A DNA stretch of 59,866 bases, the filler included, from Bipalium vagum (taxonomy: Eukaryota), in NCBI GenBank assembly GCA_037834085.1. It is 3 parts of 3 records of this genome, joined end to end, with 100 filler letters (N's around TTAATTAATTAA, not from the genome) between each part and the next. Parts side by side here need not be neighbours in the genome. Positions count along the whole stretch, not along the records: positions 27,984 to 43,598 come from JBBMKC010156041.1; 2 more parts are not named here. One strand, 5' to 3'. The notes below the pieces were generated by a model. The model saw only the letters and a program-made list of their open reading frames with translations. It had not been told where the DNA came from and ran no database searches. The position numbers were made by a program, and so were the translations under genes. Shown here piece by piece: positions 1 to 59,866 of this stretch (position 1 is the stretch's first letter; each line of letters starts with the position of its first letter).

Positions 1-154
1 TATTATAAAATTTAATATCATTTAAGACTAATACTGCATAATTTTATCAAGAAACACTGATTTTACTAATGAAATACAACTGTCTATACAAAACAAAGTC
101 GATTGCATTACTTTTGCACCAACCTAATATATAAAAATTTTAGGTCAATATATT

Positions 155-660
155 TTATAGCAAACATATACATTCATGAGTTCCAGAAATAACTAATTTA
201 TAAGCCCAATTATTACATTTATCACATTTAATTTGATGTCCATGTGGAAAAGTATTCATGCCATTATTATCAATCAATCGTTTATCATCAAAGGGACTTA
301 GGTCAACTTTATCTTGCATATATAAATAAATATTGTGCTTATCAGATTTAATATCATGATTTGTTTTCTTAATTATTTCTCTGTTTAATGCATTTTCATA
401 ATCATTTAAATCTGTTTTAGCTTTTTTATTTATACCTTTCATTCTCTTATCAAATAATAATTCTTTAGGTTTATTATCCATTACTTCATAAGCATTAGAT
501 TTAGATTTTATAAAATAGAATTCTTTAAATTTCTCATCTTTAAGTTGAAATAATTCATTTCCTAAATAATTTGATAGTTTATTTTCTATATCCTTAAGAG
601 ATTCATTTGTATCTAATATAAATTCAATAAATAAAGAATCTGTACCACCAAAATGAATTA
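155..660 (-). mobile_element. C-terminal fragment of a Maverick/Polinton (adintovirus-type) protein-primed DNA polymerase B
   Basis: ORF 155..721 contains GTDSLF (degenerate DTDS motif), FQLKDE..EF....SKS.AY, K.MKGI, IKSDKHNIY, KVDLSPFDDKR and TFPHGH. This is the motif order typical of Maverick/adintovirus PolB C-termini. The 5' part is cut off by a Tigger relic. Confidence 0.75.
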
Positions 661-684
661 AGTAGAAATGATTTTTGTGATTCA

Positions 685-960
685 AACGTTGACTTGAAAG
701 TTTCAAACATAGACATAACATTGTGTAAAGAGCGGTGTGCGATGAAGCTGCTCATGCAAATTATATGAATGTTTAAGAATACATGTCCCGCATTACCACA
801 CATTTGTAAAGGTTATGAGCCGAAAAATATTTTAATGCTGACGAAACAGCTTTATATGTCCGTGCTCGTCCAAATAAAACACTTATAGAAAAATAAGCAG
901 AGATAACAGATTTTATTTTTGGCAACAAGTTCTGAAGGTGAAACATTGAAATGTAGTGAG
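685..960 (+). mobile_element. Tigger/pogo (CENP-B-like) transposase remnant
   Basis: Broken + frames read LESFKHRHNI...LPHICKGYEPKNI.NADETALY..ARPNKTL, matching the pogo/Tigger GY....IFNADETGL motif. Stops and frameshifts are present. Confidence 0.75.
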
Positions 961-1453
961 TGTGTATTGAAATTCGTCTACAAATGTGTAGAAAAGCCGA
1001 GAGGAAGTGTGGATCCATTTGACAATACTTCATTTATACATAATATTTCACCTTGATTTGTTAAATAAAAACAAATATAGTATTTGTTTAAGTTTGATAT
1101 TATTTACAATATATAAATTAAACGCATGTTTATGAGAATTATTGAATAATTAAAAATATAGATTCTAATTTTTCCTTGTATTTACAAAATAAGAAATGTA
1201 ATATTAAAAATAAAATGTAACATTTCTTTAATAAGAATCAAAATCCTATATAATTTATAATTAATATCATTTTCAAATACTACTTAAATGAAAGAAATTT
1301 TAAAATTTTATTCTTCATAATCTCATAAAATTAAAGAAAACAGCATTTCTTTTAATAATATATTCTGAATATTATTTTTGTAACATTAATTTTAAAAAAT
1401 ATTTAGTTTAAATTTAACTATTTAACTAAAGTATTTAGAAATTGTGTTAAATA

Positions 1454-3298
1454 ATGACTGAAACCAAAACTGTGATTTGCAATGTATGTTCTACCTCTTT
1501 GATGAATGATTTTGTAGTTATTGAACAATGTGATCATATTATATGCAGTGAATGCTTCAGTATTTTGAGTGAATTTAATTCAAAATGTCCTCTTGACAAA
1601 AGAGACATTGTCTCTATGGAAATCCATTCTGAAGGAAAAGAAGTGTTGAAGAATGTTCCTATAACTACATATTTGGATAATTTAATTTCTAATCGATTTT
1701 ATGAGGTTATTAGATCAAGCTTGGAATGTGTGACTTTAAATTTTAAAAAAATCATTCTAATAGAAAACACTATCCAAGAATTTCAGAAATTTTTAAACAT
1801 GATTTTCAGAGAAGATCATATTGATAGATTGGATAACATTTTTCAAAATATCAGATCCGTTATCAGAAATCTGATTGAATTGGTCAAGAGTATAAATTTT
1901 AAACCCATGTATAAAGCTATGAATTCATTGGACATTACCAAAAGTTTATCCTTTGTCAGTTACAAAATGCACTGTATTAGAAAGGTGTCACTCTTGAGGG
2001 AAAGTATAAAAAATCTGATTGTCAATTACCGGTATTTTATTGTTTCTAAATTGGAAACGTTTCGCATAATATTGAGTTCTTGTGAAATACACTCTTCCAC
2101 CGATTATCTACTGGAACTGCAGAACAGTTTTATCGATTTCAATAGATTCAACGGGAAAATCATCCAGGTTATCAAACTGGTTTTGTTAGACAACTCTCCG
2201 ATATCGGTGAATATTAACGATTTGTATTTTCAATCGGAAAACCTCTGTTTAATTTGTGGATGTATTTTAAATGATGTTGATTTCCGAAAACTTGTGTCTT
2301 GCGAACACAAATTGTGCCTTGTTTGTCTCGATCAGTGTTTGACGGAAGAAATCAGTTGCCCGTTTAAGACGTGTACCATCAGCCAATACCAGACAAATAA
2401 CCGAGAAACTTCAATAAATGTTATCAATGATGAAATCGATTTATTGAATCTAAAAAGCCTGCAATACAAATCTAAGATTGGAGTTTACTTTCAAATCGTT
2501 CGTTCCATTTCGGACGACGATCGAGATTTGAATTGCATTTCGCCTCTGAAATTCCAGGAAACGATTCTGAAACTAGAGAACAGCTTCGAGGATGGTTCTA
2601 CAAAGGAAAACAGGCAACCAACAAAACCTATTAACTACGTTCCGCATGATTGCAGATGTCATTTGCACGACGGCTGTGTTGACGACCAGAAGAAGAATTT
2701 TAAAGATATCGTTCAGAAATTGCGCTGCAAACTGCACAAAAGGAAAGTTGGTGTTGTAGAAAACAATCAGGCTAGGCCAGAAGTGAATCGAACAGTCAAG
2801 CATGAAGATATCGATTTACTGGTCGAATTTATCAATGGGGAAAACGACAAGAAAGTAAAAAAGGAGAAAAAGAACAAGAAAAACAAAAAACCTAAATCAG
2901 ATATCAAATCTACAGAGACAAAAATCCCGTTAAATTTAATTTCCGATAATATCAAATTAGATAATCAATTTCATGGTGAAAATCTAAAATCATCAAATAT
3001 TAATAATCGATTTTCTTTTGACGACCAATCAAATCTCGTTGTCGATGAATCGATAAATTATGAAGAATTTGGATCAGAATTGGAAAGTGAATCAATTCAA
3101 AGGAAAATCGATAATCATGACCATGATGACGTTTATGATCCGGTAGTTGAAGATTTCAAACGGTATTGTCAAAGTGGTTCATCCGAGGAATGTAAACCAA
3201 AAAAGAAATTGTTGATCGATACTGATTCGTGGCTGCTTGAGTTGGAAAAAATCACCAAAACTGTTAGTTCTCCGCGATACTTGATTAATAAAGTTTAA
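1454..3298 (+). CDS. Intronless tandem RING-finger protein with a FAM193-like C-terminal module (614 aa)
   Basis: RING1 is CNVC..CDHIICSEC..CPLD and RING2 is CLIC..CEHKLCLVC..CPFKTC. The C-terminal part has NFKDIVQKLRCKLHKRK, DIDLLVEFING, a Lys-rich tract and VEDFKRYC, resembling conserved FAM193 blocks. Confidence 0.8.
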   Translation: MTETKTVICNVCSTSLMNDFVVIEQCDHIICSECFSILSEFNSKCPLDKRDIVSMEIHSEGKEVLKNVPITTYLDNLISNRFYEVIRSSLECVTLNFKKIILIENTIQEFQKFLNMIFREDHIDRLDNIFQNIRSVIRNLIELVKSINFKPMYKAMNSLDITKSLSFVSYKMHCIRKVSLLRESIKNLIVNYRYFIVSKLETFRIILSSCEIHSSTDYLLELQNSFIDFNRFNGKIIQVIKLVLLDNSPISVNINDLYFQSENLCLICGCILNDVDFRKLVSCEHKLCLVCLDQCLTEEISCPFKTCTISQYQTNNRETSINVINDEIDLLNLKSLQYKSKIGVYFQIVRSISDDDRDLNCISPLKFQETILKLENSFEDGSTKENRQPTKPINYVPHDCRCHLHDGCVDDQKKNFKDIVQKLRCKLHKRKVGVVENNQARPEVNRTVKHEDIDLLVEFINGENDKKVKKEKKNKKNKKPKSDIKSTETKIPLNLISDNIKLDNQFHGENLKSSNINNRFSFDDQSNLVVDESINYEEFGSELESESIQRKIDNHDHDDVYDPVVEDFKRYCQSGSSEECKPKKKLLIDTDSWLLELEKITKTVSSPRYLINKV

Positions 3299-4119
3299 GT
3301 TCACTTCCCATTTTTAGATTTCATTGATATATTAGAAGTGCTATCAATTTTTTTTAATTATTACAAAAAATATTAAAAATCGATTTTTTCTAAATTTTTG
3401 TAAGGCTTTTCCAAAACTTTATTTCTAAGATTACCTGGCAACAGCAGCGCCAATTAGGCCTTGATATTTGAGTTGATTGGTTTCAGAAACCAGTGTAACT
3501 GTTAATAAAACTTACTCGGTCTCATATCGATTTTTCATACTTTCTGGCCAGTTATCGGGTAATATTGTCCGACTGCTTGTAGATATTGGTCTGGAAAAAT
3601 TTTCGCTATAAAAACTTATCGTAAATCATTAAATATAAAACTAAATCGAGTTTTTAGTTATTTATGGAATGTTTTTCGTGGTTGGAGGCCGATGATCAAT
3701 ATTTTAGACTTTTCGGAAATGTTCCAAACACTTCACTGAACAGAATGAATCAAAGTTATTAAATAATTTTCAGCTGAGCTTTGCAATTTAGAGTTTTCGT
3801 TCGCAAAAATTTGTCCAATTTTTTAAAGTGTTGCGTGGTTCTTTTTATAATGTATTTCCGTTAATTGATCTTTGATAAATTTTGGTGTTAGGATTCATTT
3901 TATTAATATAGATATTTTTCAAACCTTTGTTTTAATTTCAGATCCATTTTGTCTGTTTTGGTTTCCCTCCTTTTGATTGGCGTTTATTTCAATAATTTTT
4001 TGTTAATATAGGTTTAACTCTTTTGTTCTTTTAAAATAAATCCAGCAGAGTTTTTTATGTTACTGGTAAATTATGGTAACGTGACAATCTTTTTTTTTTG
4101 AGATGGAAATGTTACAAGA

Positions 4120-4600
4120 AGGATTCGATTTCTATATTTCAAGTCATGGAAATCGCACGAGTCATTTCATTTAATACATATTATTTGGTTGGAATTGATT
4201 AATTCGTAGTAAATTATATCCATATCCCACCAAACACTTAATAAAACTTTTCTTGGATGAAAACTTGATTTTTGCTGGGCTATTCCAGTTTCCTCGGGAC
4301 TGAACCATTGCCTTTGCCTTTTAACATTGTAAAATATCCAATTTTCGTCCCCGGTAACAAACCGATAGGCGAGAAAGAAAACTTTTACACACAATCCGTT
4401 AATTTCGGTTATTTTCACACAAATCGTGTGGTACCCATTAGCTGAGTCTGGAAACTTTGTTAATTTCTTTTTAGGTGCCGATAAATAGTGGATTTAGTTG
4501 AATTAGGCTCCTTAGCTATTTTTTCAACGGTTGTAACTGGATTTTGTTCAACTGTCGCCTTCAATTGATCGTCATCTAACTCCATAGGTCGTCATCCTGA
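4120..4600 (-). mobile_element. mariner transposase remnant
   Basis: FVTGDENWIFY and HPRKVLLSVWWD motifs, plus an upstream decayed WVPHDL. Confidence 0.85.
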
Positions 4601-5699
4601 AAGTTAGTGTTCCTCGACCGATGGCCTAATTTGAGACAGAGATTCACAGAGTTATTATATTTTCACAAAGTAAATATATTTTATTTAATATTGTTACTTT
4701 ATCTACTCATGCAACCGAAACCCAGCACTTAAGATATTATGTGTCATTTGTATCTTATTTAGTAATTAATGCCTTTTGTTATTACTTAGAAAACATAGAA
4801 GACTATTGAAAAGCCATCGTGAATAATAAGGATTGTGTTATTAACCATAGCAGATTTAGAAAAATGAGAGTGAAAGAAATGTTATCAGTGACGAGTGATT
4901 TTGAAATCACGAATTTCAATAGGAAAATGGTACATAAAATAATTACATTTTTAATTAGTTGAAGAATTAGGATAAATTTTGAACGAGAGGATTTTATCCA
5001 GGTTGGTCTTCAATTATGAAAACCCTTTTGAATAGTAAGGTCCACTTGCACGATAATTTCAGTCATGCTGTCCGTAAGAAGGCATGTACTGATTTTGAAT
5101 TTGTCTGTAATTCTCTATTTTAGAGCGTCCATCAGCTCTAAAGAGAAGTTATACGACTTCAGCCGCATATGCAACATGGACTCACTATCGTAACACCATT
5201 AGGGATCCTGTCACCTTTCTTAATCCATTATGGAAGACCGAAATAATGATCTTTTCAAGGAAGATTTATGAAAAAAATAATATTTAATTTAAGAAATTTA
5301 AAATAATTATTATGGATTTTGGAAAAAATTTGGTTCAAAGGAAATACCGAAATTTGTATATCTACTTATTATTATCATATTAGTATTGGCAAAGTACACA
5401 GTTTATATATTTTCATTTTTTATATTCCATGATTTAGAATAATAAATGGAAATTTTAATTTTAATAAGCTTTTGGGTTAAACAAAATATATGCACAAACT
5501 GGTAAGGGAGAGATCATAAGAGAGAGAGAGAGAAAGATAGAATGTTGAGAGAACAACAACCATAAAAGCAATGATTTGTATTTATATCACAATACCTCAC
5601 ACAAATCATGATGATAATAATAACATTAAATCGTCAAACTCAGTAAAGGGATCACAAAAAATAATAATGTCATAAATGTCTTGAATAATAATCAATAAA

Positions 5700-6930
5700 T
5701 GATAATAATGTTATGTATAAATGTATGATAAGCAATAAAATTAATCGATTAAAACAAAATATCATTTAAAATCAAATGTTAATTAAAAAAATAAAGATCT
5801 GTTAATTAAACAAAATTTACACTATAATAATTACGAAATAATAACAAATGTTAAAGAAAAATATGAATAATAAACAAAAAAATCTTAGGTTATCTTCGTT
5901 TAAAATTCCCGAACTATCAGCTGAGTCTGTAGAGTTGCTCAAAAATAGCCCTCTGATGGGAAACTTAATTATAATCTCAGACGATTTTACAACATCACTG
6001 AAAATACTTGATAGATAAAATTCGTTAATCTTTTTCAATAGAACTTGGAGAACCTTCATCAATAGAATTTGATAGTCGTCAATAAAATTCAATAATTTTC
6101 GTCAATGAAAGTTCCTTGAGCGGTTCTCAGGGCGAAATTCTATTGAAACCCCTTTGCTTTTATACTTTTCAGATGTTGATCTTGACTTAGAGAATATTCT
6201 TGATATAATATCAAAAACATAAAAACTCCTTTAGAATTCCTAAAATTTCTACTTTCTCATTTATCTTTAATTTATGATTACTATTAAAATTACCTTTTTA
6301 AAATGAAATTTCTTTTTGAGAGCTTTCTTTGAAATTTTAGTAATTTTAAAATAAGAATATTTTATACTTTTACTTATTTTTTATTGGTTTTTTATACTTA
6401 ATTAACTTTAATTATTATTTTTGTTATTATTCCATGGACTCTTTTCGCGATCCTACTTAGTATTATTTACTGGGTTGTCTTGGTAAACCAAACAACATTG
6501 ACAATTGATGATGATAATAATAATAATAAGGTTAATAATGCACAATAATAATGATAGTTATTGATAATAACTGATAATATATATTAGTACAATTGTAATT
6601 CAAAATTCCTAAAACTTTTAATTAGTTTTTCTTTTAAAGCTATTAAAGAATAAGTAATTTTCAGCTAAGGTGAATAAGGTTCTGGCTGAGCTGAGTAGTT
6701 GAAGCTCTCAATGATCTATTAGTGGAAAAGAAAAGCTGATATAAAGAAAATGACTGGAGCCAACTTAAAAGCTAATTGATTATTCAGCTCGAGAAAATAC
6801 GTTCAGACTGAGCTGAATAATAAAGGGTTTCCGGCTTATCCATTACCTAATGATAAAAGAGAAGTCATTAGCTGGTGAAGAGACTCTGATTCCTATGTAA
6901 TGGAGTAGCAGAGTCTATATAGTCACACAA
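5700..6930. repeat. LTR-like / dispersed repeat sequence upstream of NF-YB
   Basis: Strand-biased composition like the LTR-type segments at 18.2-19.2 and 39.1-39.8 kb. It has a degenerate ~125 bp direct repeat (TCAGCT...CTGAGCTGA at ~6660 and ~6785) and ends in ...CACA. Boundaries are uncertain. Confidence 0.3.
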
Positions 6931-7555
6931 GAATCAATGTTAAATTAATTAGGAATTGTAAATTGATACTTTTGTTTTCAGAGGTGGTTGAATAAATTTG
7001 GTAAACTTTTTAAAACAATTTTTTATTTTTGCTCTCATAATGAACGGACCAAAAGAAAAACATTTAAGTCAGAAAGCAATAATAAGTAGTTTGAGAATCC
7101 TGGATAAAAATGAAAGTTGGTTAATATTCTTTTGAATATTACCAAAGCAAAAAAGATTTAAAGAAAATTTCACTATAAAAAATATTAATATTTGATTTCT
7201 AATAAGATCATAAAATAAAATTAGTTATTTACATGATTAAATAATAAGTTTAACGATAAATTAGAATCAAGGATGGTTATTTTCGATATTGTCACTAAGC
7301 TTAATAGTACTTGGACAAAAGTTATATCTAACATTAATAATATAATAATTTCACTTGATTTTTCTTTTTATTAATATTAGAATTTTAAAATTTATCTAAC
7401 TATTCTCATAGATATATTTATTTTGTTAAGTATTAAACTCATATTTTAGAAAAATGATGTAAATTAGTAGAAATAAACACAAATTTAATTTTAATTTATT
7501 GAAATATTGATCTTTCAATTACTATTGATATTTGTTGTTTAAATAATATTGTTTT

Positions 7556-7564
7556 AACCAATCA
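7556..7564 (+). promoter_or_regulatory. CCAAT box (NF-Y consensus AACCAATCA) ~75 bp upstream of the NF-YB ATG
   Basis: Match to RRCCAATCA at a promoter-proximal position. Confidence 0.4.
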
Positions 7565-7635
7565 AAACTGTTTTCATAGACTAATTAATCTAAGATTGAT
7601 TGAAATTTATCATATTGTTTACATATTGAAAAAGA

Positions 7636-8648
7636 ATGGATTCCAATCAAGAAAATATTGTCAGTGATAATTTTGATAGTTATTATGATGCAATGGAGCA
7701 TCAAGGACAGCAAGCCGATGGTGATTATCAACAAGAGTTTGAACAGTTATCTCCACTTCGGGAACAAGTAAGCTTGTGTTTTATTTATTTATTGAATATT
7801 TTTTAATTAGGATAGATTTTTACCTATTGCCAATGTTTCTAAAATAATGAAAAAGGCAGTTCCTCCCAATGGAAAGGTAAATTTCTAGAAAATGTTAAGT
7901 AATTCAAAATTTTTAAAGATTTCAAAAGAAGCTAAAGAAATAGTCCAAGAGTGTGTTAGTGAATATATCAGCTTTATTACTAGCGAGTTAGTGCTTCATA
8001 ATTTTGGGATTTGTTATATATTTTGTTAGAGCGGCTGAAAAATGCCAACAAGAGAAACGTAAGACCATCAATGGTGAAGACCTTCTATGGGCAATGGCTA
8101 ATTTAGGATTTGAACAGAGTGTGGAACCTCTGAGATTATTTTTAACTAAATATAGAGAGGTTGAATTTTTTTTAATTATCTGATTACCGTGAAAATTAGT
8201 CTGATTTAAAATTAATTTTAATAAAAATAATCAATAACTTTTCTATAAATCTGTAAATTAATAATGTAATGGAATTGATTAGTATCTTTCTATTGATTTA
8301 TAAATTCATGAATTTAAGGCAAATAAACTTGATTCGTCAATGATGGAGGAAGGAATGGAAATATCTCGAAATTTTGAAAATAACTTGGGAAACCTTGAAA
8401 ATACGATATTCCTTAGAGATGGTATGGAATACGGAACAACAGAAACAGGTCATGATAACAATGCAACAAGCGGAACAATTACATTGAGTACAGACGGTTC
8501 TTCGACAGGAAGCATTTATGTAACGTATCCCAGCTGCACCACTAATGTCAGTGCTGTTTTTTTTTCAAATTTAATAATTGGCTATTTAATTTTTTAGATT
8601 AGTGTAGTAAACGGGTCCACCAATAATGTCGACAATGCAAATCTCTAA
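7636..8648 (+). CDS. NFYB: Nuclear transcription factor Y subunit beta. Six exons: 7636-7767, 7811-7876, 7919-7986, 8030-8159, 8319-8546, 8598-8648
   Basis: Spliced histone fold LREQ|[22 protein letters not shown]|[23 protein letters not shown]|[32 protein letters not shown] introns are in frame and AATAAA lies at 8708. Confidence 0.95.
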
Positions 8649-8781
8649 ACAATATACAACAAATCGTTCATGGCATTTGAAATGTATAGTGTTAAAATAT
8701 TTTAAAAAATAAAGCTTTGTTTCAATATTTTTATTTTCTCAAAAAAACCCCAAATTCCTTGTTAATACTGCTGCTCCTCAA

Positions 8782-11700
8782 TCACAGATATTTGCTCGTT
8801 AAACAATCGATTTCGGCAAGATTGTGATAGTTGTGCTTCAAAAAACCAAATAATTTCTCTAGTTCTAGGTATAATACATAATTGTATAGAAAATCAATAT
8901 AAAGTTATTTAACCTGATATGGCGTGATCTGAAATCATCATTTTTACGAAACCGAACCTCTCGACCTTTACCAGTTCGTGTAGGACTGATTTTATGAAAT
9001 CAGCCGAGTCTAATGATGAAAAGTAAGAATATATTTTAAATGACACATTATATTCGGAACCAGTGCTACCTACCGTTGTATTTAGACAATTCCAATAGGC
9101 TTGAGATAAAGTTTTCCAAAATAAATCCGTCAAGTTTTGTTCCGATTACTAAAAACGATTTGTTTTTAAAAATATTTTTATCGATAATTAATGATTTGAT
9201 TACAAGAACATAATCCGTCGACGCCAGCGTCCAACAGAAGCTGAATGGTTAGTTTCCAGTCAGTCTTCAGACGGATATTGTTGAGCTTCTTGTCAAATTC
9301 GTATTTTGTCATAGGTGTGCTAGTGGACGGTTTCAAGACAAATTCTAATTTAACTTCGGGGAAAATTGAAAATCGATTAAAATACGATATTAAATCTGTG
9401 AGTACTTAGATCACTTGTTGAAGAAGAATTTTGAGCACCATTGATCGATTCAGGAATGGCAATGAATTCCCAGGTATTCGTTAAGTCCTGATTGGTCTAT
9501 GAAAATATTGAATATCAAGTAATAACCAGTAACAATCCATCACAAATCACACTTCTAGTTCCTGAATATTTGTCACAATTATCGTGTCATCGGTGCTGCT
9601 ATTTTGAGAGACTTGGGAATTCATTTTTATAACACCGTTGTCTTGAGACATCTCGAACTCTTCGTTACTGGAATTGTTACACTTAGTGTTCTGCAACTCT
9701 TTTGACATCTAATATTATTATTAACCATATAATTTATCATAAAATTATCAATCTTACTTGAATTATTTTTTCAACCTCATGAAATTCTTCCTTTATTAAG
9801 TTATGATTGGGAGCAATTTTCAAAGCCATCTCGAAGTCTTTAAAGCTTTCCTCAAACATTTTCAAAAGCTGTCAATTTTAAATATTTAATTTTATATTAG
9901 TATTAATGGTAAACACTACAATCTCTAAATCTATTAAACAACCAAACAAATTAATTTTTATGAAATATTTGACAATCAAAATTTTTTCCAATAAAACCAA
10001 GGTATGTCTTCGGTTTTTTCTTGTTTAGATTTGTTTATTTGACGTATATAACTAGAAAATTTGTAAGATCTATTTCTCTATAAATTAATTCAATTATTAT
10101 TTGAAAAATAAATTTTTTAAGTTTAAAGAAATGGAGAACAATATTAGTTTTCAAACCTTAAACACTGAAATCGATCTTAAAAATATTTATATAACCATTA
10201 TATTTCAATCTCACTTTATCACCTTTTTTAAAAAAATATAACACATTAAAATATTTTTGACGTTTTAATTTTTCATTAAAATACGCTTAAATTTCAACAT
10301 ACCAAAGAACCAAAAAAAGAAAAAATTCATTTCTAAACCGGAAACATCAATTTTGAGTAAATACTTTTTCCATTTCCTATAATTGAAGTTTGATTAAATA
10401 ATGAATTAATCCATTCATTAAGTGAAGAATAGTGTTAGGAGACATTTCAATGGATGTTAAAGAGACATAAACACATCCTGTGTATTAAAAAAAGAATAAT
10501 ATCGAAACGATCACCATTACAAATGAAACAAAGGAACCTAAAGGACGATTGTATTGCTGTATGATTACTGAAATCAATATTATATTTAACACAGATTTCA
10601 TACATGCTAAGTTAAAATATTTTCTTGATTAAAAATAAAAAATCAATAATAGATTTTCATTTTTCAAAAAAAGTACGATATTAACAAATTATAATCGAGT
10701 TTAAATAACTAAATCGATAAAAAAAACAATAACAATGATTCAAGTAAAAATGGCTAATTATTATTATTGAAATAAAAAACCATTTTTATTGCTATTTTTT
10801 CAAAAAAATTGAAAAGAAAATCTGAAATGAGTTTAGAAAAAAAATCAAAAGTATTATACAAACTACTCAAACTTTTTTAGTAGAATACCATAACTTTATA
10901 ACGATTTCAAACCATATAGATTCTTATTATGAAAAAGGAAAAAATACATCTACGAGACCTAAATGGAAATTATGTAACTAAGAAAAAGAAAAACGAAATG
11001 TAAACAAGAACTAATTTCACTAATGGAAAATTTTTAGAAACACAAGATATTTTACAATAATGAAAACAAGGACACTTATCTTTGTTTTGTAAGTCAAAGG
11101 CGACTCTACTTTACCTTAAGAAAGTCTCTTTAAACAAAAGTGCAAAATTGAATAATCAGCAAGTCTTTCTAAAAAGTTATTGATTTTTAATTTTCAATAA
11201 ATGCATTACCATCTAGAAAAGCACTCTAGCTTTTCATCTTTATTAATTCTTGACCCTCACAATGAATTCTTTATAGCTGAATAATATTAAAAATGTTGTG
11301 GGAATTATGGGGTGTTCCATTAAGGACGATGCATTTTGTTTTTCGAATAAAGACAATTTATATATGAATAAAATTTTTATTTCAAACTAAGTTACCCGGA
11401 CTATCATATTAATTATAGAACTCAACATCATTCATATGTCTATTTGCTGGATCAATTTTTCCATTACTCTTACACAAATCAGATGAAATTCCATCACTGG
11501 CGTGTTCAATATTGGTTTTGAGAACACATCAAAATGGTAAACATTAATAAATGTAAAAACGAGAATTTAAATCAAATGAAATTATATATAAATCTTATAT
11601 TATAATAATATTCAAAATAGAAAATGCGTCTGTCTTACTTAATGAAACATCCTTTATTATCCTGCTGAAATTAGATTTATCTAAATTTATTTAAATTTAA

Positions 11701-14700
11701 AAAACTAACATTTATCATTAAAATTAAGGGGAAAATAAAATATTTAGTGTCTAATTCTTTGAAGTTTCTTAATTTAAAGGTTCAATTTAAATTAATGTGA
11801 AAAGTACAAATTTTTGAAAAATGTTCATTTTCTTTTAATAGTATTGGCCTAATTTTTGATAATAATAATTTAACTCTTACACGTCAGTTTTTCTTGAAAT
11901 AATTTTTCAATATTGGTTTTGAGAAATATTTCTACAAAAAATTTATCTCAGAGAAAATTTTTAATATTTCTAATTATCCAAAATGAGATCTTCAAATAAA
12001 GAAAGTAATATCAGAAAAATATACAAATACTAATTAGTAATAAATAATACCCAGTGAATGTACAGAATTCCCAAAAATAGTGTTGACCAAAATATATTAT
12101 ATAATTGATTATTGGTTTTAAAGCAAATGTGATTTTGAAGAGTCATGACGATTTATTTAAAACAATTGCTACTTATTTATGTAATACTTAAAAAATTGTA
12201 CCATTAATAAATTTAGACTTACTTTATGAGCTCTTCCTCGACGATAGTATGACAAATGAGAATCTTTGTCAAGTTCAATAGCAATTGAGCAATCTTCAAT
12301 GACTTCTAAATGTCGCCCAAGCACTAAATTTGTTGCAGCTCTATTTCTATAGCCTATAGGATTGGAAGGCCATTTGTCAACCAGTTTGTCATAGACAGCC
12401 AAGGCCTCATCATATTTCATCTGATCAAAAATGTATTACTACTTTAGTGTTTAGTGCTTAACATTTTACAAGGTTTTCAAACAGAAAGTTTATTAAACTC
12501 TAAATAATTTTTAATTGGACACGTCAAATTCAATGGTACCCAATTTTGAACTAAAACTCAAAATCTGTATAATAATAAACTTATTCATCGACAAAGATTT
12601 TTTAAAGATTTCCTATAAAATTTATTATTCTGGCTTCACTGTAAATCCTTTCCATAAATGAATTTTATCCATATACATAAATATGAAGAAATAATCTTAA
12701 TAAAATATTGTTTAAATGAATTACTTTTTCTTATGATTTATTGCTTTTACAATAAACTATCTTTTTGTGTAAAATTAATTAAAGATGAATTATAGAATAT
12801 CTCGAAAATTCAAAGTTTAAAATATCAATCTTAGAAATTAAACATTTATTTTTTAACATAATGATGGAAATAATAAGGAAAGGAATATTATTAAAATAAA
12901 GAAACCTACAGATGAGTTTTTGAAAATCAATATTTTTTAAAGAAATATAATTACAGTGAAACCTGTCAATGTTGAGAACCACTGCGACCGAAAATTTAAC
13001 CCAAGATATAGATTCATGAAAAAAAAAGTCAATATTTAATTTTTATTAACAAAATTTAGAGGTTCTCAAATTAACAAGTTTCATTGTACTTACAATTAAT
13101 TTTACATTTTACAATTAACTGTGTTCAAAAATCATCGATTTGAAATTAGAATTTCTATATCAAATTAAATGTTGTGATCATTAACAATTTTAAGCCTTAT
13201 CATTAAAGATTTTTTAAAAATCATTTTATCAATAATCATAATTAATAATAATTAAATAAACTAATTAAACTAAGGCATTTTTAATAAAACATGTGTTATA
13301 CAATTTCAAAAATTCAGATATAAATTTAACCAATACCTCCTTAAATAACTGATTTCCGTGATCTTTAAGTATCATGAACTCTTGTTCAGACGTTTCTTTG
13401 TTTTCTTGAGTAAAGGATTCGACAGAATTCGGCTTCATTTCATTTTGTCTCTAATGATAAATTTTTAAAAATTATATCACAACATAAATATCAGAGACAA
13501 AAAAGATATAGATATTAAGCTTTAAACTTTTAAATATACATTTTACTAATTTTTTTCAATGTTAAATATTTATCTCACATAACACTAGATTATATATATT
13601 CAAAATTTATAAGAAAGCTTTTATGAATATTGTGATACTTACTTCTTTTTGAGCTTCATGTTTAATTTCTGCTAAATCAGTGGACCTTGTTAACCATATA
13701 ATTTATAAGGATTAGATAACATTTGAATATATACTTGGGTTCATTTTCAACACCCTCTGAACTTTCATCATCTGATCCAATTTCGGTTATTACCATTCGC
13801 TTTCCATCTTTTAATTTTGGCTGAGCTCTTTTCTGCAATTCTTCTTGAGATTTGGCCAATAAATTCTTTAGTAAATAATAAATAGGTCCACTAATTAAAA
13901 TTGACAGAATACTTCAGCAAATTTATTATTTGGACTTAATTTAAGAATTTTCTGACAATCATTAATAGCATCGGGTAAATTGTGGATTTCGGAATAACAC
14001 GTTGCTCTTCTTTGTAATGCTTAATTTACAAAGAACATAATATAAAAAATAAATATTGAAAGAAAATAAATTAGAAATAACATAAAAACATGAGCTCTCT
14101 AAGTTTATTATTGTACATGCTAGTTGCTTGCAAAGAATTTTGAAAATAATGATGATGATGATATCCAATCATGATTCCAATCCAAAATTCATTCAAATAA
14201 TAATTACAGGCGATGAGACACGAGTCTTGAGTATCTCAAAGAAGTAAAATCAATCACACCCTCTAGATAAACCGAAATAAAAAGGATCACATAGATTTCA
14301 GCACAAAGGCCATTCTAAGATTTTTCGTCGATAAAAATGAAAAAATAATTTATTAATATTTCTCTTGTATAAAGATCAGACAAAGAATAATAGGTCATGA
14401 TTTTAAACAACCTTTTCATATTGTACTGATTATTCAGAAATTTTGATTATGGTCAACTTAATCGAATCTTTATAGAATTCACTTGGCAAACTAATTCTTC
14501 AGACTATTGGGAAGATTTAGAAATTCTTTTGAACTGAATAAAGCATTTTCAGAAATGCAGTATCATATATAAATTATTTTGAGAAGCATAACATTGAGTT
14601 TGATATATTTCATTGTTATTTAAGTAATATTCAAGTTCAAATAACTGTTTAATAACAAATGTTATTTATATAAAGTTGAAAATCAACATTAATTTAATGT

Positions 14701-16619
14701 CGGGATTATACTCATATGAAACAGGACCAAATAATTTTTAAAGAAAAGTTACAAAAACATCACAATGAAAAAATTTTAATAATTCAAAAATATTTTAATG
14801 AAGTATGATTTAATATTTCCTTATATAAAATAAAATCAGAAACCTTAATTTTCAAATGCAAAAAAGTGTAACCAACCTTTAATATTTGAAGGATCATTTT
14901 TGAGAGTGAAAGAAAGATCAGAAAGAGCTGCTTCCCATTTCCTTTGTTTCATATCTGTTATTAAGTAAAATAAATCGATTTAAGATATAATTTATTGAAT
15001 CAATAAATATAACAAGCTACATATACTACTTATCAAACATTTGTCAACTTAGTCAATATTACGATTTTAGTATAAAAATCAACACTCAAAATTATCATAA
15101 CCAATATTAAACTTGGAATAATCCGAATTAACCACATCTTGCACTGTATTCGCATCAGTCTTTTTAAGTATCAAAATCATAAACCAGTCAACCTTTCAGA
15201 AATTGTTTTTAGATAGATAATTTTTAGGAAATAATTTAATAAGATTTAAATCTCTAATCATCGATATTTAATATATCTATTTGATTAAGTAATACTTTAT
15301 TTTACAACTCATGTTTGATAAATATATTTTTATTAATAACGCCTGTTTGATTATAAATAGTAAGAAAATAATTAAAGGTATTGATGAAAGTCAAAAAGAA
15401 ACTGACAAACTAATCCTCGGTTGTTGTGCACAACTGCACTTTGTTCCACTGATAAGCTGCGACTGTAGTAAATTATAGCTTCAGCCAAATCACCGGATTT
15501 AAATGCCTAAATTGTAGAACTAAAATTCAACTATATCAGCTTAAAATCTTGCCTCGTTTCCTTTCTCTTTCTCTTCCAGTGCAATATTTGTTTTCTCTAA
15601 CTTAGACATGTTCGCTGTATCAATCTTCATCGATAATCCTTTATATTTTTGTTCTGGAACTTTAGATTCTATGGTATTTGATTTCAGCTGTTCTTCCTTT
15701 TCCTCCAAAATCATTTGCTTTTCAAGTTCAATGGAAATTCTTGGCAGAAATATTTTATATATTAATGGTGATATCCAGTCAAAAAAATTTATTGAAATAA
15801 CACAAGAAAGAATCATTAGACAATCAAATCAATGTATCGGTTTAAGAATAAAGCTAATTTCAATTCATACGGTTGAATATACATATCGATAGAAAATTTT
15901 TATAAAAATTTTAATTAATTAAGCACAATGTTCTCAATTAAATTAGAAAATTTACTTGGACCATTCATCATAATTTTTCGGTTTACATGATCTACTTGAA
16001 GATGTGGAACATTTCATCTCCTAACATTATAAAATTATATATAAACATTTAGAATAATTAGCAAACATCTTTTCTATCACTTATTTTTGTATCCTGATTA
16101 TTTCGAATAGGATACAGGCAGTTTTTTTCATTATCACCGTCGGATGCAGGTTTGCAAGTTTTTAGAGATTGTTCAATGTTTTGAATATCATTAACCCAAG
16201 TCTAGATTTAATAAATAATGATCAGAAACTCAAAATATACCTGAAAATCATTTAACATCTCTTCTTGGACAACTGTATCCAACTGGTTTAGGTTAACCAA
16301 CTGAGTTGCTTTTCGAAGTGCACGACTAATTAAAATGAAGTAATTATTAATGAAATAATAAAATGAGATCTACCTATTAGGTGATAATGTTTTCAATTTT
16401 TCTTCACAAAAATTTTCAAGATCCGGGTAGACACCCTCTTCACCAGCTCTAATAAAATTAAGTCAAGTATATTATTCAAAAATTAAATTAAGCATGATAC
16501 TTAAGTGTTAAATATATTTTTTCAAGTTGCAAAATATCATTGCACTTCTCAATATAATCATAATCCAAGTGGGTAATTGGAATCTTAAAAGTTTTGGTAA
16601 CATTTTCATTAGTCTCCAT
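8782..16619 (-). CDS. SPAG1: Sperm-associated antigen 1 (TPR co-chaperone with RPAP3_C-like domain), about 19 exons
   Basis: The N-terminus METNENVTKTFKIPITHLDYDYIEKC..LK|AGEEGVYPDLENFCE, then RKNYDEWSK, EKEKGNE|AFKSGD (TPR) and GKRMVITEI match SPAG1. A second TPR cluster lies at 13337-9760. The C-terminus reads LVKVERFGFVKMMIS..LEKLF, with a TGA stop at 8782-8784. Confidence 0.9.
11308..11653. mobile_element. Tc1-derived non-autonomous element (MITE) in a SPAG1 intron
   Basis: Imperfect terminal inverted repeats GGGGTGTTCCATTAAG..GCATTTT and AAAATGC..CTTAATGAAACATCC. Confidence 0.5.
14150..14560 (+). mobile_element. Highly decayed mariner fragment
   Basis: An IITGDET motif is encoded at ~14200; the rest is decayed. 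Confidence 0.45.
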
Positions 16620-17829
16620 ATGTTCGTTGCTAAGAATAATTATACAAAAATATATTTAAAGTTTGAATACAAATGATATTGATGAAATAAAATACTAAAA
16701 CAAAACATTGAGCATCACTAATAGTTATGTAATTGTTTTCCAGAATATAGTAATTTTTTCTTAGTTACAAATGAATAAATTATGACTTCTCAAAGAAATA
16801 GGTTCTTATAAAAATTTTTAAAATCTATATGTTTGAAAATAAAGTGAATTTAATCTTCTTGATGCAATTTTAATATAATATTTTTAACAAAATCTATTCA
16901 AGAATTAATATATTTTAATAATCATAATTATTAAATTACATATATATGAAACTCAACATTCAACACCAAAAATCAAAAAGTGTCTTGTTTTTAATTCAGG
17001 AGGCCTCATCTTTGATCTCGGTCTTGGGTTTAATACCTCATTTTTTTACTACTCAGATAATTAAGAAATGAAAATATTAGGATTGTAAAACAACCATATA
17101 AATAATTAAACATATTATAATACAAAATTTTAAAATATTATGCAGTCAAGTTTATCTAAATCTTTTATTACGGTTTGATTTTACAATAATCATATTGTTA
17201 AGTTTAAAGTAAGTTTAGATAGAATGTGGTTTCAATAGAATGAATATTCACTCCAAACTTAACGTGGTTCGTAAAATTTATTGAAATCAGAAGGATTTAG
17301 AGTGTGTTGCGCTCGTGTTCAATTAAAAAAAAGATGAGTCTTAATTATTTTTAATCGACTGGGTATTAAATATTTGTGCTAATAAAAATTATTACAATAT
17401 TAACTCACTATGAACCCTGTCGTAACATTTAGCTCGCAAAGTTACTGACCCCTTCACTTAGCCTATACGTGTACGCAAATGAATGAATCAAACAATTATG
17501 AACAACACTTTATTACTAAAATAACAATACAAACGAAACGTTTCAAATAATCAGTAAATGTCTGCCATCAAGTGTTTTTACACAAAAGAAAAATCAAATG
17601 TTATCACACTGAAAATCAAATGATAATAATTAATAAAAATAATTAAATGTCAATATCAAATAAGTGTCTGTACGTAAAGGTAAATTAAAAAGATAAAAAT
17701 GAATAAAAATTTAGATACTCTCACCACTTGTGACGACAGGTCCAAAGGGTGGTTAGCTGAGCCCAATCCGGTCCGCTCAGAAACCCCATAACCGCACAGG
17801 ACTCGTCAGAATTACAATTTCAAAAACAA

Positions 17830-18010
17830 TCTTCGGATAATAGCAAATTCCAAATCTTCTCTTCTGACAAAATAATGACAACGATCCTTCTTCTGGCAAT
17901 AATAATCTTCTGACAAAACAATAACAACGATTCTTCTGGCAATAATAGTCTTCTGACAAAACAATAATAACGATTTTTCTTCTGGCAATAATACTCAAAA
18001 TAATAACAAC
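17830..18010. repeat. Tandem repeat, ~45-50 bp unit, 3-4 degenerate copies
   Basis: Repeated TTCTGACAAAA..AACGAT..TTCTTCTGGCAATAAT. This explains ORFs 17777..18025 and 17820..18089. Confidence 0.8.
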
Positions 18011-18854
18011 ATTTCTCAATCTCACTTTTGTGGCAATCCACTGCGGATTCCAACTCCTTATATACCATTCTGATCAGACGAATAATCAATCGTAGATCAG
18101 CTTGATTAATGGGGAATGTCTAATAATTCTAAATCGGTCCCTCCTTGCGGACCCTGATCTAATCTTTCCAATTTAGGTTCACCATTGTGAAGATAAGATC
18201 CTTTTTAGAAATAATTAATTGCCACTTTTTTTGTTTGGATGTACTTTTTAATTAATTAATTATTATTGTTAATTTATTATTATTATTATTATTTCTGACC
18301 ATCTTGCGGTATTAATAATTAATTGATAAAAATCAATCCAAACCCTATTGTGGTCTCTACCATATACTTTACAAGGGTTGACAGGGATGTGTCCTTGGCC
18401 ATCCAACAAAATCAAATCGGACTTTAAAATTAAAAATTAATCACTAAGACAAATCAAGACACGATATTAATTTGATAAATTTGTATTTTTTAACTTTGTT
18501 GAACAAATAAACAAAATAAATTATTATATTGATAAATCCCGGAGAGATAAGGTTTTAGGAAGGATTTTAGAATGCTCTTCGCTAACCTAGCCTCAAGAGC
18601 CCCCAAAAGAAACAAGCGTCTCTCCGCAGACGTAGAAGGCAATAAAAGAAAAAAGATGGGAAAAAACAAAAAAGGTTTTTATTTTGATAATGATGGAATA
18701 ATTGGGGAACTATCCAATTATCCTTTCGCGATTATTTTAAGATGTTATGGAGTAAATAACAATCACAATATCCAAATTGGTACTTATGATTGAGAAAATA
18801 AAAGAAATTGGGTGAAGTTCTATGGACTGGTAAGCTGCCAAAATATAAATATTC

Positions 18855-19025
18855 TTTTTAGTATTCCAGAATCAGAATTTGAATGAAATATTTGCTCTAG
18901 AATATCTTCAAAAATTTATGCTTCGATTCTTCCTTTGATCTTTCTTTTTAGTATTTCAGAATCGGAATATAAATGAAATATTTAACCTAGAATTTCTTCA
19001 CGAAATAGATGCTTCGATTCTCGAC
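18855..19025. repeat. Two-copy ~90 bp diverged tandem duplication
   Basis: TTTTTAGTATT.CAGAATC.GAAT..AATGAAATATTT..CTAGAAT.TCTTCA...ATGCTTCGATTCT occurs twice. Confidence 0.75.
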
Positions 19026-20125
19026 TTGAATTCTTCGTTTGATCTTCCTTCCCGTTCTGCTTGAATTTTTTTGCTTTTATATTAATTCGAATATTAATTT
19101 GACACCTTTCTGTCAGCATAAATTTCCTTTGACGATCGCAAGAATATCTGGTTACGCAGAAATTTGATAGCCTGGCTTCTCTGTAGACTTCAAGTTTTCA
19201 TATAATTTTTTTGGCGTCTTTAATACGAAATTTTTTAATTTATATTACTATTTTCTACATATTTTTATTTATAGCAATATAAATTTACCATATTTTATTT
19301 TTAGTAATTATTTTTATCGTTATCTGTCTTAGTAAAATGATTTTCAATAAATTATATTTTTTGCTTTTCTATAAATAGTAACTTTATATTATTTATAAAT
19401 TCATCTCACTAATTTATTTTTTAAGTTTATTTATATTTATTAACCTAAGGCAGCTTATTTATTATTAATAACTAAAATTTTTATAATTTTACTAATAAAT
19501 AATAAAATATATCTACAGTTTTTTGACTAATTTTATTCACATGAGAATGAAATAAAATATTTAATTTTGTTTCCATAAATCATAAATATAAAAAAAGGAT
19601 CACATCTTTTAATTTGATTTATAAATTGTCTATCATTAGTTTTGACCATCAGTCTTTTCCAATCAATTACGTATATTATTTTCCAAACACGAATGTTTTA
19701 GCTCTAAAAAATTACAGAAATTCATTTTCCATAACATTTTAGAATGCCCTTCTGACATAATTTCAATTTTCTTCTTAAAATTATTTCAAATAAACATTCT
19801 TTTTTCGAAAATAAAACCATTTCACTTTTAAACATTAATAAACAAACTATTGATTAACTCAAGACAAAAATGAAAAGTAATAAACTTTATTTATAATCAA
19901 AAACCATATCCGAGAATGTATAATAGTGAAATATTACATATAAATTAAAGTTGGACATAATAATAAATTTGAAAAACTAGTTTTAATTAGAAAAATAACT
20001 ATTCAGCATTTCGGGACTTGCCCTTTATAACTCTAAATATAAATTTAAGAACATTTTTCAAATATTTTTTGTACATTGGGATTCAATACCAAATATAAAT
20101 GCATTTTATAATTAACAAAAAAACA

Positions 20126-22565
20126 TTACTGGTTCTTTACCCCATCGTTTTCGTTCAACTTTCGCTTTTTACTTTGATTATCCATAACATAGCTATTTGA
20201 ATAATTATTTACATCATTATTGGAATAAATATTGGTTATTCGATAAGGTTGGCTAACCTTGAGCTTTTCATTGGAGCTTAAGTGAAAGTGGTTCACATTC
20301 GTTCTGAAACAATGAAGACAAACAAATAATATTAAAACCAATTATGAAATTAAAAAATTAAACGAAAAATAAAAATAGTGAGTTTAAACAATTAGCAAAC
20401 TTTTATAATAGAATTTCTAAAGAAATATATTATTGAAAGAAATTTTATTGATTACCTATTATAATTACGCGTTGTAAATTTTCAATTAAATATTCACTTT
20501 ACTATCATACTATTGAGTCGTGATCCTTTTTGTCACGATTGTATTTTTTAAAAATGTTTTAATGTCTAGACCGCATCAGATTTCAAGAATATTAATAAAC
20601 ATCAAATAGTTTACAATGATTAAAATCACCATAAAGTTCTGTCTCAATTAATCTAAAACAAGTACAATATATTTTTTCATATCGTATTGTATTATATTTC
20701 CATTTTTTTCAAAAATTTGATCATTGAGAATAATTAAATGTGGAGAATCAAGTGATTTCTAATGTTGGTAATTGTACCCCAATATCATTAAAAATTGTCT
20801 CAGAAGAAACCACGATTTATTTTAAATAATTTTGAAGCATTACATTTTGGAAATACAGATTAAATTTTTACGATTCTTTCACAGAAATTAGCTGCATTTA
20901 AATAATAAAATTATTCTAAAGATTTTAAATTTAAACTAAAAACATAAATTAATTCTTCGTTTATTAATAATGAAATATTTAATAAATAAAATAAACAAAA
21001 AAATAGGCAGTTAAATATTTTAATGATTAATAAGCGTAATATTAAACCGAATTTCACTTTTTACAGAATTTTTAATATAGTGGGGGTTTCCGATTCAGTG
21101 CAGAGATTTGTAATTGTAATTTGCAATAGTTAAATGAAGAGTAAAAATGTCTTTTCAAGGTCATAATTTAAACCGTTATTATATTCAAACATAAAAAATA
21201 AAAATCATCAGATAAAATATATTTTTGAAGAAAATTAATATTTCAAAATGACCCATTGTTAAATTATTTTCAATTGTCTATTATTATTATTATACCTTCC
21301 CTTTACTTGTCGAAAGTTTAGAGATTAATTTTTTTCTTAAAATCTGACTTAACATTTATGAAAAAAGTTAATTACCAATTACATTTTACTATGTTTTGAG
21401 AATCACAGATTTATGAACTTATTATTTTCATACTTAAAACAAAAGGCAATATAAAAATAGAATTTCATAAAATAATTTTTAAAAAATTACAAAAATTATC
21501 TAAGGTCAATTCTATAAATTAAAACTGTGAAAATAACGTAAATAAAAAAATATAATAGTTAACAAATTAAAATACTTTCCTTTTCTTTCATCAACGACAA
21601 TTTTGAAAAAAAGATTCTAATTAGAGTATCATTTTAATGTCATTGAACAAACCAATCAAATGAGTATTTCTTTTAAAAATAATAATTCAGAATCAGAATT
21701 TATTACAAAGGGGAAAGAAATGATTTTACTATATTTCAAATGATTGGTTTATTAAGAATTTCATATTTCGCTAACTAACTTTTAAATTTAATTTAAAACA
21801 TATTTGATATTTTATTATTATACCTATCCGAATAAAATAAGTTTAAATTACTACATACATATATAATTAAAATAAAAAACAGTTTTTTGATTAACAAAAT
21901 TAATTTGAATACCTTGAAAATAAAAAAAATTAAATATTTGGCAGATTTTTTCATTAAAAAATAACTATTGAAGGGAAATTATAAATTTAAAATTTTCACT
22001 GAGTATTTATTTATTTTTCAATTTGGGTTTAGGATATTTCTTGGAAGCGCACAAATTATTCCATATTTTATTTGAATCTGTTTTCTGTAATAATTGTATT
22101 TCAGAAATTATTTATATATTTTTGTAAGTGTAAACAAAATTTATTTATATTGTTTTCGATAAATTTAAATTGATATTTTTTAAAATAATTAAAAAATTCC
22201 TTATCTAGATATAAAACTTTTCTTTTTAGTCACTTGAAAAAACTTTCTATCAATTAAAAAGAGATCAATAGAGAAATACTTTTTAAATTCTCACATTAAA
22301 AGTAAATTTTTCAGAATAATATCAAAATTTTTATACAATTTATTAAAGTGAGCCAGCAGCTCTAGAAAATACTTTTTCGTTCAAAACAGCTTAAAGCAAT
22401 GAAATTATTCGATAAATTATAAAATCAATAAACCGAGTATTTTTAAATATTATCAGTTCTAAAATAGATTTTGTTTGCTATCAATAAAAGTTAAGTAACA
22501 ATAAAAAAATTTTTTTAACTTTATAACTATTTCTGTGGAAAATCTTTATTTAGCCAAACTTTTAT

Positions 22566-22639
<74 letters not shown>

Positions 22640-25600
22640 TTTCAACTTAAATATTGAGTAGGAAACTAAATGATTGAATTCTTGATTATTTTTCATGTAT
22701 TCAATAAAAAAGATTATTTGCGTATTGTGAGAAAAAGATTATTATTTTCAGAAATTTTACATGCTTTAAAAACTTTTCTGCAATAAAATCAAAGCAAAAT
22801 TAATTTAAAGTCACAGTTAAGCTATTTTTCAATGGAAATTTTTCAACCTTCTTGTCGTCGTTACAGTTGAAGAAATCAAATTTCTTGACGATTTAGAAAC
22901 AAGTAGACTCCTTACATTAATTTTACTCTGAAATATCAGTAGACCAAACAAATTCATATCCAGAAAGTCTCACGACAAAATTTAATTATACAGATGCAAT
23001 TATTTTCAAGGAGAAAAAAATAAAATTCTATTTTTATCACCCCAAACTGGAATAAACGGAGATATTAGAACAAAAAGCTGTTTTGAATTTTATTATAAAT
23101 TATTAATCTTTAATCTTCAAAAAAACACCAAACTAAAAAATCAATAACTGAGTACAATAACATAAATAATCATTATTTTTCAGTGCACAATTTAAAGATC
23201 ACAAATAAAAATTAAAACTTTCCAAATTATCTTCTAAAATTTGAAAATCCGTTGAACTGAAACATTTTATTTCACTGAAAAACGATTTGATAATAAAGAT
23301 AATATGACCCATGGTTCTCGAGATTCAATTTAGCTCTTGTGATAAAGACATAATTGATAAGTTCAAAAACATAAATCAAGTCAAAGAGAAAAATATGATT
23401 GGTGGATGAAAACCAATATATACATTAATCACAAATTTAATTGATTTTATTGAAATCAAGTACTATTATTATTTCCATTAATATTAATACCATTTTTAAT
23501 AATATTCTTTTTCTCTGTTAAAAAATTTATGATTTGCAACGATTTATTGACATGCCTTCGAACTTTTGAAAATTGAAATAATGAGACTCAGTTTGAAGAA
23601 TAATGCATATTAAAATATTGTATTTATAATACAATCTTGTTAAAACCGACCTATTTAATGATTCTTGCGTTGATTTTACAGTGTTCGTAACCGCTTGGTT
23701 TATGTATTGAAGTTGATTTAAAAGAACTTCCTTCTCAGCCTCAAGCTTTTTAATGATCGATGATTTCTCTCGAATTTCACCATTCAACTGAAAATTAATC
23801 GAAAAAAATTAATTGAAAAATATTTTAAAATTTTATTTTATCGATGATTATCTGTTTATATCAAGTTAAATTTTCACAACAGAATTGAAATCATTAAAGA
23901 ATTATTGACTTTTTTCATGAAATTCTTGGGAGATACAATTTCTTTGAAGAAAAATAACAATAAATTACGTAAATTACTTTTGTTTATTAAAATATTGTAC
24001 AAATTTGAAATATTTTCTAAAAATTTAAGTTGATGTCTGAACATTAAAATGTGGACCTCGCTCATATATTTGATTATCTTATTGTTTATTTTATATTATT
24101 TATTCCTTTCTTTATATGGATTATAAAGACTAATTAAACGTGGAATCCGTAAAAATTCAATTTTTGAATTAAAACTTTCACAATATCCACTTACTTAACG
24201 ATTTTGAAATAAATAACCTTTTGCTTTTATTCCAAATAACAGATTTTTCCAAGAAAATTTGAACAAATCGAATTAAAATATTGAATTTTTATTTGTAATA
24301 TTTTATAAGTTGAAAAAATATAAATGTGATGATAAAATCAAAATCAAAAGGTATCAATTTCAAAAAATAACTTCTGAGTCAACATTTGTTTTGCAAAAAA
24401 TCGATAAGCCAAAACATAAATAGCAACAAAATTTATATTTATAAATAAAAATTTATTGATTTTCAAAAAAAATATATTAATTATATAAAAATATCAATAG
24501 TTCATTAAGGAAAAACATTTCTAAAGTTGATGTACGTTGAAAAAGAAAATAATTTTATCAAAATATGAATATCAATCTGCGTACCAGCGTCTAAAAGAAA
24601 AAACTGGTACAAAATTCAGTAAATTTTATCAAAAATTTTCAAACAATTTTCTTTCGTTTTTTCTGTTTAAAAAGTAACAAAAAAGAAAAACTTATTAATT
24701 TTGAACCAAAACACTCTCACTAACCTTCTCATATTTGGCTTGAATGTCATTAAATTGATCTGTTTGTATTCGAAAGTAATCGTACACAGCCTTCAGCACG
24801 TGACTTTTACTGCGATTTAGAGCCATCTTTTCATTGGCAGGAAGCATATTCTGTAGCTCACTTATCCAAGTATTGATTCGATCTCGGCGTCGTCTTTCCA
24901 CTATTCGTTTATTTGTGGTTTTCAAATAAATATGATGAACACAAAAGACATTTACAAAAAAGTTATCAAAATTCAAGTCAATTTACCTTCATTGTGACTA
25001 GATTTCCGTTTCAATTCTTTAAAGTCACCACCGGCACCAGCACCAGCACCGTCGCCATTGACATAATCCTTTGAAAGACCGCTATCCGTTTGAGTAACAG
25101 ACACTGTTTGGACAAATTATTTCTTTTCAGAAAATGAAAAATTGAAATTTACTTGAAAAAATTGGCGAATTACAGGAATATGATTTGGAGCCATTATCCG
25201 ATTGGCCACTTCCACCGACAGCGATATTAGCCGAGGAGGAAGATGAAGTTTCGGCTAACGTTTTATTACAGGGTTTGATTTTCAGTTTTTTCTGGTTCCT
25301 GTTGATTCCAAGATTACATTTAGTGATTACGATACCCGATGATTCGGAATTGGACTGAGTAAAAAGATTGGAAACACTTTGCATTTCATTATTGATTTCT
25401 AAACTATTTTTTGAGTTGGGAAAGTGATTAACGTGTTCCTTCAACGACTCATTAACAATTCGCCCAATATTCGGTAACGAATCGACCATTTCTGAATTTT
25501 TACTTTTCAATATCAAAATTTGTTTTTCATTCTTTATTTGTTGGGACTGTTGTTGCTTTTGCTGTTGCTCATGCTGCTGGTGAGAATTGTTAAGAGGAAG

Positions 25601-25881
25601 CTGAGAATTGGATACCGAATTTTCATCGTGCACTAAAAGAGTGATTTCCGGTTCACTATCGGCATCGATGGAACACTCATAATAATTGTTAATCATATTG
25701 TCAGACTGTATCGAGTCTCGATATCTTTGGACCAAAGACGAAAGTGAAGATTCGTCAATTTTACGACTATTCATCATGGATTCCAGATTTCTACTGGAAT
25801 TTGAAGATTGTGGCGTTTCGAATATCTTTTGGATCAATTCAGCAGCCGATAAATTATTCGAAATTTGTAATTGTTGAGCAG
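20126..25881 (-). CDS. USF-like bHLH-leucine zipper transcription factor. Exons ~25153-25881, ~24987-25104, 24725-24901, 23651-23787, 20126-20303; first exon not resolved
   Basis: Spliced KRKSSHNE|VERRRRDRINTWISELQNMLP..SKSHVLKAVYDY, followed by a zipper LNGEIREKSSIIKKLEAEKEVLLNQL. A phase-2 junction LNR|TNV joins the last exon. Confidence 0.8.
22568..22639. repeat. (AAT)n microsatellite
   Basis: About 24 AAT units. Confidence 0.95.
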
Positions 25882-27882
25882 CTAATATTAAAATAGAATC
25901 ATGGAAAATAGTATTAGTTGAACATTTATTAAAAGAACCCAATTCACTGCCTATTATCAAGAAATTTTTCTACATGGAATCAAGAAAAGTTTTTCACAAT
26001 GTATTAGGTTGTAAATAAAGCTTATGGACAGACCACAAAACTATTGATATTACATTTTGATACAAAGATTTCGAATTTCTGAATATTAAATGTCTGTAAA
26101 TCTAATTTTTATCGATTCAAGAATAAATTATCTTTCCATTTTAGAACGATTCATGTACAAATATATAATGGTCAAAGTATTACCATGAAGAAAAAAAACC
26201 TTACATTAGTTAAGCGAGGTGCTCTACAGATTATTTTACAGGTCTTTCAACCATAATCCAAAATGTCTTAATTTCTCCCCTTCATTTATACACATTTTTT
26301 CAAATTGTTCAAAAAACCAATTTTCACAGTTACTGAAAATATTTATTATCCATATTTTTTTCCTATCTGAAATTTTCAATAAATTCTGTGTTTTAATTAA
26401 ATATTAATTTGTCACACGTCTGCAAAACCGAAAAATTCCCATTTCAAACAGATTATGTTGTACGAACTATGAAAATGTGATTTTATTAATAATAATAAAA
26501 TTACCGCTAATTAAAATTATTAAACTTAGATTTCATTTCATTGATCGACTTCAAAAATAATTATTTTATGACCAGTCATTTTATTACTGTTTAACTTTTC
26601 CCCAATATTTATAATATCAATTAATAATAATTATCTGATCCATGTGATTGAATCACTAACTAAACCTAAGTGATTTTAAAAAATGTTAATTATTTTAAAA
26701 AATCATAAAAATATCCAAAGAAGTAAAAACACTTCACAATGTATAATGGTGTAAAAATCTTTAAAATGCCGCCTTCCAAATAATATATAAAATTCTGTTG
26801 AACAATTAAATGGACAATGATGAAAACGTATCAAATTTTTGTATGCATGATTTAGTATTCAGATAATTAACCTTTGATAATGTCATATGTGAACTTATCA
26901 TACAATGGTCATTGTTTGTTATCAATTAATATAAAAATATCGATTTTCAATTGACATTGATGAAAATATTATCGCTATAGCGATAAAAAAATCAATTTTA
27001 GAATTTACTTGTTACTAAAATTTTTATTGAAATTGTGTTCCAGAATATTTTACAATTTTCTTGAAATAGGTAAAAATAGCTTTTCGTTTTTACTATATCC
27101 TTTAGCCTATTTTTTAAAACGATTCAATTACTTTATTATTTAATTATATCCAGATAATTGATAATTTTAAAATAACTATAAAATTTCATATAGTTAGCAA
27201 TCTTTAAGTACTGGTAGATCAATAATTTACTGATCAATTAATTATAAATTAAATATTTTAAATATCATTTTTCAAAGAAATTAAGATTTATTGACTTATT
27301 TTTAATTTATGATTACAAAAGAAATGGTGATATAAACTTTAAAAGATTTTCACCGTTTTTCAAAGGAAATATATTTAAAACATCAAAATGAGATAAAAAT
27401 TTGTTATATGATAAAAAAAAATTAATGGATTTGTGCTTAAAAATATGAAATGAAAATAAAATCTGATTTTAAATTTCTGTGAAATCAGCATTTAAAACGA
27501 AAATTGAATTTATTTATAATAAACATAGTTTAAGTTTATTTCTGTGAAATGATTTCAAATGATTAATTATATTTAATCGTATTAAAAAAATGTGAAGTCA
27601 TTTAATAAAAATTATTAAAATACCACAGATTGATTGAAAAAAATGAATGTTCTGTTAATTGATTTCTTAAACTTCAATTCACAATATATCAATTATTATG
27701 AGAATTTGAAACAGGTTTTTTTATTCTATTATTTTTGTAGCTAAGATACTCAATTTTGATAGATTTTTTTATTATTTGGATCAAACAAAACTGTCCACTG
27801 GAAAATCGTAAAATTGATATTATATCTTGAACAAAAGAATTCTCGAGATATATCAACACATAATTATAACCTTGAACTTTAA

Positions 27883-27983
27883 TNNNNNNNNNNNNNNNNN
27901 NNNNNNNNNNNNNNNNNNNNNNNNNNNTTAATTAATTAANNNNNNNNNNNNNNNNNNNNNNNNNNNNNNNNNNNNNNNNNNNN
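27883..27983. other. Assembly gap with artificial TTAATTAATTAA linker
   Basis: N-run, then TTAATTAATTAA (stops in all six frames), then N-run. The same structure occurs at 43599-43698. Confidence 0.95.
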
Positions 27984-28789
27984 AAGTTAATATACTTATA
28001 ATATTTCTATGTAAAGAAAATTTGTAAAAAACGCGAGTTATTATGACTCACCCTAATATTTAATTTTTGGATAACCAAACTTCTGTAATTTGAGTTATTT
28101 CTTATCTGAAGTACGGTTTAATAATTGCATATCTACTAGGTGTATGCATAAGTTTTAGTCCTTAAAGAGCATTGTTTAAATAATCAAAAAAAGATAATTG
28201 TAAAATTAAGAAAATAAATTATTCTGGAGATTTTGTTTTAAATATTAAATCCTTAATTTTAATTTTAAAATGTTCAAACTTAGTGCACACTTATTGAAAA
28301 TAAAAAAATAAAAATTCAATCTCCAATAATATTAAAAATTAATTTTTATTTAAACTAAATAAAATTTTTCTATATATAGAACAATTAAATGTCACTTTTA
28401 CTAAATTTGAAGACAATAAAATCCTATTAATTTTCAATAATATTGTTCTGAAGAAAATAATTGATTATGTTAATCAATAGAATAATTAAATCTCTTAGAG
28501 TTATTTCGTTAAGCGATCTTATTTCCCTTATATTATGTTTTAATTAACAGATATTAAAATATTTTAATTCTAAGAAGTCGAACTAATCTAAAGAGTTTTG
28601 TTTCATACGTGTTTTTAAAGCAAAAAATAAGATTTAAACCATTAATCATTACAAGCTTAATAAAGATATCGAGATAAACCCGGAACATTTTCAAAGTTAT
28701 TTAAAAAAAATTGACTATTCACCATAATTATTTCTGTTTAAGTAAGATAATTTATCAATAAAAAAAAATCAAATATGAATTATTTTATA

Positions 28790-29790
28790 TTATTCAGGGT
28801 TCAGAAAAAGATCGAAGAATAGCAGTGTTTGAGTCCAAGTCCGGAAGAAATAATTGAATGGTTTGGCTACAACAAGACCCAGGTTTATGAGTTGGCAAAA
28901 ATGTATACCAAATCTAATGATACAAATATATATATATATGCCAAAAGAAAATGTCAAAATAAACGATCTAACCGCAAACGAAGTGAAAAATTCTTGATTA
29001 ATTTGAAAATTAAAATGATAGATCTGGTAAAGGAAATATGATTTGCCAGTTCAACTGTCATTGTAGTAGGAAATGTCTTATGTTACAAATATTATTTGAT
29101 TTGAAGGCGAAATCTGTCGACAGAAAGAGATAAATTCAACAAAATGAAAGCATCAACCATGGTGAATGATTAAAAGCGCAAAAGCTTCATATTATTCTCG
29201 AACAAAAAGATTTTCATTAAGAATAAAAAAGTTAACACCCAAAATAACCAGTGAATTTGCGAAGATGTTTCTGAAGTTCCAATTTCCATGGATTATAAGT
29301 TTACAGCTTCACTCATGGTGTCAGATTTGGTAAGCAGTAATCGCCTGATAAATCAACCTCATTTTTTCCAAAAATGTCTCAAAGTGGATGCTGATACTTA
29401 TAACAGGGGGTTAGAAGTGGTTGAAAAAACCCTAGATGTACGAAATAACCAGTGTGAGAAAGTATATCTTCGCACAATATTCGGCTTCTGCTCAGAAACC
29501 TAGAAGAAAATAAAGGCTTTACGGAAATCGGATCTGCCATTGGTCATCTGATTTATGGCCACCCTCCTTGACTGCAATCCTTTCGATTGTTACATATGAA
29601 GCGGAGTTGAGTTACAAGTTAACTCAAAACATAACACAATCTAGCCTTTACAGAATGCCATCATAGAGGTAATAACTAAATTGGACAGGTGAGAGGCTAA
29701 ATAATCATGCATCGCATTCCGATCCCGGCTCGACGCTGTTGTGACCGCCAATGGTGATCGCGTTGAAAAATTCTAAAATTTACACTTTCA
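28790..29790 (+). mobile_element. Decayed maT/DD37D-like Tc1/mariner transposon
   Basis: HTH-like SPEEIIEWFGYNKTQVY, then LKVDADTY..LEVV, WP..LDCNPFDCYI*SGVE, and a C-terminal ACIAFRSRLDAVVTANGDRVE. Confidence 0.75.
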
Positions 29791-29932
29791 TTAAGTTAAG
29801 CTAATTTTTATTTTAATAAAGTTATTAGTTTTGTTTTTTTACGTCCTTTTATTAAGATTATTAATTTTCCAGATATATCTTGACGACCCCATATATTTTA
29901 AAATAACAATTTTTTTGAAAATTATGGTCTTA

Positions 29933-32900
29933 CCAATTTCCTTAGACAATTTGACAGGAATCTTTGTGGTCATGGAAGCTAGTTGTTCTAATAATGCTGG
30001 GCTAATCGTTAAGTCATCACAACCACATAGATCAATAATTTGAGAAACATTGCGAAAAGAAGCCCCCATAATCTATGATAATGAAAAAAAGATTTTGAGA
30101 AGGGTTATTCACACATTATACTTCGGTTTTAAATCCATGTTTTTTGTAAAAGTTATAGATTTTTTTCACAGAAATCACTCCAGGGTCTTCATCTTCACGA
30201 AACACCTTTTGCCCAAACTTAGAAATATACCAATCATAGATTCTACCCACAAAAGGCGATATCAATGTGACGCCCGCTTCAGCGCATGCTACGGCCTTGA
30301 AGAATTATTAAGTAATTAATTTCAAAAACTCAAAATTACTTGAGCAAAAGCAAATAAAAGTGTTAAATTACAATGTATATTGTGTTTTTTTTCTAACTCT
30401 GATGCTGCTTGTATTCCTTCCCATGTCGAGCTAAGTTTGATCAAAATTCGATCTTTAGATACTCCACTTTCCTCGTATAATTTTATCAGGTCAAGAGCTT
30501 TCAAAACTTGAGCATTTTTATCGAAAGAAAGTCTGTGATAGAAATAAATTTTAAATTATCAAAATATTAATTATTAATAGTTTTAAAATGAACATTATCA
30601 ATTGGTACATCTAAGACAAAGCGCAAAGGGAACGTCAATCAAGATTTATATATTTATTAATAACATTTTCAAGTTAAATATTATCAATCAAACCTGGCAT
30701 CGACTTCAGTTGAAACTCGGCCTGGAATAATTTTCAAAATTTCAATACCAAAATTAACAACCAATTTATTCATAGCTTCATTAAGTTGTTCTTCAATATT
30801 ACTAGAAAACAGATAAAATATTTCAAATGGTAAAAAACATTTTAAAATTAATTTAGAAAATCTTTATTTTTTATCCATGGCAAATAATAATTACTCAATT
30901 CAACTCATTTTTAACATTTAAACATAATTATGAATTATATTCATTCTACTGGACCAATAATTTTATTTCTGAATATATTTTTGTCCTCAATGCTGCCATC
31001 ATAATTACGAAACCTTTGACATCATTTTTTCGCATGTTCGTTATACTGCATCATATCTAACAGTCTTACATATATTTCGCCTAGCTTCACGAGCAGAATG
31101 ATCCAAACGTTCGTAAATCTGCAATTTTGTGATATTCATTCTAAAATTGATAAAAATATGTACAAAAAATCAAAGGTTTTTCATTCACACACAGTATAAA
31201 TGGGCTTTTCATAGATGTCTAAATCGATAAGGGAATAAAAGAAATAGATTTTTTAATGGATTTAATAATTATTACGCGAAAATAAGGCCGCGAATTTAGT
31301 TTACAACATAATACTTTACATATTACTCTAAAGTTTTCTATTCCCCTAAGAACTTCTCGATGCGTACCTGATTCCAATTAGATTCATTTGCTTATCATTT
31401 GTTTTGAGCCTTTTCTTCTTATCAATAAGAACCCCTCCAAGAATTGAAAGAGTCACTAACAAAGACGCAAGTTTAGTCCTACCAGACAATAAAAGAATGT
31501 TTATATTAGACACTGATGCCAGTTTTGAAGCGATTGGAGCAGACGATAATGGAAAAGAGAGAGTGATCGCGTACAGATCACATGCAATTAAGAGTCATGA
31601 AAAAGAATACTGCATCACAAGAAAGGAACTATTAGCAATCTATTTTTTTAAACCATTTTAAGCATTACTTGTATGGCAAAAGATTTCAATTGAGAACAGA
31701 TCACAAAGCAATAGAATTCATGTTTTAGACGAAAAAGCCAACAGCACCACAATTTCAGTTTTTCTCGATAACACGCAGACATGTTATCGAGAAAAACCTG
31801 CGATAAATTCTCTCAGTGTATATTGATTTATGAAAAGCCAAAGACAGAAAATGAATGTTGTTGCTTGTAATATAATTATTCCGACATGACAAACATTAAT
31901 CTACAAAACATGTCTCAAGAAGATGCTACTTTGATAAAATGCCATCACGATTTATTTTCGAAGTAGTTCTTGATAATGTCGCTATTAATATGGACTATAC
32001 ACTTTACAATGGAAGAAAATATTTAAATATCAAGAATAATAAAGGATGTCACGATCTCTTTTCATTTAAGTCTGTATTTTTAATGAATAAAGTATTTTCA
32101 ATACCATTTTGATAAAAATTTAGAAAACTTAGTCCATTCCAATAAAGAATTATTTTAAATTACAGGTTTATGCAGAAATATATAGAAAAATATTCAGAAA
32201 TATTTAGAAAAATATTCAGAAATATATAGGAAAAAAATTCGATTTTTTCTATTTAAATTTGATCACATTTTAGTCAACCAAAAATATCAGTTGCACGGTT
32301 GCTATTAAAATGTCAGGTTTTGTCATCTGTTTTTTATTAAATCAAATTTACAGGCATCTTATGCTTCGAAATCAAAGACGGATCTTTCAATAGACTTTAT
32401 TATTGACAAGCTATGCAATCATTTCGATCGAAATCCTGGGTATGTATTGGTGATGGACAATTGAAGGTTCCATCAACGCAAAGATGTTATTTCTGCCACC
32501 ATACTCGCCTCAGCTACAATTCGCACATACTGTATCATTCTTTATAAGAACCATTATAAATCGGGACGATTGATTATTCAAGTAATGCATAACGATATAG
32601 ATTTAAGTGATTATTTTCGCACATGAGGCGGTTTATAGAAAAACCTTAGCGAGACAAGAATTTATTTAATGTACATTTCCACTATATATTTCTGAATAAT
32701 TTTCTATATATTATGAATAATTTTCTATATATTTCTGCATAACCCTGTAACATTATGATTTAGGAAATTTTTATTTTCTCTGTTGTTTTATTACTTTCAG
32801 AAATATCATTTCAAAGGAGTTGGAAAGACGATTAATCTTATTTAATTGTTTTATACTCATTGTTATCTATTGTTATATGTCTAATAATCATTTAAAGTAA

Positions 32901-34108
32901 CAGGGTTTTAAGAAACATTAAAATAGACATAAGTGTCGGATCTTGTTTGGTTATGTGATAGATAAACTTATGATTAATTCAGAATACATAAAGGTTTTAA
33001 AAAACCGATTCAATATTTTCTATACAAGGTCTTATACACTTTAGACCCTGAAATATTTACATAGTAATTGTAAGTATTGTATAAATACATCTATAAATTT
33101 ATGATAAGAACAAAATCAACAATAATAAAATTTTAAATATATTCAGAAATAAAGTCACAAATGTCAAGATCTTTTTGGATCAATATTACGAATTGCAAAA
33201 AATAATTGATAAAATTTATTTAGTATTTCTCATTAAGTAGAAATAAAATTTTCAATCATATCTTAATAAATTGATCAAAAATTCAGAAATCATGAAAGAA
33301 AAGGAATTTAAAATTAAATTTTATTAAAAAATATTAAATTAAATGTGATTTGTGCTCTATTCAAACATAAAATTTCTACTGGTTTTTTATATTTCGCCTC
33401 CTAAAAGTTTGTTTGATAATTACAAAATCATATTTCATATAGATATGATTCACCATTAACTCCATTTTATGATAGCCTTTTTGAAGTACATTTAATCAGT
33501 TAAATAAGTCGTTTAAATTAAATATTTTAACATTCTTCAATGATTAATGATTTCAAAAATACAAGGCTACATGATTTCATTTCTTATCAAATGACTGAAA
33601 ATACTAAATGTTTTAAAAACAAAAATTTTAAAAGGATTATACAATGGTTAATGAATCTTGTTATGGCATACATTTATAAAAATAATCTAAATTATTAATA
33701 ATTTATATTGAATAATGAAAATCGTGCGACTGCAATCAAAATATTGCAGCATGATTATTGTAACCAATATATTAAAAACCAGTAAACGATTAACACATCT
33801 TTTAATAAGACACTAAACTAAAATTTATCAGTTTATTCAAATTTCAAAATATTGAATTAAAAAAAGCATACCTCGACTTGGATTTAGCATAACTAATTGC
33901 ATCGTTTATTAAATATTCGTATTCAGAAAGTTTTGAAGCCGCTAAAATTAATGATGGATTTGTAGTGGCATCCACTGGTTGATATTTTTTAATAGCTTCA
34001 AAATAAAGGTTCAATAAAGATTAAATCATAACTAAAATTACAGTTAAAGTCGCCTGTATCAGCAACAATTTTTGTGTGTTGCTTTAATTGATCCAAAGTT
34101 GAAACCAT
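29933..34108 (-). CDS. TALDO1: Transaldolase. Six exons seen (34042-34108, 33872-33995, ~30694-30801, ~30340-30532, ~30121-30294, ~29933-30071); final exon(s) not found
   Basis: [54 protein letters not shown] (catalytic Lys), [23 protein letters not shown] and GCDDLTISP. Confidence 0.95.
31430..31790 (+). mobile_element. Ty3/gypsy pol fragment (RNase H) in a transaldolase intron
   Basis: [49 protein letters not shown]. Confidence 0.9.
32163..32747 (+). mobile_element. Internally deleted IS630/Tc1-like DNA transposon with long subrepeated TIRs and TA target duplication
   Basis: Ends are TA|CAGGTTTATGCAGAAATATATAGAAAA and TTTTCTATATATTTCTGCATAACCCTG|TA. Internal remnants are LVMDN*RFH and FLPPYSPQL. 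Confidence 0.85.
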
Positions 34109-35197
34109 TATTTAAAAATATTAAAATTTGAAGATCAGTCGTAAACACAACAATTTATGTTCGACACATAACTATGGTTACCAGACGCTAAGCTAAAAAT
34201 GTAAACCTGAAAGAAAATTTGATAGAAAGTGGTAATATATAGTTTTTTATGAATATATGAAATCGAAATTGTTTTCATTATTAATTATTTATGTGAAATA
34301 TTATTTTTTAAAAAATTATAAAGGATAAGCTGTAAAATTTTTTAATCAAATTCTGTTAATATACGAATTTGGTTTTTAAAAGTTTATTCATATATTGTAC
34401 AATACAGAATATTTTACACTTCATATTTGACTTTATGTAACTTCGTCTTATAGTATTGAAAATAAAATATTTAAATAATTAATGAATGAGGCTGAGAAAT
34501 GTGTTACTATTATACCTTATGAAAGTAACTTTGGTTCGTCAATCAGTAACTCCTCACTTAACAATGTTTTGCTCGTAATTCTATTTTCTCTGCACAAAGT
34601 TAAACTTAACTTGAATCAAAACTCCACGTTTAAAACCTTATCTGCTCTCTAAGTAAATCAAAACTCCCACAATAATACGTTATCTGCATACAAAATTGAT
34701 TCAAAACGATCAGAATAAAACTCTATTATAAAGCTAACAGCAGTCTGACGCAACAACAAAATTGGCTTAGAGACTGCTTTTTTCCTTAATAGCCATTAAT
34801 CAAACCATATCTCCACGCCGAGATAGAGTCTGTAAAAAACTAGTTTAAACTTGCAGTCCACACGAAAATGACTGTCAGAAAATCCATTAGCCTAATACAT
34901 CAAAATCCAGACGGCGAGATTTTGATATATGGCTTTTTGGAATAAAAACTTTTTTCAATTATTATTATTATTAATTCCCACTATTAATATTATTATTATT
35001 AATTATTATTGGTATTATAATTATAGTCGGGTGTCGCTTCTTGGGTTTAATTTTGGATTGCCCCCTTCCTTCTTTCTCTTCTTATCGTTGACTAAGAGCA
35101 ATTCTTGTCCTGTCTTACTAGGTCTTACCACTATTTTTTTCCAATCCCAACCACATTATTGGCTCAGGACGGATTTCTGCTAATGAATTCTTCAATC

Positions 35198-37000
35198 TCA
35201 TCTTGGTCTTTCGGTTCCTGACGAACTGACCTCCCTTGTTTCATCCCTGCTCTCCCTTCTCGTCTCTTCTGCTATTTCTTCTTCATCGGGTAAGTCTCTG
35301 ATCAGATCTACACTCTCTGATAATATTATTACGTCTTCATCATCCTCTATTTGGTATTCCCAAGTTGGAGTTTGAGTCCTAACTTTTCTTCCCTTCATTT
35401 GATTGTTAGCTGGGCTTTAAATATTATTTTTCTTTGTAAAGTCCGTTGCCATAACCTTCATCTCTTCTTCCTTCTTCTACTTATTCTGTCGTCTTCTTTT
35501 GTGTTCTTCTCTTGGAATCATTAGTTCAAAATCATTGTCGCTGTAGTCCATATCGACATTCGGGGACTTGTATATTTCCCTATACCTCTTGAATTGGCTT
35601 GTCAGTTTCTTCGATTCCTCATCCTCGGATTCTTCACTTTCTACTTTTGTGTCATTTAACCAATCCTCCTGGATTTCTATCTCCTCCTGAATTTTCTTAA
35701 ATATTGTTTTTGGTACTACCTTACTTGTGGTTGTTTTCTCCTCAGGTCCCAACCTCATTTTCGTCACTTTACTAATCACTGTCTCAGGTGGATAATTATT
35801 CTGTTTCTGGACCTCCTTTCCTATGTCTAATAATTCTGTTGTCAGATTATCTATGCATCTGTCTGCAACCACTATGCATACATTCAGTATAAATTGTATG
35901 TCCCGCTATAGTGCAAAGCACCCTCTCTTATCTACCATCTCCAGATTCGCGTAATACTTGATCAGTATATATAATGACACTGTTCAATCTATTTTAGGAC
36001 CTGAGTACATCCGTCTTGACTAAAGGTAGTATCGCTAGGTTCAATAGCCTCTGATCCATCTGCGGTCTATTCTGATCGTCTCCAATGCCTTCTTAACGTC
36101 GTGTCCTACCACTATTTTCCCTTCCAATATGTTCGACAATCTCTTATTTGCTTCTTAATCGTCTTCCTGTCCTTCTGCCATCTCAAATGTTATTCCGTGA
36201 TCGCATCACCGATAGTCAATCACCTCGCGGGGTTATTGGGTACCTGTAGGCAAAGTTTCCACTCGTATCTGTAACGGTAGCCCCAAATGGAAACATCTTA
36301 GTAAGAATCTGTGTTGCTCCATATTTCACGTCCAATAGCACTATCTGGCTCATATATGAATTTCTGAGTCACTTCTTGTCGATATACGGTAGTCTCTTCG
36401 ACTATTTTTCCTCAGGGATTAGATCCCATTTCGAGTCTGCTTTCTTTGAGGGTTTCCACGCTTCTTCTGTTCGGCTAAAGACCTGGATTATCATAGGCCG
36501 GGTTTGCAACAAACAGCATTCAATGCCTTCTTCTTCGTTAATCTCCATCGACTTCTGCATCTCTGATAGGAATTCTCCGACTCTTACTTCTTTCCTTTTA
36601 TTCTCTAAGATGAGTATCCTACCTGTGCTCACAAATTCGATAATTTGCCCCCAATGACTGAGATAAACTAGATCGACGGCTATAATGTTCCTCTTTAAAC
36701 AGATCATTTGGCGGTCATCAAATTTTCTTCCTTTTAACTTATTATGGTTAGATGCTACTTCTGTGAACCACTTCATAATTACAGTGTATCGCTTGAACCA
36801 AGCTTTCATCATCTTGATCTCCATCATTCCTTTTAGAACTGTTTTCTTCTTTAATGTGAGGGGTTTAATCTTATCAACTAAATCAAATATTTGGTTAATT
36901 ATCGCTTCTTCTTGGAGAATAAAGAATGGATGAGGAACTGTGTCGGGCCTCGTGCCGGAATGAATTTTCTCGATTATTGAATTGGTCTGGTTATATCAAA
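35198..37000 (-). pseudogene. Accessory ORF with a REX4/ISG20-like DEDDh 3'-5' exonuclease domain (~36350-35880) and an acidic/basic tail
   Basis: Stitched frames read QIVLLDVKYG..TVTDTSGNFAYRYPITP / EVIDYR*CDHGIT..LSNILEGKIVVGHDVKKAL..VSLYILIKYY..FAL*RD. This is collinear with REX4-family IVALDCEM, V.DYRT..SGI, L.GKILVGH.L..D, SLK.L and H.S.ED. Confidence 0.65.
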
Positions 37001-37225
37001 AGTCTGAATGATCAACAATTAACTTGGGTTGCGTTAAATATAGGTCAAAAAACGACTTACACAACAGAATTTTTCACGTCACACACACGAAACAAAACAG
37101 AAGAAAAACAAAAGAGAAAATACGAAAAAGTAAAAAAACAAAAATAAATAAATAAATAAAATAAAAAATATAAAACAAACAATCACACATAAATAATTAC
37201 ATACTCAATCATACGTGATACATAA

Positions 37226-38512
37226 TTATACATAACACTCTTCCACTCTTTTGAAACTTGAAGTTTGGTTGACCAGCCCTATTTTCAGACACGGTTCCAA
37301 AATCCATCCGTCTCCGTTATTTGTTAAAGGTTGTATTTTTGTTGGCAGCTCCAAACTCAATAGCTTCTTCAGCTTTCTTTTTGTAACTGTTATTCGCTCT
37401 CTTCTCAACGCTTCCTCGTGTGGCAACACAATGCTCCTGCTGCCATGATGATCAATGCTGCTCCGCAGGCCCCTATGGCCATAACTCAATTGTTCATTTT
37501 CTTAACTGCTTCCCCTTCCAACTTCCATTTTCGCCATATAGCCGGTAACTCGTTTGTTCACTCTTTGGTTCTCCTCAACTGAACGTTTACCACGGCACAC
37601 TTATAACTATAAATGACTTCTCCCATCATTCTTTCAAAAACTACTTGGTCTGGTAACAACATGGGCGCTTCTGTGTTGCACTTCAATATCCGCTTCCTTT
37701 TCATGAATCGAATACCTTCATTTTTATCTTTGCTTACCAATACGTTGGTTGTTTTCTTTTTTTCCACATATTCCGCTATGGGTAACGTCTTCCCCACTCT
37801 TCTTGACCTGCTCATACTCTCTTTCTCTTTTTCGCCTTCCAACTGTACAAATACTATCTTCTTTAAGAAGATAATATCACAATCAGTAATTGGCACTCTA
37901 GAAACCAATAAAGATTCTCCTGAATTGCATCAAATTACAGAACGGATGCGAAAGCATCTTTCCAGTGGTTACATCAAATAATCCTTTGAACTCTCGTAAC
38001 TGCACCATATTATCTGAATAAATAACCACCCAGGCTACTTTTACACATTTTCTATATTTATCTCTGCCGGTACATCCGGCATCCGGTTCTATGCTTCCTC
38101 CTTCGGTGATGACTTGTCCAGTTCTTATATCGACTTTTGCATCAATTACCAACCTTGCTACAATCTGTAAATTCCCTGTTACAAAGGCTGATTCGCAGTT
38201 TTCAGAATTCACAATCAATGGAACTGGTATTAAAGTCGCTTCCAATAAAGTCGTTTTACTGTAGACTCCGCAAAAATACTCTAACGTTGCCTTCTTTAAG
38301 ATACATTCCTTCACGTTTGCCCTTCTAAATTCCGTCTCCTGATAAATATGATATTCTACATCTCCGCTCTACATCGCTTCTTGGAATTCTTCCAAATCTA
38401 TCAATGGATATATTTTCCATATTTTAGGGTTCGTACAATCGTATGCTACCAATGAATTCGATCTGTTCTTCATATTCAAAAACATCATGACTATTATTAA
38501 CATCATAGGCAT
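37226..38512 (-). pseudogene. Chuvirus (Jingchuvirales)-type glycoprotein, env-like; disrupted and internally deleted
   Basis: Signal peptide MPMMLIIVMMFL, then LVAYDC (~38440), IYQETEFRRANVKECILKKATLEYFCGVYS, C..AF.TG.L, GGSIEPDAGCTG, GEVIYSYKCAVVNVQLRRTKE*TNELP and a TM segment VMAIGACGAALIIMAAGALCCHTRKR (~37485-37408). Confidence 0.75.
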
Positions 38513-38559
38513 CCACGAATCATTTGTTGATCTCAGTTGGATAAATTAGTTGAATCTCT

Positions 38560-38800
38560 TCGACAAAATAGAAGACGAATGTTAGGAAGCTTTGAAAATT
38601 TCCACTTTTTGCAAGATACTGCAGGTCTGTATGTTAGTATAGTAATGGAAATACTCAATAAAAGCTTTTTGTTAATAATTTTCATAGTCGAAATATGTAA
38701 CTTTAACTTGAACTTCATCAGCTCCTCATTTCTTTAATGTCGTATTCGCTTTACTTAAACTTCTACAAAAATCCAAACTCTCTTGAATCAAAATAACCAT
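38560..38800 (-). pseudogene. Possible gag N-terminal stub
   Basis: MVILIQESLDFCRSLSK..FDYENY*QKAFIEYFHYYTNIQTCSILQKVEIFKA loosely resembles the start of a Ty3/gypsy capsid domain and is the first ORF after the leader. Confidence 0.35.
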
Positions 38801-39814
38801 AATAAAACCTTTCTTTAGTTCGCACCCCAAAATCAATTAAGACAATCACAATAAATTTCTGAAAAATCAATAAAACATTAAAAAATCAAATATCAATCAA
38901 ATGTCTGAATGTAAATGGAATAGAGGATTATTTCAAAATTTTAAATCACACTAAAGAATCGAGATTCAATTAAATCAAAACGTCGAAATGTCAATTCAAT
39001 AAAATAATAATAAGATATTTAAATTAAAGTTAAGATTAATACAAATAAAAGAAAAAAACAGTAAAAAAGATCCTCTCACTCAGAACCCTAACCAAAGTCA
39101 TCCTCTAGGTCTTGTTTGGTGGGTCCCATTGTAAAATCCTGTTGCACACATTTGACCAAAAATATTTATCCTGAAAAAAGGAAATCTTCGAATTTGTCGA
39201 GCTTCTTGAGAATAAATTCTTGGTCGCCTTCTTCTGCTTCTTCCAATAAAACGAATAATAAACTTCTCCTAGATTCCTTTTTGTCCAAAATCTTCTTTAA
39301 AATAATAACGAAAATAAATACTCTTCTTTCAATAAATAAATTATCTCGACTGCGAGATAATATTATAATAAATGATCATAAGTTTCCTTTAAAAGTGCAT
39401 CTTTCAATTTAAACTTAATTTTATTATTCCTTGATGATTCAGGGTTTGATTTCTAGTTTGTGCCTTTGACAAACCCAAAATTTTGGAGATTGGGTTCAAA
39501 GTTCTCCAGATATTTCTTCTGATTATTATCTGTTTTCTCCAATGAAATCTTCAATTCATGAAAATACGCACAAAAATTCTAAAGAACTCTTGGTTGACAT
39601 AAAAAATGGTTCAGGTCAAAATCGCCTAAATTCTTTTCAGATAGAATAAGACAACTTCTAAAATGTTGGCATAAATGCTTTAGAAGTAAGGGTAACCATT
39701 TTCAACATTTGGGAGGTAATGATGACAGTTAAACTGTGTTTTCCTTGTATTACATCAAATAATCGTCTTCACCAGTGGATTTGTGCCACAATCCTATAAT
39801 ATGACTAAAATACA

Positions 39815-40030
39815 TACAGGGTGCTTCATAATTAACATTTCATCTTTGTTCTTAAATATTTATTTTATTTGTTCTTTTTATTTAAATAAAGTCAAATTTC
39901 AAATAATTTACATTGTTCAATGAACATATATTTAATCCGCAACCATGTAATGTCAATAAAGTCATTCATTCTCTAATTCTGTTGTAAATATAAGAAAAAA
40001 AATAGTATGTTAATTATGAAAAAAGCTTTA
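39815..40030. mobile_element. Short Tc1-derived MITE
   Basis: Inverted ends TA CAGGGTGCTTCATAATTAACA and TGTTAATTATGAA. Confidence 0.45.
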
Positions 40031-40460
40031 CGTTACAATTTTTTATCCTTTTAGTTTTTCAGATTTAGACTAAATCTTTTCGACCAGAGAAATGAAAATT
40101 AGTTTAATAATTTTTTAGAATATACATGACTAAAAGGAAACTAACAAAGAGTTATCGTTCATTTTTGTGACAGATAAACCCGAACTTTATTTATTCTTAA
40201 GCCACATATAACACTTATTAAAGGAAAATATTAAAAGAACACTAAAAATTAGACCAGAACTCAATCTGTAAATGTGTTATTTTTAAATACAATATATTGC
40301 AACTTAATTTAAAAAGATTTTTTTATTTATATCTCAATCGCTTATTATACAAATTGTCCAAACATTAAAACAATTTTTGATCTAAAAATTATTAAATCAA
40401 GTTAACTATGACTAAAAAAAATTGTTACTGTAAGGATTCAATTAAAAACGGAAAAATAAT

Positions 40461-42197
40461 TTATTTGATGTCTAAAACAACTTCTGAATCTTCGGTATCT
40501 GAAACGTATTTTGGCTCACCTGTGTAATGCGTGGGTTCTAATAACAGCGGTTCTGAGGAGACGGCTACCAAATTCCGAGGTGAAAAATGAATTTTCCAAT
40601 CATTTTGAGGATGACGATCAAACATAATAGGCAAAAATTCATCGACTGCAATTAGCTTAGATAGAGGATCCTGATCTAATAATTTTCTTGCTCCTCTATT
40701 ATTAATAATATAACTCAGTGTCCAATATGTATAATCTGGATAAACTAGATGAGATTTTTCTGATATGTATATTTCTTTATTAGACATTTTTTTCCGACCT
40801 AAATAAAGAAGTTCCCAATCAGGTTTCAAAGTCTCGATCTCATTCATTATAATGTCTAAGCTTCTTCGAAAACCAGGTCCAAATCTTATATCGTCCTCAA
40901 ATATTAAAACCTTTTCATAATTTTTTTCCACCATTTCTTTCCATATAAAGTAATGACTCAGAAAACAGCCTATTTCTCCCATTTTCAAATCTCTTTTATG
41001 ATACGGATCGTAATATCCAGTAAGCTGTTTTACATTAAGCGAGTTTAAATAAGTTTTATTAAGTTGCTTTCCATCAACGGCTTCAAAATGTTTCGCGTCA
41101 ATTCCAAGTTGATCAAAAAGATATTCCATCTTGATTCGTCGATCTGGTCGTCTCTGAAGATTGATTAAATATATTTCATCAAATCCATATTTAGATTTCT
41201 CCGGCAGGTTTTCTGATAGGTGAATCGATGGTTTTAAAAAAAACATTTCTTCACCGTCTTCTCGATCCAACATTATCTGGAGTTTGGCATGATTAAAAAC
41301 TTCGACTTCCATAGCTAACCCATTCTTTTCAGTAGGACTAATAAAATATCCATACGACTTAGAATTATCAATATATATAGAGGCATTATTATTTTTTGCT
41401 GATTTTGCAAAAAATATTATGTCATCAAAGGGATAACTATTATTATCTGGTGGTAAGAAGGTTAGATTCAATGTAGACAAAAGGTCAAGATTGACAAGAT
41501 ATACTGTATGTACCATAGGAACTTGAAAAACTCCTTTCTTTTGTCTACGTAGAATTTCAAAATAATCTTCTGATCTTTTATAATAACCTTCTTCTGTCAA
41601 ATCTCCCCAAAAGTTTGAATACGAATCGGAATTTGTACAGTTCAATAATGGTGATACAATCGGAACGCTGTTGGCCATCAAATGTTGTAAAATATCTTCA
41701 TCAGTCACCATAACGTCAACATCAATCATAAATAAATAATTGGCCCAAGCCTTTCGAGCTGATACCAAAGCTTCGTTCCTTAATTCAATAATATTCTTGT
41801 ATCTTAATTTTGACCACTCTGATGTGCTATCTTCATCCTCATATCTTTCCTGTTCATTGGAAATTTTGTAATCAACATGATGATAAAATGACTCCATTTT
41901 TGATAACCATTCACTCATGATACTCGAGCTGTTGTCTTCTGAATGATCGATTCTAATGTAAAGACCAATATTAGTTTTCGGATAATTGAGTCTTTCTAAA
42001 TTCCCGAGAAAATATGGAAGAGTGTGAGCTTTATTGCGAATTAAAAGAGCAATTTGAACTTTTGGCAATAAATGATTAGCAAAATCATTTGACACCCCAT
42101 CCTCAGATATGATATCGCCACTGATTGTGGAAAACAAATTTATAAAAACCAATAGAATAACCTTTTGATTTAAAAATAATCTTCGAAAAACTTTCAT
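40461..42197 (-). CDS. COLGALT1: Procollagen galactosyltransferase / glycosyltransferase family 25 member (578 aa, intronless)
   Basis: Signal sequence, RNKAHTLPYFL, YSNFWG..GYYKR, VPMVHT.YL, FDDII.FA, GFDEIYLINL.RRPDRR, GEIGCFLSHY.IW, FEDDIRF, YWTLSY, VDEFLPIMF and YVSDTEDS. Confidence 0.95.
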   Translation of the reverse strand: MKVFRRLFLNQKVILLVFINLFSTISGDIISEDGVSNDFANHLLPKVQIALLIRNKAHTLPYFLGNLERLNYPKTNIGLYIRIDHSEDNSSSIMSEWLSKMESFYHHVDYKISNEQERYEDEDSTSEWSKLRYKNIIELRNEALVSARKAWANYLFMIDVDVMVTDEDILQHLMANSVPIVSPLLNCTNSDSYSNFWGDLTEEGYYKRSEDYFEILRRQKKGVFQVPMVHTVYLVNLDLLSTLNLTFLPPDNNSYPFDDIIFFAKSAKNNNASIYIDNSKSYGYFISPTEKNGLAMEVEVFNHAKLQIMLDREDGEEMFFLKPSIHLSENLPEKSKYGFDEIYLINLQRRPDRRIKMEYLFDQLGIDAKHFEAVDGKQLNKTYLNSLNVKQLTGYYDPYHKRDLKMGEIGCFLSHYFIWKEMVEKNYEKVLIFEDDIRFGPGFRRSLDIIMNEIETLKPDWELLYLGRKKMSNKEIYISEKSHLVYPDYTYWTLSYIINNRGARKLLDQDPLSKLIAVDEFLPIMFDRHPQNDWKIHFSPRNLVAVSSEPLLLEPTHYTGEPKYVSDTEDSEVVLDIK

Positions 42198-42987
42198 TGT
42201 TCAAGATTCGGAATCGATTGGTATATATATGTACAATTGATATGATTTGTTTGCGATTTGATAAAAAAAAGAAACTTATAATGATGGAAAGGTAGAGTGA
42301 AATATATAAATAGTGAAAATTATCATGTTGATGACGTAAAAGATTCGATTCGATATTTTAAAAGTGGGATTAGGGAAATATAAGTATTTTGATTCTCATA
42401 TATCGCACACAAACACAAATGTTAGATTCATCTCGCACGAAAATTATGTTAAAGATTGTATGTCTGACATGCACACAGGCACAAATAAATCTGTTTACAT
42501 AATAGTAATATTAAAGTCAATTACAATTATCATTATTTTATGATTCAACTTAATTTGGTAATTAAATGACTAACCATACTTTAATACATAATACCGGGAT
42601 AAATATGAATAAATTTGACTCACGAAGGGGTTATTTAAATAAAATCCTTATGTACTGCCAAACTTCAAAATATCGATATTTATTTACAGTCTGAGCTTAA
42701 CTATGACAATTTTAATTTTTTATATTAAATTTTTTTTCTTTTAAAATATTTTCGTTATCAATTTTTGTGGTGAATTTTGTAAATTTTATTGAAATATTTT
42801 TTTTATTAACGGAAAATCAAAATCGTAATAAACTATTAGTTAAATAATAAAAATGTTTTTATGCTAATGTTATTTCTTGCATTTCGTGCATGGTATATTT
42901 AGTTCTTATTTTAAAAATTTATTAATTATATATGCATTATCTTCTTTAAAAAACTAAGTGCAAATTTCTAATTAATTTATAATTTTT

Positions 42988-43057
42988 AACCAATCATCTT
43001 ACAGCGAATTATCAAATATTCTGCCAATTAGCGAGAAAAGGAGATTTTCATGTGACC
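42988..43057. promoter_or_regulatory. Candidate promoter cluster: two CCAAT boxes and a USF/TFE-type E-box
   Basis: AACCAATCA at 42988, GCCAAT at 43023 and TCATGTGACC at 43048-43057, about 0.8 kb upstream of the COLGALT ATG. Confidence 0.3.
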
Positions 43058-43524
43058 ATTCTAATAAACTAAAAACGATAAAATCTTCTCTCACTATTTA
43101 TTGTTCTTTAAAGCTGTTTCATTTATCTTTTATTTTTTGAATTAAGTGTTGTTTATAGTTAATTTTTGATATAATAAGGATAGTGCTTGTGTTATATTTA
43201 ATGAATATAAGGTTTAAAACATCAATCATATTCATATTTCCTTCTCTTTAATTTTTATGTGAGAGAGCAGTATTATAAATATATAATTTAAAATATCTAA
43301 GAAAATTTGGACTGTTTTGGTGTGTGATTAGTATTGTTAAATTTCTCAAAACGGTGGAGGTAATTATCTACAAATCGAACGAAAACTTGATGTTTAGAAT
43401 ATATTTTTAAAAAAAATTGTGTTCATTTTAAAATTGTTGATTTTACGCAGGACGTCACCCGAGTATGGTTAATTATGTAAGCCAATAGAAAGGGTCCGAA
43501 TAGTAATAACAAAATTAATACGAA

Positions 43525-43525
43525 C

Positions 43526-43598
<73 letters not shown>
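43525..43598. repeat. (AAT)n microsatellite running into an assembly gap
   Basis: Pure AAT repeats. Confidence 0.95.
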
Positions 43599-43698
43599 NN
43601 NNNNNNNNNNNNNNNNNNNNNNNNNNNNNNNNNNNNNNNNNNTTAATTAATTAANNNNNNNNNNNNNNNNNNNNNNNNNNNNNNNNNNNNNNNNNNNN
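43599..43698. other. Assembly gap with artificial TTAATTAATTAA linker
   Basis: N-runs flanking TTAATTAATTAA. Confidence 0.95.
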
Positions 43699-46687
43699 CA
43701 TAACATTTGATTTATTCTTTGTAATTATATTTGTGTCGTATTCAGAATTGATAGTGTAAGGGTTGTGGAACATTTGAGACATTTTATTGTGATCCTAGAC
43801 TTGTGCATTATCTTTTTAAATTTCATTGTATTGTATTTTGGTGTTGTATAAATACAAGTGTTGCTTTACTGATTGTTTTGATTTGCACCACCTAAGATTT
43901 TAGAGTCAGGTTTAAATCTGATACACTAAATATTGAACAATACAACTAGAATATAAACTATTAGCATCATAATATTTTAAAAATCTTTCTTTAAAATTAG
44001 AACCAAAATATTAGAGAAACAAGAATTGTTAAAATTCGTTATAGTTTCATTCCATTCATATTTAGACGGTTCAGAAGAATAATCAAAATCTTTATTTGTT
44101 ATTTTATTGTTTAATTTAATATATCTATTTTTATGTACTGGGGAAATTTCACTTCTTACTCCTTTTTAAATTAATAATAAAAGATCATATGTATTTTCTT
44201 AAAAATATTTTTATTTTACATTTTTAAATTTTAATTCTATATTCCAACTTAAACCTGGAGCTGAATAACAATAAAAATAATCTATGTCATAGTATTTTCT
44301 CTAAAATTTTCAAAAATATCTTCTAAAATTAAAACATCTAATTTCAAATAATAAAACACATACTGTTTAAAATGATTAAAATTCTTTTATTCATTCATTT
44401 TCAGTTATAAAACCATTTATTTTATTATTAAAATCATTTATCTTAAAGTTTATATTTGATATTAGTTTATCAACTTCATTATAATTAGAACCTTTAATAT
44501 AATCATAAGGATAATATAATCATAGGTTTTAATTCAAACGATTTTAAAATTGAAAATTTATAAGATTTTAATAAAGTTTCTCCAATAGCTTTAACAGAAA
44601 TATTGGAGCACATTCTTAAAGAATCTAAAAATCTTATATTCTTAAAACTAAGACTTATATAATCTTCATCTGAATGTGGAATTATTCTTTTCGTATAACG
44701 GTCGCAGCAGATCGGATCGAAACTGGCAATTAAGCAGAACGAGTAAAGTTTTAGACCATTCTTTAAATTGTGTTGCCCAAAAAGGTAAAGTTAACGCTGA
44801 AGATTTTCGAGTAATTATGAATAATTTTGATAATTACGATGCACGGAAGGTATGCAAATCGTTATTAATAAAAGAGCGGTAACCACAGATCAACATTCAA
44901 ACAGGAGAAGGTAAAGGCCAATGGATTGTTGATGTATTCTCGGATTAATTAAAAATATTATTTTAAAAGAGTATTTTAAAAACTATTTTTTAAAAGGTTT
45001 TAAAAAAGAGAAAATAATAATAATTTCGACCATTCAGAATTTGGCAAAATATTTGAATTAAAAATTAGACCGTCGTTTAGGTAATAAAAGTACATAATTA
45101 TAAATGTTTAGAAAAAAATTGTTCAAAATTATTGAAATGCGTTTTATTAAAAAATAAATTGATGATGTTCACAAGATTAAAAAAATATGTATATATAAAA
45201 TAAATAGATAAAATAAAATAACTGCTGCTTTTGAAAAAAGATTTACTGTTTTATTCATGTATTGTACGAGTTACTAATTTAATTTTTTTTTGAAAACATA
45301 ATAATAATAACTGATTTCTGAAGCATAGAAATAAATAATTAATAATCAAAAAATTTAAAGATAAATATAATGAAAATAAATTGTAAATTATTTTAAAAAT
45401 ATTTTTCTGTTATTAAAATTAAAAAACTAATTAAAAAATTGTTTCTTTAATTGAATAAAAATTTATTTACTCTTACATACCCATTTCGCAAAAATTAAAA
45501 TTGACACATGGAAATCGAAAATGGTTAGCGTTTGACTTTAATCAATATCTTTTTAAATATGTAGATGGAGTATAAGTTTCACATTGAAAATTATCGTTAC
45601 TTATTTATCTTATAAAAGTTTATTAGGAATATTAACAAAAATATTCGAAATTTTATTTAAAAATTTAATTTTTTTTGTTATTTAATTTTTAATTTTTCTC
45701 AATAAATAAGTTGTTAAAATCTATTTTTTATAGTGCCGAGTTAATAAATTGATTTATATTATTAGTCAAATAATCAATGATTTAAAATTTGCGCATTAAA
45801 ACTTTTTATCGTGATTGATTTGAAATATTTTTCGTTCAATTTACAAATGGTTTTCCAATTTAGAAAGTTTATACGAAAAAAATTAAAATATTATTTTTAG
45901 TTGCGGTAAGTACGCTTGTGAAATACAAGTATAGCAGACTTAGTGAAATATGATAAAAGCTTGAAGTCAAAAATAAAACTAATCTGCAATTATGAGACAC
46001 TTTATTTTATTTTTGTTTAATTGATTATTATTTTACATATTAAAAACTATTAAGCAAATAAACTGGCGATAGAGTTTTGTCATTGAAGTCATGTCATAAA
46101 AGTTACTTGGGTTGTTAGTTTTGAATTTAACATGGTCATTTGGTATGTGTAAAGTCATTAAGGCCAGGTCGAGTGAATTAATTGATTTTGCATTGTTTTT
46201 TAATTGGTTTAAGTTAAAATGACATTTTGTAGGTTTTTAATTCCAGGTCATTGAATTTGCATAGAAATGTTATATTCCTCAGAGTATTAAAGGAATCCAA
46301 ATTAAGTTTTATTCTTTTCAAATTTTTGGAAACCTGTATGTCTTTTACAGAAATTCTTGAAATTCCAGGGATCTTTTCTCTAAAAGTTAAACATTTCTAA
46401 TTAGCTAGAATGATGAATTGAGATTTCATTACAATCTTTCAACTCAGAACTTATCGAAAAACATAATTCTGATTTACCAGATGAAATATTTAAAATAAAA
46501 CTTAATATTTAAAATAAAACTTTTTTATAATTTTACAAAAAAGGAGAAGAGATTACATTTTTCTTAACTTTTTTTTATTAGAAAAACTGTTAAAGTCTTA
46601 TATGAAATAAGTAGTAAAAGAACATTTTAATTAAATCAAATAAAATTTTAATTAAAAATAGAAATGAGCGTTTTAATCAATTTATGT

Positions 46688-47897
46688 ACTGGTATGATTC
46701 CGGCTTTTTAAAAATAAAAAATGACATTTTTAAAAGTTTTATTTAATAACATTTAATCAAAATATTTTCTATGCACAGATATGAAATTGAACCATCTTTT
46801 AAGAAACGAATGGATTCCAAGAAAAAATTCTGGTTCTTTTGAAGAAATCTAGCTATCAATCCATTTCTGAAGGTCTTCGTCGGAACTGAACTGCTTCTCA
46901 GAAAGTGGGGATCGCATCGAGAGGAACAAATGAAAATCTGAAGGAGCAAATAAAAATCTGAAGGAGCAATATCTGGTGAATATAGCGGGTGATGTAAGAC
47001 TTCCCAGCTTGCATCTTCTAAATAGTTATTTACAATAGAATGAACATGCGGCCTGGCGTTATCGTGTAGTAAAATTATTTTATCATGCCTGTCCATCCAT
47101 TATGAGTTTTTCCATTTTAGAACTCGCTTCAAACGAATTAATTGTGAACGATGACGTTCACCAGTCATCGTTTCTGATGGTTTCAGCAGTTCATAATAAA
47201 TCATACCTTTTTGATCTAACTAGTTACACAACATCACTTTAGACCTATGGATATTCTGTTGTCATATCGAATCTATCTCTCGCTCCTGTCACAATCCAGA
47301 ATAACTTTTTCTTTCTTGCCTCTGAAGATATATATCACAAATTGGAAGTCGGCTTTCAATATATCTTCCCTTCAATCTATGTGAGACCCATTTTTCTAAT
47401 TTTCTAATCCTTCCTATACTTCTCAAACGTTTGGAAATGAATCCTTGGTTCATATTTAAGACAATGGACAGTCGGTTTGCGTTTGACATGGTTTTTGTAA
47501 TTGTACCATTTCTTCATGTTCAAAAACTTTTTGTGGTCTACCATGCTCTTTGTCCATGATGTCGTAATCTTCATTCTTGAATCGGTAAAACCATTCTTTG
47601 CATGTTGTAGCGGAAGGAGTTTATTTGTCGTAAAGTTATACCAACAAATGGTGTGTTTCTGCACAGGTTTTATTTGCAAAAAACTAATGCAACAATACTT
47701 TCTCCAAGTGAGATTTATTTGGAACAAAATTGTTTATTTTGAATTTCTGTATTATTTAAGCAATATCTACACAAATAAAGTTGTTTTTATTGAATTATTG
47801 ATATATGATCTTACAAATAATATTTGATAGCAATTTTATTTATTCATTGAACCACAATTTTTAACTCATTTTTGTAAAAGCCGGAATCATACTAATA
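46688..47897 (-). mobile_element. Near full-length decayed mariner element
   Basis: TIRs GTATGATTCCGGCTTTT and AAAAGCCGGAATCATAC. Motifs KWVSHRL, LLHDNARPH and LHHPLYSPDIAPSDFYL. Confidence 0.9.
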
Positions 47898-48043
47898 TAT
47901 TTTATGAAAAATAGATTTTCACAGCCATTACCAAACGTTAATTGAAGAAATTATTCTATAAAAGAAAAAAAGTATAATAATGTAAAAATGTAAATTGTAA
48001 TTGTAATTGTAACGTATAATATATTTTTTATTTTATTTTTTAG

Positions 48044-51000
48044 ATATAGCACAAAAAAAGATTGATGATCTCATTAATGTTTCTGAGAGACAAACTAAGG
48101 AAATTGATGAATTAAAATTTCTAATAACTGATTGTTTGTCAAGAATAGGTGTTCTTGAAGCTGAACTGAAGACTACAAAAGAAAAAACCCCAGTCACTCC
48201 GAATGCTATAAAATTATCTTCAGTTAAAGGTAGCTCTTTGATTTTAATTGTATTCTTATTCCAATTTTCATTAATATAGCAAAGGATGCTCAAGTAAGAA
48301 AATCTTTAACTAGTCCTAGAACAACAATAAAAACTAATAGAATGCCTGGGACACCTACTCGTCGTAGTACAACTGACTTGGCTAAGTAATATATATCATT
48401 TTATTTAATTATTCATTATTATTTTTTTTATTCATGTTATCATTTTTATTATTTATATTTATGAAAGATGAATTTTCAAACTTAATAAAGTATTTCAAAT
48501 TTTTATTATTTTCACTCTGTTTTAATTAAAATTATTGAAAATATTTTAAAGATGTAAATATCCTAAAAGATGATAGTCTGTAGGAAAAATATCAAAATAA
48601 TATGGTGGATGTGTAAGAATTTCCATTGTAATGCTTCAATTTTCTCACAATTGAGTTTTGCGACATGCAGTCTTGTATTATCATTTAACAATATCATTTT
48701 ATTTCTATTGATTAGACATAGTTTTCACTGAAGCCACAAATCTTTTACTTTATCAAGTTGCTTAACATACAAACAAACATTAACGGTTTCACTCTTGTCG
48801 AGAAACTTGTATTGAATTATACTGGTTGCATTCCACCATACGCAAAGTATGATCTTCGAAATATGATTAGTTGTTTTTGGGGTGTATGATATGGGATTTT
48901 TGGTGACAATCAATGATGAATTAGCTTCTTATTAATGAAGTAAGCCCATTTTTCATCACAGGTAACCAAGAAGTTAAAAAAAATGATGTTACACCATGTC
49001 ATGAAAGATGAAATGAGTATAGTGTTAGTCTGTGAAGCTACTTCTCCTTTTTTAATAAATGTGGGATCCACTTGGTCAGTTTCCACAATTCTCCAATTGC
49101 ATCTAAATGTGTGCGAAATGTTTCGTCATTTACAATTTTTAAAATTAATTAATTTAAAGTCAGTCCACTTCTATAAAATAATTATTTTTCATTCTTTAAA
49201 GAAGAATATATTGTAATGAAGATGGCAAAGGAAAAAACCCTCGTAATCTATGTAAATGATAAGTTTCTTGAATAATATTATAAGGAAGAAATAACAATAA
49301 ACTAAGTCTTTATTTTTATTATTGGTTATTAATAGTACAAGTACTATTATTATTGAATACAATAATAAATATTGTTTTATTGAAGGGAAAATATTTTATC
49401 AATTTCCTATGACTAGTCAACGGATAAGATAACAGAGTTTCTAGAAGTCGAAGGCTTTGAAAGAGGAAATTGAGAAGGCTATTTTACATTAAAATAAAAT
49501 CTATGCGAAGTAAATATTTTTAATCTACTTGTTGAATAAAATTGTCTGAATAGCCTACTGATATTATAAATAATGTTATATTGATTTTTATACTACTTGG
49601 AACAAATAAAAAACAAATAGGTCACAGCAAAAAGATCAATTTTTTCAAGACATTATAATAACAAGTTATTTTATGAATATTACTGTTTTATGAAATCACG
49701 TTTAGTTATTGTCTAGAGCACCATTGAGATTTCTTGTAAATCTATTAATAAGCATTTCTTCGTTTATATTTCAAATTTTGTTTAAATATTATCTAATATT
49801 ATTATTTTACTTCAGTATCTACTTTAGATTATCAATGTTCTTAGTAATTTTTGATAATAGTTATTATGCTTATTCAATAATTTATTATGATTTTATTAAT
49901 TTAAATAAAAATAAATAAATAAATAAATATTTCATATACAAAATAATTGAAAGTAAACTTCAAAATACATTAAATTTTTATTAAAATGGAGTTATGTCAC
50001 CATTAGCAAATAAAACAGATTTTATTTGTCTTAGTAAAATTCGTGTAAATGTTGAATACGTCGAAGTGTAATATTTCTACAGTTTCTGCAACTGACACAA
50101 TAGTTCTATGATATTCAGATTAGATTATTGTAAAGGCTAAGGGAGATGCTATAATGCAAATTGATAGTCTTTAAACCAATCTTTAATGCGCTTGGCTTTA
50201 TGGATGAGAGAAATTTCATGAAATACTGCATTACTGTTAGGAAGTGAATATTTTTTCATAAGACGGACATTTTTTAAACATATCTCTGTAGTCAAATATC
50301 GATCCAGCAGATAAGTAAAAGATTTTAGCCCAGAATATCACAATTTCTCCTCCATTCTTGACAGTTGGAAGGGGACAATCAGGGTGTTTCGTTTCATATG
50401 AATTTCTCCAATCATAAAGACATCCAGTAGTATGAGATAAATCTGACCAAATGAAGTGCTTCCAGTCATTTTGTATATATGTAATATGATCAAAATACCA
50501 CTGTTCTCGTATTTTTGACTGATGGTCAGAAAATAGAGGATTAAGTTTGCTACGCGACCTTAGATGTTGGACTTATAAAGCTCTCATCTAATTGTTTTTA
50601 GATAGGCAAAGAATTCTGCTGTCACTTTGGCTGATGTTGTTTTTAAGATTTTTCTCAAAATCCGCTTTAAAGTTCGTCGATCTTTTTCAATTTGTATAGA
50701 GTTACAACTATTGTTGGATTTAACAAATGAGATCTTTCCTTGATTTATGAATGTACTCACAACCTTTGACAATGTAGCTCTCGACACATCTAACATACTG
50801 CATACCTCTGTTACAGAAGTCCCAGCTCACGTATTTCAACAGTCATACCTCTTTGAAAATAGGAAATATCTTTTATTTTACAATCTAAAATTGTGCAAAA
50901 TTACATGGTTTATGTACATTATATTAGATAGAAATAAAATTGAATTCCCTTTATCAATACGCCGCAATTTATTGGACATGGATGTAGAAAATTAAAATAT

Positions 51001-54000
51001 CATTAACATAATATTATTATTAAGTGTTTCCATTATTTTGTCCACGGGCTTTACTAAATTTATATATCTGTATGCACATTTTAAATTATTTTTTATCTTT
51101 AATTTTTTAAGGGAAAATTGATTTTTTAATGAAATAATAATTTTATATAACCAAATGGTAGTGACATTATTTTCTTGACTAAGCATTTCATTATTAATTT
51201 TTATTATGCATTTCGTTCATACTACAATAAGAGAACAATAACATCTATTCTACAATTAAATAAGCTGATATTGTACTTAACTGATCCAATGTGGAGACAC
51301 TTGAAACCATTAATTTAATATCAAAGCAGTGGACCTTTTTTATCTCTTTGAAAAAAAGGTTTATATAAAAACTACAAAACACTGCGTATGTTACGCATTT
51401 GGCTCTGGTTTTATGCATTTGAAATGTGATTTGAAAGCCTAATTCTTTTCTGAAATGATTTTTATTAAAATATACCTTTATGAACTCAAAATCAAAATAT
51501 TTAGTATAATTCTCCTCCCTCCAATGATTTGAAAAAACGATAGTTTTTGTTGTCAGTGATTTTATCAAATTAAATTGCTATTACGTGAAAAAGCCGGGTT
51601 TCATAAATTACCTTCTGGTTACTAGAAAAGAGATTTAGGGTGAAATACACCTTATCCATCTTATTCTAGATAAAGGACCAAAACTAAGGAACATAAGAAT
51701 TATTGGATTAATTATTTTTAAAAATTAATTATTCTATGAATTCTTAATTGTATTTTTGTGCAGTGCCTGGTAAAACATAATTTGACAGAAGTCTGTTATA
51801 TTATTCAATATATAATATATTTTTATTTATATTATTAAATATATTCTCTTAGTTTGATGATAATTATTTTCTCATATATTGATATTTTAACAGACATCAG
51901 TTATATTTCTGTTGTAGTAAAGAATTTTTAAAAATGGTTGACTGCTTTTATTTTTTGTTATTTGATTTTTTTCCTGTAGTATTGATCATGCTTCTATAGT
52001 CAATTTTTAAATTACAAATTTATGTTTTTGTCAATATTTTTACAGAATTTTTACACAAACGATGCAGATAAATTTGATTCAGTTCAGTGATAATTGAATT
52101 CTTTTAATTGATAAAAATTTTTTTAATGCTTTAATGTTTAATTAAACTTTTTGAAGTATGTTCGTTATATTTTCAGTACTAAAGAAGCTGCTTTTGTGAA
52201 AGGTAATTATATTTCATTTTATTTTTATATAATTACTTAATAACAAATCTAAGACTATTTTTTTATAAATCAATCATTTTTTTATTGATCCCATTAAAAT
52301 TACATACTAAATAAATAACATTATATTTTTATTAATAATCGAACTTTATTTGCTCCTCACGAAACTTTAATGGGGAATCAATATGGGTATGGGCTTGAAC
52401 ATCAAAATTGCCATTTTTGAGACGCGAAAACCATTTTTGAGTTATATTTCCGATTTGGTATGTTCATACACACTTCAAATATGACCAACACCTTTAGTTG
52501 CCTTGAAACCTTGATTGAACAAGAAAAGCAGAATGTGTCTTAAGTGTTCATTTTCTTCAATTTGACATTTCAATTTGAAAGGCTGCTAATTACCAATTAT
52601 TACAACGAATGAAATAATTAAATAAACGTACATGTATAGGAAAAGATTCTCTATTGATTAGCTGTTAATCAATTGGTATAATTATAATCTTTATTTGAGA
52701 AATTTTGAATTTTAAAAATCCGAGCGAAAATAAGTGACAATCAAATATTTATTTAATCATATAATTATAATAATATTAATTTAATTAATGAAACTTTACT
52801 GTCGTTAAGGAGTAAAGAAAGTGACTTGTAAAATGAAAAATTTTAAAATAATAAATATTTTCATAATAAATTAAAGTTTAATAATAATTATGAATAAATT
52901 ATAACATTTTACACAATTAATAATAATATTGATTTTAGAGAAAATCTTATAAAAAACAAAAATGATATCTAAACTGGAAAACAGAGAAAACATTATTTTA
53001 TTTTACTACGAAAATATTATATCTGTAATTAATGGGTTGATTTTTTGTTGTCTTCAGTTTATTAATGTACAAAAATAACGTCAATTTTGATTCATTGTTC
53101 CAAATAAATAAAATCTTATCTTTTTCTTATCAAATTTATTTCTCATTCATATGGTAGGATTGATACTTATTTTAAATTCAATTCTAAAAAAGAGAGATAA
53201 AGGCCATTGATATAAAGTTCCGAACCATATTCCCTAAAAAAAACATTAATCACATTTTGCATTCAGGCGAAGGGATTTTACGTATTTTCCTCAGAGGAAG
53301 GCCAGTTAATTTGTATGTGCCAACCACAATGACGGATGGATTTGACATAAAAAGTCAAATAAAAGAGCCAGACGAAAATCTGAGGATGGAATGGGTGTAT
53401 CCTTTTGATTTTTCACTCTTGTAACGTGTATGTGTATGAATGGTTGAATGCTTTTTATTTTATTATTCATTCTGATAAAATATTAGGAGACATTTTTATG
53501 TTTCCATTAGAAGATTTTTTGATTAATACTGTCCTGGTTTCATAAATATTATCACCTTAACATTAATGTCTTAGTTACGGATATCGTGGCAAAGATTGTA
53601 GAAAAAATCTTTACTATTTACCAACGGGAGATCTCGTATACTTTGTTGCGGGAATTGTAATTCTCAGCAATTTGAAAACGAAAATACAGAGACATTATGT
53701 GGAACATACCGATGATGTTAAATGGTACTTGTTGTCCAACGGGCTTCCAATGTTTAGATATTATATTTATTAAGTTTGGCACTCCATCCAGATAAAGTCA
53801 CTTTTGCTTCGGGTCAAGTTGCAGGTCATTCAAAAGTCGAAGGAAAGGTTTGTTTTCTTTTATGAAACTGAGATTGAAATTGATCTGACTCCATCATAGC
53901 CACATGTTCGGGTTTGGAGCTCATTGTCTCTTCAAACGTTGCAAGTTATTGGTCTGGGCTTTTTCGAAAGAGCTATTAGTGCCTTAGGATTTTCAAAATC

Positions 54001-54001
54001 G
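48044..54001 (+). CDS. EML1: Echinoderm microtubule-associated protein-like (EML/EMAP), partial. Exons 48044-48229, ~48279-48385, ~52177-52202, 53267-53396, 53575-53724, ~53775-53847, ~53900-54001; continues beyond the visible exons
   Basis: Trimerisation coil QTKEIDELKFLITDCLSRIGVLE, HELP motif IFLRGRPV..LRMEWV|YGYRGKDCRKNLYYLPTGDLVYFVA, QRHY.EHTDDVK, LALHPDKVTFASGQVAG and PHVRVWSS. The paralogue number (EML1-4) cannot be assigned. Confidence 0.9.
48600..49110 (-). mobile_element. mariner remnant
   Basis: LVTCDEKWAY, KIILCVWWN and YVKQL. Confidence 0.75.
50100..50900 (-). mobile_element. Tc1-like transposase remnant
   Basis: LDVSRATLSKV..F...GK, DRRTLKRILRK..KTTSAKVTAE, DWKHFIWSD and CPLPTVKNGG. 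Confidence 0.75.
52330..52745 (-). mobile_element. mariner 5' fragment
   Basis: EHLRHILLFLFNQGFKATK..VIFEVCMN resembles a mariner N-terminus, with a TIR-like end at ~52720-52745. Confidence 0.55.
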
Positions 54002-55829
54002 GTACCATTAGTTGTTGTATTAAATTAGAGATTTAGTAAAAATGTTTGCAATTATTTAAAAATCAGAATGGAAATATCAATTTTGAACATATCAGTTTAT
54101 TTTGGAACCGATTTTCATATATTTTTTGTTTCGCCCGGATTCTTCATGTGCGACAATTGTCCAATTTAATCACATTTATCCGGGCATTTGTGTACATCAT
54201 TAATGTCACAGTACTTGCCATTGACAATCCATAAGTGGTTGTCTGAAATATTGAAATTATTAATTTATAATTTCCAATTTTTAAAAATAATGAGAAATGA
54301 AAATAATTATTTTCCAACGGAAATTGAAATATTCATTGAGAATTATTTGTTGTTATTGTTCTGTTGAATTAATCTGTCTGGTATTATAGATTTTTCATTA
54401 TTTTTGTAACGATCCTTTGTTTAGTATTTGTTTCCTTCAATTATCTGAGTCTTTTTGCAAAATACAATTTTCAGTCGTACAGTGAATAGTTAAACGAAAA
54501 ATAGAGTGTTCGAAATGTCACTAAATCGTTTTACCATTCAAATGAGCTAACAGTAAAAACAACTGAAAGAGTTTTAAATGTTTACTTCTAAAACCAGTAA
54601 CCAATGTTAATGATGTTAACATGTATTCGACATGTCCATTATTCTTATAAAGGAAAATATGAAAAATACAGCTTACAATGATTCTATTCACGTGTTCACA
54701 TTTCTTTACTTGAACTGATCAATGGTGGAAATTGGGTCGCGGTAAACAAGATTCTTCAGATAGAAAGAAATCCAAAGGAAATTGTGACCAATTAATCAAA
54801 CTTTTAACCTAATTCTTTTTTTTCAAACATCTCTTTTCACGAAAAGAGGTTCACATCTAGTTGAAAATATGATTACTTAATAATCGATATTTCTTAAAGT
54901 TGAACAGAAAAAAATTATTAATTTAACAACCAGTAGAATTTAATTACTAATTAGGTTACATTAAATTCCAAACCTTTAAAATTCTATCTTCAAATTATCC
55001 CTTTTCTAAAATGTCAGTTATATACGTATTATATAAATAAACCCCAAAAAAATAAAATAATTAAATATATTTAACTGCGTCTACGGTCATTATTATTTCA
55101 ACAAAACACGTCGATCACGTTTTATATTACATTTATATATATTAAATATATATATTGTTTTTTACACGACAATTTGTTCTGTCACATAAATTATAACCAC
55201 TCATCTGAGAGTAAAGAGCAGAGATCATATCGTACCTGTCAAGATGATATTTCTAAAAATAAATAAAATTGACAAAATTAGACGCCCCGCAATTTTTAAT
55301 ATTTTTTTAATTATTAAATTAGTTAAACGGGATGAATTTTTTTCTTTTCTTACATATTTTCTTCATGATTTTACATTCTTCGATAGTTCTTATTCATTTT
55401 TACAAATTAAATAGCGAAACTCACTATGGTTATTTAGATGAGCCGAAAATGATCTCTTTTAGCCCACTTACCAAAAACTATATCTTCTAATAATTAATTT
55501 ATTAATAAATAAGAGAAATGACTTTATAACGGTGGTGGAATGAAAAAATTATTTTTTTGCGGAGGTTAACTTTTTCACCTGCTTTTATTCTTTGATCTAT
55601 ACCACAATCAATTAATTTCCTTTTCAATTACGTTTTTATATTATATGTGATTTTTGTTCTTAATAAAATTTCTTAATTTTCATTGAAAACAATTTTTATT
55701 AAATGATCACATCGAGGAAATATCAATTATTATAAGGAGATCTTTAAAAAGATAAAATAGAAATTTTAGAAAAAATAAAAATTTTTCTTACTATTATGAT
55801 GCAAATGTTCGTGCTCAAAATTATATATA

Positions 55830-56755
55830 TATTTATTTACAACAATAAAACTACTCTTCGAAATAAAGTTCATCAGCTTCAATGATTTTACTTCACCGAT
55901 CAGCTAGCGATCTTATCTAGTCCAAGTGCAATTTTCTTTTTTTTATTCGGAAAACTCATTACAAGCCACCTCAATTTCAGCTCCAGATTTAAATTGGCAT
56001 CATCTGAGGAAAGATTGCATGGATCGAAACAATCCATAATCAAATCGTGCAATATCAGAACTGTAGACAGGATGAGGCAAGATCTCAACTCTTTCTAGGT
56101 TTTCAAATTTTTCTCTGGTTGTCCGAGCTGTGTCTGGCTTGGCATTTTCCTGGTGAAACAATGTCCTCTTTCTTTCTCAAGCTGATTTTTGCACATATCA
56201 ACTCTGTTCCTCGTTTGTTCTTCACCTTAGTAGTGTGGGATTCAGTCGTGGTTAATAAAATTGAGTTGATTTAAATGTCTCAGGACAGTTGTTTGATGTA
56301 CACCAAAGTATTATCTTTCAAGACTGTAATCAATTCATTATCCACTAGCACTGAAGGTTTACCTAAACGTGGCTTATCTTCAAGTTTCAAATCTCCATTA
56401 TTGAAGCACTTGAACCGCAAAGCAGCAGTCCTATGAGCCACAATTCTTTTAAATTCAAACTCGCATATCTCCTTTTCAAGCCTGTTTTCCAATAGTGGCG
56501 CAACAACATTTTTATCTCAAATTTGTCAAAGTCACCTTAATCTCAAGATTTGACAAAATTATTTATTGAAATTAAAAAACATACAGTCAATATTTAAACA
56601 AATGATAAATTGCTATACTATACTATATATACTAAACTATACATTTTAAACAAAAAATGTAGCTGTTACATTTTGAAAAATAACGGTGAAAAGTATTTGG
56701 AATGCAAAATTTCTATATAAGATGTTTTTGAGCACGAACTTTTGCATCACCCTAG
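55830..56755 (-). mobile_element. Decayed mariner element
   Basis: FNNGDLKLEDKPRLGKPS, FHQENAKP.TA and ILPHPVYSSDIA.FDYGLFRSM. Confidence 0.8.
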
Positions 56756-57868
56756 TAATTTAAGTAATCTAGTTTTATTTATGCTTATAGAAACAATAAA
56801 AATATTTAATAGAAATTCATAACTAAACATAATGAACATAATTGCTCGTTTTGATTATTTATAATATTACATTTGTTGTTCACAAGTATCAACATATCCT
56901 TCACTAGTCAAACTATGAATATCGGCTACAGATTCATGAGAAATTTCATTATTATCTTTATGAAAATATACCGATTTCCTAAATCCATTCTGGACATCAC
57001 GCAAAATTAGTTAAATGTTTTCTGTGAATTTTCTAAAACATTTATTTAATTTGCTAAACTAAATTTGAACATTATTATTATTGGATAATTATAATTACAA
57101 ACATAATTATGTCTTAAGAAATAAATTAATAATAACCGAATAGATTAAAGTTGGTACTATTAATTTATAAAAAATAATATTGTATAAGATAGAAAATATA
57201 ACTTTCATGTTGGACATTTATGATTAATTACACTACCCGACATGAGAAAAACCACTTACATGAGATAAACATAATATATTAGTGAAAATTATACACTGAT
57301 TACGAATCTGCAGTTCTATCTGTCATATCGGTTCTAATTTACTAGATTATTCAATTAATAATATTAATTATTTAATTAATATATTTAGTTAAAGTTTGTT
57401 TTACTATAATTTAAGGCTGAGCAGCATTTTGAACAAATCAACTCTTAGAGCTTGTTGCTTTTTATGAATTACATTTTCAGATTAATGAATGAAAAGTGGA
57501 ATACAAAAATAGAACATTTATAATGACTTCATTTATTTGACAATTGATCTATATTCATCCCAGTTTTCAGTTAATGTTGTTTAAATATTCATTTGACTAT
57601 ATTAATGCTTCGTCAAATGATAGTTAAAGTATAATAATAATATTGATTTCATTTTAAAAACACTGTTTATTTATTAATTATTTTTTTATCTTTTAGGTCA
57701 CGTGTATTTTTCTAGTTTTAATTTTGAAGCTAATTAAATAAAATTTTATTAAGGATTTGTCGGAAATTTTATAATAATAATTCAATCAATCTTATTATTT
57801 TGGTTATAAACATTTATTATTTGCATAAGTTCATATTATTTTGCAAAATAAATAAGATTTAAAAAAAA

Positions 57869-59783
57869 TATTAGGTGTACAAATAAATAATTCAATTTTG
57901 TAATTTTTTATTTAATTAATACAGTTTTAATATTTAAATCTGCGATTAATATTTAAATCAATTATTAATATGACATCACGTTTTCAAGAAGATCAATCAG
58001 AAATGTCCAAAAAATTCGGTTCAGCAGTGTCTATCATGGGAACAGGCAAGGTACTTATAATATATAATGAATGTTGTTATATAAAAAAGTACATCTTTGC
58101 ACTGCATTCTTTACGAATTTAAGAAAGGAAAAAGAGTAACAATAGCATGCAAATCTATTTGTTACTTTCTAGCCAAAAACGTTGAGTGGTACAACGTATG
58201 TGCATTTTGGTTCAGACACTTTGAAAGCGTTGATTTCAGTCTCACAGATCGATAACGTCCTGGTGCTCCTAGAAAATGTGTCAAAGATGATTTGGACCAA
58301 TTACTCTATGATAATTTAGGAGTTACACAGGCGGAACTTGTTAGGCAATTGTGAGTCACTCAGCAAACAGTTTCTATCCACCTACACGAGATGGATAAGA
58401 TCTAAAAAGAAGGAAAATGAATCTCACATGAACTCAATCAATCCCATAAAAATCAAAGAATGGCAACATGTCTTTCTCTTCTGAATAAACTGCATCGAAA
58501 GTTGTTCTTATGGAAAGTCATAACGGGAGATGAGAAATGAGTTCAATATGTTAACCCGAAACATAAAAATTCATTGGTGTACACTGAAGAACCACCAATA
58601 TCAGTTGCAAAGTAAAATAGTTTCAGAAAAAATAGTGCTCTCCATTTGGTGGAATATTAAGGGCGTGATATGCTATGAGCTACTGGAAGCTGGTAAAATA
58701 GATACTGCCGATCGCTACAACATTTAAAGCTAAAAAGCCAGTTTAGTGGAAAGAAACACGACCAGTGATATTGTTGCATGACAACGCTATGACACATACA
58801 GCTTAAAAGACAAAGCACACCATAATGAAATTTGGCTGGGAAACCTTGAAGCATTCGGCGTATTCTCCAGACATTGGTTCAACTGATTATCATTTGTTTA
58901 AGTAAATGTAGCATGCCTTTTGTAATACACACTTTCAATCAGTGGATGCCATACAAAAATGGCTTGAGGAATTTTGGCTTCTAAAGAGCCAGAATATTTT
59001 CAAGGTAGAATTTATCAACTGCCTGCAAGATGACTGGATAAAGTTATCCATAATTATGGCGATTACTTTAATTGATAAATTTGTATCACTTTTAATAAAA
59101 ATAATTTTTGAAGGTAGTTAAAAATTTGGATTATTTATGTTAGGTGAAAATTATTTGGAGATACTTGGATTCGTACGTACAAAATTTTATTTCAAAAACA
59201 AGTTTTCTTTCACGAACTTAATCGTTTTCACATAAATGTGCGCCTATTATGGCTTTGCTTCATCTTCATTTTGGAGCAGGTCATCATCGCGGTCTTCGAG
59301 ATTTTCAGCAGCATCATCAGACTTGTATTGATTTTTGTCATCATTGAGGTTTTCATCTTCAATTTACTGATTGTTTTCCAACATCTCTGTGAAATTTCCA
59401 TTGCGCAACATTCCATTTGATATTAGACTCCACGCAGAATTTTCCTATTTTGGTTATTTGGCATTTAGGAAATTGCAGTCTTCTCAGAATTTCCTCATTT
59501 CGCTTTTACCATGATCCAAGGCAACCAAATACGAACAGAACAGTTACCTGACAGGGCTTTCTTGGTCTGGTCAAGAAGACTTTGGTAGTGGATGAGATTC
59601 TTCTTGTAGTTCCTGTAGATGTTTTTCTCTGTATCATTCGGACATTTGATGTCAATAAGATACAGGACTTTGCGGTCCGTGAACTAAATTTGACCTTTCA
59701 CATGCGCATGGAGTGGTCTGACCGCTAAGCTACATCCCCCGAATAATTTCAAATTATCTCACAATTTATTTGTATACCTAATA
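57869..59783 (+). mobile_element. Decayed mariner element whose right end is interrupted by a ~0.6 kb insertion
   Basis: TIRs TATTAGGTGTACAAATAA and TTATTTGTATACCTAATA. Motifs VITGDEK, LSIWWNIKGVICYELL, LLHDNA and YSPDIGSTDYHLF. Confidence 0.8.
59140..59758 (-). mobile_element. Inserted element, possibly a hAT 3' fragment
   Basis: Degenerate inverted ends (GAAAATTATTTGG and CCGAATAATTTC). The minus strand reads TPCACER, like the hAT dimerisation motif, followed by an acidic tract. Confidence 0.35.
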
Positions 59784-59866
59784 CACTGATGGAAATAAAA
59801 TTATAGCCACCACCCAAAACCTAATTATTTTCCTAAAAACTGAATAAAATTTACTAAATTATTTTG

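Follow-up and report, generated by a model that had tools for sequence, protein, structure and literature searches.

The DNA analyzed here, referred to as the window, comprises 59,866 nucleotides (filler included) of the genome of the flatworm Bipalium vagum. On its minus strand, between positions 38,518 and 37,405, a decayed glycoprotein gene (env) of the Pfam family PF24664 (Monjiviricetes_fusion) was found, which is followed on the same strand by a second decayed reading frame (ORF2). The features of this locus and its surroundings are:

40,461-42,200, minus strand: COLGALT (GT25) collagen galactosyltransferase gene, an intronless single exon about 2 kb from env
38,640-39,480, no strand assigned: stretch skipped in related copies (three contigs join 38,639 to 39,481)
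38,586-38,679, minus strand: candidate Bcl-2-like domain remnant upstream of env, a weak hint from two short blocks
37,925-38,518, minus strand: env piece 1, comprising the beta-rich N-terminal part (fusion domain) together with AYDC and an internal hydrophobic stretch that resembles a signal
37,669-37,932, minus strand: env piece 2, past a frame change at ~37,930 and up to the first large gap (profile positions 209-301, 42 bits)
37,528-37,668, minus strand: env piece 3 with GEVI..KC..NELP (profile positions 384-430; PF24664 positions 358-404, E 0.0015)
37,405-37,485, minus strand: TM-like segment with CC and a basic tail, preceded by a gap of ~130-150 aa and a stop at ~37,487
37,060-37,225, minus strand: T-rich non-coding spacer between env and ORF2 (22% GC vs 39% on either side)
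35,030-37,075, minus strand: ORF2, decayed, 39% GC like env, with ORF pieces at 36,402-36,995 and 35,477-35,905
35,861-36,268, minus strand: remnant of an ISG20/REX-like DEDDh 3'-5' exonuclease inside ORF2, ~1 kb downstream of env
35,246-35,359, minus strand: weak possible second exonuclease-like start (9.9 bits, E 0.056)
31,350-31,745, plus strand: RNase H fragment of Ty3/gypsy type, opposite in strand to env and, with its part at 31,473-31,740, the only pol piece

In a phylogeny, the COLGALT gene came out as sister to those of seven named parasitic flatworms with an SH-aLRT of 98, which indicates a host among the free-living flatworms. GC content lay between 20 and 35% in most 1-kb bins, and this low value no more than hints at a triclad. 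Runs of N at ~27,880-27,930 and 43,600-43,700 bound the contig of ~15 kb that contains the env locus. Neither an LTR pair nor another long repeat was detected around the locus, and no tRNA was found at it. A profile search of the window yielded no gag of the element to which env belongs, and same-strand pol sequences (protease, reverse transcriptase) were likewise absent from the window. Families of viral L or N proteins gave no Pfam match in any of the 19 ORFs of at least 100 aa, a search that a divergent or decayed N could escape.

Family and fold of the glycoprotein

With its stop read as X, the piece from 38,512 to 37,901 matched PF24664 in a Pfam search with E 3e-16 and 59 bits (cut-off 27). 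This is the outcome of the comparison with viral glycoprotein profiles that the original prediction for this DNA had proposed. A second profile, made from 10 intact relatives, has 690 positions, of which 342 are covered by the window env; its scores for env pieces 1, 2 and 3 were 151, 42 and 36 bits, respectively (36-41 bits for piece 3). Piece 1 corresponded to positions 4-192 of PF24664 and to positions 6-207 of the relatives' profile. Outside env, the latter reached at most 4.7 bits in the window, and at most 3.2 bits over 200 shuffles. The match is not due to chance. A better fitting cellular membrane-protein family, named in advance as the outcome that would speak against a viral type of glycoprotein, did not turn up: there was no such Pfam match, and all 35 matches of the family profile to solved structures were herpesvirus gB, if weak ones (best E 0.003).

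The motifs on which the prediction was founded were recovered on the minus strand. They comprise a hydrophobic stretch from 38,512, AYDC at 38,446-38,435, QETE..VKEC..YFCGVYS, and GEVIYSYKC..RRTKE, which after a stop continues as TNELP and is followed by a hydrophobic 19-mer, CC and basic residues. The motif given as GS....G.C.G is also there but off by one place (GSIEPDAGCTG). As to the proposed TM helix, the 19-mer at 37,485 is indeed hydrophobic (mean Kyte-Doolittle hydropathy 2.26) and in the same frame as NELP, but it was not aligned to the relatives' TM region by the 10-relative profile, so that its homology to that region is putative.

A model of the N-terminal piece of the window env (pLDDT 81) had chu-like and xinmovirus G proteins as its best viral matches, the top four with E 3e-11 to 2e-9 and 13-18% identity. 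Structural alignments with E < 0.001 showed 11-21% identity to chu-like/xinmovirus-type G. In a VIA search HSV gB took rank 1 for this piece, but with Z 4.9 and rmsd 4.9 over 112 aligned residues it was tied with unrelated chains. The model of the intact natural relative P0005 (mean pLDDT 75) matched herpesvirus (HSV) gB in the PDB (best E 3e-14, TM-score ~0.3). In BFVD it matched chuvirus-type G, with 21% identity at the best E of 2e-41 and 16-21% in the top 12. As modeled, env has a class III fold that resembles gB and chuvirus G. Both the PF24664 match and the structural matches to chu-like G and gB bear out the family and fold that had been proposed.

Decay of env

The env gene is interrupted by three in-frame stops (~38,370, ~37,559 and ~37,487), by one frame change within the matched region (~37,930) and by two large gaps, of which the first (~82 aa at 37,669) leaves pieces 2 and 3 in a common frame and the second (~130-150 aa) follows 37,528. 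Deletions had been predicted near 37690 and 37530, in good agreement with these gaps. The locus had been announced as a fossil hidden by frameshifts; since there is one frame change, against three stops and two gaps, env is best described as hidden by stops and gaps more than by frameshifting.

The first gap corresponds to residues 415-496 of P0005, including a helix of 48 residues (444-491), and it was this region of P0005 that aligned with gB in the family-profile search. In class III proteins the region of this helix forms the trimer core. Hence the window env, with its central trimer helix absent, is not a complete ectodomain in one open frame. The 10 relatives share 14 invariant cysteine columns, and a reading of the alignment revealed that 10 of these are kept in the window env, while two are changed by point mutations and two lie in missing parts. 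Because of the stops, the frame change and the missing central trimer helix, the copy is predicted to be non-functional as a protein.

Relatives of env and phylogeny

When 1.84 billion representatives were scanned in full for relatives of env, 61 matches were returned. Among the 12 that are at least 700 aa long, env is followed by a retroviral protease in eight, and in four of these eight, reverse transcriptase, RNase H and integrase are present as well. Two further long matches show a zinc knuckle or a Bcl-2-like match ahead of env; the remaining ones are P0019, which has no other Pfam match, and P0060, which falls outside the env family. The order of the relatives' polyproteins is gag, Bcl-2-like, env, protease, reverse transcriptase and integrase, with Bcl-2 and ubiquitin matches that are sub-threshold by Pfam cut-offs (E 0.001-0.2). 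The four relatives with a full pol exhibit RVT_1, RT_RNaseH, Integrase_H2C2 and rve, one of them also a weak Ty3_capsid match, and Pao-specific families were absent from the relatives' Pfam matches. One relative with the order env-protease-reverse transcriptase-integrase (P0020) is filed at NCBI under a metagenome-assembled genome of Flavobacteriaceae, which is likely a case of animal contamination of a bacterial assembly. Four others (P0002, P0004, P0016 and P0062) are polyproteins of Burro-like type in which aspartyl-protease domains are repeated in tandem, with up to seven stretches in P0062.

On contig L001, which carries the best match P0001, a Bcl-2-like motif immediately precedes P0001 in a different frame, as judged by eye. 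Since P0001 sits behind this motif, the methionine at which P0001 and the window env start likely belongs to an internal signal stretch that was exposed by decay. What the original prediction took for a signal peptide corresponds in the relatives to an internal hydrophobic stretch of the polyprotein. The two short Bcl-2-like blocks upstream of the window env were picked post hoc and ranked 22 and 55 among ~119,600 positions; their order is correct, their spacing is too tight, and a profile search for a Bcl-2-like remnant upstream of env was negative.

Stand-alone glycoproteins of 650-690 aa, putatively viral and including one beetle pair, appeared from rank 35 on (E 2e-6). In the N-terminal domain the window env was 33-41% identical to the top seven rows and 15-23% identical to 12 stand-alone/insect-type rows. 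A tree was calculated from 41 rows and 203 columns, comprising the window env and 40 of the 52 relatives retained after coverage filtering, with short pieces and near-duplicates excluded. Named chuvirus G, Burro or S. mediterranea sequences are not part of it. Named chuvirus G proteins are missing because word-based homolog searches yielded none: the search with the env piece gave no match, and that with P0053 returned only P0053 itself and one relative. Env, ORF2, P0001 and P0020 had no match in scans of viral or genome contigs either, and a metagenome scan brought up only P0001's own contig.

In this tree, the phylogeny called for by the original prediction, the window env grouped with P0001, P0003 and P0014 (ultrafast bootstrap 99), P0003 and P0014 being short pieces free of context. 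The clade sits in the side of the tree that holds all env sequences linked to gag, Bcl-2 or pol, the backbone being poorly resolved, and a quick tree contained no branch with an SH-aLRT of at least 95 around the window. Forcing the window env into the 12 stand-alone/insect-type rows, a group that was finalised after the tree had been seen, cost 16 log units, and the AU test rejected this placement, if modestly (p 0.038).

Copies of the locus

Sequence depth was determined in run X1, the one run that contains this DNA and possibly the window's own sample, by summing over contigs at least 80% alike, which is a measure of like sequences and not of copy number. The env bins reached 1,182-6,287, as compared with 30-56 in the last three bins of the host-gene flank; the bin with the TM-like segment had 1,935, with 30-33 on the flank. 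Bins between 35,136 and 37,271 had 83-423, except for the exonuclease bin with 1,482. Other X1 contigs disclosed many different gaps inside env, each in a single contig, and one contig (depth 21) joins 35,283 to 37,419. Judged by the summed depth and the variant contigs, the env family is likely multicopy in the genome. The stretch at 38,640-39,480 is likely an insertion in the window copy; alternatively, it was deleted in the three related contigs.

The downstream reading frame ORF2

The N-terminal 200 aa of ORF2 had no clear match in Pfam, the PDB or the Atlas. Dynein heavy chain was considered for the N-terminal piece and rejected, as its Atlas recognition of 1726 is under 2300. Further downstream, the exonuclease remnant matched ISG20 among PDB sequences (E 2.8e-4), and DEDDh nucleases made up three of its four matches. 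It is broken by stops and frame changes, the middle block alone aligning to DEDDh nucleases, and gave no match in Pfam or NCBIfam.

A natural relative may carry a similar exonuclease domain: in the ORF P0019, which ends in env, a stretch before env resembles DEDDh nucleases at lead level (Atlas score 0.90). Among the DEDDh-type nucleases that neighbour this stretch in the Atlas is the arenavirus nucleoprotein. The exonuclease-like stretch precedes env in P0019, whereas it follows env in the window. A profile made from two P0019 stretches missed the ISG20-like piece of the window, and the long relatives, compared with positions 33,000-41,000, matched nothing beyond env at E < 0.01. ORF2 is therefore not directly tied to P0019.

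We tentatively consider that env and ORF2 stem from one undescribed family of env-carrying flatworm gypsy elements encoding ISG20-like DEDDh exonuclease modules, a reading that we hold to be possible rather than probable; the two may also be separate decayed elements lying side by side. The common strand and GC content of env and ORF2, the depth of 1,482, the P0019 stretch and the second exonuclease-like start were counted in its favor. If such a family exists, its exonuclease might destroy the element RNA or hide it from RNA sensing and small-RNA silencing by the host. The nucleoprotein exonuclease of arenaviruses is employed in a similar way against RNA sensing. Should the assignment be true, ISG20-like nucleases in these elements would hint at counter-defence in planarian retroelements. 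A limited literature search for ISG20-like exonucleases within gypsy elements surfaced only general literature.

Comparison with known elements

Platyhelminthes errantiviruses with GAG-ENV-POL order have been described by Chary and Hayashi (2026, PMC13524379). According to the accessible portion of that study, flatworm, nematode and bryozoan elements possess gB-type env only, in this order; nine of the elements are from flatworms, six of them from Schmidtea mediterranea with 1-215 copies. Their glycoproteins are reported there to resemble chuvirus envelope genes, for which an ancient association is argued. By these descriptions, the env family resembles the errantiviruses in its gB-type env, its flatworm host and its multiple copies, and, as in them, env of the nearest relatives lies ahead of pol and is flanked by hydrophobic segments. 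Measured against the same available text, the window copy is different in that it is broken, lacks pol and LTR, gave no gag match, and has an exonuclease ORF after env; the word 'exonuclease' does not occur in the main text of PMC13524379.

The order of the giant planarian gypsy elements Burro/GYPSM1 was matched in the relatives, which show zinc knuckle, ubiquitin-like, Bcl-2-like, env and protease parts, P0062 (4,844 aa) additionally having ankyrin repeats. In the part of the publication by Arkhipova and Yushenova (2019, PMC6431247) at hand, env of Burro is located in frame between BCL2 and protease, is likened to gypsy Env and to fusion proteins of baculoviruses and paramyxoviruses, and is stated to have mononegavirus glycoprotein matches; decaying Burro fragments are mentioned for Dugesia japonica. 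It is not certain that Burro and the window have the same env type, and in contrast to Burro there is at most a weak trace of a Bcl-2-like part in the window.

With chuvirus/xinmovirus G, the window env shares the Pfam family (PF24664), the fold and the cysteine pattern. The Jingchuvirales-derived EVEs treated in the accessible sections of Dezordi et al. (PMC10084718) come from arthropods, whereas the window env is a flatworm sequence with no L or N match in the 19 ORFs around it. A limited literature search for planarian endogenous chuvirus-type glycoproteins brought up nothing on the topic. The mosquito element Anakin, as portrayed in the consulted portion of PMC7642597, has the same kind of glycoprotein as env of an LTR element, but it belongs to another superfamily (BEL/Pao), of which no Pao domains were met among the relatives found, and to another host. 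An accessory DEDD 3'-5' exonuclease is also known from the rotifer LTR elements Vesta and Juno: their ORF3 encodes an RNase D-like DEDDy exonuclease, and most of them are without a true env, as far as the available text of Rodriguez et al. (PMC5408684) goes. The window differs from them by an ISG20-like DEDDh type beside a gB-type env. Troyka was also considered and, by the obtainable part of PMC12440569, has no bearing on the env locus.

Origin of env

Most probably, env is the broken class III gene of a dead, truncated, multicopy flatworm Ty3/gypsy element of the GAG-ENV-POL (Burro-like) type. We infer its membership in such an element; the window copy, for which neither same-strand pol nor an LTR pair was detected and a gag profile gave no match, is likely a derived fragment and not a full member. 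That env is followed by an exonuclease-bearing ORF and not by a protease speaks against the GAG-ENV-POL reading. In intact members, env would be produced as a part of the gag polyprotein that follows a Bcl-2-like domain, enter the ER at the internal hydrophobic stretch and then be cut free. The freed env would trimerise and coat virus-like particles, which might fuse with neighbouring cells and reach stem or germ cells, where the element could be inserted by its own reverse transcriptase and integrase.

It is unlikely that env came from the same retroelement pool by way of another carrier, be it a non-autonomous derivative with env and exonuclease, a BEL/Pao (Anakin-like) or a DNA element. Such a carrier would agree with a window devoid of pol and LTR and with the exonuclease ORF after env on the same strand. 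The contig joining 35,283 to 37,419 suggests the same order elsewhere, but with its depth of 21 it may be another allele of the locus. Mosquito BEL/Pao elements do bear chuvirus-like G, as documented in the accessible text of PMC7642597; however, the gypsy-type Pfam set of the four full-pol relatives, the weak Ty3_capsid match in one of them and the absence of Pao families argue against this superfamily.

That an RNA virus related to chuviruses or xinmoviruses left a direct endogenous copy, comprising G, a gene junction and a second viral ORF and duplicated later, is quite improbable. The PF24664 match, the chu-like and xinmovirus G proteins as best viral structural matches, and the T-rich spacer with a second ORF behind it on the same strand would fit, and flatworm viruses are thinly sampled, which also counts in favor of such a copy. 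Yet sequence identity and the tree favor a retroelement env, the 19 ORFs gave no L/N match, and the summed depth of like sequences is very high. The original prediction had left the choice between a chuvirus-like glycoprotein and a derived endogenous env; the derived env is the better choice, and a direct chuvirus fossil finds no support, the closest relatives being retroelement env domains and the 19 ORFs having given no L/N match. Domestication, as a host fusogen (raised in the original prediction for intact paralogues) or as an antiviral env gene, is highly improbable in spite of a host gene ~2 kb away and of solo glycoproteins proposed as domesticated in mosquitoes (in the excerpted text of PMC7642597), since three stops, a single frame change and both large gaps, together with the loss of four of 14 invariant cysteine columns and of the central helix, refute domestication of the window copy as a protein.

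We thus return to the Ty3/gypsy origin of env, under which its likeness to chuviruses is likely due to old shared ancestry with chuvirus/xinmovirus G. The locus adds one flatworm lineage with a gB-type gypsy env, a kind already published. When an invertebrate genome yields a match to chuvirus-like G, a retroelement env is often behind it; linkage needs to be checked before past infection by a chuvirus is concluded.

Further features of the window

Outside the env locus, the following features were noted:

155-751, minus strand: weak DNA polymerase B match (E 0.01)
1,451-3,298, plus strand: single ORF of 615 aa, either a host gene or a mobile accessory gene, that starts with a RING finger and has another Cys-rich stretch
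4,167-4,493, minus strand: Mariner/Tc1-type transposase remnant (Transposase_1, E 1.5e-11)
46,743-47,099, minus strand: Mariner/Tc1-type transposase remnant (DDE_3, E 0.015)

The DNA polymerase B match may be a remnant of a Polinton/Maverick element. Another, separate repeat of high depth occupies positions 34,502-34,950 beside an ATT microsatellite; it breaks off sharply at 34,502, where 45 loose-ended contigs were counted.
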